Shown: positions 1 to 32,000 of the stretch, piece by piece
Layout: the number at the start of each line of letters is the position of its first letter
Position numbering within the stretch: the first letter of the stretch is position 1
From: an archaeon
GTDB taxonomy: Archaea; Iainarchaeota; Iainarchaeia; Iainarchaeales; CSSED10-239
Direction of reading: 5' to 3'
Length of the DNA stretch: 32,000 nt
Assembly: GCA_041657425.1 (NCBI GenBank)
Contig: JBBABY010000005.1
Coordinates: forward strand, 1-32,000
The notes under the pieces: model-generated
What the model saw: the letters and a program-made list of their open reading frames with translations, nothing else
What the model was told of the DNA's origin: nothing
The model's database searches: none
Program-made: the position numbers and the translations under genes

Positions 1-190
1 GAAAACTTTGCAGCAAGAGCTTTAATCTTAAGCAATCAACGCTATGTAAGTTCGACAAAACTAAATTGTAAGTTAATTACTTACAATTTTCTTTCTTTTT
101 CTTTTTTTAGTTTAATTTTTTTCTTGTGATGTGACTGGATTTTATAATTTAGAGGTCATTAAATGGATCATTGGTAATGCACAAAAAATC
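1..190 (+). repeat. Direct repeat copy 1 (cut by the window edge) of a ~190-210 bp unit repeated at 1838-2048
   Basis: Aligned by eye to 1838-2048. Shared blocks are gaaaa(a)ctttgcagcaagagctttaatc, a hairpin plus T-tract, and tttcttgNNatRtgactRgattYtataattta...attaaatggRtcattKgtaatg..aaaaatc. Identity is roughly 80% with one indel block. Confidence 0.85.
63..108 (+). terminator. Hairpin (11-bp stem) followed by a T-rich tract; terminator-like
   Basis: aaattgtaagt (63-73) pairs perfectly with acttacaattt (79-89), loop taatt, followed by tctttctttttcttttttt. It probably terminates a gene ending upstream of or at the window start. Confidence 0.6.
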
Positions 191-305
191 CATATTTGTG
201 CAACCCCACTGCACAATTTAAAACAACCAATTTTGGACACCCGAGTATTATACTTCTTACTCCAAAATAACACTATTTTTAAATATATCTTATTATATCT
301 TATTT

Positions 306-1745
306 ATGACCATAGATAAAAAATTTATTAATAGAGAGAAGGAATTACTATTCTTAAATAAATTATATAAAAACAATAACGCTGATTTATTTATACTCTA
401 TGGGAGAAGAAGAATAGGTAAAACTCAATTATCTTTAGAGTTTTTAAAAAATAAGATAGGCACATACTATATGTGTAGTGAAGAGGGAGATATAATAAAT
501 ATTAAAAGCTTTCAAAAAGAATTATCTGCAATCGCAGGTAATGGATTTAATAATTTAAAAATAGATAGCTGGTATGATTTATTTTCAATATTTTTTAAAT
601 TTTATACAAAACCAGAAAAAATAATTATAGTTATTGATGAATTTCCTTATTTGATTAAAAAGAATTCAAGCATCCCTTCCATTTTTCAAAAGTTATGGGA
701 TGAACAATTAATTAATAAAAATATACTTTTAATCTTAACTGGCTCGTCAATTTCAATTATGGAGAAAAAAGTATTAAATATCAAAAGTCCATTATACGGA
801 AGAAGAACTGCACAATGGAATTTAGAGCCAATTCCATTTAAGCACATTTCTTCATTTCTACCAAAACATAATTTAATTGATTTATGTAAACTTTATTTTG
901 TATTTGGAGGCATTCCTGCATATTTACAAAAATTAAATCAAGATTGTTCATTTGAAACTAATATTATTGAACAAATATTTACTAAAGGAAATTTCTTAAA
1001 TCAAGAAGGTAATCTTCTTTTAAATTACGAATTTACAGAAACCACAAATTATAAATTAATTTTAAGTGCAATTTCACAAGGCAATCAAAAACAAAAAGAA
1101 ATAGTTGACTTTACACATTTGGATTATTCCTTGGTTTCTAAATATTTATTTGTTTTAAAGAACCTCTCTATAATTATTGAAGAAATACCTATAACTGAAA
1201 GTAAAAGCTTTAAAGGCAGATTATATAAAATAAAAGATAATTATTTGCAATTTTGGTTTAGATATTTATTCTCTGATTCATCATATATTGAATCACATGA
1301 ACCAAATGAGATATATAACTTTTATAAAAATGATCTAGATAATTATTTTGGATATAAATTTGAAGATTTAATTAAAGAATTATTTATAGGTTATCAATTG
1401 CCCACAAAAAATAAATATAATTTATTTGGTAGAGTTTGGGGTAAAATGCCTTTAAAATATATAACTGATAAAAACAAATCAACATATGAGATTGACATCG
1501 TGGGTGTAGACAGTATTACAAAACAAAATATACTTTTTTGCGAAGTCAAGTGGCAAGATAAAGTTAATGCAAAAGTAGTTGCAAATGAGTTAATTTTGAA
1601 ATCTAAATATGTAAAATGGGGTCTAAAGGATCGCTGTGAAGAATTCATTATTATTGCAAAAAGTTTCTCAAGTAAAATAGATCAAATTAACGACATTAAA
1701 ATAACTTGTCTTGATTTAAAGGATATTAGTACTTTTCTTAAATAA
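306..1745 (+). CDS. Archaeal AAA-type ATPase (Arch_ATPase / COG1672-like) with a DUF234-type C-terminal PD-(D/E)XK-like module
   Basis: Walker A is YGRRRIGKTQL and Walker B is IIVIDEFPYL. The C-terminal YEIDIVGVD...LFCEVKWQDK fits a D...ExK nuclease-fold motif. Size (479 aa) is typical of the family. Confidence 0.8.
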   Translation: MTIDKKFINREKELLFLNKLYKNNNADLFILYGRRRIGKTQLSLEFLKNKIGTYYMCSEEGDIINIKSFQKELSAIAGNGFNNLKIDSWYDLFSIFFKFYTKPEKIIIVIDEFPYLIKKNSSIPSIFQKLWDEQLINKNILLILTGSSISIMEKKVLNIKSPLYGRRTAQWNLEPIPFKHISSFLPKHNLIDLCKLYFVFGGIPAYLQKLNQDCSFETNIIEQIFTKGNFLNQEGNLLLNYEFTETTNYKLILSAISQGNQKQKEIVDFTHLDYSLVSKYLFVLKNLSIIIEEIPITESKSFKGRLYKIKDNYLQFWFRYLFSDSSYIESHEPNEIYNFYKNDLDNYFGYKFEDLIKELFIGYQLPTKNKYNLFGRVWGKMPLKYITDKNKSTYEIDIVGVDSITKQNILFCEVKWQDKVNAKVVANELILKSKYVKWGLKDRCEEFIIIAKSFSSKIDQINDIKITCLDLKDISTFLK

Positions 1746-1760
1746 TGTTACACCAGATAA

Positions 1761-1886
1761 AGCATAGGAGATTACGTAATGGGTAAAGTTGCTAACGGCG
1801 ACATAGTTGTTGCAGGTTATACAAGCATGCTGATACAGAAAAACTTTGCAGCAAGAGCTTTAATCGTAGAAATCAACAAAATATAA
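1761..1886 (+). pseudogene. Possible duplicated 3' fragment of an unknown gene (open frame SIGDYVMGKVANGDIVVAGYTSMLIQKNFAARALIVEINKI)
   Basis: This GC-richer, coding-looking stretch runs into repeat copy 2. The same ..NFAARALI.. sequence is at the window start (1-30), where the intact gene presumably ends. Confidence 0.35.
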
Positions 1887-2048
1887 GTTGTAAAAACTAA
1901 ATTGTAAAGCTAATAACTTTACAATTTTCTTTCTTTTTCTTTTTTTGAGCCCGTAACGCTTGAGCTCGCGCGCAATGGTTTCTTGCTATATGACTAGATT
2001 CTATAATTTATAGCTTATTAAATGGGTCATTTGTAATGACGAAAAATC
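1838..2048 (+). repeat. Direct repeat copy 2 of the unit at 1-190, carrying a 32-nt GC-rich insertion (1947-1978)
   Basis: See the copy 1 alignment. The insertion is gagcccgtaacgcttgagctcgcgcgcaatgg, where copy 1 has agtttaattttt. Confidence 0.85.
1899..1946 (+). terminator. Hairpin plus T-tract, paralogous to 63-108 with compensatory stem changes
   Basis: aaattgtaaag (1899-1909) pairs perfectly with ctttacaattt (1917-1927), then ttctttctttttcttttttt. Both arms differ from copy 1 but pairing is preserved. Confidence 0.6.
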
Positions 2049-2077
2049 AAGAAATGTGTCATTTACAGTAACACAAT

Positions 2078-2135
2078 AGTGAATGCATTTTATCATTCAC
2101 TTTATATAAATAGTGAATGCATTTTGCCATTCACT
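2078..2135 (+). promoter_or_regulatory. Two tandem 24-bp inverted-repeat boxes (AGTGAAT-N10-ATTCACT); candidate operator sites upstream of the surface-protein operon
   Basis: agtgaatgcattttatcattcact is at 2078-2101 and agtgaatgcattttgccattcact at 2112-2135, 34 bp centre to centre and 22/24 identical. Confidence 0.55.
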
Positions 2136-2387
2136 TTTTAAATATCATTAGTCAACCACTACTAATTCGTGTATAAACCAAAAATTTATTTTTGTAGCTA
2201 TTACTCTAGAATAAATCTATTAACTATAAGGAAATACAGTTAATTTTTTTTAAGTTAAGTTTATAAATACAATGATGCTATAAATATAGCAATTGTCATA
2301 CGGTTATTTATCAATTTATTATACTAATATATTACTTAAAAAAAGTAATAAGAGATATAAATCTAAATTTAACGGGAGATAAAGTAA

Positions 2388-5300
2388 ATGAATAAAAGTA
2401 TCATATCAAAACTAATTTTAGGAATGTTTTTAATATATTTTATTGGTAGCGTATTTGCTATTTGTCCAGTAACGTCTAGTGATGTAAGTATAACTGCTCC
2501 ATTAGCAGGAAATAAATGGGGTGGTACACAAAATGTCACTTGGGAAATATTAAATGGAAAAGATAATACAGAGTGTATGTATTCAATTTATTATACAATT
2601 GATTCTGAAAATTGGGTGTCTATCGCAATGACAGGGGATAATGTTACTAGTTATTCTTGGGATACAAGTTCTCGAGATGATGGGACAAATTATAAAGTTG
2701 GATTTTTTATAGACGGAGCATTCAACGTAATGAGTGGAATATTTACTATTGATAATACTTTACCAACAATAAATAGTATTGTTTTAGGCAGAGATACATT
2801 CACTGCCACTAATAATTCGACCACAATAACGTTTACATTTAGTGAAGCAGTAACTGGCTTTACTACGGAAGATATAAGTGTAGCTAATGGAGAAATATCC
2901 GGATTTACAGTGACTGGAAATCCTTTAATTTATACTGCAACTTTTACAGCAGATCCAAATAAAAAAGATGCAGAAAATACAATAATTGTTGGAACCGACT
3001 GGAATGATCTTGCATTAAATGCTCCATTAGCAGGTTTGACTTCTGGTAATTATACAATTAATACTGTAAGACCAACATTAGAAATTACTTTAAGCGATAA
3101 CGCATTAAAGATAGGAGATACTTCAACAGCAACTTTAACTTTTAGTGAAGAGCCTACAAATTTCACAATCGATGATATAATAACTCACGAGAATGGAACA
3201 GTTGGTGATTTTAATAATGACACTGGAGACCCATTAGTATTTACTGTAGTATTTACCCCAACAGCAGATGTTGAAGATGCAGTAAATACAATTACAACAG
3301 GAACGGATTGGACAAACGCAGCAGGTAATCCACCCGCAGAAGGATCAACATCTCCAAATTATACAATCGATACATTAAGACCAACAGTAGGAATTGTTCT
3401 TGCAGATGCTGCATTAAAAGTAGGAGAAACTTCATTAGTAACAATTACTTTTAACGAAGCAGTAACTGGTTTTGATAACGATGACATTACGACAATTGCC
3501 AATGGAATATTAACCGATGTAAATACTACCGATAATATAATTTGGTTAGCAACATTTGAACCAACAGACGATATAGAAGATACATCTAATGTAATCACAA
3601 TTACAAAAACAGGAGTTGCAGATCTTGCAGGTAATGCTGGAGCAAGTACAACTAGTTCTGGCAATTATGAAATAGATACAAAAGAACCAATATTAACAAT
3701 AACAATGGATGATAATGAATTAAATTATGGAGATACAGCAACAGTAACATTTACATTTAGTGAAGCGCCAACAGGGTTTGCTACAGCAGATGTAACAGTA
3801 ATTACAGGCGCAATAGGAACAATAACTGATACAAATGTACTTGAACAAACCGCAGTATTAACACCAACTTCAAGTAGGACTGTTGCATTAAATACAGTTA
3901 GTGTTTCAAGAGCTTGGACAGATGCTGCAGGAAATGCTCCTGAAGCAATTACTTATTCAGCAAATTATTCTGTTGACACAATGAGACCAACACCATTTTT
4001 TCTCAATCCTCCATCATCTCCAACAAATGATTCTCCAATGAGTATAAAAGTATCATTTAGTGAAGGCGTTACTACATTTATTGAAGGAGACATAGATATA
4101 GTAAACGGAACAATTGATGAAAGTTCTTTTACGGCAGTAAGCGATGCTACATATGATTTTAATGTAACCCCCACAGCCGATGGAGCAGTTACATTTAATA
4201 TTGCCGCAGATAAAGCAATAGATGCTGCAGGTAATGCAAACACAGCTGCAACACAATTAAGTATTATTTACGATGGCACAGCGCCAGATGTAACAAGTAT
4301 TGTTTTAGCAGATACTGCACTAAAAGCAGGAGAAACTTCATTAGTAACAATTACATTTACAGAAGCAGTAACTGGTTTTGCAAATGCAGACATTACAACA
4401 ATAGATAATGGTATATTAACAACAGTAGCAACTTCCGATAATATAGTTTTTACTGCAACATTTACTCCATCAATAAATACAGATGATAATGAGAATGTAA
4501 TCACAATTACGGAAAGTGGTTTAACTGATCTTGCAGGAACTGCAGGAGTTGGAACAACAAGTTCAGCAAATTATGCAATTGACACATTAAGACCAACACT
4601 TGCAATTACCATTGCAGATAATGATTTAATTATTGGGGAGACAACAACAGCAACTTTTACATTTAGTGAAGTACCAACAGAATTTGCAACAGCAGATGTA
4701 ACTGTTGGTAATGGAGCAATAGGAGCAATTAATGCAACTAATCCACTTATACAAACAGCAACATTAACTCCAAGTAGTGGTATAGAAGATATTACAAATG
4801 TAATAAGTGTTGCAACAAGTTGGGCAGACCCTGCGGGTAATGTTCCTGCGGCAGTTTCGGCGTCAGCAAATTATGTAGTTCATACAGATGTTAATGCTCC
4901 AACAATTACAATTACAAGTGATGCAAATGATACAACTGAAAATAGTGCAACAATTTCAGCAGATATAAATGATTTATCTGGAGGGACTTTAGATGTTTGG
5001 ACTATTGTTTCAGAAACCGGAACATCAAATATGTTTGTAGCACCAACAAGAACATATAGTGCAGGAACAGATATTGAATATGACATAAATAATTTAGATG
5101 CAAACACAGATTATAACTACACAATGTATGTAAGAGATATAGTTGGGAATTTAGGAAATGCAACAGGGACATTTACAACACAAGCATCTTCTGATGATAC
5201 AACAGAACCAACAGTTTCAATAACAGTTTCAGATATTTTCTGGGATGGTGTATATATTAATGCAAATATAGCAGATGATTCTAACAGTCTTTTAGAAGTA

Positions 5301-5855
5301 TGGTTAGAATACACTGACGGGAATAATACATCAATAGAATCTCCAATCTATATGAATGAAGGTTCAATTTCAATGGCCATAGGTGGATTAACAGAAAATA
5401 CAGATTATAACATAACAATGTATGTAAGAGATTCATCAGGTAATGTAAATAACGACACAGATAGTTTCAAAACTGATGTAAATGGTCCAGAAGATTATGC
5501 AATTGATTTCCCTAAATCAGGAAGTGGATTCACGTCTGTTTTCTTTGGAGATTTACTTGCAGAATTTGAATTAGAAGGTATGGCGAATTGGGATGAAAAT
5601 TTAGTAATGGATGATTTCCTAAATGCAACAACAGGCCCTGATGAAGAAAGATTAACAAGCGATTTAGTAAATGTCGTATATGTTTACAACTTTGTAGACA
5701 ATGCATGGGATACGATTGATGATGTAGAAGATACAAACTTTTCATCTTATAATATGCAAGATAATTTTACATCATTAAATTATGTTGTGTTTGATTTAGA
5801 GAACGAAGCATTACATAAATCAATTAGACACATGCCAGTTGAAGAAGCAGAATAA
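2388..5855 (+). CDS. Large secreted surface/adhesin-like protein with about 8 tandem Ig-like (Big-type) domains and 2 FN3-like modules
   Basis: N-terminal signal-like segment is MNKSIISKLILGMFLIYFIGSVFA. A ~100-aa unit recurs: (T/L)RPT..I.L.D..L..G.T...TFTFSE..TGF...D.....G.....YTATFTP......N.I.V....D.AGN......S.NY.IDT. It is Thr/Ala/Asn rich, has no C-terminal TM segment, and GGGAGA lies upstream of the ATG. Confidence 0.85.
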   Translation: MNKSIISKLILGMFLIYFIGSVFAICPVTSSDVSITAPLAGNKWGGTQNVTWEILNGKDNTECMYSIYYTIDSENWVSIAMTGDNVTSYSWDTSSRDDGTNYKVGFFIDGAFNVMSGIFTIDNTLPTINSIVLGRDTFTATNNSTTITFTFSEAVTGFTTEDISVANGEISGFTVTGNPLIYTATFTADPNKKDAENTIIVGTDWNDLALNAPLAGLTSGNYTINTVRPTLEITLSDNALKIGDTSTATLTFSEEPTNFTIDDIITHENGTVGDFNNDTGDPLVFTVVFTPTADVEDAVNTITTGTDWTNAAGNPPAEGSTSPNYTIDTLRPTVGIVLADAALKVGETSLVTITFNEAVTGFDNDDITTIANGILTDVNTTDNIIWLATFEPTDDIEDTSNVITITKTGVADLAGNAGASTTSSGNYEIDTKEPILTITMDDNELNYGDTATVTFTFSEAPTGFATADVTVITGAIGTITDTNVLEQTAVLTPTSSRTVALNTVSVSRAWTDAAGNAPEAITYSANYSVDTMRPTPFFLNPPSSPTNDSPMSIKVSFSEGVTTFIEGDIDIVNGTIDESSFTAVSDATYDFNVTPTADGAVTFNIAADKAIDAAGNANTAATQLSIIYDGTAPDVTSIVLADTALKAGETSLVTITFTEAVTGFANADITTIDNGILTTVATSDNIVFTATFTPSINTDDNENVITITESGLTDLAGTAGVGTTSSANYAIDTLRPTLAITIADNDLIIGETTTATFTFSEVPTEFATADVTVGNGAIGAINATNPLIQTATLTPSSGIEDITNVISVATSWADPAGNVPAAVSASANYVVHTDVNAPTITITSDANDTTENSATISADINDLSGGTLDVWTIVSETGTSNMFVAPTRTYSAGTDIEYDINNLDANTDYNYTMYVRDIVGNLGNATGTFTTQASSDDTTEPTVSITVSDIFWDGVYINANIADDSNSLLEVWLEYTDGNNTSIESPIYMNEGSISMAIGGLTENTDYNITMYVRDSSGNVNNDTDSFKTDVNGPEDYAIDFPKSGSGFTSVFFGDLLAEFELEGMANWDENLVMDDFLNATTGPDEERLTSDLVNVVYVYNFVDNAWDTIDDVEDTNFSSYNMQDNFTSLNYVVFDLENEALHKSIRHMPVEEAE
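2754..4880 (+). repeat. Intragenic tandem array of ~300-bp units encoding Ig-like domains
   Basis: Units start near 2754, 3065, 3370, 3670, 3970, 4270 and 4575. Units 3370-3670 and 4270-4570 are about 80% identical at the DNA level by eye, as are 3670-3970 and 4575-4875. Confidence 0.8.
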
Positions 5856-5879
5856 AGAAAAAAGTGGAAAAATTAAAAA

Positions 5880-5885
5880 GAGGAG
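5880..5885 (+). promoter_or_regulatory. Shine-Dalgarno-like site GAGGAG
   Basis: gaggag lies 6 nt upstream of the ATG at 5892. Confidence 0.5.
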
Positions 5886-5891
5886 AATGAT

Positions 5892-7067
5892 ATGATAAAT
5901 TATAAAAAATTAATTAAAACACTTTTTTTATTTTTCTTTATTGGTATTTTAACTGGGGTGGTTTTCGCTTATGGGCCATTAACTGAACCTTGCTGGATTA
6001 AAGGAACAGCAACAGCGGGAGCAGGAATTACTACTGTTGAAGGTTTAACAGTGGAGGCTTATGACGGTAGCACTTTATTAAAAAGTGGAATTATTGCATC
6101 AGGTGCATTCAGTTTAAATTCAATTGGTGCAAATGATGGAGATACAATTTCTATTAAAGTTTATGGGGCAGAGTTTGATACATTTACTTTTGAAGGCTTT
6201 TGTAAAACTGGAGAAAATCCATGGATTGTTTTAAATGCAATAACAATTGCAAAACAAGCAAACGGAGTAAGTTGTTCAAATAATGCAATTTGTACAAGCG
6301 GATATTGTAATTCAAGTAATGTTTGTGCAACAGAAGTAACAGGTGGCGGCGGAAGTAGTTCCGGAGGATTAACAACACTAACAACTACAACCGAAACTTA
6401 TAGTTCAATAGACTCCCCAAGTGCTTCAGAGATAAGAGAGTTATTAGTAAGTACAGGACTTAGTACAAATGAAATACAAGCTTATGTTGATGCAATAAAT
6501 TCAGGACTATTAAGTATTACTACAACTCTTAATGTTGTAAAAACAGGCACGGGTAGTTCAGCAACTTATAAATCTACTTTTACAATTACTATAAGAAATA
6601 ATTCAGGAAGTAATATGGAAGACATAACTGTTGTTCAAGTAATACCTAAAAATATTGCAAGTGATGCTTCTCAAATAATATCATTAACACAATATAGAGT
6701 ATTAGTTGCAGACCCAGTATTAGAATTTACTATTGCCTCATTAAATGCAGGGCAATATGCAACAATTATTTATTCAATTAAAGATAATGTTACAGAAGCA
6801 GAATTTAAAAGCATGTCAGGAGCAGTAGCAAAAGGAACAGTTGTTGAAGCAACACCTATCCCAGTAACTGAAGAAGTAATTGAAGAAATAGACACCACAC
6901 CAAATACTACGCCAGATACAGGATATACAGATACTGGATATATAGATACAACAATTAAGAAATCAAATAACAATTGGATTTATTGGTTAATTGGAATTGT
7001 TATCGTTTTAACAGTTGTTAGGATTTTATTCTTTAAGAAGAATAATCATAGAAGAAAAAGATTATAA
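5892..7067 (+). CDS. Membrane-anchored surface protein (signal peptide, Cys-rich knot, Gly/Ser/Thr linker, C-terminal TM plus basic tail)
   Basis: N-terminus is LFLFFFIGILTGVVFAYG. It has GVSCSNNAICTSGYCNSSNVCA, a GGGGSSSGGLTTLTTTTET linker, and the C-terminal WIYWLIGIVIVLTVVRILFF followed by KKNNHRRKRL. It sits 37 bp downstream of the adhesin gene. Confidence 0.7.
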   Translation: MINYKKLIKTLFLFFFIGILTGVVFAYGPLTEPCWIKGTATAGAGITTVEGLTVEAYDGSTLLKSGIIASGAFSLNSIGANDGDTISIKVYGAEFDTFTFEGFCKTGENPWIVLNAITIAKQANGVSCSNNAICTSGYCNSSNVCATEVTGGGGSSSGGLTTLTTTTETYSSIDSPSASEIRELLVSTGLSTNEIQAYVDAINSGLLSITTTLNVVKTGTGSSATYKSTFTITIRNNSGSNMEDITVVQVIPKNIASDASQIISLTQYRVLVADPVLEFTIASLNAGQYATIIYSIKDNVTEAEFKSMSGAVAKGTVVEATPIPVTEEVIEEIDTTPNTTPDTGYTDTGYIDTTIKKSNNNWIYWLIGIVIVLTVVRILFFKKNNHRRKRL

Positions 7068-7090
7068 AATCTATTTTCTCTTTTTTTATT

Positions 7091-7133
7091 TTTAGTTTAA
7101 TTTTTTTCTTGCCATGTGACTAGATTTTAATTT
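7091..7133 (+). repeat. Third copy of the intergenic motif tttagtttaatttttttcttgNNatgtgactRgatttta (also at 108-146 and, without the leading part, at 1979-2004)
   Basis: 7091-7133 is tttagtttaatttttttcttgccatgtgactagattttaattt, against 108-150 tagtttaatttttttcttgtgatgtgactggattttataattt. Confidence 0.7.
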
Positions 7134-7180
7134 TTGCACTGGACAGGTGGTCCCCCGAAAACGACCCCACTTTCAAAAAC
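7125..7180 (+). repeat. Junction element Y, copy A (CCCCC subtype)
   Basis: tttaatttttgcactggacaggtggtcccccgaaaacgaccccactttcaaaaac; core ttgcactggaca is at 7134-7145. Confidence 0.75.
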
Positions 7181-7209
7181 AATATATTTACAATGTGGAG
7201 GTTGTTTTT

Positions 7210-7515
7210 ATGGACGTAAATAATTCAATAGCAATTTTTGAAAGTAAAAAGATAAGAAGAATCTGGCATGAAGAAGATTGGTGGTTTTCAGTTGTGGATA
7301 TAGTTGGTGCATTGACTGATAGCGATGATTCTAGAAATTATTGGAAAGTTTTAAAATTTAGATTAAAAGAAGAAGGTAGTGAAGTGGTTACAAATTGTAA
7401 CCAGTTGAAATTAGTCGCAGAAGACGGAAAACTAAGAGAAACAGATTGTGCAACTAATCACAAAATTAATATTTTGCACTGGACAACTACTCTAGAAAGG
7501 ATTATAAACTACTAA
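7210..7515 (+). pseudogene. Bro-N / DinD-like (ORF6N-type) gene, C-terminally truncated
   Basis: IAIFESKKIRRIWHEEDWWFSVVDIVGALTDSDDSRNYWKVLKFRLKEEGSEVVTNCNQLKLVAEDGKLRETDCA matches the family pattern as I recall it. The expected continuation (..LFRLIQSIPSPKAEPFK..) is missing and is replaced from about 7463 by junction element copy C. ATG 7210 is preceded by GGAGG. Confidence 0.55.
7464..7500 (+). repeat. Junction element Y, copy C (CTCTAGAAA subtype)
   Basis: aattaatattttgcactggacaactactctagaaagg; core is at 7474-7485. Confidence 0.75.
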
Positions 7516-7558
7516 TTCTAAAGTATATATATACTTTAAAATAATTATATATATTTAA

Positions 7559-8605
7559 ATGTTGGTGAATTTAGTGAATAAAAAATTAGCAATTAAAAAT
7601 AGCACAACTGAATTTTTAATATTTACTTCAAAAGTAGGAGAAGAGGGCATTGAAGTTAAATTTGAAGATGAAAATATTTGGTTAAGTCAAAAGATGATTG
7701 CAAAATTATTTGATGTAAATATTGCTACAATTAATGAGCATTTAAAGAATATATTTCTTACACAAGAATTAGATGAAACTTCAACTATTCGGAATTTCCG
7801 AATAGTTCAAATTGAGGGTGGCAGAAATGTATCGCGTAATATAGATTTTTATAATTTAGATGCAATAATCTCCGTAGGGTATAGAGTAAATTCAAAAAGA
7901 GCAACTCAATTCAGAATTTGGGCAACTAAGATATTAAAAGAATTTGCAATAAAAGGGTATGTCTTAGATAAGAAAAGATTAGAAAATGGAGCCTTCTTAA
8001 GTAAAAATTACTTTGATGAACTTTTAGCCGAAATTAGAGAAATACGATTAAGTGAAAGAAATTTCTACCAGAAAATAACAGACATTTATGCAACAAGCAT
8101 AGATTATGATAAAAGTGCAGAAATGACAAGAGAATTTTTTGCAAAAGTTTAAAATAAACTTCATTACGCAATACATAAACACACCGCACCTGAACTAATT
8201 GTTAAAAGAGCAAATAGTAAAAAAGATAATATGGGTTTAACTTCCTGGAAAAACTCTCCAGATGGCAAAATAATTAAGCCAGATGTATCAATAGCTAAGA
8301 ATTATTTAACAAAAGAAGAACTAGAATCTTTAGGGAGAATAGTTAGTGCATATTTAGATTTAGCAGAAGAAAGAGCAAAAAGGAAAATACCAATGACTAT
8401 GGAAGATTGGGCAAAAAGAATTGATGCGTTTTTAAAATTTGATGAACGAGAAATATTAATGAATGCAGGAGAGATAACTGCAGAGATTGCAAAACAACAT
8501 GCAGAAAAAGAATTTGAGAAATACAGAATTATACAAGATAAGTTTTTTGAATCAGATTTTGATAAAGAGACAAAGAAGTTACTATCAATTACTAAAAAAA
8601 AGTAG
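7559..8605 (+). pseudogene. rhuM: RhuM-family (virulence-protein-like) gene interrupted by a single in-frame TAA at 8150-8152
   Basis: ORFs 7559-8152 and 8231-8605 are in the same frame. Read-through gives ...REFFAKV*NKLHYAIHKHTAPELIVKRANSKKDNMGLTSWKNSPDGKIIKPDVSIAKNYL..., collinear with RhuM proteins (YNLDAIISVGYRVNSKRATQFRIWAT, DIYATSIDYD). Family members as I recall them have Gln (CAA) at the stop position. Confidence 0.75.
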
Positions 8606-8672
8606 TTGGTTACAAATTGTAACTTACTGAAAATGGGAGTTGTCCGAAAGAATCGGATGACTGAAATGCAAT
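8606..8672 (+). pseudogene. Short relic of a second Bro-N-type gene
   Basis: gttggttacaaattgtaacttactgaaaatg encodes LVTNCNLLKM, compared with VVTNCNQLKL at 7383-7412. The 16-nt ggttacaaattgtaac is identical in both copies and the flanks have decayed. Confidence 0.4.
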
Positions 8673-8674
8673 CT

Positions 8675-10981
8675 TTACTCTTCTTTCTCTTTATGGTCAT
8701 TTGTTCTTTTTACAATCTTAGGAGCAAATTCTTCTTTATACCATTTTTTCCACAAAGACATTATTTGCACGAAATCAATCTTGCCGTGCTCTTCTATCCA
8801 GTCTTCTTTTAAAAGTAGTAACTTATTGTGTGCCTGCGTAGTGTTTTCTGCCTCAAGTAACTCTAAACATTTAAGTTCTTTAGCGACCTCTACTTGGAAT
8901 TCTTTTTCATTACCAAGTAGCTTTATGTAATCCCAGATTTCTTCAATGGAAAGCCCTGAAAGAGTTGCAATCTTATTAAATAAGTCTGAGTCTTTAAGTG
9001 CGTCTTCGTTTAATATAAGGCTGTCTTTACTAGCATCATAAGTCATTAAATCAAGAAGTCCACCTTCTGCATCAGGATCTGCTGTCCAATGTTTTTTAAC
9101 TTCAGTAATCTGTACAATTCTTCTATAGCTCTTAAGGGAACCCTTAAATCTAATGGGTTTAGCTACAACAATAATATCTGTTGCCTTAAACGAAGTTGTT
9201 GGAACTCCAAGGTCATTAACAACTCTATCCCAAACAGAGTAAGCTGAGTCTGCGTGTATTGTTCCCATAACTACGTTACCAGCTGCACCAACTCTCATTG
9301 CTTCATAAAGAACTTTAGCTTCAACACTTCTAACTTCTCCAACAATGATTGCAGAGTCTCCAAGTCTAAGTGATGTTCTTAAAGCATCTTCTGGTTTAAC
9401 TTCTGCTGATTCTTCGTCAGAACCAATTGCAGATTTTGTTTTTAATCTCTGAGCATTAAATCCAATATCTTTAAAGTACATTACAGGCAATTCAAGAGTG
9501 TCTTCCTGAACTATGATTCTTTTATTTTGTAAAATTTCAAGTATAAGTGCAGTCATCAGAGACGTCTTTCCTGCACCACGAGAACCTGCAACAAGCAATG
9601 TAGAATTATTATCAATAAAGAAAGATAATAGTCCAGCAGCTAGTGGATTAAGAGATTTTGCATTTATTAATTGTGGCAAAGTCCATGGAGTGTCTTTGTG
9701 AAGACGGAAAGCAAATGCGGTACCATCAGTTGCTAGAGGCCTTCCGATAACTGCAACTCTTGTGTTAAGGTCAGGAAGATCAAAGTCTAAGATTGGATGA
9801 GCGTCATCAAAAGGACGTCCAGACATTGCTCTCATTTTTCCTACAAGACTTTCTGCTTCTTTGTCTGTGTAAAGTATATTAGTTTGACATTGTCCAAATT
9901 GACTGTGTTCAACATATATTGGTTTACCACCAATTGGTGAATCAATATAAACGTCTGTTAATCTTCTATCTGATAATACTAATTCTAATATTCCGTAACC
10001 AATAGTGTATCTAGTAACAATTTCTGAAAGTGCAGACACATCGTCTGGTTCAAGAGCAATTCCATATTTTCTTGCAACATCTGCAATTGTGCTTTGATAG
10101 ATTCTTTGAAAGTATTTTCTAGTTCCTGCTCCAGAAGTTAAAGTGACTTTACCTGGTTGATAGTTAGCAACTGTTTCTTTTGTTTTAGAAAGAACAAAAT
10201 AATGATCAGGAGAAAGTGTATATTCTGGAGGATTGATATTGTAAATCAATTCAATCTTTTCAGGATGTTTAAATATTTGAACACTAGTAGTTAATACTTG
10301 ATATTCATCAATCAATTCAAATTTATCAGCATCGCTTCTTAAAAGTTGTGAACCAATAAAAGCAGGTTTGATTTGTGCTTCAAAAACCGTTTTATAAAGT
10401 TCTGTTAAATCATTAAAGTCTTTAAATTTTGTAAGTATTGGTTTTAATACTTTTATAAATTCACTTTTATCATATTGCTCTTTAATTGAAAGTAAATGTT
10501 TAAGATTTGCTTTAAAACATTTTTCACAAGGTTTACCTGATTGTTCTTCACTTCTGCTTCTGGTGTTTTCAATTTCTCTTACAAGTGAGATGTAAGAAGC
10601 AATAGGGTCATAAGCAAGTAAGTCTCTTGCAAATCTAATAATATTATTATGTCTTTGTGGATAACAATCATCGCAATCCATATCGTCTATTCTTAAGTGA
10701 GATGAAACCCACACAGCTCTATTTTCAAAATCAAGAAGAAGATCTACCATTTCTTTTAAGTAAGAAACTTGTTTAGTGGTATAAACTCTCTCATAAACTT
10801 CAGCCAAAATTACTTCATCAGCATCAACGGTTTCTAAGGTTTTCATAACATGATATCTACAACGAGCATCATCAGAAATGGAGGTTCCATAAACACAATG
10901 CCTACAGTCAAAGACAAGCTTCTTCTTTCCCCCCTCATTATCAACAAGATAATCTCCAACTGTGTAGTTACCAATCTTCAT
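8675..10981 (-). CDS. GspE/VirB11/FlaI-family secretion or type IV pilus ATPase with a long Cys-rich N-terminal extension
   Basis: Walker A is GSRGAGKTSLMTAL, the Asp/Walker B region is RIIVQEDTLELP, plus IIVGEVRSVEA and His box VMGTIHADSA. The N-terminal ~300 aa carry CRHC..CRYH, CDDC and CEKC. Confidence 0.85.
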   Translation of the reverse strand: MKIGNYTVGDYLVDNEGGKKKLVFDCRHCVYGTSISDDARCRYHVMKTLETVDADEVILAEVYERVYTTKQVSYLKEMVDLLLDFENRAVWVSSHLRIDDMDCDDCYPQRHNNIIRFARDLLAYDPIASYISLVREIENTRSRSEEQSGKPCEKCFKANLKHLLSIKEQYDKSEFIKVLKPILTKFKDFNDLTELYKTVFEAQIKPAFIGSQLLRSDADKFELIDEYQVLTTSVQIFKHPEKIELIYNINPPEYTLSPDHYFVLSKTKETVANYQPGKVTLTSGAGTRKYFQRIYQSTIADVARKYGIALEPDDVSALSEIVTRYTIGYGILELVLSDRRLTDVYIDSPIGGKPIYVEHSQFGQCQTNILYTDKEAESLVGKMRAMSGRPFDDAHPILDFDLPDLNTRVAVIGRPLATDGTAFAFRLHKDTPWTLPQLINAKSLNPLAAGLLSFFIDNNSTLLVAGSRGAGKTSLMTALILEILQNKRIIVQEDTLELPVMYFKDIGFNAQRLKTKSAIGSDEESAEVKPEDALRTSLRLGDSAIIVGEVRSVEAKVLYEAMRVGAAGNVVMGTIHADSAYSVWDRVVNDLGVPTTSFKATDIIVVAKPIRFKGSLKSYRRIVQITEVKKHWTADPDAEGGLLDLMTYDASKDSLILNEDALKDSDLFNKIATLSGLSIEEIWDYIKLLGNEKEFQVEVAKELKCLELLEAENTTQAHNKLLLLKEDWIEEHGKIDFVQIMSLWKKWYKEEFAPKIVKRTNDHKEKEE

Positions 10982-10997
10982 TTTTAATCAAACCAAT

Positions 10998-11198
10998 CTA
11001 TTTCTTAAGTATTAAATCAATCAACTCTAGTTTTTCTGAATTACTTAATAATTTATCTTTTTTAATTTCTGCAATAATTGCTTTTTTATCTGCGGTTGTT
11101 AATTTGTTTATGCTTTTCTTATAATGCTCAACAGCTTTTTGTCTATCAGTTCGCTTCCTTAATTCTGTACAAACTACTGCAATTCTTTTTGGAGGCAT
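10998..11198 (-). CDS. Small basic hypothetical protein, probably co-transcribed with the ATPase
   Basis: A 66-aa ORF lies 16 bp upstream of the ATPase start on the same strand. I recognise no motif in it. Confidence 0.4.
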   Translation of the reverse strand: MPPKRIAVVCTELRKRTDRQKAVEHYKKSINKLTTADKKAIIAEIKKDKLLSNSEKLELIDLILKK

Positions 11199-11341
11199 AT
11201 TCTTCCGTTTTTATATATTTTACTTAATATATATGGTTAGTATTTATATTTATATTCCTTTCTTTTCGTGATTTTTTCAATAAACTAAAACTGCGGCTAT
11301 TGGTTGCAGAAATTAGGAATTAGAATTATTTAATTAGATAA

Positions 11342-11396
11342 ATTTAAAATGTTTGCACTGGACATCTGCCCCCGAAAACACCCCCGTTTTAAAAAT
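11342..11396 (+). repeat. Junction element Y, copy B (CCCCC subtype)
   Basis: atttaaaatgtttgcactggacatctgcccccgaaaacacccccgttttaaaaatc; core is at 11353-11364. Confidence 0.75.
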
Positions 11397-11408
11397 CATA
11401 ATATATTT

Positions 11409-12386
11409 ATGGACAAAGAAAAAGAATATTTGATATTTCTTAAAGAAATAAAAGAAAGAATTGTTTCTGCGCAATATAATGCATTAAGAGCAGTTAATAA
11501 AGAACTAATTAATCTGTATTGGGATATAGGTAAAGGGATTGTGGAGAAACAAAAACAATTAGGCTGGGGAAAATCCATAGTAGAGAATCTATCAAAAGAT
11601 TTACAAAAGGAATTTTCTGGCACAAGTGGATTTTCTACAACTAATCTTTGGAGAATAAGAAACTTTTATTATGAATATAGTAAAAATGTAAAACTCGCGC
11701 CATTGGCGCGAGAAATAGGATGGTTTAAAAATGTTATTATTATGGAGAAATGTAAAACTGATGACGAAAGAGAATTTTACATAAAACAGACAAAAGAGAA
11801 CAATTGGACAAAGAATATTTTGATACATCAAATAGAAAACCAAACTTACGAAAAGTATCTTTTAAATCAAACAAACTTTTCTAAAACAATTAAACCAAAA
11901 TTTCAAGGCCAATCTAAACTTGCAGTTAAAGATGAATATACTTTTGATTTTCTAGAACTAAGAGAAGAACATCTAGAAAAAGGATTAATAAGTAAAATAA
12001 AACTATTACTTCTAGAACTAGGAAGCAACTTTTGTTTTGTTGCTAATCAATATAGATTAGAAGTAGGTGGCGAAGAGTTCTTTATTGATCTATTACTATA
12101 TAATCGTTCACTTAAATGTCTTATTGCAATTGAGCTTAAGATTGGTAATTTCAAGCCAGAGTATGTAGGCAAGATGCAATTCTATCTTTCTGCTTTAGAT
12201 GATCTAGTTAGAATCAAAGGAGAAAATAAATCAATAGGGATTATAATTTGTAAAGAAAAAAACAGAACAATTGTAGAATATACTTTAAGAGACACAACTA
12301 AGCCGATAGGAGTTTCAACCTATAAACTTCCACAAAAAATAATTAAATTTCTGCCAACAAAAGAAGAACTAGAAAAAATTATTTAA
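11409..12386 (+). CDS. yhcG: DUF1016 / YhcG-like PD-(D/E)XK nuclease
   Basis: The N-terminus is YLIFLKEIKERIVSAQYNALRAVNKELINLYWDIGKGI. The nuclease core is FFIDLLLYNRSLKCLIAIELKIGNFKPEYVGKMQFYLSALDD. ATG 11409 matches family N-termini better than the track start 11349, which lies in the repeat. Confidence 0.8.
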   Translation: MDKEKEYLIFLKEIKERIVSAQYNALRAVNKELINLYWDIGKGIVEKQKQLGWGKSIVENLSKDLQKEFSGTSGFSTTNLWRIRNFYYEYSKNVKLAPLAREIGWFKNVIIMEKCKTDDEREFYIKQTKENNWTKNILIHQIENQTYEKYLLNQTNFSKTIKPKFQGQSKLAVKDEYTFDFLELREEHLEKGLISKIKLLLLELGSNFCFVANQYRLEVGGEEFFIDLLLYNRSLKCLIAIELKIGNFKPEYVGKMQFYLSALDDLVRIKGENKSIGIIICKEKNRTIVEYTLRDTTKPIGVSTYKLPQKIIKFLPTKEELEKII

Positions 12387-12387
12387 G

Positions 12388-12424
12388 TTTAAAATTTAGC
12401 ACCGGACAGGCACTCTAGAAAACC
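12388..12424 (+). repeat. Junction element Y, copy D (CTCTAGAAA subtype)
   Basis: tttaaaatttagcaccggacaggcactctagaaaacc; core tagcaccggaca is at 12397-12408. Confidence 0.7.
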
Positions 12425-12467
12425 TTTTAATAATGCTTGCCCTATAATATATATTGATGTGATTTTT

Positions 12468-13787
12468 ATGCAACTTACAAGTGAACAGATTTATGCAACA
12501 ATTAAGACTCAAACAGGGCTAGAGGATTCTGAACTTAATAAAAAGATAGAAGAGATTAAGGAAAAGTATCAAGGGCTCTTAAGTGATGTCGGTGCAAATA
12601 TTCTTCTTTCTAAACAGTTAGGAGTTAATTTAGATTTAAAACAAAAAACTAGTTCAATAACTAAAATTTCTGAAATTAATGCAACTATTGATTCTGTTTC
12701 TCTTTATGCAAGAATAAAATCAATCCCTCCAGTAAAGAACTATAAATCAAAGGATGGAAAGGAAGGAAAGATTCAAGCAGTTTATTTAGCTGATGAAACA
12801 GGCATTATAAAATTAAATTTATGGCAAGATAAAGCAGAGTTAATACATGAACAAAACTTTGAAAAGAATGATCTTGTTTTGATAAAGGATGCGGCAATAA
12901 ACCAGTACAATGAAAAGATAGAATTATCTTTAAGACAAGGCGGGCAAATAATTAAAGATCCTGAAGGCGTTACTGTTCCAAAGATTGAAGAAAAAGTAAT
13001 TAAAATTTCAGGAATTGATGCAGCGCCAGAAGGCCCAGTTGATACTATTGGAAGAATAATTGCAATCTATCCACTTAGGACTTTTAAAAAAGAAGACAAG
13101 GAAAGATTTGCAATTAATTTTGAGATAAGTGATGGCCTAAAGTCAATGAAGTGCGCGGCTTTTGATACCTGGGCTCAAGAGATATCCACCAATTATAAGA
13201 AAGGAGATTTAGTAAGATTATCTGATGTTGTAATTAAGGACGGATTATATGATCTAGAGTTATACATTAATTGGAATTCAACAATTACAAAGAATCCAAA
13301 TACAAAAATAAAGATTCCTGCATTAAGTGAATTAATTTCTGCAGATTTAAAAGAAGAGAAAATTCCAAGTCTTCAAAACAATAACAGCTATAAGATTACA
13401 GGCACAGTAATTTCTGTAAATAAAGGAAATTTAAGATCATTTAAGTGTCCAGATTGTAAAGAGAAAGTTTTCTTAATCAATAATGAATTTATTTGTGAGG
13501 CTTGTAATAAACAAGTAGATCCTGAAATGAATATCTTTTCTTCAGTTAATGTTGATGATGGAGATGGCGTAATAAAAGTAAGTCTTTTCAATCAACTTTT
13601 AGAAAGTGTTTATGATTTAAAGAAAGAAGACTTAAAGAAAGACTTAACACAAGAAGAAAAAGACAATATTTTTTCAAAAGCAGAAGGAAAGATACTTGGT
13701 AAGCAAGCAATAATAACAGGAAAAGCAAAGCAGAATGATTTTTCCAATCAACTAGAATTCATGGCTGGCACTTTTGAAATTGTTTAA
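12468..13787 (+). CDS. rpa: Replication protein A-like ssDNA-binding protein (multiple OB folds plus a zinc ribbon)
   Basis: Repeated OB-like segments are present (VSLYARIKSI..., GRIIAIYPLRTF..., YKITGTVISVNKG...). The zinc ribbon is CPDCKEKV...CEACNKQV. It sits beside mcm. I prefer ATG 12468 over GTG 12459. Confidence 0.7.
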   Translation: MQLTSEQIYATIKTQTGLEDSELNKKIEEIKEKYQGLLSDVGANILLSKQLGVNLDLKQKTSSITKISEINATIDSVSLYARIKSIPPVKNYKSKDGKEGKIQAVYLADETGIIKLNLWQDKAELIHEQNFEKNDLVLIKDAAINQYNEKIELSLRQGGQIIKDPEGVTVPKIEEKVIKISGIDAAPEGPVDTIGRIIAIYPLRTFKKEDKERFAINFEISDGLKSMKCAAFDTWAQEISTNYKKGDLVRLSDVVIKDGLYDLELYINWNSTITKNPNTKIKIPALSELISADLKEEKIPSLQNNNSYKITGTVISVNKGNLRSFKCPDCKEKVFLINNEFICEACNKQVDPEMNIFSSVNVDDGDGVIKVSLFNQLLESVYDLKKEDLKKDLTQEEKDNIFSKAEGKILGKQAIITGKAKQNDFSNQLEFMAGTFEIV

Positions 13788-13943
13788 ATTTGTAGAATTT
13801 AACAAAAATAGAGGCATTTCTTTGGTTTTCCCCCTCACTTCCTGTATTGTTTCCATAGTTATATTGCGTTTTCACAAAAAAAACAAAGCAAGCTTTAATA
13901 TAACTAGTTTGCTACAGATATATAATAAAACAAGTGAAAAGTT

Positions 13944-16070
13944 ATGACTGATTTTGATTTTGATGAATTGGACGAGGGGTTTAAAGATCAAACCAACTTG
14001 GCGCTTGATGAATATATTTCTATTTTTGAAGAATTCCTTGATGCAGTTTATAAAAAAGAAATTGAAATCTTAGCTTCTAATTATCCAGATAAGAAAAGTT
14101 TAGATATCGATTATAAAAGACTAGAAGCTTTTGATTTAAATATTGCAGAAAGATTAATTGAAAATCCAAATCTAATAATTGAAGCAGCAACTGCGGCTCT
14201 TCGTAAGATTGATGTCGGGATTTTAGAACAAACAGATCAAAGATTTGAACCGCATATGCGTTTCTTTAATCTACCAGAGGAATACAGAGTTGATATTAGA
14301 GAAATTGGTTCAAAACATTTAACAAGTTTAATCTCCGCAGAAGGAATGATTAGACAAACAACAGAAAGATTACAAAAAATGATGGAAGCCCATTTCATTT
14401 GTAGAAAGTGTCAAAATAGTTATAACATTAAACAAACAACACAGATACTGGCAAAACCAATCATGTGTGATTGTAAGTCTAGAGAGTTTGATTTAGATCT
14501 AGAACAAAGTAAATTTATTGATTATCAAAAAATAGATATGCAAGAACCAATTGAAAATTTAAAAGGTAGTGAACAAGCAAATCACGTTGAAGTTTTTATT
14601 TCTGATGACCTTGTTAATTCTTGTTCAGCAGGAGATAAGATAATAGTAACAGGTGTCGTAAAGTTAAAACCACAGAAAGACACAAACATGTTTAACAAGT
14701 ACATGATAGCAAATCATGTAGAAAGAGTTGATCAAGAATTTGAAGAATTAGATATAACTCCTGACGAGATTGAAGAGATTAGACAACTTGCAAAAAAAGA
14801 AGACATCTTTGAACTTCTTGCTCAATCAATTGCTCCAAAGATCTATGGTCATGAAGTAGTTAAGGAAGCAATTACTCTTCAAATGTTTGGGGGAGTAAAA
14901 AAGAAAGTTCAAAAGCAAGAGTTTAGAGGCAATATTCACATCCTTCTTGTCGGTGATCCATCAACTGGAAAGTCCGAACTTTTAAGAAATGCAGCAACAA
15001 TTGCTCCTAAGTCAATTTTTGTCTCTGGAAAAAGTGCATCAGGTGCAGGTTTAACAGTTTCTGCAGTCAAGGATGATTTCGGTGAGGGTGGCTGGACACT
15101 TAAAGCAGGTGCAGTTGTTCTTGCAAGTGGTGGAATTGCTATGATCGATGAATTCGATAAGATGGAACCAGAAGATAGAAGTACTCTTCACGAAGCCATG
15201 GCTCAAGCAACAGTTTCTGTTTCTAAAGCTGGACTTTATGCAAAGTTTAGAGCAGATACGTCAATCTTAGCAGCAGCTAACCCTAAGTTTAACAGATTTG
15301 ATAAATTCAAAAATCCAATCGAACAAATTGATTTACCATTTTCTCTTCTTTCTAGATTTGATTTATATTTCATAATGAGAGATACATTAAACAGAACACT
15401 AGATATTGAACTTAGTAAACACATTATTGCAGTTCAAGAAGCTGCACAGAAATTATCTTCTCCTGACGGAGAATTATCAAAAGAAGAAATGGAACAAATA
15501 CAAGATAGTGTTCTTCCAAAAATCGAACCAAATATTTTCAAGAAATTTGTTGCTTATGCAAGACAGCAAATAAAACCAAAGTTAAGTAAAGAAGCTTCTG
15601 AAAGAATATTAAATTACTATATTGACTTAAGAGACCTAGGAAGAAAATCAGAAAGCTTTGGTGCAACTCCAAGACAGTTAGAGGGTTTAATCAGATTATC
15701 AGAAGCAAGTGCAAAAGTTAGATTAAAGCACACAATAGAATTAGAAGACGCGCAAAGAGCAATTAGAATATTTAGAGTTTCTCTTGAGCAAACAGCAATT
15801 GATCTAGAAACAGGAAAGATTGATATTGATATTATAACAACAGGAACATCAACAAGTGAAAGGCAATTTATAAAAAGAATTTTAAATATAATTAAGGATT
15901 TAACAGCAGACGGCAACCCCGTAAACTTCTCAGACATTGCAGAAACCATGGAGAAACAAAATATTGGTAAAGACAAGTTAATGGAAGCAATAGGAAAATT
16001 AAAGAAATCAGGAGAACTTTATGAACCAAAGAATGGTTTTTTAAAACCTGTTGATAATAATGCTATGTAG
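13944..16070 (+). CDS. mcm: MCM replicative helicase
   Basis: Zinc motif is CRKCQ...CDCKS, Walker A is LLVGDPSTGKSELL, Walker B is IAMIDEFDKM, and the arginine-finger region is SLLSRFDLYFIM. Length is 708 aa. Confidence 0.95.
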   Translation: MTDFDFDELDEGFKDQTNLALDEYISIFEEFLDAVYKKEIEILASNYPDKKSLDIDYKRLEAFDLNIAERLIENPNLIIEAATAALRKIDVGILEQTDQRFEPHMRFFNLPEEYRVDIREIGSKHLTSLISAEGMIRQTTERLQKMMEAHFICRKCQNSYNIKQTTQILAKPIMCDCKSREFDLDLEQSKFIDYQKIDMQEPIENLKGSEQANHVEVFISDDLVNSCSAGDKIIVTGVVKLKPQKDTNMFNKYMIANHVERVDQEFEELDITPDEIEEIRQLAKKEDIFELLAQSIAPKIYGHEVVKEAITLQMFGGVKKKVQKQEFRGNIHILLVGDPSTGKSELLRNAATIAPKSIFVSGKSASGAGLTVSAVKDDFGEGGWTLKAGAVVLASGGIAMIDEFDKMEPEDRSTLHEAMAQATVSVSKAGLYAKFRADTSILAAANPKFNRFDKFKNPIEQIDLPFSLLSRFDLYFIMRDTLNRTLDIELSKHIIAVQEAAQKLSSPDGELSKEEMEQIQDSVLPKIEPNIFKKFVAYARQQIKPKLSKEASERILNYYIDLRDLGRKSESFGATPRQLEGLIRLSEASAKVRLKHTIELEDAQRAIRIFRVSLEQTAIDLETGKIDIDIITTGTSTSERQFIKRILNIIKDLTADGNPVNFSDIAETMEKQNIGKDKLMEAIGKLKKSGELYEPKNGFLKPVDNNAM

Positions 16071-16078
16071 GATTAACT

Positions 16079-16924
16079 ATGGATAATGCTTTAAAGGATA
16101 AATATTTTTTATTTTCATTCTTATTTTTATTTTTGTTTGTACAGTTACTAGGGTTAGTAATTGCGTTCTATTATATCCCTCAAGACTTACAACTAACAAT
16201 AGTCAATAAAGATCCAAATAGTGTTTGGAATGCTGTTTTTATTGTTGGGTACATTATTTTCTTTACAGCACTAATAATTATTTTAAAACATTTTTTCAAA
16301 TCTCAAAATTATCTTTTCGTTATTGAGTTCTTGGCGCTATTCTCAGGTGTTTCTTTAGTTTTTGGAATAATCTTGCCAAGCTTGTTAGCTTACTTAGCAA
16401 CAATTTATCTTTTAATTTTAAAATACACTTTCAAGAAAGAAAACTTTTATACAAAATGGTATAACAACATCTTGCTTGCAATTGCAATTTCAGGAGCAGG
16501 AACATTAATTGGGTTAAGTCTAGGAATAATTCCTGTAATTGTTCTGTTAGTTCTTCTTGCAATTTATGATATCGTTGCAGTGTTCTATACAAAGCACATG
16601 ATTACTCTTGCAAATATGATAATTACAAAAAAAATATCATTAATATTTATTCTTCCTGCAAAGAAAAGAGAATATAAATTAGGCGGCGGAGACTTAGTAA
16701 TTCCTGCAGTTGTCTCTGCAAGTTTGTTTATGTTATTAATTAAAACACACACACTTCTTCAAACACTAATTCCCGTTGTTTGCGTATGGATTGCTTCAAT
16801 TATAGGTTTAGTAATTACTTTTTATATTCTTGACAAGTACAAAAAAAAAGTAAGAGCATTACCTGCTCTTCCAATACAAGTTGCATTAATGGTAATTGTA
16901 ATTATTGTGACTCTTGTAATTTAA
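16079..16924 (+). CDS. Presenilin / signal-peptide-peptidase family (A22) intramembrane aspartyl protease homologue
   Basis: It is polytopic, with YD (LLAIYDIVAVFYTKHM), GxGD (LGGGDLVIP) and PAL (ALPALPIQ) motifs in the canonical order. Confidence 0.75.
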   Translation: MDNALKDKYFLFSFLFLFLFVQLLGLVIAFYYIPQDLQLTIVNKDPNSVWNAVFIVGYIIFFTALIIILKHFFKSQNYLFVIEFLALFSGVSLVFGIILPSLLAYLATIYLLILKYTFKKENFYTKWYNNILLAIAISGAGTLIGLSLGIIPVIVLLVLLAIYDIVAVFYTKHMITLANMIITKKISLIFILPAKKREYKLGGGDLVIPAVVSASLFMLLIKTHTLLQTLIPVVCVWIASIIGLVITFYILDKYKKKVRALPALPIQVALMVIVIIVTLVI

Positions 16925-17328
16925 TTAGTTCTTACAAATTCACAAGTATTACTAACTTCTACGAAGTGGTGATTAATTCCTTCTACAAATGATGCGCACT
17001 GGTTTTCTTCTAGATCATCTACAAAATAACTTCTAGGGTCATTAACAGAATCACAAACCCACCCAGGGGCAATTGATTCGGATAAACAAGGGCCATTAGA
17101 AAGCATTTTACCTTTTGCAAGTGCAATTTTACATTCAGAAATACAGTTAGTAATTGCTTGTTCTTTGTACTTATTTGCTTTATCAAAACTAGAAACGAAA
17201 CTAAGTATTGCAAATCCGGCAATCAAGCAAATAACAATAATATACACATAAACAGTAATCTTTCCGGATTTAAGTAAATTTGAATTACTTGCTTTCTTTG
17301 AATTTGCTTTTTTTATTTTTTCAACCAT
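16921..17328 (-). CDS. Hypothetical membrane-anchored or secreted Cys-containing protein
   Basis: It has an N-terminal TM segment (ITVYVYIIVICLIAGFAILSFV) and 7 Cys in the extracytoplasmic part. It is convergent with the previous gene and overlaps it by 4 nt. Confidence 0.5.
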   Translation of the reverse strand: MVEKIKKANSKKASNSNLLKSGKITVYVYIIVICLIAGFAILSFVSSFDKANKYKEQAITNCISECKIALAKGKMLSNGPCLSESIAPGWVCDSVNDPRSYFVDDLEENQCASFVEGINHHFVEVSNTCEFVRTN

Positions 17329-17413
17329 TAAATAATCACATATATTCCTAATACAATAATCATTATAAGGTTATTGATTGTAATAATTTGTACAATGATA
17401 AAGAGAAATATAT

Positions 17414-18415
17414 ATGCTTGAGCACATGGGATTTAATGAGTTTACTAAAACTTTTAAAATTAAATTATCAGAAGGAAAATTATTAAAATTAGGTGCACGA
17501 AAGATAGGCGAAGTTGTTCAAGAAGATAAATACTATAAACATAAAAAAACAAATAAAATATTAAGAATAAGAAAAGAAAAAAACACAGACACTGTGCTCT
17601 ACAGTCACAGAGATATAAAACATTCAAAAGAATTTATTCATTCTCAAAAATTTACAGGAAAGATTCAGGAAGAAAAAATAAAGGTTTTAAAAAAAGAATA
17701 TAAGGAAGAAATTCAAGTAAATAAAAGAAGAAGTGTTTTTGTTTATGGTTCCGTAATAATTAATATTGATAAAGTTGATAACCTTGGAGAATTTGTAGGT
17801 TTTGTAATACTTGATAAATCAAAACGCGAAGTTATGAATTCGTTGATTGAAAAATTAGAAATTACAATAAATCCAATAAAAAGTACTTATTTTGATATGC
17901 TATTAATAAAGCAAAAACCACTAGATAGTTTTTTCTTTAAACTTTACGATATATTTGGTCAATTTGCTTATGGGATATCTTCTGGGGCATTAACAACTTT
18001 AGGAGTAATGGTTGGATTAATGGGCGCAACCGCTTCTCGTCTAGCAGTTATTGGTGGGATTTTAAGTATCGCAGTAGCAGATTCAATGTCTGATGCCATA
18101 GGGGTTTATTCTCTTAAGAAATCTGAAAGAGGGACTAGTCAAAAGCAAGCAGTGAAATCTGGATTGAATGTTTTCTTTGGGAAATTTGTATTCGCATTGA
18201 CTTTCTTAATTCCTTTTCTTTTATTTTCACTAGTGACTGCAATAATAATTAGCATAATTTGGGGAATAATGGCAATAATTTTCTTAAATCTATTAATTGC
18301 AATTGCTCAAGAAGAAAAAATTGGAAAAACAATTTTAAGAAACACAGCAATTGCTATAGGTGTAATAATTTTATCCTATCTTGTAGGACTATTAATTAAT
18401 TACATTTTTAAATAG
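17414..18415 (+). CDS. Fusion protein: CYTH-like (CyaB/ThTPase-fold) N-terminal domain plus VIT1/CCC1-like transmembrane domain
   Basis: CYTH-like blocks are QEDKYY, ILRIRK and KRRSVFVYGSVIINIDKVDNLGEFVGF. VIT-like blocks are GISSGALTTLGVMVGLMGA and SIAVADSMSDAIGVY, followed by hydrophobic helices. Confidence 0.6.
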   Translation: MLEHMGFNEFTKTFKIKLSEGKLLKLGARKIGEVVQEDKYYKHKKTNKILRIRKEKNTDTVLYSHRDIKHSKEFIHSQKFTGKIQEEKIKVLKKEYKEEIQVNKRRSVFVYGSVIINIDKVDNLGEFVGFVILDKSKREVMNSLIEKLEITINPIKSTYFDMLLIKQKPLDSFFFKLYDIFGQFAYGISSGALTTLGVMVGLMGATASRLAVIGGILSIAVADSMSDAIGVYSLKKSERGTSQKQAVKSGLNVFFGKFVFALTFLIPFLLFSLVTAIIISIIWGIMAIIFLNLLIAIAQEEKIGKTILRNTAIAIGVIILSYLVGLLINYIFK

Positions 18416-18453
18416 TAAATACCTTTAAAAAGCATTTAGACTATATAATATAT

Positions 18454-18987
18454 ATGGTAAAAGCAAAGAAAGAACAGGAAAAATCAACACCAAGTTTAAA
18501 AGGCATTGACGCAAAAGCATCTAAATCCAAAGATACAGAAACAGTAGTTTCTAAATCTAAAGACTTAGAAAAATTAGATCTTGATTATAATAAACTTTTA
18601 GATCGTCTATATATGGCACTGCCTGCAAAGACTAAAGAAACAACAAGATTTGAATTGCCAAGAGCTCAATCAATAATACAAGGTAAGCAAACCATTTGGA
18701 AGAATTTTGTTAAAGTTGCAAAAGATCTAAATAGAGATACTGATTTATTATATAAATTCGTTATGAAAGAAATAAGTACTTCTTCAACAATTGTAAATAA
18801 TCAATCTTTAGTTTTAAATGGAGTTTTTGACTATAATAAAATAAATGCAATACTTGATAAGTTCATAAACACGCACGTGTTATGTTCTGCATGTAAGAAG
18901 CCAGATACTCAAATTGTTTCTCAAAAAAATATAAAAGTGTTAAAATGTACTGCTTGTGGGGCAGTAACCCCACTTCCAAAGTTATAA
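18454..18987 (+). CDS. eif2b: Translation initiation factor aIF2 beta subunit
   Basis: It has an eIF2-beta/eIF5-type core (RFELPRAQSIIQGKQTIWKNFVKVAKDLNRD..LYKFVMKEISTS) and the zinc ribbon CSACKKPDT...CTACG. Confidence 0.9.
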   Translation: MVKAKKEQEKSTPSLKGIDAKASKSKDTETVVSKSKDLEKLDLDYNKLLDRLYMALPAKTKETTRFELPRAQSIIQGKQTIWKNFVKVAKDLNRDTDLLYKFVMKEISTSSTIVNNQSLVLNGVFDYNKINAILDKFINTHVLCSACKKPDTQIVSQKNIKVLKCTACGAVTPLPKL

Positions 18988-18997
18988 GGAAAAAGAC

Positions 18998-19288
18998 ATG
19001 ATAGGAAAATTACATAATTTTGAAGGGAAACAAATATTTGCTTGTTGTGATAAAGAACTAATAGATACAAAAATAAAAACTAAAGATTTTGAAATACAGA
19101 TTTCTAAGCATTTCTATGGCACAGATAAACTGACTGAAACAGAATTATTTAATAATCTAGAAATCTGCGATTGTGCTAACATCTTTGGAAATAATATTTG
19201 TAATAGATTATTAAAGAAAAAAATAATCACAGAAGAGCAAATAATAAAAATTAATAAAATTGCACACACACAAATATATAAAATATAA
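18998..19288 (+). CDS. DUF424-family protein (conserved archaeal neighbour of aIF2-beta)
   Basis: It has the ACCDKELI...ISKHFYG...ANIFGN...INKIAHTQIYKI pattern, the expected size and the expected position. Confidence 0.65.
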   Translation: MIGKLHNFEGKQIFACCDKELIDTKIKTKDFEIQISKHFYGTDKLTETELFNNLEICDCANIFGNNICNRLLKKKIITEEQIIKINKIAHTQIYKI

Positions 19289-19325
19289 ATTGGCGTTGGC
19301 ATTGACTAAATTAAAAAGATATACA

Positions 19326-19607
19326 ATGAAACAAAGGCAGTTTACTGCAACTAATACTGAAGTGAGATCAGAAACCCACAGTCAGTTGTCTAAAGAAATG
19401 ACAAGACTTATTAAAATGATTTTCCCAGAAGGGAAAAGCTATACAAAAGGTACAAAAATAGATAAAGCAAAATCGTGTGCAAATCAATTATCAATTTTAT
19501 TACAGAAAGTAGAAAATTCAGATTTATCTAAATCAGAGAAAGACAATTTAAAAACAATAATCGCTATTAAAATAAAATATTATAAGAATTTGGAGAATGA
19601 GAAATAA
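19326..19607 (+). CDS. Hypothetical small protein
   Basis: This is a 93-aa ORF from ATG 19326; the track start 19260 overlaps the previous gene. I recognise no motifs. Confidence 0.4.
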   Translation: MKQRQFTATNTEVRSETHSQLSKEMTRLIKMIFPEGKSYTKGTKIDKAKSCANQLSILLQKVENSDLSKSEKDNLKTIIAIKIKYYKNLENEK

Positions 19608-19608
19608 A

Positions 19609-20112
19609 ATGGTATTTAATAAACCCGCAGCAAATAAAAAACCAGTTCACTTCAATAAGCAAGCAAGAGTTGCAGAAGCAGATCCTAATGCTTTTAGAAA
19701 AATGAGAACTCCTTATAGAAAGGACCTTGAGCAATATGGAAAAGTAATACAATTGATGGGTTCTAATCAAGTAAAGATAGCTTGTGAAGACGGGCAAGAC
19801 AGAATCTGTAGAATTCCAGGAAAACTATTTAAGCATGTTTGGTTAAAAGCAAACGATATAGTTATTGTAAAGTTATGGGATTTCCAATTAACTAAAGCAG
19901 ACGTTATTTGGAGATACCAAGGCTTTCAAAAGAATTATTTAGAAAAGCGCGGAGAATTAACAAAGCTTTATGAATATACTCACGACGAGATAAGTCACGC
20001 TCCTGAAAGACCAGTATATCAGGAAAGACCAAAGGTTGAAGAAAGACCAGCAGACGATTATGAATTTATTGAAAGTGAAGGTGGAGATATTATAATAGAG
20101 GAAGCAGACTAA
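19609..20112 (+). CDS. eif1a: Translation initiation factor aIF1A with extended N- and C-terminal tails
   Basis: The S1/OB core is GKVIQLMGSNQVKIACEDGQDRICRIPGKLFKHVWLKANDIVIVKLWDFQLTKADVIWRY. GGAG lies 13 nt upstream of ATG 19609. An alternative in-frame ATG is at 19597. Confidence 0.9.
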   Translation: MVFNKPAANKKPVHFNKQARVAEADPNAFRKMRTPYRKDLEQYGKVIQLMGSNQVKIACEDGQDRICRIPGKLFKHVWLKANDIVIVKLWDFQLTKADVIWRYQGFQKNYLEKRGELTKLYEYTHDEISHAPERPVYQERPKVEERPADDYEFIESEGGDIIIEEAD

Positions 20113-20144
20113 ATTCTTTTTAAAGATTATAATACAGATTAAAC

Positions 20145-20879
20145 ATGATAGAAAAAAAAAGAATAGAGAATTATGTGTTTGATGATAAGACGCACGAAGC
20201 CTTATTTAAATTATCAAACAATAGCATAATTGATTCTATTGAAACTCCTATTTCTTCAGGAAAAGAAGCAATTACTTTTATTGGCCATCTTGGAGAATCC
20301 GCGCTTGTTGCAAAAATATATAAGATAGAAACTTCTAAATTCAAAAATATGCAAAAATACATTAAGGGCGATCATAGATTTAAAAATATTGGAAAAGAAA
20401 AAAGAGATATAATCGAAGTTTGGGCAAGTAAGGAATATAAAAATTTAGCGCTTGCACTTAATAGCGGAGTAGTAGTTCCAGTACCAATTGCTAAAGAAAA
20501 AAATATTTTAATAATGTCATTAATAGGAAAAGACAATATGCCTTTTCCACAATTAGTAAAAGTTAAGTTTGATTTTGATATCGTTTATCCGCAGATAGTT
20601 GAAAACTATGCAAGAATGTTATATGGTGCAAAATTAGTTCATGCTGATTTTTCTGCGTATAATATTTTAATAGATCCTGAAACTCAAAAAATCGCAATAA
20701 TTGATGTTGGGCAATCTGTTTTACAGAACCATCCCAAAGCAAAGGACTTTTTAAAGAGAGATATTCTTAATATTACAGAGTTCTTAACTAAGAAATTTAG
20801 AGGTAAAGAAATTACTCCTGAAATGTTTTTAGAAGATATAAAAAATAAAAAAGAAGAAATATATGGAAGAGATACTTAA
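20145..20879 (+). CDS. rio1: RIO1-type serine/threonine protein kinase
   Basis: Motifs are ISSGKEAITF, VAKIYK, VWASKEYKNL, LVHADFSAYNILI and IIDVGQSV. There is no N-terminal wHTH domain. Confidence 0.9.
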   Translation: MIEKKRIENYVFDDKTHEALFKLSNNSIIDSIETPISSGKEAITFIGHLGESALVAKIYKIETSKFKNMQKYIKGDHRFKNIGKEKRDIIEVWASKEYKNLALALNSGVVVPVPIAKEKNILIMSLIGKDNMPFPQLVKVKFDFDIVYPQIVENYARMLYGAKLVHADFSAYNILIDPETQKIAIIDVGQSVLQNHPKAKDFLKRDILNITEFLTKKFRGKEITPEMFLEDIKNKKEEIYGRDT

Positions 20880-21426
20880 GGTAACTCAAAAGAGAATACC
20901 TGTAATAATTGGTCCTGGCGGATACACCAAGAGACAAATAGAAAAAGCAACACATACTCGTTTAGATATTGATAGTCACACAGGAGATATTGTTATTGTT
21001 GGCGGAACAAACTATTATGACGTTTATAATGCAAAAAAAATAGTTTCTGCAATCTCAAGAGGTTTTTCTCCAGAACACGCAATGCTAATTTTAAAAGAAG
21101 ACTACACCATTGAAGTAATTTCAATTCCTGAAGCTGTTGGAAAAAACGAAAGTCGTTTAGAACAGATTAAAGGAAGAATAATTGGTAGAGAAGGCTCAAT
21201 CAAAAACATGATTGAAAAGAAATTTAATTGTTACATAAGTGTTTTTGGTAAGACTGTTTCAATAATTGCAAGATCAGATGACATAACAAAGATTCAAGAA
21301 GTAATCGAAGCAATCATTGGTGGTTGTAAGCACACCACCGTCTTTAGACTTTTAAAGTCAGCAAAAGAACTAAAAGACTACAAAGAAGAAGAACAAACAG
21401 CAGTTGATGATATTACTTTTGAATAA
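20863..21426 (+). CDS. KH-domain RNA-binding protein (Pno1/Dim2-like)
   Basis: It has two KH-like GxxG segments (IIGPGGYTKRQIE and IIGREGSIKNMIE). It overlaps the rio1 stop by 17 nt. The aIF1A-RIO-KH arrangement is a conserved archaeal cluster. Confidence 0.8.
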   Translation: MEEILKVTQKRIPVIIGPGGYTKRQIEKATHTRLDIDSHTGDIVIVGGTNYYDVYNAKKIVSAISRGFSPEHAMLILKEDYTIEVISIPEAVGKNESRLEQIKGRIIGREGSIKNMIEKKFNCYISVFGKTVSIIARSDDITKIQEVIEAIIGGCKHTTVFRLLKSAKELKDYKEEEQTAVDDITFE

Positions 21427-21433
21427 ATTTTTT

Positions 21434-21643
21434 TTAGTTTTTTAAATCTTTTTTTTCAAAAATAAAAACATCATCTATTTTTTCATTAAAAAAATTTACT
21501 ATCTTTTTTGCAAGTTTTAACGAGGGATTATATCTTCCGCTTTCTATAAATAATATAGTTTCTCTTCTAACTCCTATTTTATTTGCAAGATCCTCTTGTG
21601 TTAAGTTAAATCTTGCTCTGAGTTCTTTAATTTTTGTTTTCAT
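21434..21643 (-). CDS. XRE-family helix-turn-helix transcriptional regulator
   Basis: [48 protein letters not shown] is a classic HTH_3 pattern. Confidence 0.85.
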
Positions 21644-21644
21644 A

Positions 21645-22046
21645 TTATTCTTTAATTCCGTATTTTAAGTAATAGCTTCTTAATATTAGGTCACTTATCA
21701 GCATAAAAAATAAAATTAGAGATAATATTTGAAAAGTAGATAAAATATTTTTAAAAATTATATTTATCCAAAATAGAAGAGAAACAACAATTAATGTTAA
21801 AATCCAAGAACCAGTAATTGCTGTTTGATTTGCTTTTTTCACCATTTCGTCTATTAGTGGTTCTTTTTTAATGTAAAGTCTTATAATTCCAATTACAAAT
21901 AAACATGTTGCAAAAGTTGTAATTCCTGAAGCAACAGCATTAGGAATTAAGTTGTAAAAAGAACAAAACAATGCAACTGCTGCAAAGAAGCCGCCAAATG
22001 CCATCATTAATTTATATTTTAATTTTTTATCTTTTTTTGTTTTCAT
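21645..22046 (-). CDS. Small polytopic membrane protein co-transcribed with the XRE regulator (DUF2178-like arrangement)
   Basis: It has about 4 hydrophobic helices, and its stop is 1 nt from the regulator start. ATG 22046 (MKTKKDKK...) is preferred over the track start 22097. Confidence 0.55.
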
Positions 22047-22201
22047 AAAATCACACAAGTTATTTATATCTAACATTATATTAAATATATATAACAAAAA
22101 GAATATAAATATTTATTTTTTAACTACGGCCTATTTATAAATATAATATTTTATATATAATATTAAGATTTATTTAATTTAATTTTAATGTGTGAAAAAA
22201 C

Positions 22202-22501
22202 ATGCCTCTCAAATTTCCAAAGTTTACAAAACTAAAGGCGTTTTTTAAAAGAAAGCCAAAAGTTGAATCACAAGTGGAAATTGACATTCACACATACACT
22301 GCCCCAGTAAATGCAATCTTTCATTCAAATCATCCACCTGCACAAAAATATAAGAAACTAGAGATTATTAAAAAATATGTTTTAAATTGTAAAGAGAAGG
22401 CTGCAAGTGTTCCAAGATACTCTGAAGAACTATATCAATATGATGTACTGCTTACAAGAATAGAAGAAGTAAAAGAGCTTATTGAAAAAAAGCAAAAATA
22501 A
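22202..22501 (+). CDS. Small hypothetical protein, paralogue 1 of a tandem pair
   Basis: It is 99 aa. The N-terminus MPLKFPKFTKLKAFFKRKPKVESQVEIDIHTYTAPV is shared with the next gene. Confidence 0.55.
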   Translation: MPLKFPKFTKLKAFFKRKPKVESQVEIDIHTYTAPVNAIFHSNHPPAQKYKKLEIIKKYVLNCKEKAASVPRYSEELYQYDVLLTRIEEVKELIEKKQK

Positions 22502-22526
22502 TTACTCTAATTAAAAGTGATTTATT

Positions 22527-22838
22527 GTGCCTCTCAAATTTCCAAAGTTTACAAAATTTAAAGCGCTGTTTACAAGAAAGCCAAAAAAAGAATCACAAGT
22601 AGATATTGATATTCACACATACACAGTTCCAGTAGATCTGATTGTAAAATATAAAGAATTTAATTCTCCTGCAGAGAAATTAAAAAAGTTAAATACAATA
22701 AAGCACGCAGTAGAAAAATGCAAAGCAAAAGCAGAACTTGATCCAAAGAACTCTGAAGAATTATATAGATATGATGAACTACTTATAGAAATTGAAAGAC
22801 TTCTTAATGCAGTCTCTGCAAGAATTGCAAGGAAGTAA
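22527..22838 (+). CDS. Small hypothetical protein, paralogue 2 of a tandem pair (GTG start)
   Basis: It is 103 aa, beginning MPLKFPKFTKFKALFTRKPKKESQVDIDIHTYTVPV. The 27 nt after the start codon are identical to paralogue 1. Confidence 0.55.
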   Translation: MPLKFPKFTKFKALFTRKPKKESQVDIDIHTYTVPVDLIVKYKEFNSPAEKLKKLNTIKHAVEKCKAKAELDPKNSEELYRYDELLIEIERLLNAVSARIARK

Positions 22839-22961
22839 TTTAATTTTTTTAAAAACAAGCATCTATTTTTAAAGATTTTTCACTACAATATATATATAAA
22901 TATAATATATATACTATTATATGTTTCGAACAAAATTTAACGATTTTTATAAGTGATAATA

Positions 22962-24668
22962 ATGGCTGAAAAAGAAGTTACTAAGAAGGATACTAAGGAA
23001 GTTGCAAGAAAGGAAATAGGTGCTGACCAATTATTTACTGAGTTTAAAGAACATTCAGTAGCAGATTTCTTTAAGAAAAACAAGCAGATGCTAGGTCTTT
23101 CTGGTAAGCAAAGAACTTTAACTACAATAATACACGAGCTTGTGACCAATTCTCTTGATGCTTGTGAAGAAGCAGGCATACTTCCTGAGATTGAGGTACA
23201 CCTTTCTGAACTCGGTTCTGAATATTATGAAATTTCAGTAATGGATAATGGTCCAGGAATACCTGAAGACAAATTAGCAAGTGCTATGGGAAAACTTCTA
23301 GCAGGAACAAAATTCCATAGACTAGTACAAACAAGAGGTCAACAAGGTATTGGTGTTAGTGGAATCATTCTTTTGTCTCAAATGACAACAGGGAAACCTA
23401 CAAAAGTAATTTCTGGAACTAATACAGGAAAAACTGTTTCTATAGAAATTTCAATAGACAGTAAAACAAATACTCCAAAAGTTACAGACAAACATTATCT
23501 TGATAATAAACATAAAGGCTTAGCAGTTAAATGTAAATTTAAAGACATAGTCTATAAGAAAGGACAAAACAGCGTTGATGAATATTTAAGAAGAACAGCA
23601 ATTGCTAATCCTCACTTAACATTAAAGTTTGAAGACCCAAGTGGAGAAATTACAAAGTACACAAGAACAATTAATAAACTTCCAAGTATCCCAACAGCAG
23701 TTAAGCCTCATCCAAGAGGAGTAACAGTTGATGAAATGTTAACTTATGCAAGACATTCTCCTGCAAGAAAAGTTAATTCATTTTTAACAACAACATTTGA
23801 TAGATTTGGACAAACATCAATTGATGGTGTTCAAGCATTAGCTCATTTTGATTTAAATAAAGATCCAAAGTCATTAACTTGGGAAGAAGCAGAAGATTTA
23901 ATTAAAGCAATTAAACAAACGAAATTTATTGCGCCAAGTACAGATAATCTTGTTCCAATTGGAGAAGAGCACATACAGAAATCTCTAAAGGCAATTGTTA
24001 ATCCTGAATTTTTAGCAGTAGTTACAAGAAAACCATCAGTTTACCAAGGTGGTTATGCTTTCCAGATAGAAGCAGGAGTTGCTTATGGTGGTAATGCAGG
24101 AAGATTGATTTCTGTAGAAAAAACAAATGGTAAAGAAGTAGTGACAGAAGAAGTAAGGTCTTCTGAAATTATAAGATATGCAAACAAAGCTCCATTGTTA
24201 TTTGATGCAGGCGGTTGTGCAATAACAAAAACTGTTGAATCAGTTGAATGGAAAAGATATGGTGTGAGTAATTTTGATAATAATCCAATCACTGTTTTTA
24301 TTAATTTAATTTCAGTACACATCCCATACACTTCTGCAGGAAAGTCTGCAGTTTCTGATGACCCAGACATTGTTTCAGAAATAAAACTTGCATTAATGGA
24401 AGTTGCAAGAAAGGTTGGCTTCTACATTATTGAAAAGAAAAGAGAAGAAGAAAAGAAAGAAAAGAAAAAAGTATTTACAAAATATGCTCCGTATGTTGTA
24501 GAGGCATTAATCCACACAACTGGAGAAAAGAATAAAGAGTTACTTCTAAAAAATCTAAATAACATGGTTCTTGAAAAACTAAAGATGGAAGAAGCAGGAA
24601 TTAAAACTCCAGAAGATGAAGTTGTTGACGACGACACAGTTGCAGAAGAAGAGGAGTTTGAAGAATAG
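22962..24668 (+). CDS. top6B: DNA topoisomerase VI subunit B
   Basis: GHKL/Bergerat motifs are ELVTNSLDA, DNGPGIP and GQQGIGVSG. ATG 22962 (MAEKEV) is preferred. Confidence 0.95.
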   Translation: MAEKEVTKKDTKEVARKEIGADQLFTEFKEHSVADFFKKNKQMLGLSGKQRTLTTIIHELVTNSLDACEEAGILPEIEVHLSELGSEYYEISVMDNGPGIPEDKLASAMGKLLAGTKFHRLVQTRGQQGIGVSGIILLSQMTTGKPTKVISGTNTGKTVSIEISIDSKTNTPKVTDKHYLDNKHKGLAVKCKFKDIVYKKGQNSVDEYLRRTAIANPHLTLKFEDPSGEITKYTRTINKLPSIPTAVKPHPRGVTVDEMLTYARHSPARKVNSFLTTTFDRFGQTSIDGVQALAHFDLNKDPKSLTWEEAEDLIKAIKQTKFIAPSTDNLVPIGEEHIQKSLKAIVNPEFLAVVTRKPSVYQGGYAFQIEAGVAYGGNAGRLISVEKTNGKEVVTEEVRSSEIIRYANKAPLLFDAGGCAITKTVESVEWKRYGVSNFDNNPITVFINLISVHIPYTSAGKSAVSDDPDIVSEIKLALMEVARKVGFYIIEKKREEEKKEKKKVFTKYAPYVVEALIHTTGEKNKELLLKNLNNMVLEKLKMEEAGIKTPEDEVVDDDTVAEEEEFEE

Positions 24669-24678
24669 GTGAACAATT

Positions 24679-25839
24679 ATGGTTGCAAAAAAAGAAACTA
24701 AATCTGAAAAAAAGCACGTTCATAAGGGTCTTGATACTTATGAGACAGAAACAACTAAAGATATAGAACAAAGAACTCTTCAAATTGCTAAAGATATTGT
24801 TGATCAAATAAAAGGAAATAGATCTCCAACTTTTACAACAAAAGTTAGAGGTTTAAGTAATGTTTATTTTGATGATGAGAAACAATATATTCAATTAGGA
24901 GATAAAAAAGTTGTTAGACCTTTCTTAAATCTTGGAGCTGCAAGAAAGTTCATGCAAACAATGTTAATTAATGATAAATGTAATGAATATTTAAAAGAAG
25001 GAAAGACAGCATCAATCAGAGAAATTTATTATGAACTTAAAAGAACAGTAGCTAATACTAAAGAAAATACTTTCGATGGTCAGAATGAATCTGATGAAGT
25101 TATTGTTGATGTTGAGCACGCAGCAAGTACTATTAGAGAAAAGTTAGGACTTCATGCTGAAGCAAAAGGTTCTCTTTATGGTGACATTACATTAAAAGAT
25201 TTAAAACACGATGACGATATTTTCAATTGCGGTTCTCTAGGTAGGGGCGGTTGGAGTATTATGTCAAGAATCGAACCAGAAGAAGTTGAGATTGTTGATG
25301 TTAACGCAGATATGGTTTTAGTTATTGAAACAGCAGCAATGTACAATAGACTAATTGAAGAAAAGTTTGCAAAGCAACACAACGCAATTCTTATTGGAAC
25401 AGGTGGTCAAGCAGCAAGAGGAGCAAGAAGACTTGTTCATAGATTAAGATACGAGTATGATCTTCCAGTAATTGTGTTTACTGATGGAGACCCTTACGGT
25501 TGGTATATTTATTCAGTTATCAAGAGTGGATCAATGGCTCTTGCTGCTCACTCTAAATACATGGCAGTACCTGATGCAAAGTATGTAGGAATGACCATAA
25601 CGGATGTTGAAACATACGGTCTTTCAAACGTTACTGAAAAAATGAAAGACGGGGACATTAAGAGAGCAAAGGAATTAATGAATTATCCTTGGTTTAAGTC
25701 AAAAGAATGGCAATCTGAATTAAAAATTGCAATTGATAAGAAAATAAGAATTGAACAACAGGCTCTTGCAAACAAGTCACTTGATTTCGTTGCAAGGAAG
25801 TATCTTCCAGAAAAGATTGAAAAAGAGATATTTTTATAA
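24679..25839 (+). CDS. top6A: DNA topoisomerase VI subunit A (Spo11-like)
   Basis: REIYYELK carries the catalytic Tyr region. The Toprim domain is VLVIETAAMYNRL ... FTDGDPYGWYIY. It lies 10 nt downstream of top6B. Confidence 0.95.
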   Translation: MVAKKETKSEKKHVHKGLDTYETETTKDIEQRTLQIAKDIVDQIKGNRSPTFTTKVRGLSNVYFDDEKQYIQLGDKKVVRPFLNLGAARKFMQTMLINDKCNEYLKEGKTASIREIYYELKRTVANTKENTFDGQNESDEVIVDVEHAASTIREKLGLHAEAKGSLYGDITLKDLKHDDDIFNCGSLGRGGWSIMSRIEPEEVEIVDVNADMVLVIETAAMYNRLIEEKFAKQHNAILIGTGGQAARGARRLVHRLRYEYDLPVIVFTDGDPYGWYIYSVIKSGSMALAAHSKYMAVPDAKYVGMTITDVETYGLSNVTEKMKDGDIKRAKELMNYPWFKSKEWQSELKIAIDKKIRIEQQALANKSLDFVARKYLPEKIEKEIFL

Positions 25840-25961
25840 AATTAAAAAGGATATAAAAAAGGTCAATCAAAAAGTCTTACAGTTCCAAGAGAAAATTTTA
25901 GAAAAACGAAACATTAATTCAGTATAAAAAAATAACTGGTGAAAAAATAGCAGGAAGAGCA

Positions 25962-26177
25962 ATGACTGGGAGAATAAGAATTAAGCAAACGCCTAGAAGA
26001 GAACACCAAAAAATAACTGATTTAACAAAAAAAGCAAAAGTTACAGATTTTAGTCATTTAGAAGATTTGTCTGAAATTGAAATAGAAAATTTAGTAAAAA
26101 TATTAAAACACAGTAATACAAGACCAAATAGTGCGACTAAAGTTAGACAAAAAAAAGACGTTACAACAAAAAGATAA
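25962..26177 (+). CDS. Hypothetical small basic protein
   Basis: This is a 71-aa Lys/Arg-rich ORF with no motif I recognise. Confidence 0.35.
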   Translation: MTGRIRIKQTPRREHQKITDLTKKAKVTDFSHLEDLSEIEIENLVKILKHSNTRPNSATKVRQKKDVTTKR

Positions 26178-26187
26178 CTGGTAAAAA

Positions 26188-26775
26188 ATGGTTATTAAAA
26201 GAGCACTCGATAGAAGAGCCGAATCTGTAAAAATAAGAAACACTACTAATTCTAGAAAAAAATTTCAAGTAGGAACTAGATTTGTTTTAGATAAACAATT
26301 ACTACATTTGAATAATGCGATATTAATTTCACAAAAAGACGCAGAATCCATCCTAATTAATTTTCTAAAACATAAGAAAACAACAAGATTTAGAGAAGAT
26401 TTAAAGCTTACAGAAATAGAATTAGAAAATGGAGATAATTTAATAATTGATGAAAATGTAGAAAAGCAATATCTAAATTTAATTTCAAAAAGATCTGCAA
26501 TTTTATTATCTCATGGAATAACGCCTTGGGCACTTTTAGAAATTCTCCCTAAAGAAAAGCTTTACTATTCAGAAAATACAAAAAAATATTATGATTCATT
26601 CTTTAGTAAGTTTTTAAGATTTGAATTTGCAACGATAGTATCAAAAAATCCAAAAGCATTTGGTAACATACAACTTAAACAAAAATTAAAGCAAGCATTT
26701 AAAGTTAAATTAACAGTTGCATTAAAAAAACTAGGATTTTCAACAGAATTTATTGATAATTTAGTTTTTGATTAA
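26188..26775 (+). CDS. Hypothetical protein
   Basis: This is a 195-aa ORF 10 nt after the previous one, with no motif I recognise. Confidence 0.45.
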   Translation: MVIKRALDRRAESVKIRNTTNSRKKFQVGTRFVLDKQLLHLNNAILISQKDAESILINFLKHKKTTRFREDLKLTEIELENGDNLIIDENVEKQYLNLISKRSAILLSHGITPWALLEILPKEKLYYSENTKKYYDSFFSKFLRFEFATIVSKNPKAFGNIQLKQKLKQAFKVKLTVALKKLGFSTEFIDNLVFD

Positions 26776-27996
26776 TTATATTGTTCTTAAATCTTTTTCT
26801 TTATCAGGAAGTATTTGGTTTAAAGTGATTCCAATAACACTAGCTAAAGCAACTCCTCCAAACATAAAATCGCCAAAACTAATCATTGCTCCACCAACGC
26901 CAATTGTTAGCATTACCGCAACAATTACCATATTTTTTGTGTGATTAAGATTTGTTTTCGATTCAATTAATGTTTTTATTCCAACAATTGTTATCATTCC
27001 AAAGAGTAATAACATCATACCGCCTAAGATTGCTTGAGGAATAGTATATAAAAATCCAGTAATTTTTCCTAAAAATGCAAAACAAATAGCAGTAATTGCT
27101 GCAATTCTCAAGATTACGGGATCTTTAAGTTTAGTTAAGATGATTGCACCAGTAACTTCAGAGTAAGTCGTTGTTGGTGTTCCTCCGACAAGCCCTGAAA
27201 AGAAAGTTGCACATCCGTCTCCAAACATAGTTCTTGAGAGTCCTGGATTTTTAACAAAATTAGTATTTGTGGCTTTACTGATTGCATACATATCTCCAAT
27301 GTGTTCAATTATTGGGGCAATTGCTACAGGTATTAAAAATAAAATTGCATTAATATTAAAGACTGGAGTTGCAAACTGCGGAATGGAAAACCATGGCGCA
27401 TTTATTAATTTTGTAAAATCTACAAGTCTAAGAACTATAGCAGCAATATAACTTACAATTAAACCAATAATTACTGGCAATAACTTAACAGTACCTTTAC
27501 CAAAAACCACAACAGAAATTGCAGTAATTAAAGCAATACTTGCAAGTAACCAATTATTATTTGCCATTCCTACTCCTGTACTTGCAAGAGACATACCAAT
27601 TATCATAATTACTGGCCCAACCACAATTGGAGGAAATAATTTTGAAAGAAATCCAGCGCCATTTCTTTTAACAATAAAAGACATAATCATATATACAATA
27701 CCGACAGCCATTAATCCTCCAAGTGCCCCAGGATAACCATATAATTCTGTGGCTTTAATAACTGGTGCAATAAAAACAAAAGAACTTCCTAAAAATACAG
27801 GCACTTTTCCTTTAGTAATAAAATGAAAAATTAAAGTTCCACAACCCGCAGTAAAAAGAGCAACAGCAGGATCAATTCCCACAAGAAGAGGAACAAGAAC
27901 AACAGCACCAAAAGCCACAAAAAGCATTTGCATACCAATTATTATTTTTTTAAATATACTAAGTTTTTCTGTTTCTGTATTATTTTGATATTTCAT
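26776..27996 (-). CDS. uraA: Uracil/xanthine permease (NCS2 nucleobase:cation symporter family)
   Basis: It is polytopic (about 12-14 helices) with UraA/PyrP-like blocks FGAVVLVPLLVG, PVFLGSSFVFIAP, GDGCATFFSGLVGGTPTTTYSEVTGAIILTK. Confidence 0.8.
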   Translation of the reverse strand: MKYQNNTETEKLSIFKKIIIGMQMLFVAFGAVVLVPLLVGIDPAVALFTAGCGTLIFHFITKGKVPVFLGSSFVFIAPVIKATELYGYPGALGGLMAVGIVYMIMSFIVKRNGAGFLSKLFPPIVVGPVIMIIGMSLASTGVGMANNNWLLASIALITAISVVVFGKGTVKLLPVIIGLIVSYIAAIVLRLVDFTKLINAPWFSIPQFATPVFNINAILFLIPVAIAPIIEHIGDMYAISKATNTNFVKNPGLSRTMFGDGCATFFSGLVGGTPTTTYSEVTGAIILTKLKDPVILRIAAITAICFAFLGKITGFLYTIPQAILGGMMLLLFGMITIVGIKTLIESKTNLNHTKNMVIVAVMLTIGVGGAMISFGDFMFGGVALASVIGITLNQILPDKEKDLRTI

Positions 27997-28103
27997 AATA
28001 AAAGGAAAATGAAAGAATATTTAAATGTAGTTTTTTATAGACTATTTATAATTTGTTTGATTCTTAAATTAAATATATAAGCTAATTTTAAAAAATGATA
28101 ATT

Positions 28104-29294
28104 ATGAACATATTAGTAATTAATGCAGGAAGCAGTTCCTTAAAGTTTCAATATATTAATCCAGATACAAAAGCTGTATTAATTAAAGGAAATTATGATG
28201 GAATAAATAGAAGCGACGGTAACCCTTGTTTGAAAAAGATTTCAATTTCTGGCCACAGCACAGTTGATAATTTAATTATTGTAAATCACGAGCAAGCAAT
28301 TGAAGATATGCTTGTAACATTAACTGAAAAAAAAGTAATTACGAGATTTTCAGAAATAGAATTTATTGGACATAGAGTTGTTCATGGAGCAGAAGAATAT
28401 TCAAAAACTACAGAAATTACTGATCAAATGTTAGAGTCTTTAAAGATTGTTTCTTTTTTAGCTCCACTTCATAATCCAATAAATATTAAATGTATAGAAA
28501 TCTTAAAAGAGAAATTGCCAGAAGCAAAACAATATGCAGTATTTGACACCGCTTTTCATCAAACAATGCCTGATAAGATTTTCTTGTATGCCTTACCAAA
28601 AGACTTATATGATAAATTCAAGATTAGAAAATATGGCTTTCACGGAATAAGCCATCAATATGTTTCTAAGCAAGTTGCTGAAATTCTAAATAAAGACTAT
28701 AATAAATTAAATATAATAACTTGTCATTTAGGTAACGGTCAAAGCATTTGTGCAATCAAACAAGGAAAGAGCTATGACACCTCTATGGGCTTTACTCCTG
28801 TTGATGGGCTTCCAATGGGAACAAGAAGTGGAAGTTTTGATCCCGAAATTATTCTTTTCCTTTTAGAGAAAGGCTACACTAAAGAAGAAATTAAAAATCT
28901 AATAAACAAGAAGTCAGGACTTCTAGGAATAAGTCAAATAAGCAGTGATCACAGGCAAATTGAAGAACTTTCAAAAAAGGGATTTTTGTTTGCAAGACTT
29001 GCTAATGATATTCTTAACACAAGAATAATAAACATCATTGGAAGTTATGCCGCAGAAATGAATGGAGTAGACGTTATTGTTTTTACTGGCGGTATTGGAG
29101 AAAAATCAGCTTACTTAAGAGAACAAATTCTTGAAAACTTTACTTATCTTGGTTTAGAGATAGACAAAGCAGCAAATGACGAACACGAATTAATAATCAC
29201 AAAACCAAACAGCAAAGTAATAGCAATGGTAATTCCAACAAATGAAGAATTAGAAATTGCAATAGAAACAAGTGAGAAAATAAGAAAAGGTTAA
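28104..29294 (+). CDS. ackA: Acetate kinase
   Basis: Motifs are ILVINAGSSSLKFQ, GHRVVHG, APLHNP, FDTAFHQTMP, YGFHGISH, ITCHLGNG, PMGTRSGSFDP, VFTGGIGE and IPTNEELEIA. Confidence 0.92.
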   Translation: MNILVINAGSSSLKFQYINPDTKAVLIKGNYDGINRSDGNPCLKKISISGHSTVDNLIIVNHEQAIEDMLVTLTEKKVITRFSEIEFIGHRVVHGAEEYSKTTEITDQMLESLKIVSFLAPLHNPINIKCIEILKEKLPEAKQYAVFDTAFHQTMPDKIFLYALPKDLYDKFKIRKYGFHGISHQYVSKQVAEILNKDYNKLNIITCHLGNGQSICAIKQGKSYDTSMGFTPVDGLPMGTRSGSFDPEIILFLLEKGYTKEEIKNLINKKSGLLGISQISSDHRQIEELSKKGFLFARLANDILNTRIINIIGSYAAEMNGVDVIVFTGGIGEKSAYLREQILENFTYLGLEIDKAANDEHELIITKPNSKVIAMVIPTNEELEIAIETSEKIRKG

Positions 29295-31343
29295 TTACTT
29301 TTCATTTCCCATTTTTTCTAATTTCAAAAGTTCATTCCATCTTCTGTCTATTTCTTCCTGTATTGATTTAAGAACTGCTTTATTCTCTGGTTTTAAAACA
29401 CTTTTAAATTTAGTTTGTGTTTTTAAGAATTCTTCAATTGGTAGTTTGTTTGTTGGTTTGTAATTGATAATTACTTTTCCATTAACCACTTCATAAAGAG
29501 GCCAAAAGCAAGTTTCAGTTGCAAGTTTACTTATCTTAATTGTTTGTGAAGAATCTGCCTTCATGTTTGTTGGGCAAGCTGCAAATGCAATTAGAACTGC
29601 AGGGCCAGAAACATCAAATGCTTTCTTTGCTTTTTCAAATATATCAACTTGGTTAGAAGGATTAATTTGAGCAACATAAGGAATGTTATGAGCTGCTGCA
29701 ATCTTTGTTAAATCTTTTGAGAACTCTACTTTACCATAAGAACACTTCCCTGAAGGAGTTGTTGAGGTTATTGCACCCTTTGGCGTTGCTGAGCTTCTCT
29801 GGTTGCCTGTGTTGTGTACTACAACCCCATCAGCAATGAAATTATGTTCTCCTTCAACTCTTAAATCAAAGGTTTGTTCTTTGCCAACTTCTTTAATATT
29901 TTTTATAATTTCAGTATCGAAGTTTTCATTTCCAATCAAAAAGTTTTGATATTTATATTGTGTAGGATATTTAGTTGTATTCCAATAATCTTTTTTACTA
30001 AAACAAATATAGTGATATTCTGAATTTTTCAGTAATTTCTTTCCAACGACAAGAGTTCCTTTTTCTTTTTTTTGAGTTGTAATTTTACCAACTCTGTAAT
30101 TAAGTGTCTGTAATAATAATCTTAATCTTAAGATTAATTCTTTACTTGCAGACACATATCTACAACTATCTTTTTTCTTTTTATGAATATACCCGTCAGA
30201 TAACAACAACCCTTCAATAAATGCTTCTTTTTGCTCATCTGGAATCGTATAAACCCAAGAAGGAATTATTTTATTCTTTGCACCTTTGTTAAATCCAAGG
30301 GATTCAATAAATTTAGTTATGTTAACTGAATTCATATAGATGTAAGTTTTATCAGTAGTAATTGTCTTAAATCCAAATACTTTTTTACAAGTAGTTATAC
30401 ATTTTTCTCTACCCTCTGTTCCTTCAGGTAAGGCAAAACCTATTTCTCCTTTATCTCTAATCCAACCATCTCCAAGATAAAGTCCTAAGAATAACATTAA
30501 ATCTGTTGTTGATTTTTCTGGTATTTTTACATCATTAATTACATTTACTTTATAATCGCCTTTCTTTGAAAGTTGTATTTTTTCAAAAGTAAACGGTTTA
30601 TTTCCTTTTAATTTCTTTAATGTAATTATTTGATCTCCTTTTTTTAATTCTTCAAGTGTTTTCCAAATTAAAGTGTTTGGTTTTCCTCTTGGAAGTTTAT
30701 TAACAACTAAGAATGGGTGATTTCCTGTTGCTTTGATGTTATGATGAAAAGTTTCAATTTCATAAACTTTCTTAACTCCATTATCAAACACACCACTGCA
30801 TTTTTTCAGAACCAATTTGTGTGTTTTTTGATCAAATGCATAAACCATTTCTCCAACTTTAATTTCAGTTATTTTTTTAAGTCCGGTTTCTGTGTAAATT
30901 AATGAGTCTTTACTTAAGCAATTCATGTACCCTTCATTCGAATAACAAAGATAAACAAAATCATGTCCTCTTTCTAGTGCTCCAGATAAACTTTGAAGAC
31001 CAATATCAAAACTTCCACCATCTCCAGCAATTACTAAAAAATTAATGTCTTTTTTTATTTTTCCTTTTTTCTTTTGTGCTCTGTATGCACTTTCAACTCC
31101 AGAAATTGTTGCGGCAGAGTTTGCAAAAAGAGAATGTATCCAAGGAATATTCCATGCAGTCTGTGGATAAACTGTTGTTGTAACTTCTGCACAAGAAGTT
31201 GCGCTGCTTGCAACAACTGGTTTGTCGCTTGCCGCAATCACAGTCTTACAAATAATTGCAATGGGGCACCCTGCACAAGTTCTGTATCCTGGAACCATTG
31301 CTTTACTTTCAGCTAATTTAATAGCAAGTTCTTTTGAGTTCAT
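29295..31343 (-). CDS. porB: Pyruvate/2-oxoacid:ferredoxin oxidoreductase beta (TPP-binding, PorB-like) subunit, interrupted by an intein
   Basis: The N-extein (141 aa) has PGYRTCAGCP and the TPP motif GDGGSFDIGLQSLSGALERGHDFVYLCYSNEGYMN. The C-extein (171 aa) resumes with TGNQRSSATPKGAITSTTPSGK. The spliced product would be 312 aa. Confidence 0.85.
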   Translation of the reverse strand: MNSKELAIKLAESKAMVPGYRTCAGCPIAIICKTVIAASDKPVVASSATSCAEVTTTVYPQTAWNIPWIHSLFANSAATISGVESAYRAQKKKGKIKKDINFLVIAGDGGSFDIGLQSLSGALERGHDFVYLCYSNEGYMNCLSKDSLIYTETGLKKITEIKVGEMVYAFDQKTHKLVLKKCSGVFDNGVKKVYEIETFHHNIKATGNHPFLVVNKLPRGKPNTLIWKTLEELKKGDQIITLKKLKGNKPFTFEKIQLSKKGDYKVNVINDVKIPEKSTTDLMLFLGLYLGDGWIRDKGEIGFALPEGTEGREKCITTCKKVFGFKTITTDKTYIYMNSVNITKFIESLGFNKGAKNKIIPSWVYTIPDEQKEAFIEGLLLSDGYIHKKKKDSCRYVSASKELILRLRLLLQTLNYRVGKITTQKKEKGTLVVGKKLLKNSEYHYICFSKKDYWNTTKYPTQYKYQNFLIGNENFDTEIIKNIKEVGKEQTFDLRVEGEHNFIADGVVVHNTGNQRSSATPKGAITSTTPSGKCSYGKVEFSKDLTKIAAAHNIPYVAQINPSNQVDIFEKAKKAFDVSGPAVLIAFAACPTNMKADSSQTIKISKLATETCFWPLYEVVNGKVIINYKPTNKLPIEEFLKTQTKFKSVLKPENKAVLKSIQEEIDRRWNELLKLEKMGNEK
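29811..30920 (-). mobile_element. Class 1 intein (370 aa) with a LAGLIDADG homing-endonuclease domain
   Basis: It starts with Cys (CLSKDSLIY, block A). Block B is KATGNHPFLV. The LAGLIDADG motifs are LFLGLYLGDGWI and FIEGLLLSDGYI. The C-terminal blocks are EHNFIADGVVVHN, followed by a +1 Thr. Confidence 0.88.
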
Positions 31344-31346
31344 GTT

Positions 31347-32000
31347 TTATTCCTTTTCTTTTTCAAATCTGTGTTTTTTATAATTATCAACCATCGCTAA
31401 AATTAAATCTCTAAATGCTGGATTTTTTATAACATCGTTATTATTAGGATATGCAGATTCTTTCTGTCTGCCTTTAGAGGGGTTAAATAAAATTGCATCA
31501 ATTTTATTTTCCCCGTCTAATTTTAATGTGCTAGGTAATTGCTTTGTTCCATCACGCATGCTCCAATCATAACCTATAAGTTTTGAATTTATGTTACTAT
31601 CAGATAATACTCGACGAATCGGATATTGCATATATGTCCAATCATCGGATCTTGCAGCTGAAGAATATCCAACAAATGATGCTGGCATTTTCTTACTATC
31701 ACTAGCATCTACAAATATAAAAACTGGATCTTTATATTCTTGTTTATAATTATTGATAAATTTCATAAACGTATTAACAATTATTCTTGTTTTTGTTCCA
31801 TCTCCAACTTCTCCATATCTTCGATCAGGATTACTTGAAGGATATTTAAATTTATCTACAATTACTTTTTTACCATCTGGTTTAATTGACCAAGTATAAG
31901 GCACACCAGTACTTGCAATACCTACCACAACTATTGGTCTTTTTGTAAGTTTTGAAATTCTATTTACAAAAAATTCAGTAATTAAAATCTCTTTTCTAAA
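31347..32000 (-). CDS. Hypothetical protein, 5' end outside the window; tightly coupled upstream of porB
   Basis: The frame stays open from 31347 to the window edge (..FRKEILITEFFVNRISKLTKRPIVVVGIASTG..). Its stop is 3 nt from the porB start. It does not resemble PorA, PorG or PorD by eye. Confidence 0.5.
   Translation of the reverse strand, partial: FRKEILITEFFVNRISKLTKRPIVVVGIASTGVPYTWSIKPDGKKVIVDKFKYPSSNPDRRYGEVGDGTKTRIIVNTFMKFINNYKQEYKDPVFIFVDASDSKKMPASFVGYSSAARSDDWTYMQYPIRRVLSDSNINSKLIGYDWSMRDGTKQLPSTLKLDGENKIDAILFNPSKGRQKESAYPNNNDVIKNPAFRDLILAMVDNYKKHRFEKEKE

Follow-up and report, generated by a model that had tools for sequence, protein, structure and literature searches.

An archaeal contig segment of 32,000 nt (the window) carries four short elements, A to D, that stand in one orientation around accessory genes, one of them at the point where such a gene is truncated. 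What are these elements for? The original prediction left two answers open: recombination or cassette-boundary sites of an integron-like or hot-spot system, or a shared operator/promoter module that defines a regulon. We find that A to D are members of a family of modules, 45-65 nt long and promoter-proximal, that runs through the lineage. On balance we lean towards the reading that the genes of a replication/repair regulon share this module as a regulatory element near their promoters, and that recombination between its dispersed copies shuffles accessory genes.

When up to one mismatch is allowed, the core GCACYGGACA has exactly four matches in the window (7136, 7476, 11355 and 12399, all on the + strand). 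By chance 0.87 matches would be expected, and a count of four was reached in one of 100 shuffles. The repeat is real, and the coordinates and consensus first given for A to D are correct. The elements had been placed 45-75 nt upstream of the next ATG, and the gaps from core end to ATG, which are 64, 73, 44 and 59 nt, agree with this. The copies and the genes behind them are as follows.

7133-7209, + strand: copy A, full (C-string) type, matching the family profile over about 50 nt (nhmmer E = 8e-11); core at 7136-7145, CCCCCGAAAAC at 7152-7162, AT box at 7183-7192, GGAGGT at 7197-7202, ATG at 7210
7210-7515, + strand: truncated Bro-N gene, with a weak Pfam Bro-N match over residues 14-80
7472-7551, + strand: copy C, variant (CTCTAGAAA) type, located where Bro-N breaks off and in front of RhuM; core at 7476-7485
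7559-8605, + strand: RhuM-family gene (Pfam PF13310) in two ORFs, 7559-8152 and 8231-8605
11352-11408, + strand: copy B, full type, matching the profile over about 50 nt (nhmmer E = 5e-10); core at 11355-11364, CCCCCGAAAACACCCCC at 11369-11385, AT box running right up to the ATG at 11409
11409-12386, + strand: DUF1016/YhcG PD-(D/E)XK nuclease gene (Pfam DUF1016_N and YhcG_C)
12397-12467, + strand: copy D, variant type, upstream of rpa; core GCACCGGACA at 12399-12408, CTCTAGAAAAC at 12413-12423, TATA-like CTTTTAATAATG at 12424-12435
12468-13787, + strand: rpa (replication factor A; Pfam Rep_fac-A_C and an OB fold), the core gene behind copy D; its homologues are annotated at source as replication factor A1

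Copy C does lie at the Bro-N truncation, as had been proposed. The window aligns with an intact 286-aa Bro-N cassette (L115) at 85% nucleotide identity from exactly 7136, the first base (G) of the core of copy A, to 7451, where the alignment ends. Past 7451 the truncated reading frame continues into copy C, the homology of which starts at 7472; intact Bro-N relatives have 277-310 aa. The RhuM gene is a pseudogene, because positions 1-122 and 150-249 (of 252) of PF13310 fall in separate ORFs. Copies C and D have CTCTAGAAA in common (repeat family D20). From 7472 onwards copy C is 82.5% identical over 63 nt to a copy in L143 that precedes a 73-aa gene without a Pfam match, and a degenerate copy of its variant also occurs in L114. 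An orthologue of the core of copy D lies 58 nt upstream of rpa in L002-L008, and relatives carry an orthologue of the upstream flank of copy B beside their rpa-proximal copy.

Several finer claims of the original prediction fared less well. A search with the family profile missed the degenerate matches at 211-245 and 13908-13920 even at E <= 50, and the X motif, which had been said to share the core, is a separate repeat family. The rule that the CCCCC subtype precedes accessory genes and the CTCTA subtype follows them is an accident of tandem packing, since across the family as a whole both subtypes always stand before a gene. Nor is the proposed core the most conserved part: at depth, that is the C-string/GAAAA/CCC-TGTTT segment.

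The module reads TY-GCACTGGACA-nCTAC-CCYCCCGAAAAY-RACCCC-TnTTT...ATATATTTA. A sharp 5' edge (TY-GCACTGGACA) is followed by nCTAC, the C-string, GAAAAY, a second C-run, a T-rich stretch and an AT-rich box beside the start codon, so full copies extend beyond the element first described. Metagenome contigs of related DPANN (Iainarchaeota-like) archaea, 0.6 Mb of DNA, yielded 51 distinct copies, with up to seven pattern-matching copies per 293-kb contig. As most of them were found by a pattern demanding the core and CCCGAAAA, the conservation of these columns is partly built in. Copies within one genome are nearly identical. All but one of the 51 stand between genes, and no intact gene contains a copy; a same-strand ORF starts 44-125 nt downstream of 45 of them, at distances that fall into discrete classes, and downstream ORFs, where present, are always co-oriented with their copy. 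The AT-rich box of many copies adjoins the ATG or GGTGA, and it is thus not that gene's TATA box at the canonical distance. We also considered the upstream TATA-like box (TTTAAAAT) as a part of the module and rejected it, as it is not conserved and several copies are GC-rich or unrelated there. Bulk statistics did not settle the promoter geometry; TATA-like 8-mers upstream of 358 ORFs gave noisy peaks that did not place the start.

In related genomes the genes behind the module include the core genes radA, rpa, radC and a PolB-fold gene, and the accessory genes Bro-N, KilA-N, ORF6N, DUF1016, RhuM and toxin-antitoxin pairs, such as a VapB-type antitoxin with a PemK/MazF toxin. The PolB-like family (486 aa) has a family-B DNA polymerase fold (AlphaFold2 mean pLDDT 85.5), and its top Foldseek matches are all PolB or Pol epsilon, with probability 1.0. 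This gene allowed an unbiased test, as its loci were retrieved by protein homology and not by the module pattern: a recognisable module was present at 63% and 46% protein identity. Before radA the module occurs in four distinct upstream sequences, with a diverged leader between it and the start codon. In the clade that bears the family (the window, the L002 group, L009 and L088), rpa always has a copy at most 250 nt upstream, of a form without the C-string; the core is missing from rpa loci that are more distant (L010, L012). Several genes behind the module have no repair link; their products are proteins of 49 and 86 aa and a membrane-like protein of 168 aa. The gene set and the conservation before the PolB-like gene support the regulon model left open by the original prediction and extend it to radA, radC, the PolB-fold gene and the accessory genes of relatives.

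Gene content changes at the copies. The rpa slot holds no cassette in the close relatives L002-L008, where the DUF1016 cassette is absent from it, one in the window and two in L088 and L140, and the same left flank adjoins the first core in each case; decayed DUF1016 remnants occur in L009 and L088. At one shared site, L089 and L113 are set apart by a single DUF1016 cassette, and L113 has a 70-nt flank duplication. In the near-identical strain L001 the whole block from the X motif through copy A and the Bro-N fragment to copy C is replaced, with divergence from the window upstream of 7552. Neighbouring copies are spaced 340-1070 nt apart (A-C, B-D, L095, L088), and the contigs L007 and L128 start inside the core. 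Some breakpoints are off-core: the distance from the C core is 24 nt on the upstream side for the Bro-N/C junction and 67 nt on the downstream side for L001. A comparison of relatives had been proposed as a check on recombination, and the presence or absence of bracketed genes does map to element boundaries. Thus, the copies behave like junctions of recombination, for which homologous exchange between the repeats is the simplest route.

Based on these findings, we propose a model with two parts. A DNA-binding factor would recognise the core and the C-string part of the module, and its binding would co-regulate the downstream repair, replication and recombination genes together with phage- or plasmid-type genes. 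The module would most likely mark a co-regulated, SOS-like gene set. Some 20 or more near-identical, co-oriented copies may be scattered in a genome of about 1 Mb, a figure extrapolated from up to seven copies per 293-kb contig and an assumed genome size. Homologous recombination between such copies would delete, insert or swap units of module plus gene, and this would account for the bracketed accessory genes of the window and for the truncation of Bro-N by copy C. The family, its intergenic co-oriented placement, its gene set, its conservation before orthologous core genes and the indels with breakpoints at its copies are observed; control of transcription, the factor, its inducing signal and the way in which copies recombine are inferred. 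Several points count against the model. A single transcription-factor site would need far less than the roughly 60 nt that non-homologous genes have in common here. The position of the AT-rich box in many copies, the columns partly fixed by the search pattern, the missing C-string or core at rpa loci, the gain or loss of a copy beside orc1/cdc6 and the downstream genes with no repair link also weigh against it.

The junctions could also be read as the work of an integron-like or hot-spot system, in which a recombinase cuts at or beside the core of a site-specific recombination site and moves the element with its gene. The sharp 5' homology edge at the core fits this, as do the tight tandem packing (12 nt from the DUF1016 stop to the next core, in the window and in L095), the slot with none, one or two cassettes, the site whose cassettes differ between two genomes, the two contigs broken inside the core, and a cargo typical of integron and defence-island cassettes. 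Integrons, archaeal ones included, likewise have repeated intergenic elements between co-oriented accessory genes, in short tandem arrays, with gene content that varies at them (PMC9668308). However, single-stranded DNA folds of A to D gave no imperfect hairpin of the attC kind (R''/L'' paired with L'/R') on either strand (z-scores of -0.66 to +1.08 against shuffles), the RNAalifold consensus of 16 copies reached -0.51 kcal/mol with no compensatory pairs, and the alignment consensus has no R' core GTTRRRY. An attC site is expected at the 3' end of the cassette ORF, whereas the module lies 5' of the downstream gene and travels with it; the conserved sequence is 3' of the junction and co-varies with that gene. 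An integron would be expected to have its integrase IntI, a tyrosine recombinase, nearby, or attC sites clustered less than 4 kb apart; no integrase or transposase domain was recorded among the annotated genes of the window or of the protein-retrieved loci. Moreover, the module precedes essential core genes, with radA and the PolB-like gene as single-copy cases at orthologous positions across deep divergence, and breakpoints do not always fall at the core (the Bro-N/C junction, the L113 flank duplication, L001). With no hairpin, no integrase among the annotated genes and no Rfam match, the module is not an integron attC site. The integron-like model is not supported in its first form, and we regard a site-specific recombination system as unlikely.

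A transcribed 5' leader or RNA signal, acting in processing or translational control through a C-rich single-stranded tract and not as a DNA operator, would account for a module that keeps to the sense strand, has a short and fixed spacing to the start codon and often reaches the ATG. In many copies a TATA-like box (TTTATAAAC, TTTTTAAATC) immediately precedes the core, and transcription would then start in the C-string. Yet this box is missing in many other copies, one radA copy included, where a GC-rich hairpin or unrelated sequence stands instead, and the lack of conserved secondary structure, covariation and an Rfam match makes a leader improbable. We think even less of a MITE-like element or promoter-carrying insertion, small, mobile and non-autonomous, that lands in intergenic DNA and has only a secondary link to repair genes. 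Near-identity within a genome would suit it, and so would the variable 5' attachments, one of which is a GC-rich hairpin with covarying stems. A copy beside orc1/cdc6 in L142, absent from the orthologous intergenic region of L146, points the same way, and it is flanked by 17-nt inverted repeats with 88% complementarity. These repeats belong to the L142 copy only, however, and the alignment shows no terminal inverted repeats or target-site duplications common to the copies. The intergenic, same-strand placement before ORFs, the retention at orthologous positions at 46% protein identity, and the absence of family members from IMG/VR viral contigs also argue against mobility.

Other origins were considered and set aside. 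A scan of IMG/VR with GCACYGGACAN{6,8}CYMGAAA gave 73 matches, all by chance and with no flank similarity, so we rejected a viral origin. We likewise rejected a tRNA or tmRNA fragment as an attachment site, because the window has no tRNA gene, and a known RNA family, structured RNA or attC-like DNA hairpin, because there was neither an Rfam match nor a fold. Rfam 15 had no match in the window at gathering scores, and none at any element of seven element-bearing loci at E <= 1. The matches elsewhere in those loci were one tRNA and an overlapping sub-threshold chance match (Plastid-ycf2, E 0.96). In the literature, the core string was found only as primers in unrelated papers, and a keyword search for a DPANN radA or DNA-damage promoter motif returned no paper describing one.

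We return to the favoured reading, a regulon with recombining modules. The gene content of bacterial SOS and competence regulons is well established, and that of the module appears to parallel it. Both have a short upstream signal common to the recombinase (recA; here radA) and ssb (here rpa), and the likeness extends to a PolB-type polymerase, radC, toxin-antitoxin genes and the prophage antirepressor-type genes Bro-N, KilA-N and ORF6N. The signal itself differs. An SOS box is a palindromic operator of 16-20 nt (CTGT-N8-ACAG or a lineage variant) bound by the LexA repressor, whereas the module spans about 60 nt and is non-palindromic both as a whole and in its core; to our knowledge, no LexA is expected in an archaeal host. 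We know of almost nothing on transcriptional regulation in DPANN archaea, and of no accepted archaeal DNA-damage or replication-stress regulon outside Sulfolobales. By linking radA, rpa, radC and a divergent PolB-like protein to accessory genes, the module would define a concrete and testable regulon. It is long and easily recognised, which makes it a bait sequence for finding the regulator, and it offers a functional hint for gene families that are poorly understood even in bacteria. It also suggests that dispersed promoter modules can make accessory genes cassette-like without an integrase.

In Sulfolobales, damage-induced genes carry the DNA-damage-responsive element 5'-ANTTTC-3' 23-55 nt upstream of the ATG, which is bound by Orc1-2, an activator of the Orc1/Cdc6 family (PMC6061795). 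The GAAAAY of the module (reverse complement RTTTTC) lies at a comparable distance, starting some 36 nt before the ATG in short-class copies (measured on L096), but only the GAAAAT variants fit ANTTTC, and orientation and context differ. The lineage and the gene set differ as well (ups, ced and tfb3 there), and the conserved sequence of the module is much longer.

The module also resembles the origin boxes bound by Orc1/Cdc6, a likeness that offers only a lead. Between its TTTGCACTGGA and the mini-ORB TTTCCACTGGA, 10 of 11 positions agree, which is only marginally above chance, as a match this good was equalled in 41 to 363 of 5000 shuffles (0.8-7%). The ORB dyad core was taken as TTCCAGTGGAAA, or its complement TTTCCACTGGAA, with reference sequences from PMC1904270 and PMC1868953. 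A G:C homopolymer string stands beside the match as in ORBs, but with opposite strand polarity and different spacing. ORBs are paired around an AT-rich unwinding element, whereas module copies are single and dispersed upstream of genes; in place of several inverted copies flanking an AT-rich element by orc1/cdc6, L142 has one copy and L146 none. The module could nevertheless be an origin-box-derived operator (mini-ORB-like dyad, G:C string and RTTTTC) that an Orc1/Cdc6-family protein binds to activate a DPANN replication/recombination/repair regulon, with its copies as preferred crossover points at which phage-type cassettes are captured and lost. We consider this doubtful. If true, archaea would have their own counterpart of SOS-integron coupling, made of parts from the replication initiator. 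That the module is the origin's own ORB we rejected, because the orc1/cdc6 locus of a close relative, L146, has no module and no CACTGGA at all in 13 kb around the gene. The L142 copy upstream of orc1/cdc6 is thus lineage-specific, which indicates that copies can be gained or lost.

Our results lean towards the view that the repeat is a promoter-proximal regulatory module. The window is AT-rich (25-37% G+C), and by domain annotation its genes, including rpa, mcm, topoisomerase VI, eIF genes and an archaeal-type ATPase, are archaeal. An NCBI 'MAG: archaeon' encodes a protein identical to the rpa product, and named relatives among the matches to this product are recorded as 'Candidatus ainarchaeum sp.', which we take to be Candidatus Iainarchaeum, of the DPANN phylum Iainarchaeota. 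Allowing at most one mismatch, the core GCACYGGACA matches the window at 7136, 7476, 11355 and 12399, always on the + strand; 0.87 matches are expected by chance, and four were reached in 1 of 100 shuffles. This core scan and a repeat analysis of the window agreed with the original prediction on the coordinates, consensus and two subtypes of the following copies.

7133..7209, + strand: copy A, full (C-string) type, before a Bro-N fragment
7472..7551, + strand: copy C, variant type, before RhuM
11352..11408, + strand: copy B, full type, before a DUF1016 nuclease gene
12397..12467, + strand: copy D, variant type, before rpa (12468..13787)

As a description of the element, the core and subtypes stood, but the extent did not, the aligned consensus of the family being longer. 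A scan of species-representative genomes found eight true matches in three 'archaeon' MAGs, plus three chance matches, and a scan of metagenome contigs found 48 loci, about 44 of them true; IMG/VR viral contigs gave chance matches only. When the collection scans were pooled with loci fetched via rpa homologues, the family comprised 51 distinct copies. The densest contigs carry up to seven copies in 293 kb, followed by five in 254 kb, four in 227 kb and four in 140 kb. The MAGs concerned come from samples of anaerobic digesters and activated sludge.

The aligned consensus reads TY-GCACTGGACA-nCTAC-CCYCCCGAAAAY-RACCCC-TnTTTnTAAAg...AATATATTTA. Its 5' edge is sharp at TY; what lies upstream falls into types with no relation to each other, namely TTTTTAAATC, TTTATAAAC and a GC-rich hairpin, while some copies have none of the three. 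Copies C and D represent a rarer variant, also found in the related loci L143 and L114, with CTCTAGAAA as its C-string/GAAAA part. The GC-rich hairpin abuts about eight copies on the upstream side (including those of L112, L142, L115, L124, L089, L113 and L107); its stems vary yet pair (GAATCG/CGATTC, GAGCCG/CGGCTC, AACCG/CGGTT) around a loop NNCG(A/C)AAC. The second copy of the X motif, another repeat of the window, contains an insertion of related GC-rich sequence at 1946-1980 (- strand).

Placement of the copies is regular. Fifty of the 51 are intergenic, the exception being copy C, which lies inside the reading frame of the truncated Bro-N gene. A same-strand reading frame starts 44-125 nt downstream of 45 copies; for three more it lies at 235-253 nt, past a decayed cassette (a module copy plus its downstream gene) or a long spacer, and for the remaining three none was called (truncated gene or contig end). 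Distances from core end to ATG form three classes: at 44-48 nt the AT box abuts the ATG, at 56-65 nt there is ATATTATT and then GGTGA, and at about 90-107 nt the gene has its own TATA-like box and Shine-Dalgarno sequence. The genes behind the module are as follows.

Genes found behind module copies
RadA/Rad51: L092/L126, L139, L112, L144; four distinct upstream sequences
rpa: window copy D; L002-L008
RadC: L128
PolB-like family of 473-507 aa: L090, L097, L099, L127; no Pfam or NCBIfam match
Bro-N, KilA-N, ORF6N: several copies
DUF1016/YhcG nuclease: eight copies
RhuM: window copy C
VapB-type antitoxin with PemK/MazF toxin: L088, L089, L140
Conserved 49-aa protein: L108, L118, L125, L137
86-aa protein: L002 (21157-), L098, L129; no family match

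An AlphaFold2 model of a 486-aa PolB-like protein (mean pLDDT 85.5) structurally matched family-B DNA polymerases only (probability 1.0, E ~1e-6), among them Sulfolobus PolB1, Thermococcus and Pyrococcus PolB, and Pol epsilon. The family is predicted from this model to have the fold of a shortened family-B DNA polymerase, and its invariant cysteines suggest a putative metal site. The family (proteins P0066-P0099; L090, L097, L099, L127, L147, L148) is lineage-wide and apparently single copy. The 49-aa protein, which has no family match, is basic (MFRN.NR[YF][KR][DE]N.CVMYKSVDDLI..N[KR]SLIGRT[KR]ISNY...) and occurs in four lineages. In three lineages, the 86-aa protein (MKQDILHYPNLKTVLEVE..) follows a module copy at a distance of about 100 nt; its sole NCBIfam signal, to RNA polymerase subunit P, is far below threshold (E 0.017). 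Inspection by eye suggests a possible small DNA-binding protein, which would make it a candidate autoregulated factor.

Bacterial SOS and competence regulons bring together a recombinase and a single-strand-binding protein with radC, a polymerase of PolB type, toxin-antitoxin pairs and genes of the antirepressor type. The gene content behind the module appears to parallel them. We propose that the core and the C-string part would be the recognition site of a putative DNA-binding factor and that the distal AT-rich box would be part of the promoter or initiation region. Since the AT box of the short-distance class abuts ATG/GGTGA, it is not that gene's TATA box at the canonical spacing of about 26 nt. 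If transcription started at the ATG, CCGAAA would occupy the canonical position of the TFB-recognition element and a GC-rich stretch that of the TATA box; we speculate that such a promoter would be weak and activator-dependent.

Conservation was examined at loci retrieved by protein homology alone, independently of the module search pattern. The PolB-like locus of L147 (63% identity) has a diverged module, TTCGCATCGGTCA-tttac-TCTTCCGAAAATAACCCTTGTTT, and those of L148 and L149, from Ca. Iainarchaeum (46% identity), have TTTCTCGGCAA-actac-CCCCCTTAGAAAAGAACCCTTGTTTTGAAAACCATATATTATTGCC. Judged by these alignments, the module is old and has been kept before an orthologous core gene. The C-string/GAAAA/CCC-TGTTT segment is better conserved than the core on which the original prediction centred. 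At rpa loci, likewise retrieved by homology, the core is present upstream of the gene in the window and the L002 group. L009 and L088 have lost this rpa-proximal core and carry a full copy 235-253 nt upstream of rpa, before a decayed DUF1016 remnant; L010, from a lineage with 73% identity, has a degenerate trace only, and no module was found upstream of rpa in L012 (51% lineage). L012 (8498-8526) and L013 have a weak, diverged module-like sequence, TTGGTCAACTACCCCTCCAAAAAC, 45 nt upstream of mcm. Scored at an E-value of 5.9 prior to its inclusion in the model, it is no more than a lead.

Cassette content varies at the module. In the slot just upstream of rpa, L002-L008 have a left flank followed by the core and the rpa promoter. 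In the window, the orthologous flank (TTAATTAGA..AAAATGTTT) on the left is followed by copy B with DUF1016, 12 nt, copy D and rpa; in L088 and L140 the same flank is followed by a copy with antitoxin/toxin, a copy with the DUF1016 remnant, and rpa. L089 and L113 have an upstream flank in common; L113 carries one more copy with DUF1016, a flank duplication of 70 nt and, before Bro-N, a variant copy (CCCACTGGACA). Aligned with the intact cassette of L115, copy A and its Bro-N gene match from 7136, where the core begins, to 7451, and homology to copy C begins at 7472; thus, Bro-N has lost about 200 codons, and the junction lies 24 nt upstream of the core of copy C. L001, from another sample, encodes an identical MCM protein and matches the window at 97% identity from 7552 (L001 412) onward. 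Because it is unrelated upstream of that point, the whole block of X motif, copy A, truncated Bro-N and copy C is strain-specific, and the block with copies A and C has been replaced at the strain level at 7552. The RhuM of L001 also differs from that of the window at its N-terminus.

These events could reflect a dedicated site-specific recombination system, and the contigs L007 and L128 start inside the core or 2 nt before it. However, breakpoints fall at or near copies without sharing one fixed bond, the annotated loci yielded no integrase domain, and archaeal integrons are defined by attC folds (PMC9668308), whereas the module has no such fold. We consider such a system improbable. Within one genome, copies before different genes match even in their 12-nt upstream flank type, a sign of concerted evolution; the simplest mechanism would be homologous recombination or gene conversion between dispersed direct repeats. 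Slightly less probable still is an RNA-level 5' leader, which the position of the copies before reading frames would allow. The copies gave no consensus RNA structure (-0.51 kcal/mol, zero compensatory pairs), no significant single-strand DNA fold on either strand and no Rfam match, and we therefore read the module as duplex DNA or unstructured RNA. Least probable of the three is a mobile, promoter-carrying or MITE-like repeat: the 5' flanks of the copies vary, but the module stays before the orthologous PolB-like gene.

For the regulatory module, Orc1/Cdc6 is a candidate regulator class by sequence resemblance. In the Sulfolobales, Orc1-2 activates damage genes via ANTTTC (PMC6061795). In the module, TTTGCACTGGA shares 10 of 11 positions with the mini-ORB TTTCCACTGGA, marginally above shuffles, of which 0.8-7% score as well. 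Beside this match stand a G:C string and RTTTTC, as in the Pyrococcus ORBs CCCCCCAGAGTTTCATTTCCACTGGAAC (PMC1904270, PMC1868953), but the polarity of the string differs. One copy lies in a divergent intergenic region adjoining an orc1/cdc6 gene (TIGR02928, 230 bits) and is missing in a relative. Because of the marginal score, the differing polarity and this absence, Orc1/Cdc6 is only a lead. The orc1-adjoining copy lies in L142, within a 151-nt segment bounded by 17-nt inverted repeats (7808-7824 and 7976-7992, 88% complementarity); the whole segment is absent from the orthologous intergenic region of L146. It may be a mobile form of the module.

Literature searches with the core string yielded no relevant match, nor did keywords for a DPANN promoter motif of radA or DNA-damage genes turn one up. 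Thus, we found no earlier description of the element in the literature or Rfam; in kind, it is a regulon-defining upstream module, unusual for being so long, for the SOS-like set of genes behind it in DPANN archaea and for serving secondarily as a cassette junction.

The X motif had been tied to the core family through ACTGGA; it proved to be a separate repeat family. It occurs at 76-190, 1914-2046 and 7061-7129 and in L130 (- strand, ~1296), with the layout gene 3' end, hairpin (TTGTAAG..CTTACAA), T-run, TTTCTTGnnATRTGACTRGATTYTATAATTTAG; the duplication between 1-190 and 1840-2050 is longer and takes in the end of a small ORF. About 110 nt upstream of mcm in the window (13830-13850), and less than 300 nt upstream in L012/L013, stands CCCC(C/T)TCACTTCC(T/G)GTA(T/A)T, apparently another conserved non-coding element; it is also found in L004-L008, L009, L088/L122 and L102, and is kept even in the lineage with rpa at 51% identity. 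Close relatives have a gene of 316-320 aa between rpa and mcm (L002 11324-12274) with no Pfam match; the window (13788-13943) and L010 do not, which makes this another variable slot. Elsewhere in the window, an intein with a LAGLIDADG domain interrupts a thiamine-pyrophosphate enzyme gene (29295-31343, - strand), and a 1155-aa surface-type protein (2388-5855) consists of seven Big_12 Ig-like repeats, with a DNA repeat period of 300-309 nt.

Follow-up and report, generated by a model that had tools for sequence, protein, structure and literature searches.

An insertion in the active-site loop of a PorB-like subunit

What is a 370-residue insertion doing in the active-site loop of a central metabolic enzyme, and can it still splice and move? 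The question is raised by a gene in the 32,000-nucleotide stretch of DNA analysed here (the window), which comes from an uncultured archaeon of DPANN type, probably of the Iainarchaeota. The gene and its parts lie on the minus strand. The precursor open reading frame (29295..31343), delineated from the ORF list together with NCBIfam and Pfam matches, runs through 682 codons without interruption to a stop codon, and its Pfam TPP_enzyme_C domain is divided by the insertion. Removal of the insert leaves an extein of 312 aa that is collinear with PorB, as originally predicted: the NCBIfam PorB model NF008819 matches it with 335.6 bits over positions 7-296 of 300, and the beta subunit of pyruvate:ferredoxin oxidoreductase (PFOR; PDB 9bt4_C) aligns with an E-value of 5.6e-77. 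Because the score lies below the NF008819 equivalog cut-off of 405 bits, "PorB-like" is the safe label. PorB is still the top NCBIfam family (VorB, 275 bits; OOR beta, 245 bits), and the choice between pyruvate and another 2-oxoacid as substrate is not certain.

The exteins align with 9bt4_C and with the OOR beta subunit 5c4i_C. The N-extein (30921..31343) comprises PorB residues 1-141 and ends in NEGYMN, and the 171-aa C-extein (29298..29810) starts with TGNQRSSATP. Cysteines C23, C26 and C51 of the N-extein and a fourth within FAACPTN of the C-extein (29565-29585) align with cysteines of both structures; going by PFOR structures, we take these four to be the ligands of the proximal [4Fe-4S] cluster. 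The TPP/Mg motif GDG-X26-N (G107...N136; 30936..31025) conforms to the pattern GDG-X(24-27)-N, with PF02775 scoring 65 bits on the spliced extein, and its numbering agrees with that of StOFOR, where GDG is 89b-91b and the motif Asn is Asn118b (PMC5020499).

The original prediction placed the insertion in this TPP/active-site loop, which is correct, but directly after the motif Asn. The intein instead follows N141, five residues past N136. N141 is the equivalent of Leu123b of StOFOR1 and of Asn996 of the D. africanus PFOR (DaPFOR), residues with a described role in the substrate pocket (PMC5020499). Three separate insertion sites fall within about 35 residues of the PorB TPP loop. Such insertions in a cofactor- and substrate-binding loop are in keeping with the general preference of inteins for the most conserved functional sites.

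The window stops before porA. In the syntenic relative L001 the gene order is porG-porD-porA-X-porB::intein; family and PDB searches returned nothing usable for gene X, upstream of porB. The acetate kinase gene (ack) adjoins porB::intein, and the MCM, RPA, Top6A and Top6B proteins of the window are, as previously noted, intein-free.

Architecture and conservation of the intein

The insert (CLSKDSL...VVVHN, 370 aa, 29811..30920) is a genuine intein, with exactly the predicted coordinates. Pfam Intein_splicing (PF14890) scores 72.3 bits (E 5e-20; curated cut-off 35.8), LAGLIDADG_3 (PF14528) exceeds its curated cut-off with 35.4 bits, and the intein N- and C-terminal models TIGR01445 and TIGR01443 are both over their cut-offs. 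An AlphaFold (AF2) model reached a pLDDT of 90.5 and a pTM of 0.89. Its top Foldseek match is TliVMA (7qsu; E 2e-21, TM 0.73), followed by PI-PkoII and PI-SceI; the endonuclease I-Tsp061I (2dch) is matched as well, and the HINT fold is supported by matches with a Foldseek probability of 1.0 to Hedgehog Hint and to mini-inteins of DnaB, RecA and GyrA. These family and structural matches are far beyond chance.

The HINT N-lobe (residues 1-108; 30597..30920), whose edge was set by the deletions found in mini-inteins, contains block A with Cys1 (30882-30920; Cys1 codon 30918-30920) and block B, IKATGNHPFLV (30705-30737), with T65-G-N-H68. It is followed by the LAGLIDADG endonuclease module (residues 109-316; 29973..30596), the segment that mini-inteins lack, delimited by LAGLIDADG_3, the model helices and Foldseek. 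Motif 1, LMLFLGLYLGDGWI (D151; 30459-30500), and motif 2, KEAFIEGLLLSDGYI (D242; 30186-30230), terminate model helices 139-151 and 228-241 as LGLYLGD151G and LLLSD242G, respectively. The HINT C-lobe (residues 317-370; 29811..29972) carries block F, QTFDLRVEGEHNFIADG (29826-29876), with D352 and H359, and block G, VVVHN (29811-29825), with H369-N370; the codon of the +1 Thr, first of the C-extein, lies at 29808-29810.

The class-1 hallmarks are thus all present (Cys1, T65-G-N-H68, D352, H359, H369-N370 and the +1 Thr), and with the two LAGLIDADG Asp every residue named in the original prediction is accounted for. In an alignment of 154 family inteins, Cys1 (154/154), T65 and H68 are kept in every member covering them, and D352, H359, H369 and N370 are invariant in 154/154. 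Among the full-length members, D151 is retained in 120/129 and D242 in 128/129. This copy has both, and no loss of a catalytic residue was found in it on the family alignment, the check for decay that had been proposed. The intein is probably active.

Proposed splicing and homing cycle

The conserved residues suggest the following steps. The host enzyme would be a four-subunit pyruvate (2-oxoacid):ferredoxin oxidoreductase, of which this gene would encode the beta subunit, translated first as a 682-aa precursor. Cys1 would then attack the N141-C142 bond in an N-S acyl shift assisted by T65 and H68 of block B, after which the side chain of the +1 Thr would take over the N-extein. Cyclisation of Asn370, helped by H369 and by D352 and H359 of block F, would release the intein, and an O-N shift would remake the continuous NEGYMN-TGNQRSS loop, yielding a 312-aa PorB able to bind TPP-Mg and to build the pocket for pyruvate. 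Before splicing, the protein should be inactive, since the substrate-pocket Asn and the conserved TGxQ(R)S that follows lie 370 residues apart. Once freed, the intein would be expected to work as a site-specific endonuclease, cutting intein-less porB near the junction of GAAGGNTAYATGAAT and ACNGGNAAYCAR, and repair from an intein-bearing copy would let the element spread by homing.

Relationship to known inteins

Examples of public copies are those of the uncultured archaea CAZGLB010000043 (L003) and DAOOON010000019 (L004), with 92% intein identity, "archaeon isolate ELA007" JBAWVI010000018 (L001/L007), with 72%, and Candidatus Forterrea multitransposorum CP045477.1 (L009), with 68%. Public PorB inteins share with the window copy the site (YMN/C...HN/TG, slashes marking the junctions), the architecture and a length of 365-372 aa, and close relatives share its gene neighbourhood too; sequence divergence is the sole difference.

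More distantly, the VMA inteins of Thermococcus litoralis and Pyrococcus horikoshii (7qsu, 7qss, 7qst), PI-PkoII (2cw7) and PI-SceI (1vde, 1lws) likewise have a HINT domain into which a double-motif LAGLIDADG endonuclease is inserted (Foldseek E 2e-21 to 1e-12, TM up to 0.73). However, their sequence identity to the PorB intein is just 13-21%, they occupy other sites in other hosts (ATPase, DNA polymerase), and PI-SceI and PI-PkoII exceed the PorB intein in size, having additional regions for DNA recognition. The nearest inteins outside PorB, in SufB, T4-like phage portal proteins and a subtilase (P0243, P0246, P0247, P0251, P0259), align over their full length as class-1 LAGLIDADG inteins, but with 31-38% identity. 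Members of the PorB family share at least 54%, and these other inteins represent a different allele and lineage.

A metabolic host had been considered unusual. It is indeed uncommon, but not unprecedented: InBase alleles include the M. jannaschii inteins of PEP synthase, UDP-glucose dehydrogenase and glutamine-fructose-6-P transaminase (GF6P transaminase), which share with PorB a metabolic host and a conserved functional site while the hosts themselves differ. The InBase alleles are not known to include a TPP or PFOR host. The list of intein hosts is extended by PorB, an oxygen-sensitive TPP/Fe-S enzyme that is central to anaerobic metabolism.

A widely dispersed allele

The original prediction implied that the PorB site was new. 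The same intein nevertheless occurs at the YMN/TG site in at least 195 GTDB species-representative genomes of DPANN, Asgard, Bathyarchaeia, ANME-1, Omnitrophota, Aerophobetes, Patescibacteria and Cloacimonadota, taxon labels that, for metagenome-assembled genomes, may contain binning errors, and in 182 protein clusters; some records even carry the JGI machine label [quoted passage not shown]. The insertion site is identical in every best match with its junctions covered. Full-text literature searches yielded no description of a PorB intein, and Novikova et al. 2016 gives none in its main text. The PorB intein is therefore undescribed in the literature but already in public data, and the window copy is an ordinary member of one widely dispersed intein allele. 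Taken alone, this copy matters little, being another standard LAGLIDADG intein.

Shortened inteins at the same site (18 mini-inteins and 7 with part of the endonuclease deleted, among the 154) point to later stages of a homing cycle. IMG/VR yielded no PorB intein, just distant inteins in other genes with at most 29% full-length identity; viral vectors of the PorB intein are thus unsupported by this search.

Empty sites, selection and probable movement between lineages

The proposed survey of relatives for intein-free alleles was successful. L083, whose empty site reads GATAATGAAGGGTACATGAAT directly followed by ACTGGTAATCAACGTTCATCAGCA, carries P0121, a 308-aa intein-free PorB that shares 95% identity with the reconstructed extein; a second intein-free protein, P0122, shows 84% identity. 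The neighbourhood of L084 (porB, ack, permease, top6A) is that of the window, yet its porB is uninterrupted, and in the extein tree intein-plus and intein-minus alleles are interleaved.

Relative to the closest relatives (L003-L006), dN/dS is 0.07-0.14 for the endonuclease, 0.01-0.09 for the HINT lobes and 0.10-0.18 for the exteins; endonuclease and exteins are under purifying selection. The selection on the endonuclease, together with the presence/absence polymorphism, makes competence for both splicing and homing plausible at the level of sequence. A decayed, non-splicing HINT-LAGLIDADG block in a non-functional porB copy is scarcely credible: the sub-cut-off equivalog score of the extein is compatible with this general possibility, but the frame of 682 codons and all catalytic residues are intact, both exteins are strongly constrained, the TPP motif and the four cluster cysteines are conserved, and the gene sits in a por operon context.

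In 1302 pairings of an archaeal with a bacterial copy, the inteins share 61% identity on average (81% at most) and the exteins 51% (66% at most); in 92% of these pairs the inteins are more alike than the exteins. L049 and L074, compared with L075, share 80-81% of intein but 47-49% of extein residues. These patterns argue that the PorB intein very likely moves between lineages, Archaea and Bacteria among them, with repeated gain and loss. The presence of near-identical inteins in archaeal and bacterial porB clearly marks DNA exchange between the domains, and the lineages taking part (DPANN, Patescibacteria, Omnitrophota, Asgard and others) are found together in sediment and groundwater.

In the clade to which the window belongs, intein identities of 92, 84, 72 and 68% are accompanied by extein identities of 95-89, 89-84, 72-67 and 72-66%, respectively. 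Because the two diverge in parallel, long vertical inheritance with occasional precise loss explains this clade no less well than ongoing homing. Flanking DNA of the window, L083, L084 and nine intein-bearing relatives contains no clean co-conversion tract splitting plus from minus alleles. A patch of synonymous differences between the window and L083 just 3' of the site (67-77% identity versus 89% overall) was considered as a co-conversion tract or a sign of target-site immunity but is uninformative, since the same variants occur in the intein-bearing L005.

Parallel divergence, suggestive of vertical descent, and the lack of a co-conversion signature in the flanking DNA would also fit an intein that still splices but whose endonuclease no longer cuts in this lineage, persisting only because imprecise deletion would ruin an essential active-site loop. 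Some family members do have D151N, D151Y or partial endonuclease deletions, and the close relative L022 reads LGLYLENGW. We regard this explanation as unlikely, though worth weighing, since both catalytic Asp are retained in this copy, the dN/dS of the endonuclease is no higher than the value for the host enzyme, a result unexpected for a dead domain, and empty alleles stand beside occupied ones at 95% extein identity. We favour, with considerable confidence, a canonical class-1 intein with a double-motif LAGLIDADG endonuclease, inserted in frame in the PorB active-site loop and representing a mobile allele.

A possible role in PorB maturation

Mobility need not be the only reason for persistence. 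Splicing might be conditional, with redox state, oxygen, temperature or a cofactor gating PFOR maturation, and selection favouring both a benefit to the host and selfish spread. The non-catalytic Cys41 is conserved in every covering family member, mini-inteins included, and redox-controlled splicing through Cys1 disulfides is documented in other inteins. The host protein belongs to an oxygen-sensitive enzyme of strict anaerobes, and the intein has persisted for long under purifying selection. The gene lies beside acetate kinase. PFOR opens the route from pyruvate through acetyl-CoA to acetate, possibly the sole ATP-yielding pathway of the organism; for energy, a related DPANN genome is reported to depend on the same pathway (PMC5905446). 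Sister lineages without the intein, however, indicate that it is dispensable, Cys41 may be purely structural, and homing explains purifying selection on the endonuclease more simply, so that conditional splicing appears improbable. Slightly more doubtful still is its specific form, in which the PorB intein would be more than a parasite, acting, for instance, through Cys1 and Cys41 as a redox or oxygen sensor that gates maturation of PFOR, the key enzyme of energy metabolism in ultra-small anaerobes. If true, such a switch would explain the persistence of a full-length, selected intein and its spread across DPANN, Patescibacteria and Omnitrophota, and would make the PorB TPP loop a hotspot for this kind of control.

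Annotation of intein-bearing porB genes

Many NCBI records of intein-bearing porB genes list a truncated product of 537-542 aa that begins with "MNC" and is named "LAGLIDADG family homing endonuclease" or "hypothetical protein". A split porB with a separate N-extein gene was ruled out, as the DNA of L001 and L002 contains continuous frames of 681 and 663 codons, respectively; with the N-extein in frame in both, the "MNC" proteins are truncated gene calls. Since such annotations leave out the N-extein, PFOR can go unnoticed when the metabolism of these organisms is reconstructed automatically.

A full-length intein interrupts a PorB-like subunit

The interrupted porB gene encodes 682 aa (29295..31343, minus strand), of which a 370-aa insert, CLSKDSL...VVVHN, occupies exactly 29811..30920. 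The insert alone matched the Pfam families Intein_splicing (72.3 bits; cut-off 35.8) and LAGLIDADG_3 (35.4 bits; cut-off 22.5), and scored above the cut-offs of both the N-terminal and the C-terminal NCBIfam intein models. Its AlphaFold model (pLDDT 90.5, pTM 0.89) most closely resembled endonuclease-bearing inteins, namely TliVMA (7qsu; E 2e-21, TM 0.73), PhoVMA, PI-PkoII and PI-SceI, with mini-inteins and Hedgehog Hint domains ranked lower. The reading frame, family models and fold together establish that this is a real intein.

All hallmarks named in the original prediction were located and are intact (minus strand; residues numbered 1-370 within the intein). They comprise Cys1 of Block A (30918-30920), Block B (IKAT65GNH68PFLV, 30705-30737), LAGLIDADG helix 1 (LMLFLGLYLGD151GWI, 30459-30500) and helix 2 (KEAFIEGLLLSD242GYI, 30186-30230), Block F (QTFD352LRVEGEH359NFIADG, 29826-29876), Block G (VVVH369N370, 29811-29825) and the +1 Thr (29808-29810). 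Mini-intein relatives lack the region from residues ~105-130 to ~314-327, which puts the limits of the endonuclease module near residues 109 and 316 (29973-30596). On this sequence evidence, it is reasonable to call the window copy a probably competent intein. G+C content is 27.6% in the intein (29811-30920) versus 35.0% in the exteins (29295-29810 and 30921-31343), with a window average of 30.2%.

Removal of the insert leaves a 312-aa extein collinear with PorB from end to end. Of the NCBIfam families, NF008819 (PorB) fitted it best: the alignment spans positions 7-296 of 300 and scores 335.6 bits, short of the 405 set as the equivalog cut-off. The extein also matched the solved PFOR beta subunit 9bt4_C (E 5.6e-77), oxalate oxidoreductase beta (5c4i_C) and domain VI of Desulfovibrio africanus PFOR (1b0p). 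These matches bear out a PorB-like host that is collinear apart from the 370-aa insert.

An insertion within the cofactor and substrate loop

The thiamine-pyrophosphate (TPP)/Mg motif reads G107-D-G109-X26-N136. The insertion had been placed immediately after the Asn that ends this motif; it in fact follows N141, five residues on, although the intein does split the cofactor/substrate loop. In Sulfolobus tokodaii OFOR, GDG spans residues 89b-91b, the Mg-binding Asn is Asn118b, and Leu123b corresponds to Asn996 of D. africanus PFOR, a residue that lines the substrate methyl-group pocket, rotates when pyruvate binds and affects substrate specificity (PMC5020499). Because the motif spacing here is identical to that of the S. 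tokodaii enzyme and the alignment to 1b0p is gap-free and in agreement, the -1 residue N141 is equivalent to Asn996.

Standard class-1 splicing would begin with an N-S shift at Cys1, followed by movement of the N-extein onto Thr+1, cyclisation of Asn370 and an O-N shift, restoring the YMN-TGNQRSS loop and the 312-aa PorB. Until it is spliced, the precursor should lack activity, as its TPP/substrate loop is split. Once freed, the 370-aa protein would be expected to cleave porB alleles that lack the intein and to spread via gene conversion.

PorB harbors at least two further insertion sites beside YMN|TG, making three in one TPP loop. One, GDGG|S(F/Y)DIG, is occupied in locus L022 (1543-4617) and database protein P0245, with a partial relative of its intein in P0387; the other, LYV|CYDNE, is occupied in L018 (919-4611). 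Two inteins are present in each of L018, L022 and P0245, and the L018 pair lies only nine extein residues apart. Two of the best 80 genomes have an additional site, and searching with the P0245 intein retrieved only one further protein; such sites thus look rare.

A widespread PorB intein family in archaea and bacteria

The family-level pattern, comprising probable inter-domain transfer, three TPP-loop sites and systematic mis-annotation, is of more note than the single copy. An intein-only protein search returned 182 clusters at E < 1e-5; among the best 120, wherever covered, the junctions read ...NE[AG]YMN|C and ...VHN|TG[IVN]QRS. A genome scan with one genome per GTDB species yielded at least 195 loci, and in 78 of the best 80 the frame runs through without a break and holds the intein at YMN|TG. 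The exceptions were L031, with no matching frame, and L053, with undetermined residues just past the C-terminal junction.

According to record titles, the archaea that carry the intein include Iainarchaeota (Candidatus Forterrea multitransposorum, a complete genome, is one), Bathyarchaeia, Heimdallarchaeota, ANME-1, and Woese-, Nano-, Aenigmat- and Micrarchaeota, and the bacteria include Omnitrophota, Aerophobetes, Parcubacteria/Patescibacteria, Cloacimonadota and a Dependentiae-like MAG. The window groups with Iainarchaeota sequences on the extein tree, which points to a DPANN (Iainarchaeota) origin; its closest intein relatives, L003 and L004, share 92% identity with it. Within a library reduced by clustering at 50% identity, members are at least 54% identical to one another, whereas the next inteins (SufB, T4-like portal proteins and a subtilase) reach 31-38%; by sequence, the family is sharply set apart from other inteins.

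At the level of public data, this abundance removes the novelty that the original prediction had implied for the site. Several JGI entries already bear the machine-given name 'pyruvate/2-oxoacid:ferredoxin oxidoreductase beta subunit/intein/homing endonuclease'. We know of no PorB allele in InBase. In NCBIfam 20.0 there were matches to curated intein-containing exception models for GyrA, RtcB and Tes and to an intein-containing RecA model, but none to a model of an intein-containing PorB. Full-text literature searches yielded no publication on a PorB or PFOR intein. Hosts linked to pyruvate, ferredoxin or TPP go unmentioned in the main text of the Novikova et al. 2016 survey, as do inteins in the Forterrea genome paper. 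The allele is therefore undescribed in the literature searched, yet abundant in public data and in part automatically annotated there.

Public gene calls are frequently truncated: 25 of the best 120 proteins (of 182) start with 'MNC...', at a Met two residues ahead of the intein, and about eight more of these 120 start at an intein-internal Met. Truncated entries (P0001-P0058 set) carry the name 'LAGLIDADG family homing endonuclease' or 'hypothetical protein' and leave the N-extein unannotated. In the DNA itself the frame is continuous, as in L001 (called 3316-4944 versus an open reading frame of 2899-4944) and L002 (4796-6409 versus 4418-6409).

Conservation, empty sites and mobility

Splicing residues C1, T65, H68, D352, H359, H369 and N370 are kept wherever covered among 154 inteins with both junctions. 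Of 129 full-length members, 120 have Asp at position 151 and 128 have it at position 242; in the window copy both are present. In comparisons with its nearest intein-bearing relatives (L003-L006), dN/dS came to 0.01-0.09 in the HINT lobes, 0.07-0.14 in the endonuclease and 0.10-0.18 in the exteins; constraint on the endonuclease is as strong as that on the host enzyme.

The extein homologues closest to the window copy lack the intein: P0121 (95% extein identity, 308 aa) and P0122 (84%). On L084, the contig of P0122, porB, ack, xanthine/uracil permease and top6A follow in the same order as in the window, and porB is uninterrupted. A neighbour-joining tree of the exteins mixes occupied with empty alleles, which pair as window/P0121, L007/P0129 and L010/P0131.

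Across archaeon-bacterium pairs (73 loci), intein identity averaged 61% (maximum 81%) and extein identity 51% (maximum 66%), with the intein the more similar in 92% of pairs. Archaeal L049 and L074 share 80-81% intein identity with L075 (Cloacimonadota), but only 47-49% in the exteins. Decay forms at the same site comprise seven partial endonuclease deletions and 18 mini-inteins.

Collectively, conservation, selection, empty sites, discordance and decay forms represent every stage of a homing cycle: empty, invaded, degenerating endonuclease and mini-intein. We argue that the family is probably mobile now or was recently, also across domains. In the clade of the window itself, divergence of the intein parallels that of the exteins, so local vertical descent with precise losses is inseparable there from local homing.

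Over its first 30 nt (29781-29810), the C-extein differs at 10 positions from the empty allele in L083, which is otherwise 89% identical. All 10 are synonymous, including AGA/CGT Arg and AGC/TCA Ser codon switches. Because intein-bearing L005 has the same variants, this stretch does not serve as evidence of co-conversion or immunity.

Gene neighborhood

Upstream of porB lies a conserved open reading frame, X (31347-32000, minus strand, running off the window end; ~273-286 aa; also L001 2061-2882 and L083 3-863). Its stop is 3 nt from the porB start, indicating tight coupling. X yielded no match in Pfam, PHROG or the PDB, and its only NCBIfam hit was a sub-threshold 19 bits to a ribosome hibernation factor family. 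In L001 it sits between porA and porB, in the order porG-porD-porA-X-porB::intein; it is missing in L084 and L002, in which porA and porB are direct neighbors.

A full-length acetate kinase gene (28095-29294, plus strand; Pfam Acetate_kinase, 450 bits) is convergent with porB and adjoins its stop codon, a layout shared with L084; no pta gene is visible within the window. Bacterial-type Ack is uncommon in archaea. A related DPANN genome was reported to depend on the route from pyruvate through acetyl-CoA to acetate for ATP (PMC5905446), which would place the intein in a key energy enzyme. This location, together with a non-catalytic Cys41 conserved across the family, leaves some scope for conditional splicing of the PorB intein, but we consider such regulation unlikely.

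As originally noted, the replication and topoisomerase genes of the window are intein-free: a domain search found no intein domains in MCM (13944-16070), RPA (12459-13787), Top6B (22953-24668) or Top6A (24679-25839). Elsewhere, a 1155-aa protein with seven Big_12 Ig-like repeats (2388-5855, plus strand; 450 bits) is presumably a large surface protein, and the plus strand also encodes an archaeal ATPase_2/DUF234 protein (306-1745) and a YhcG-type PDDEXK nuclease (DUF1016; 11349-12386).
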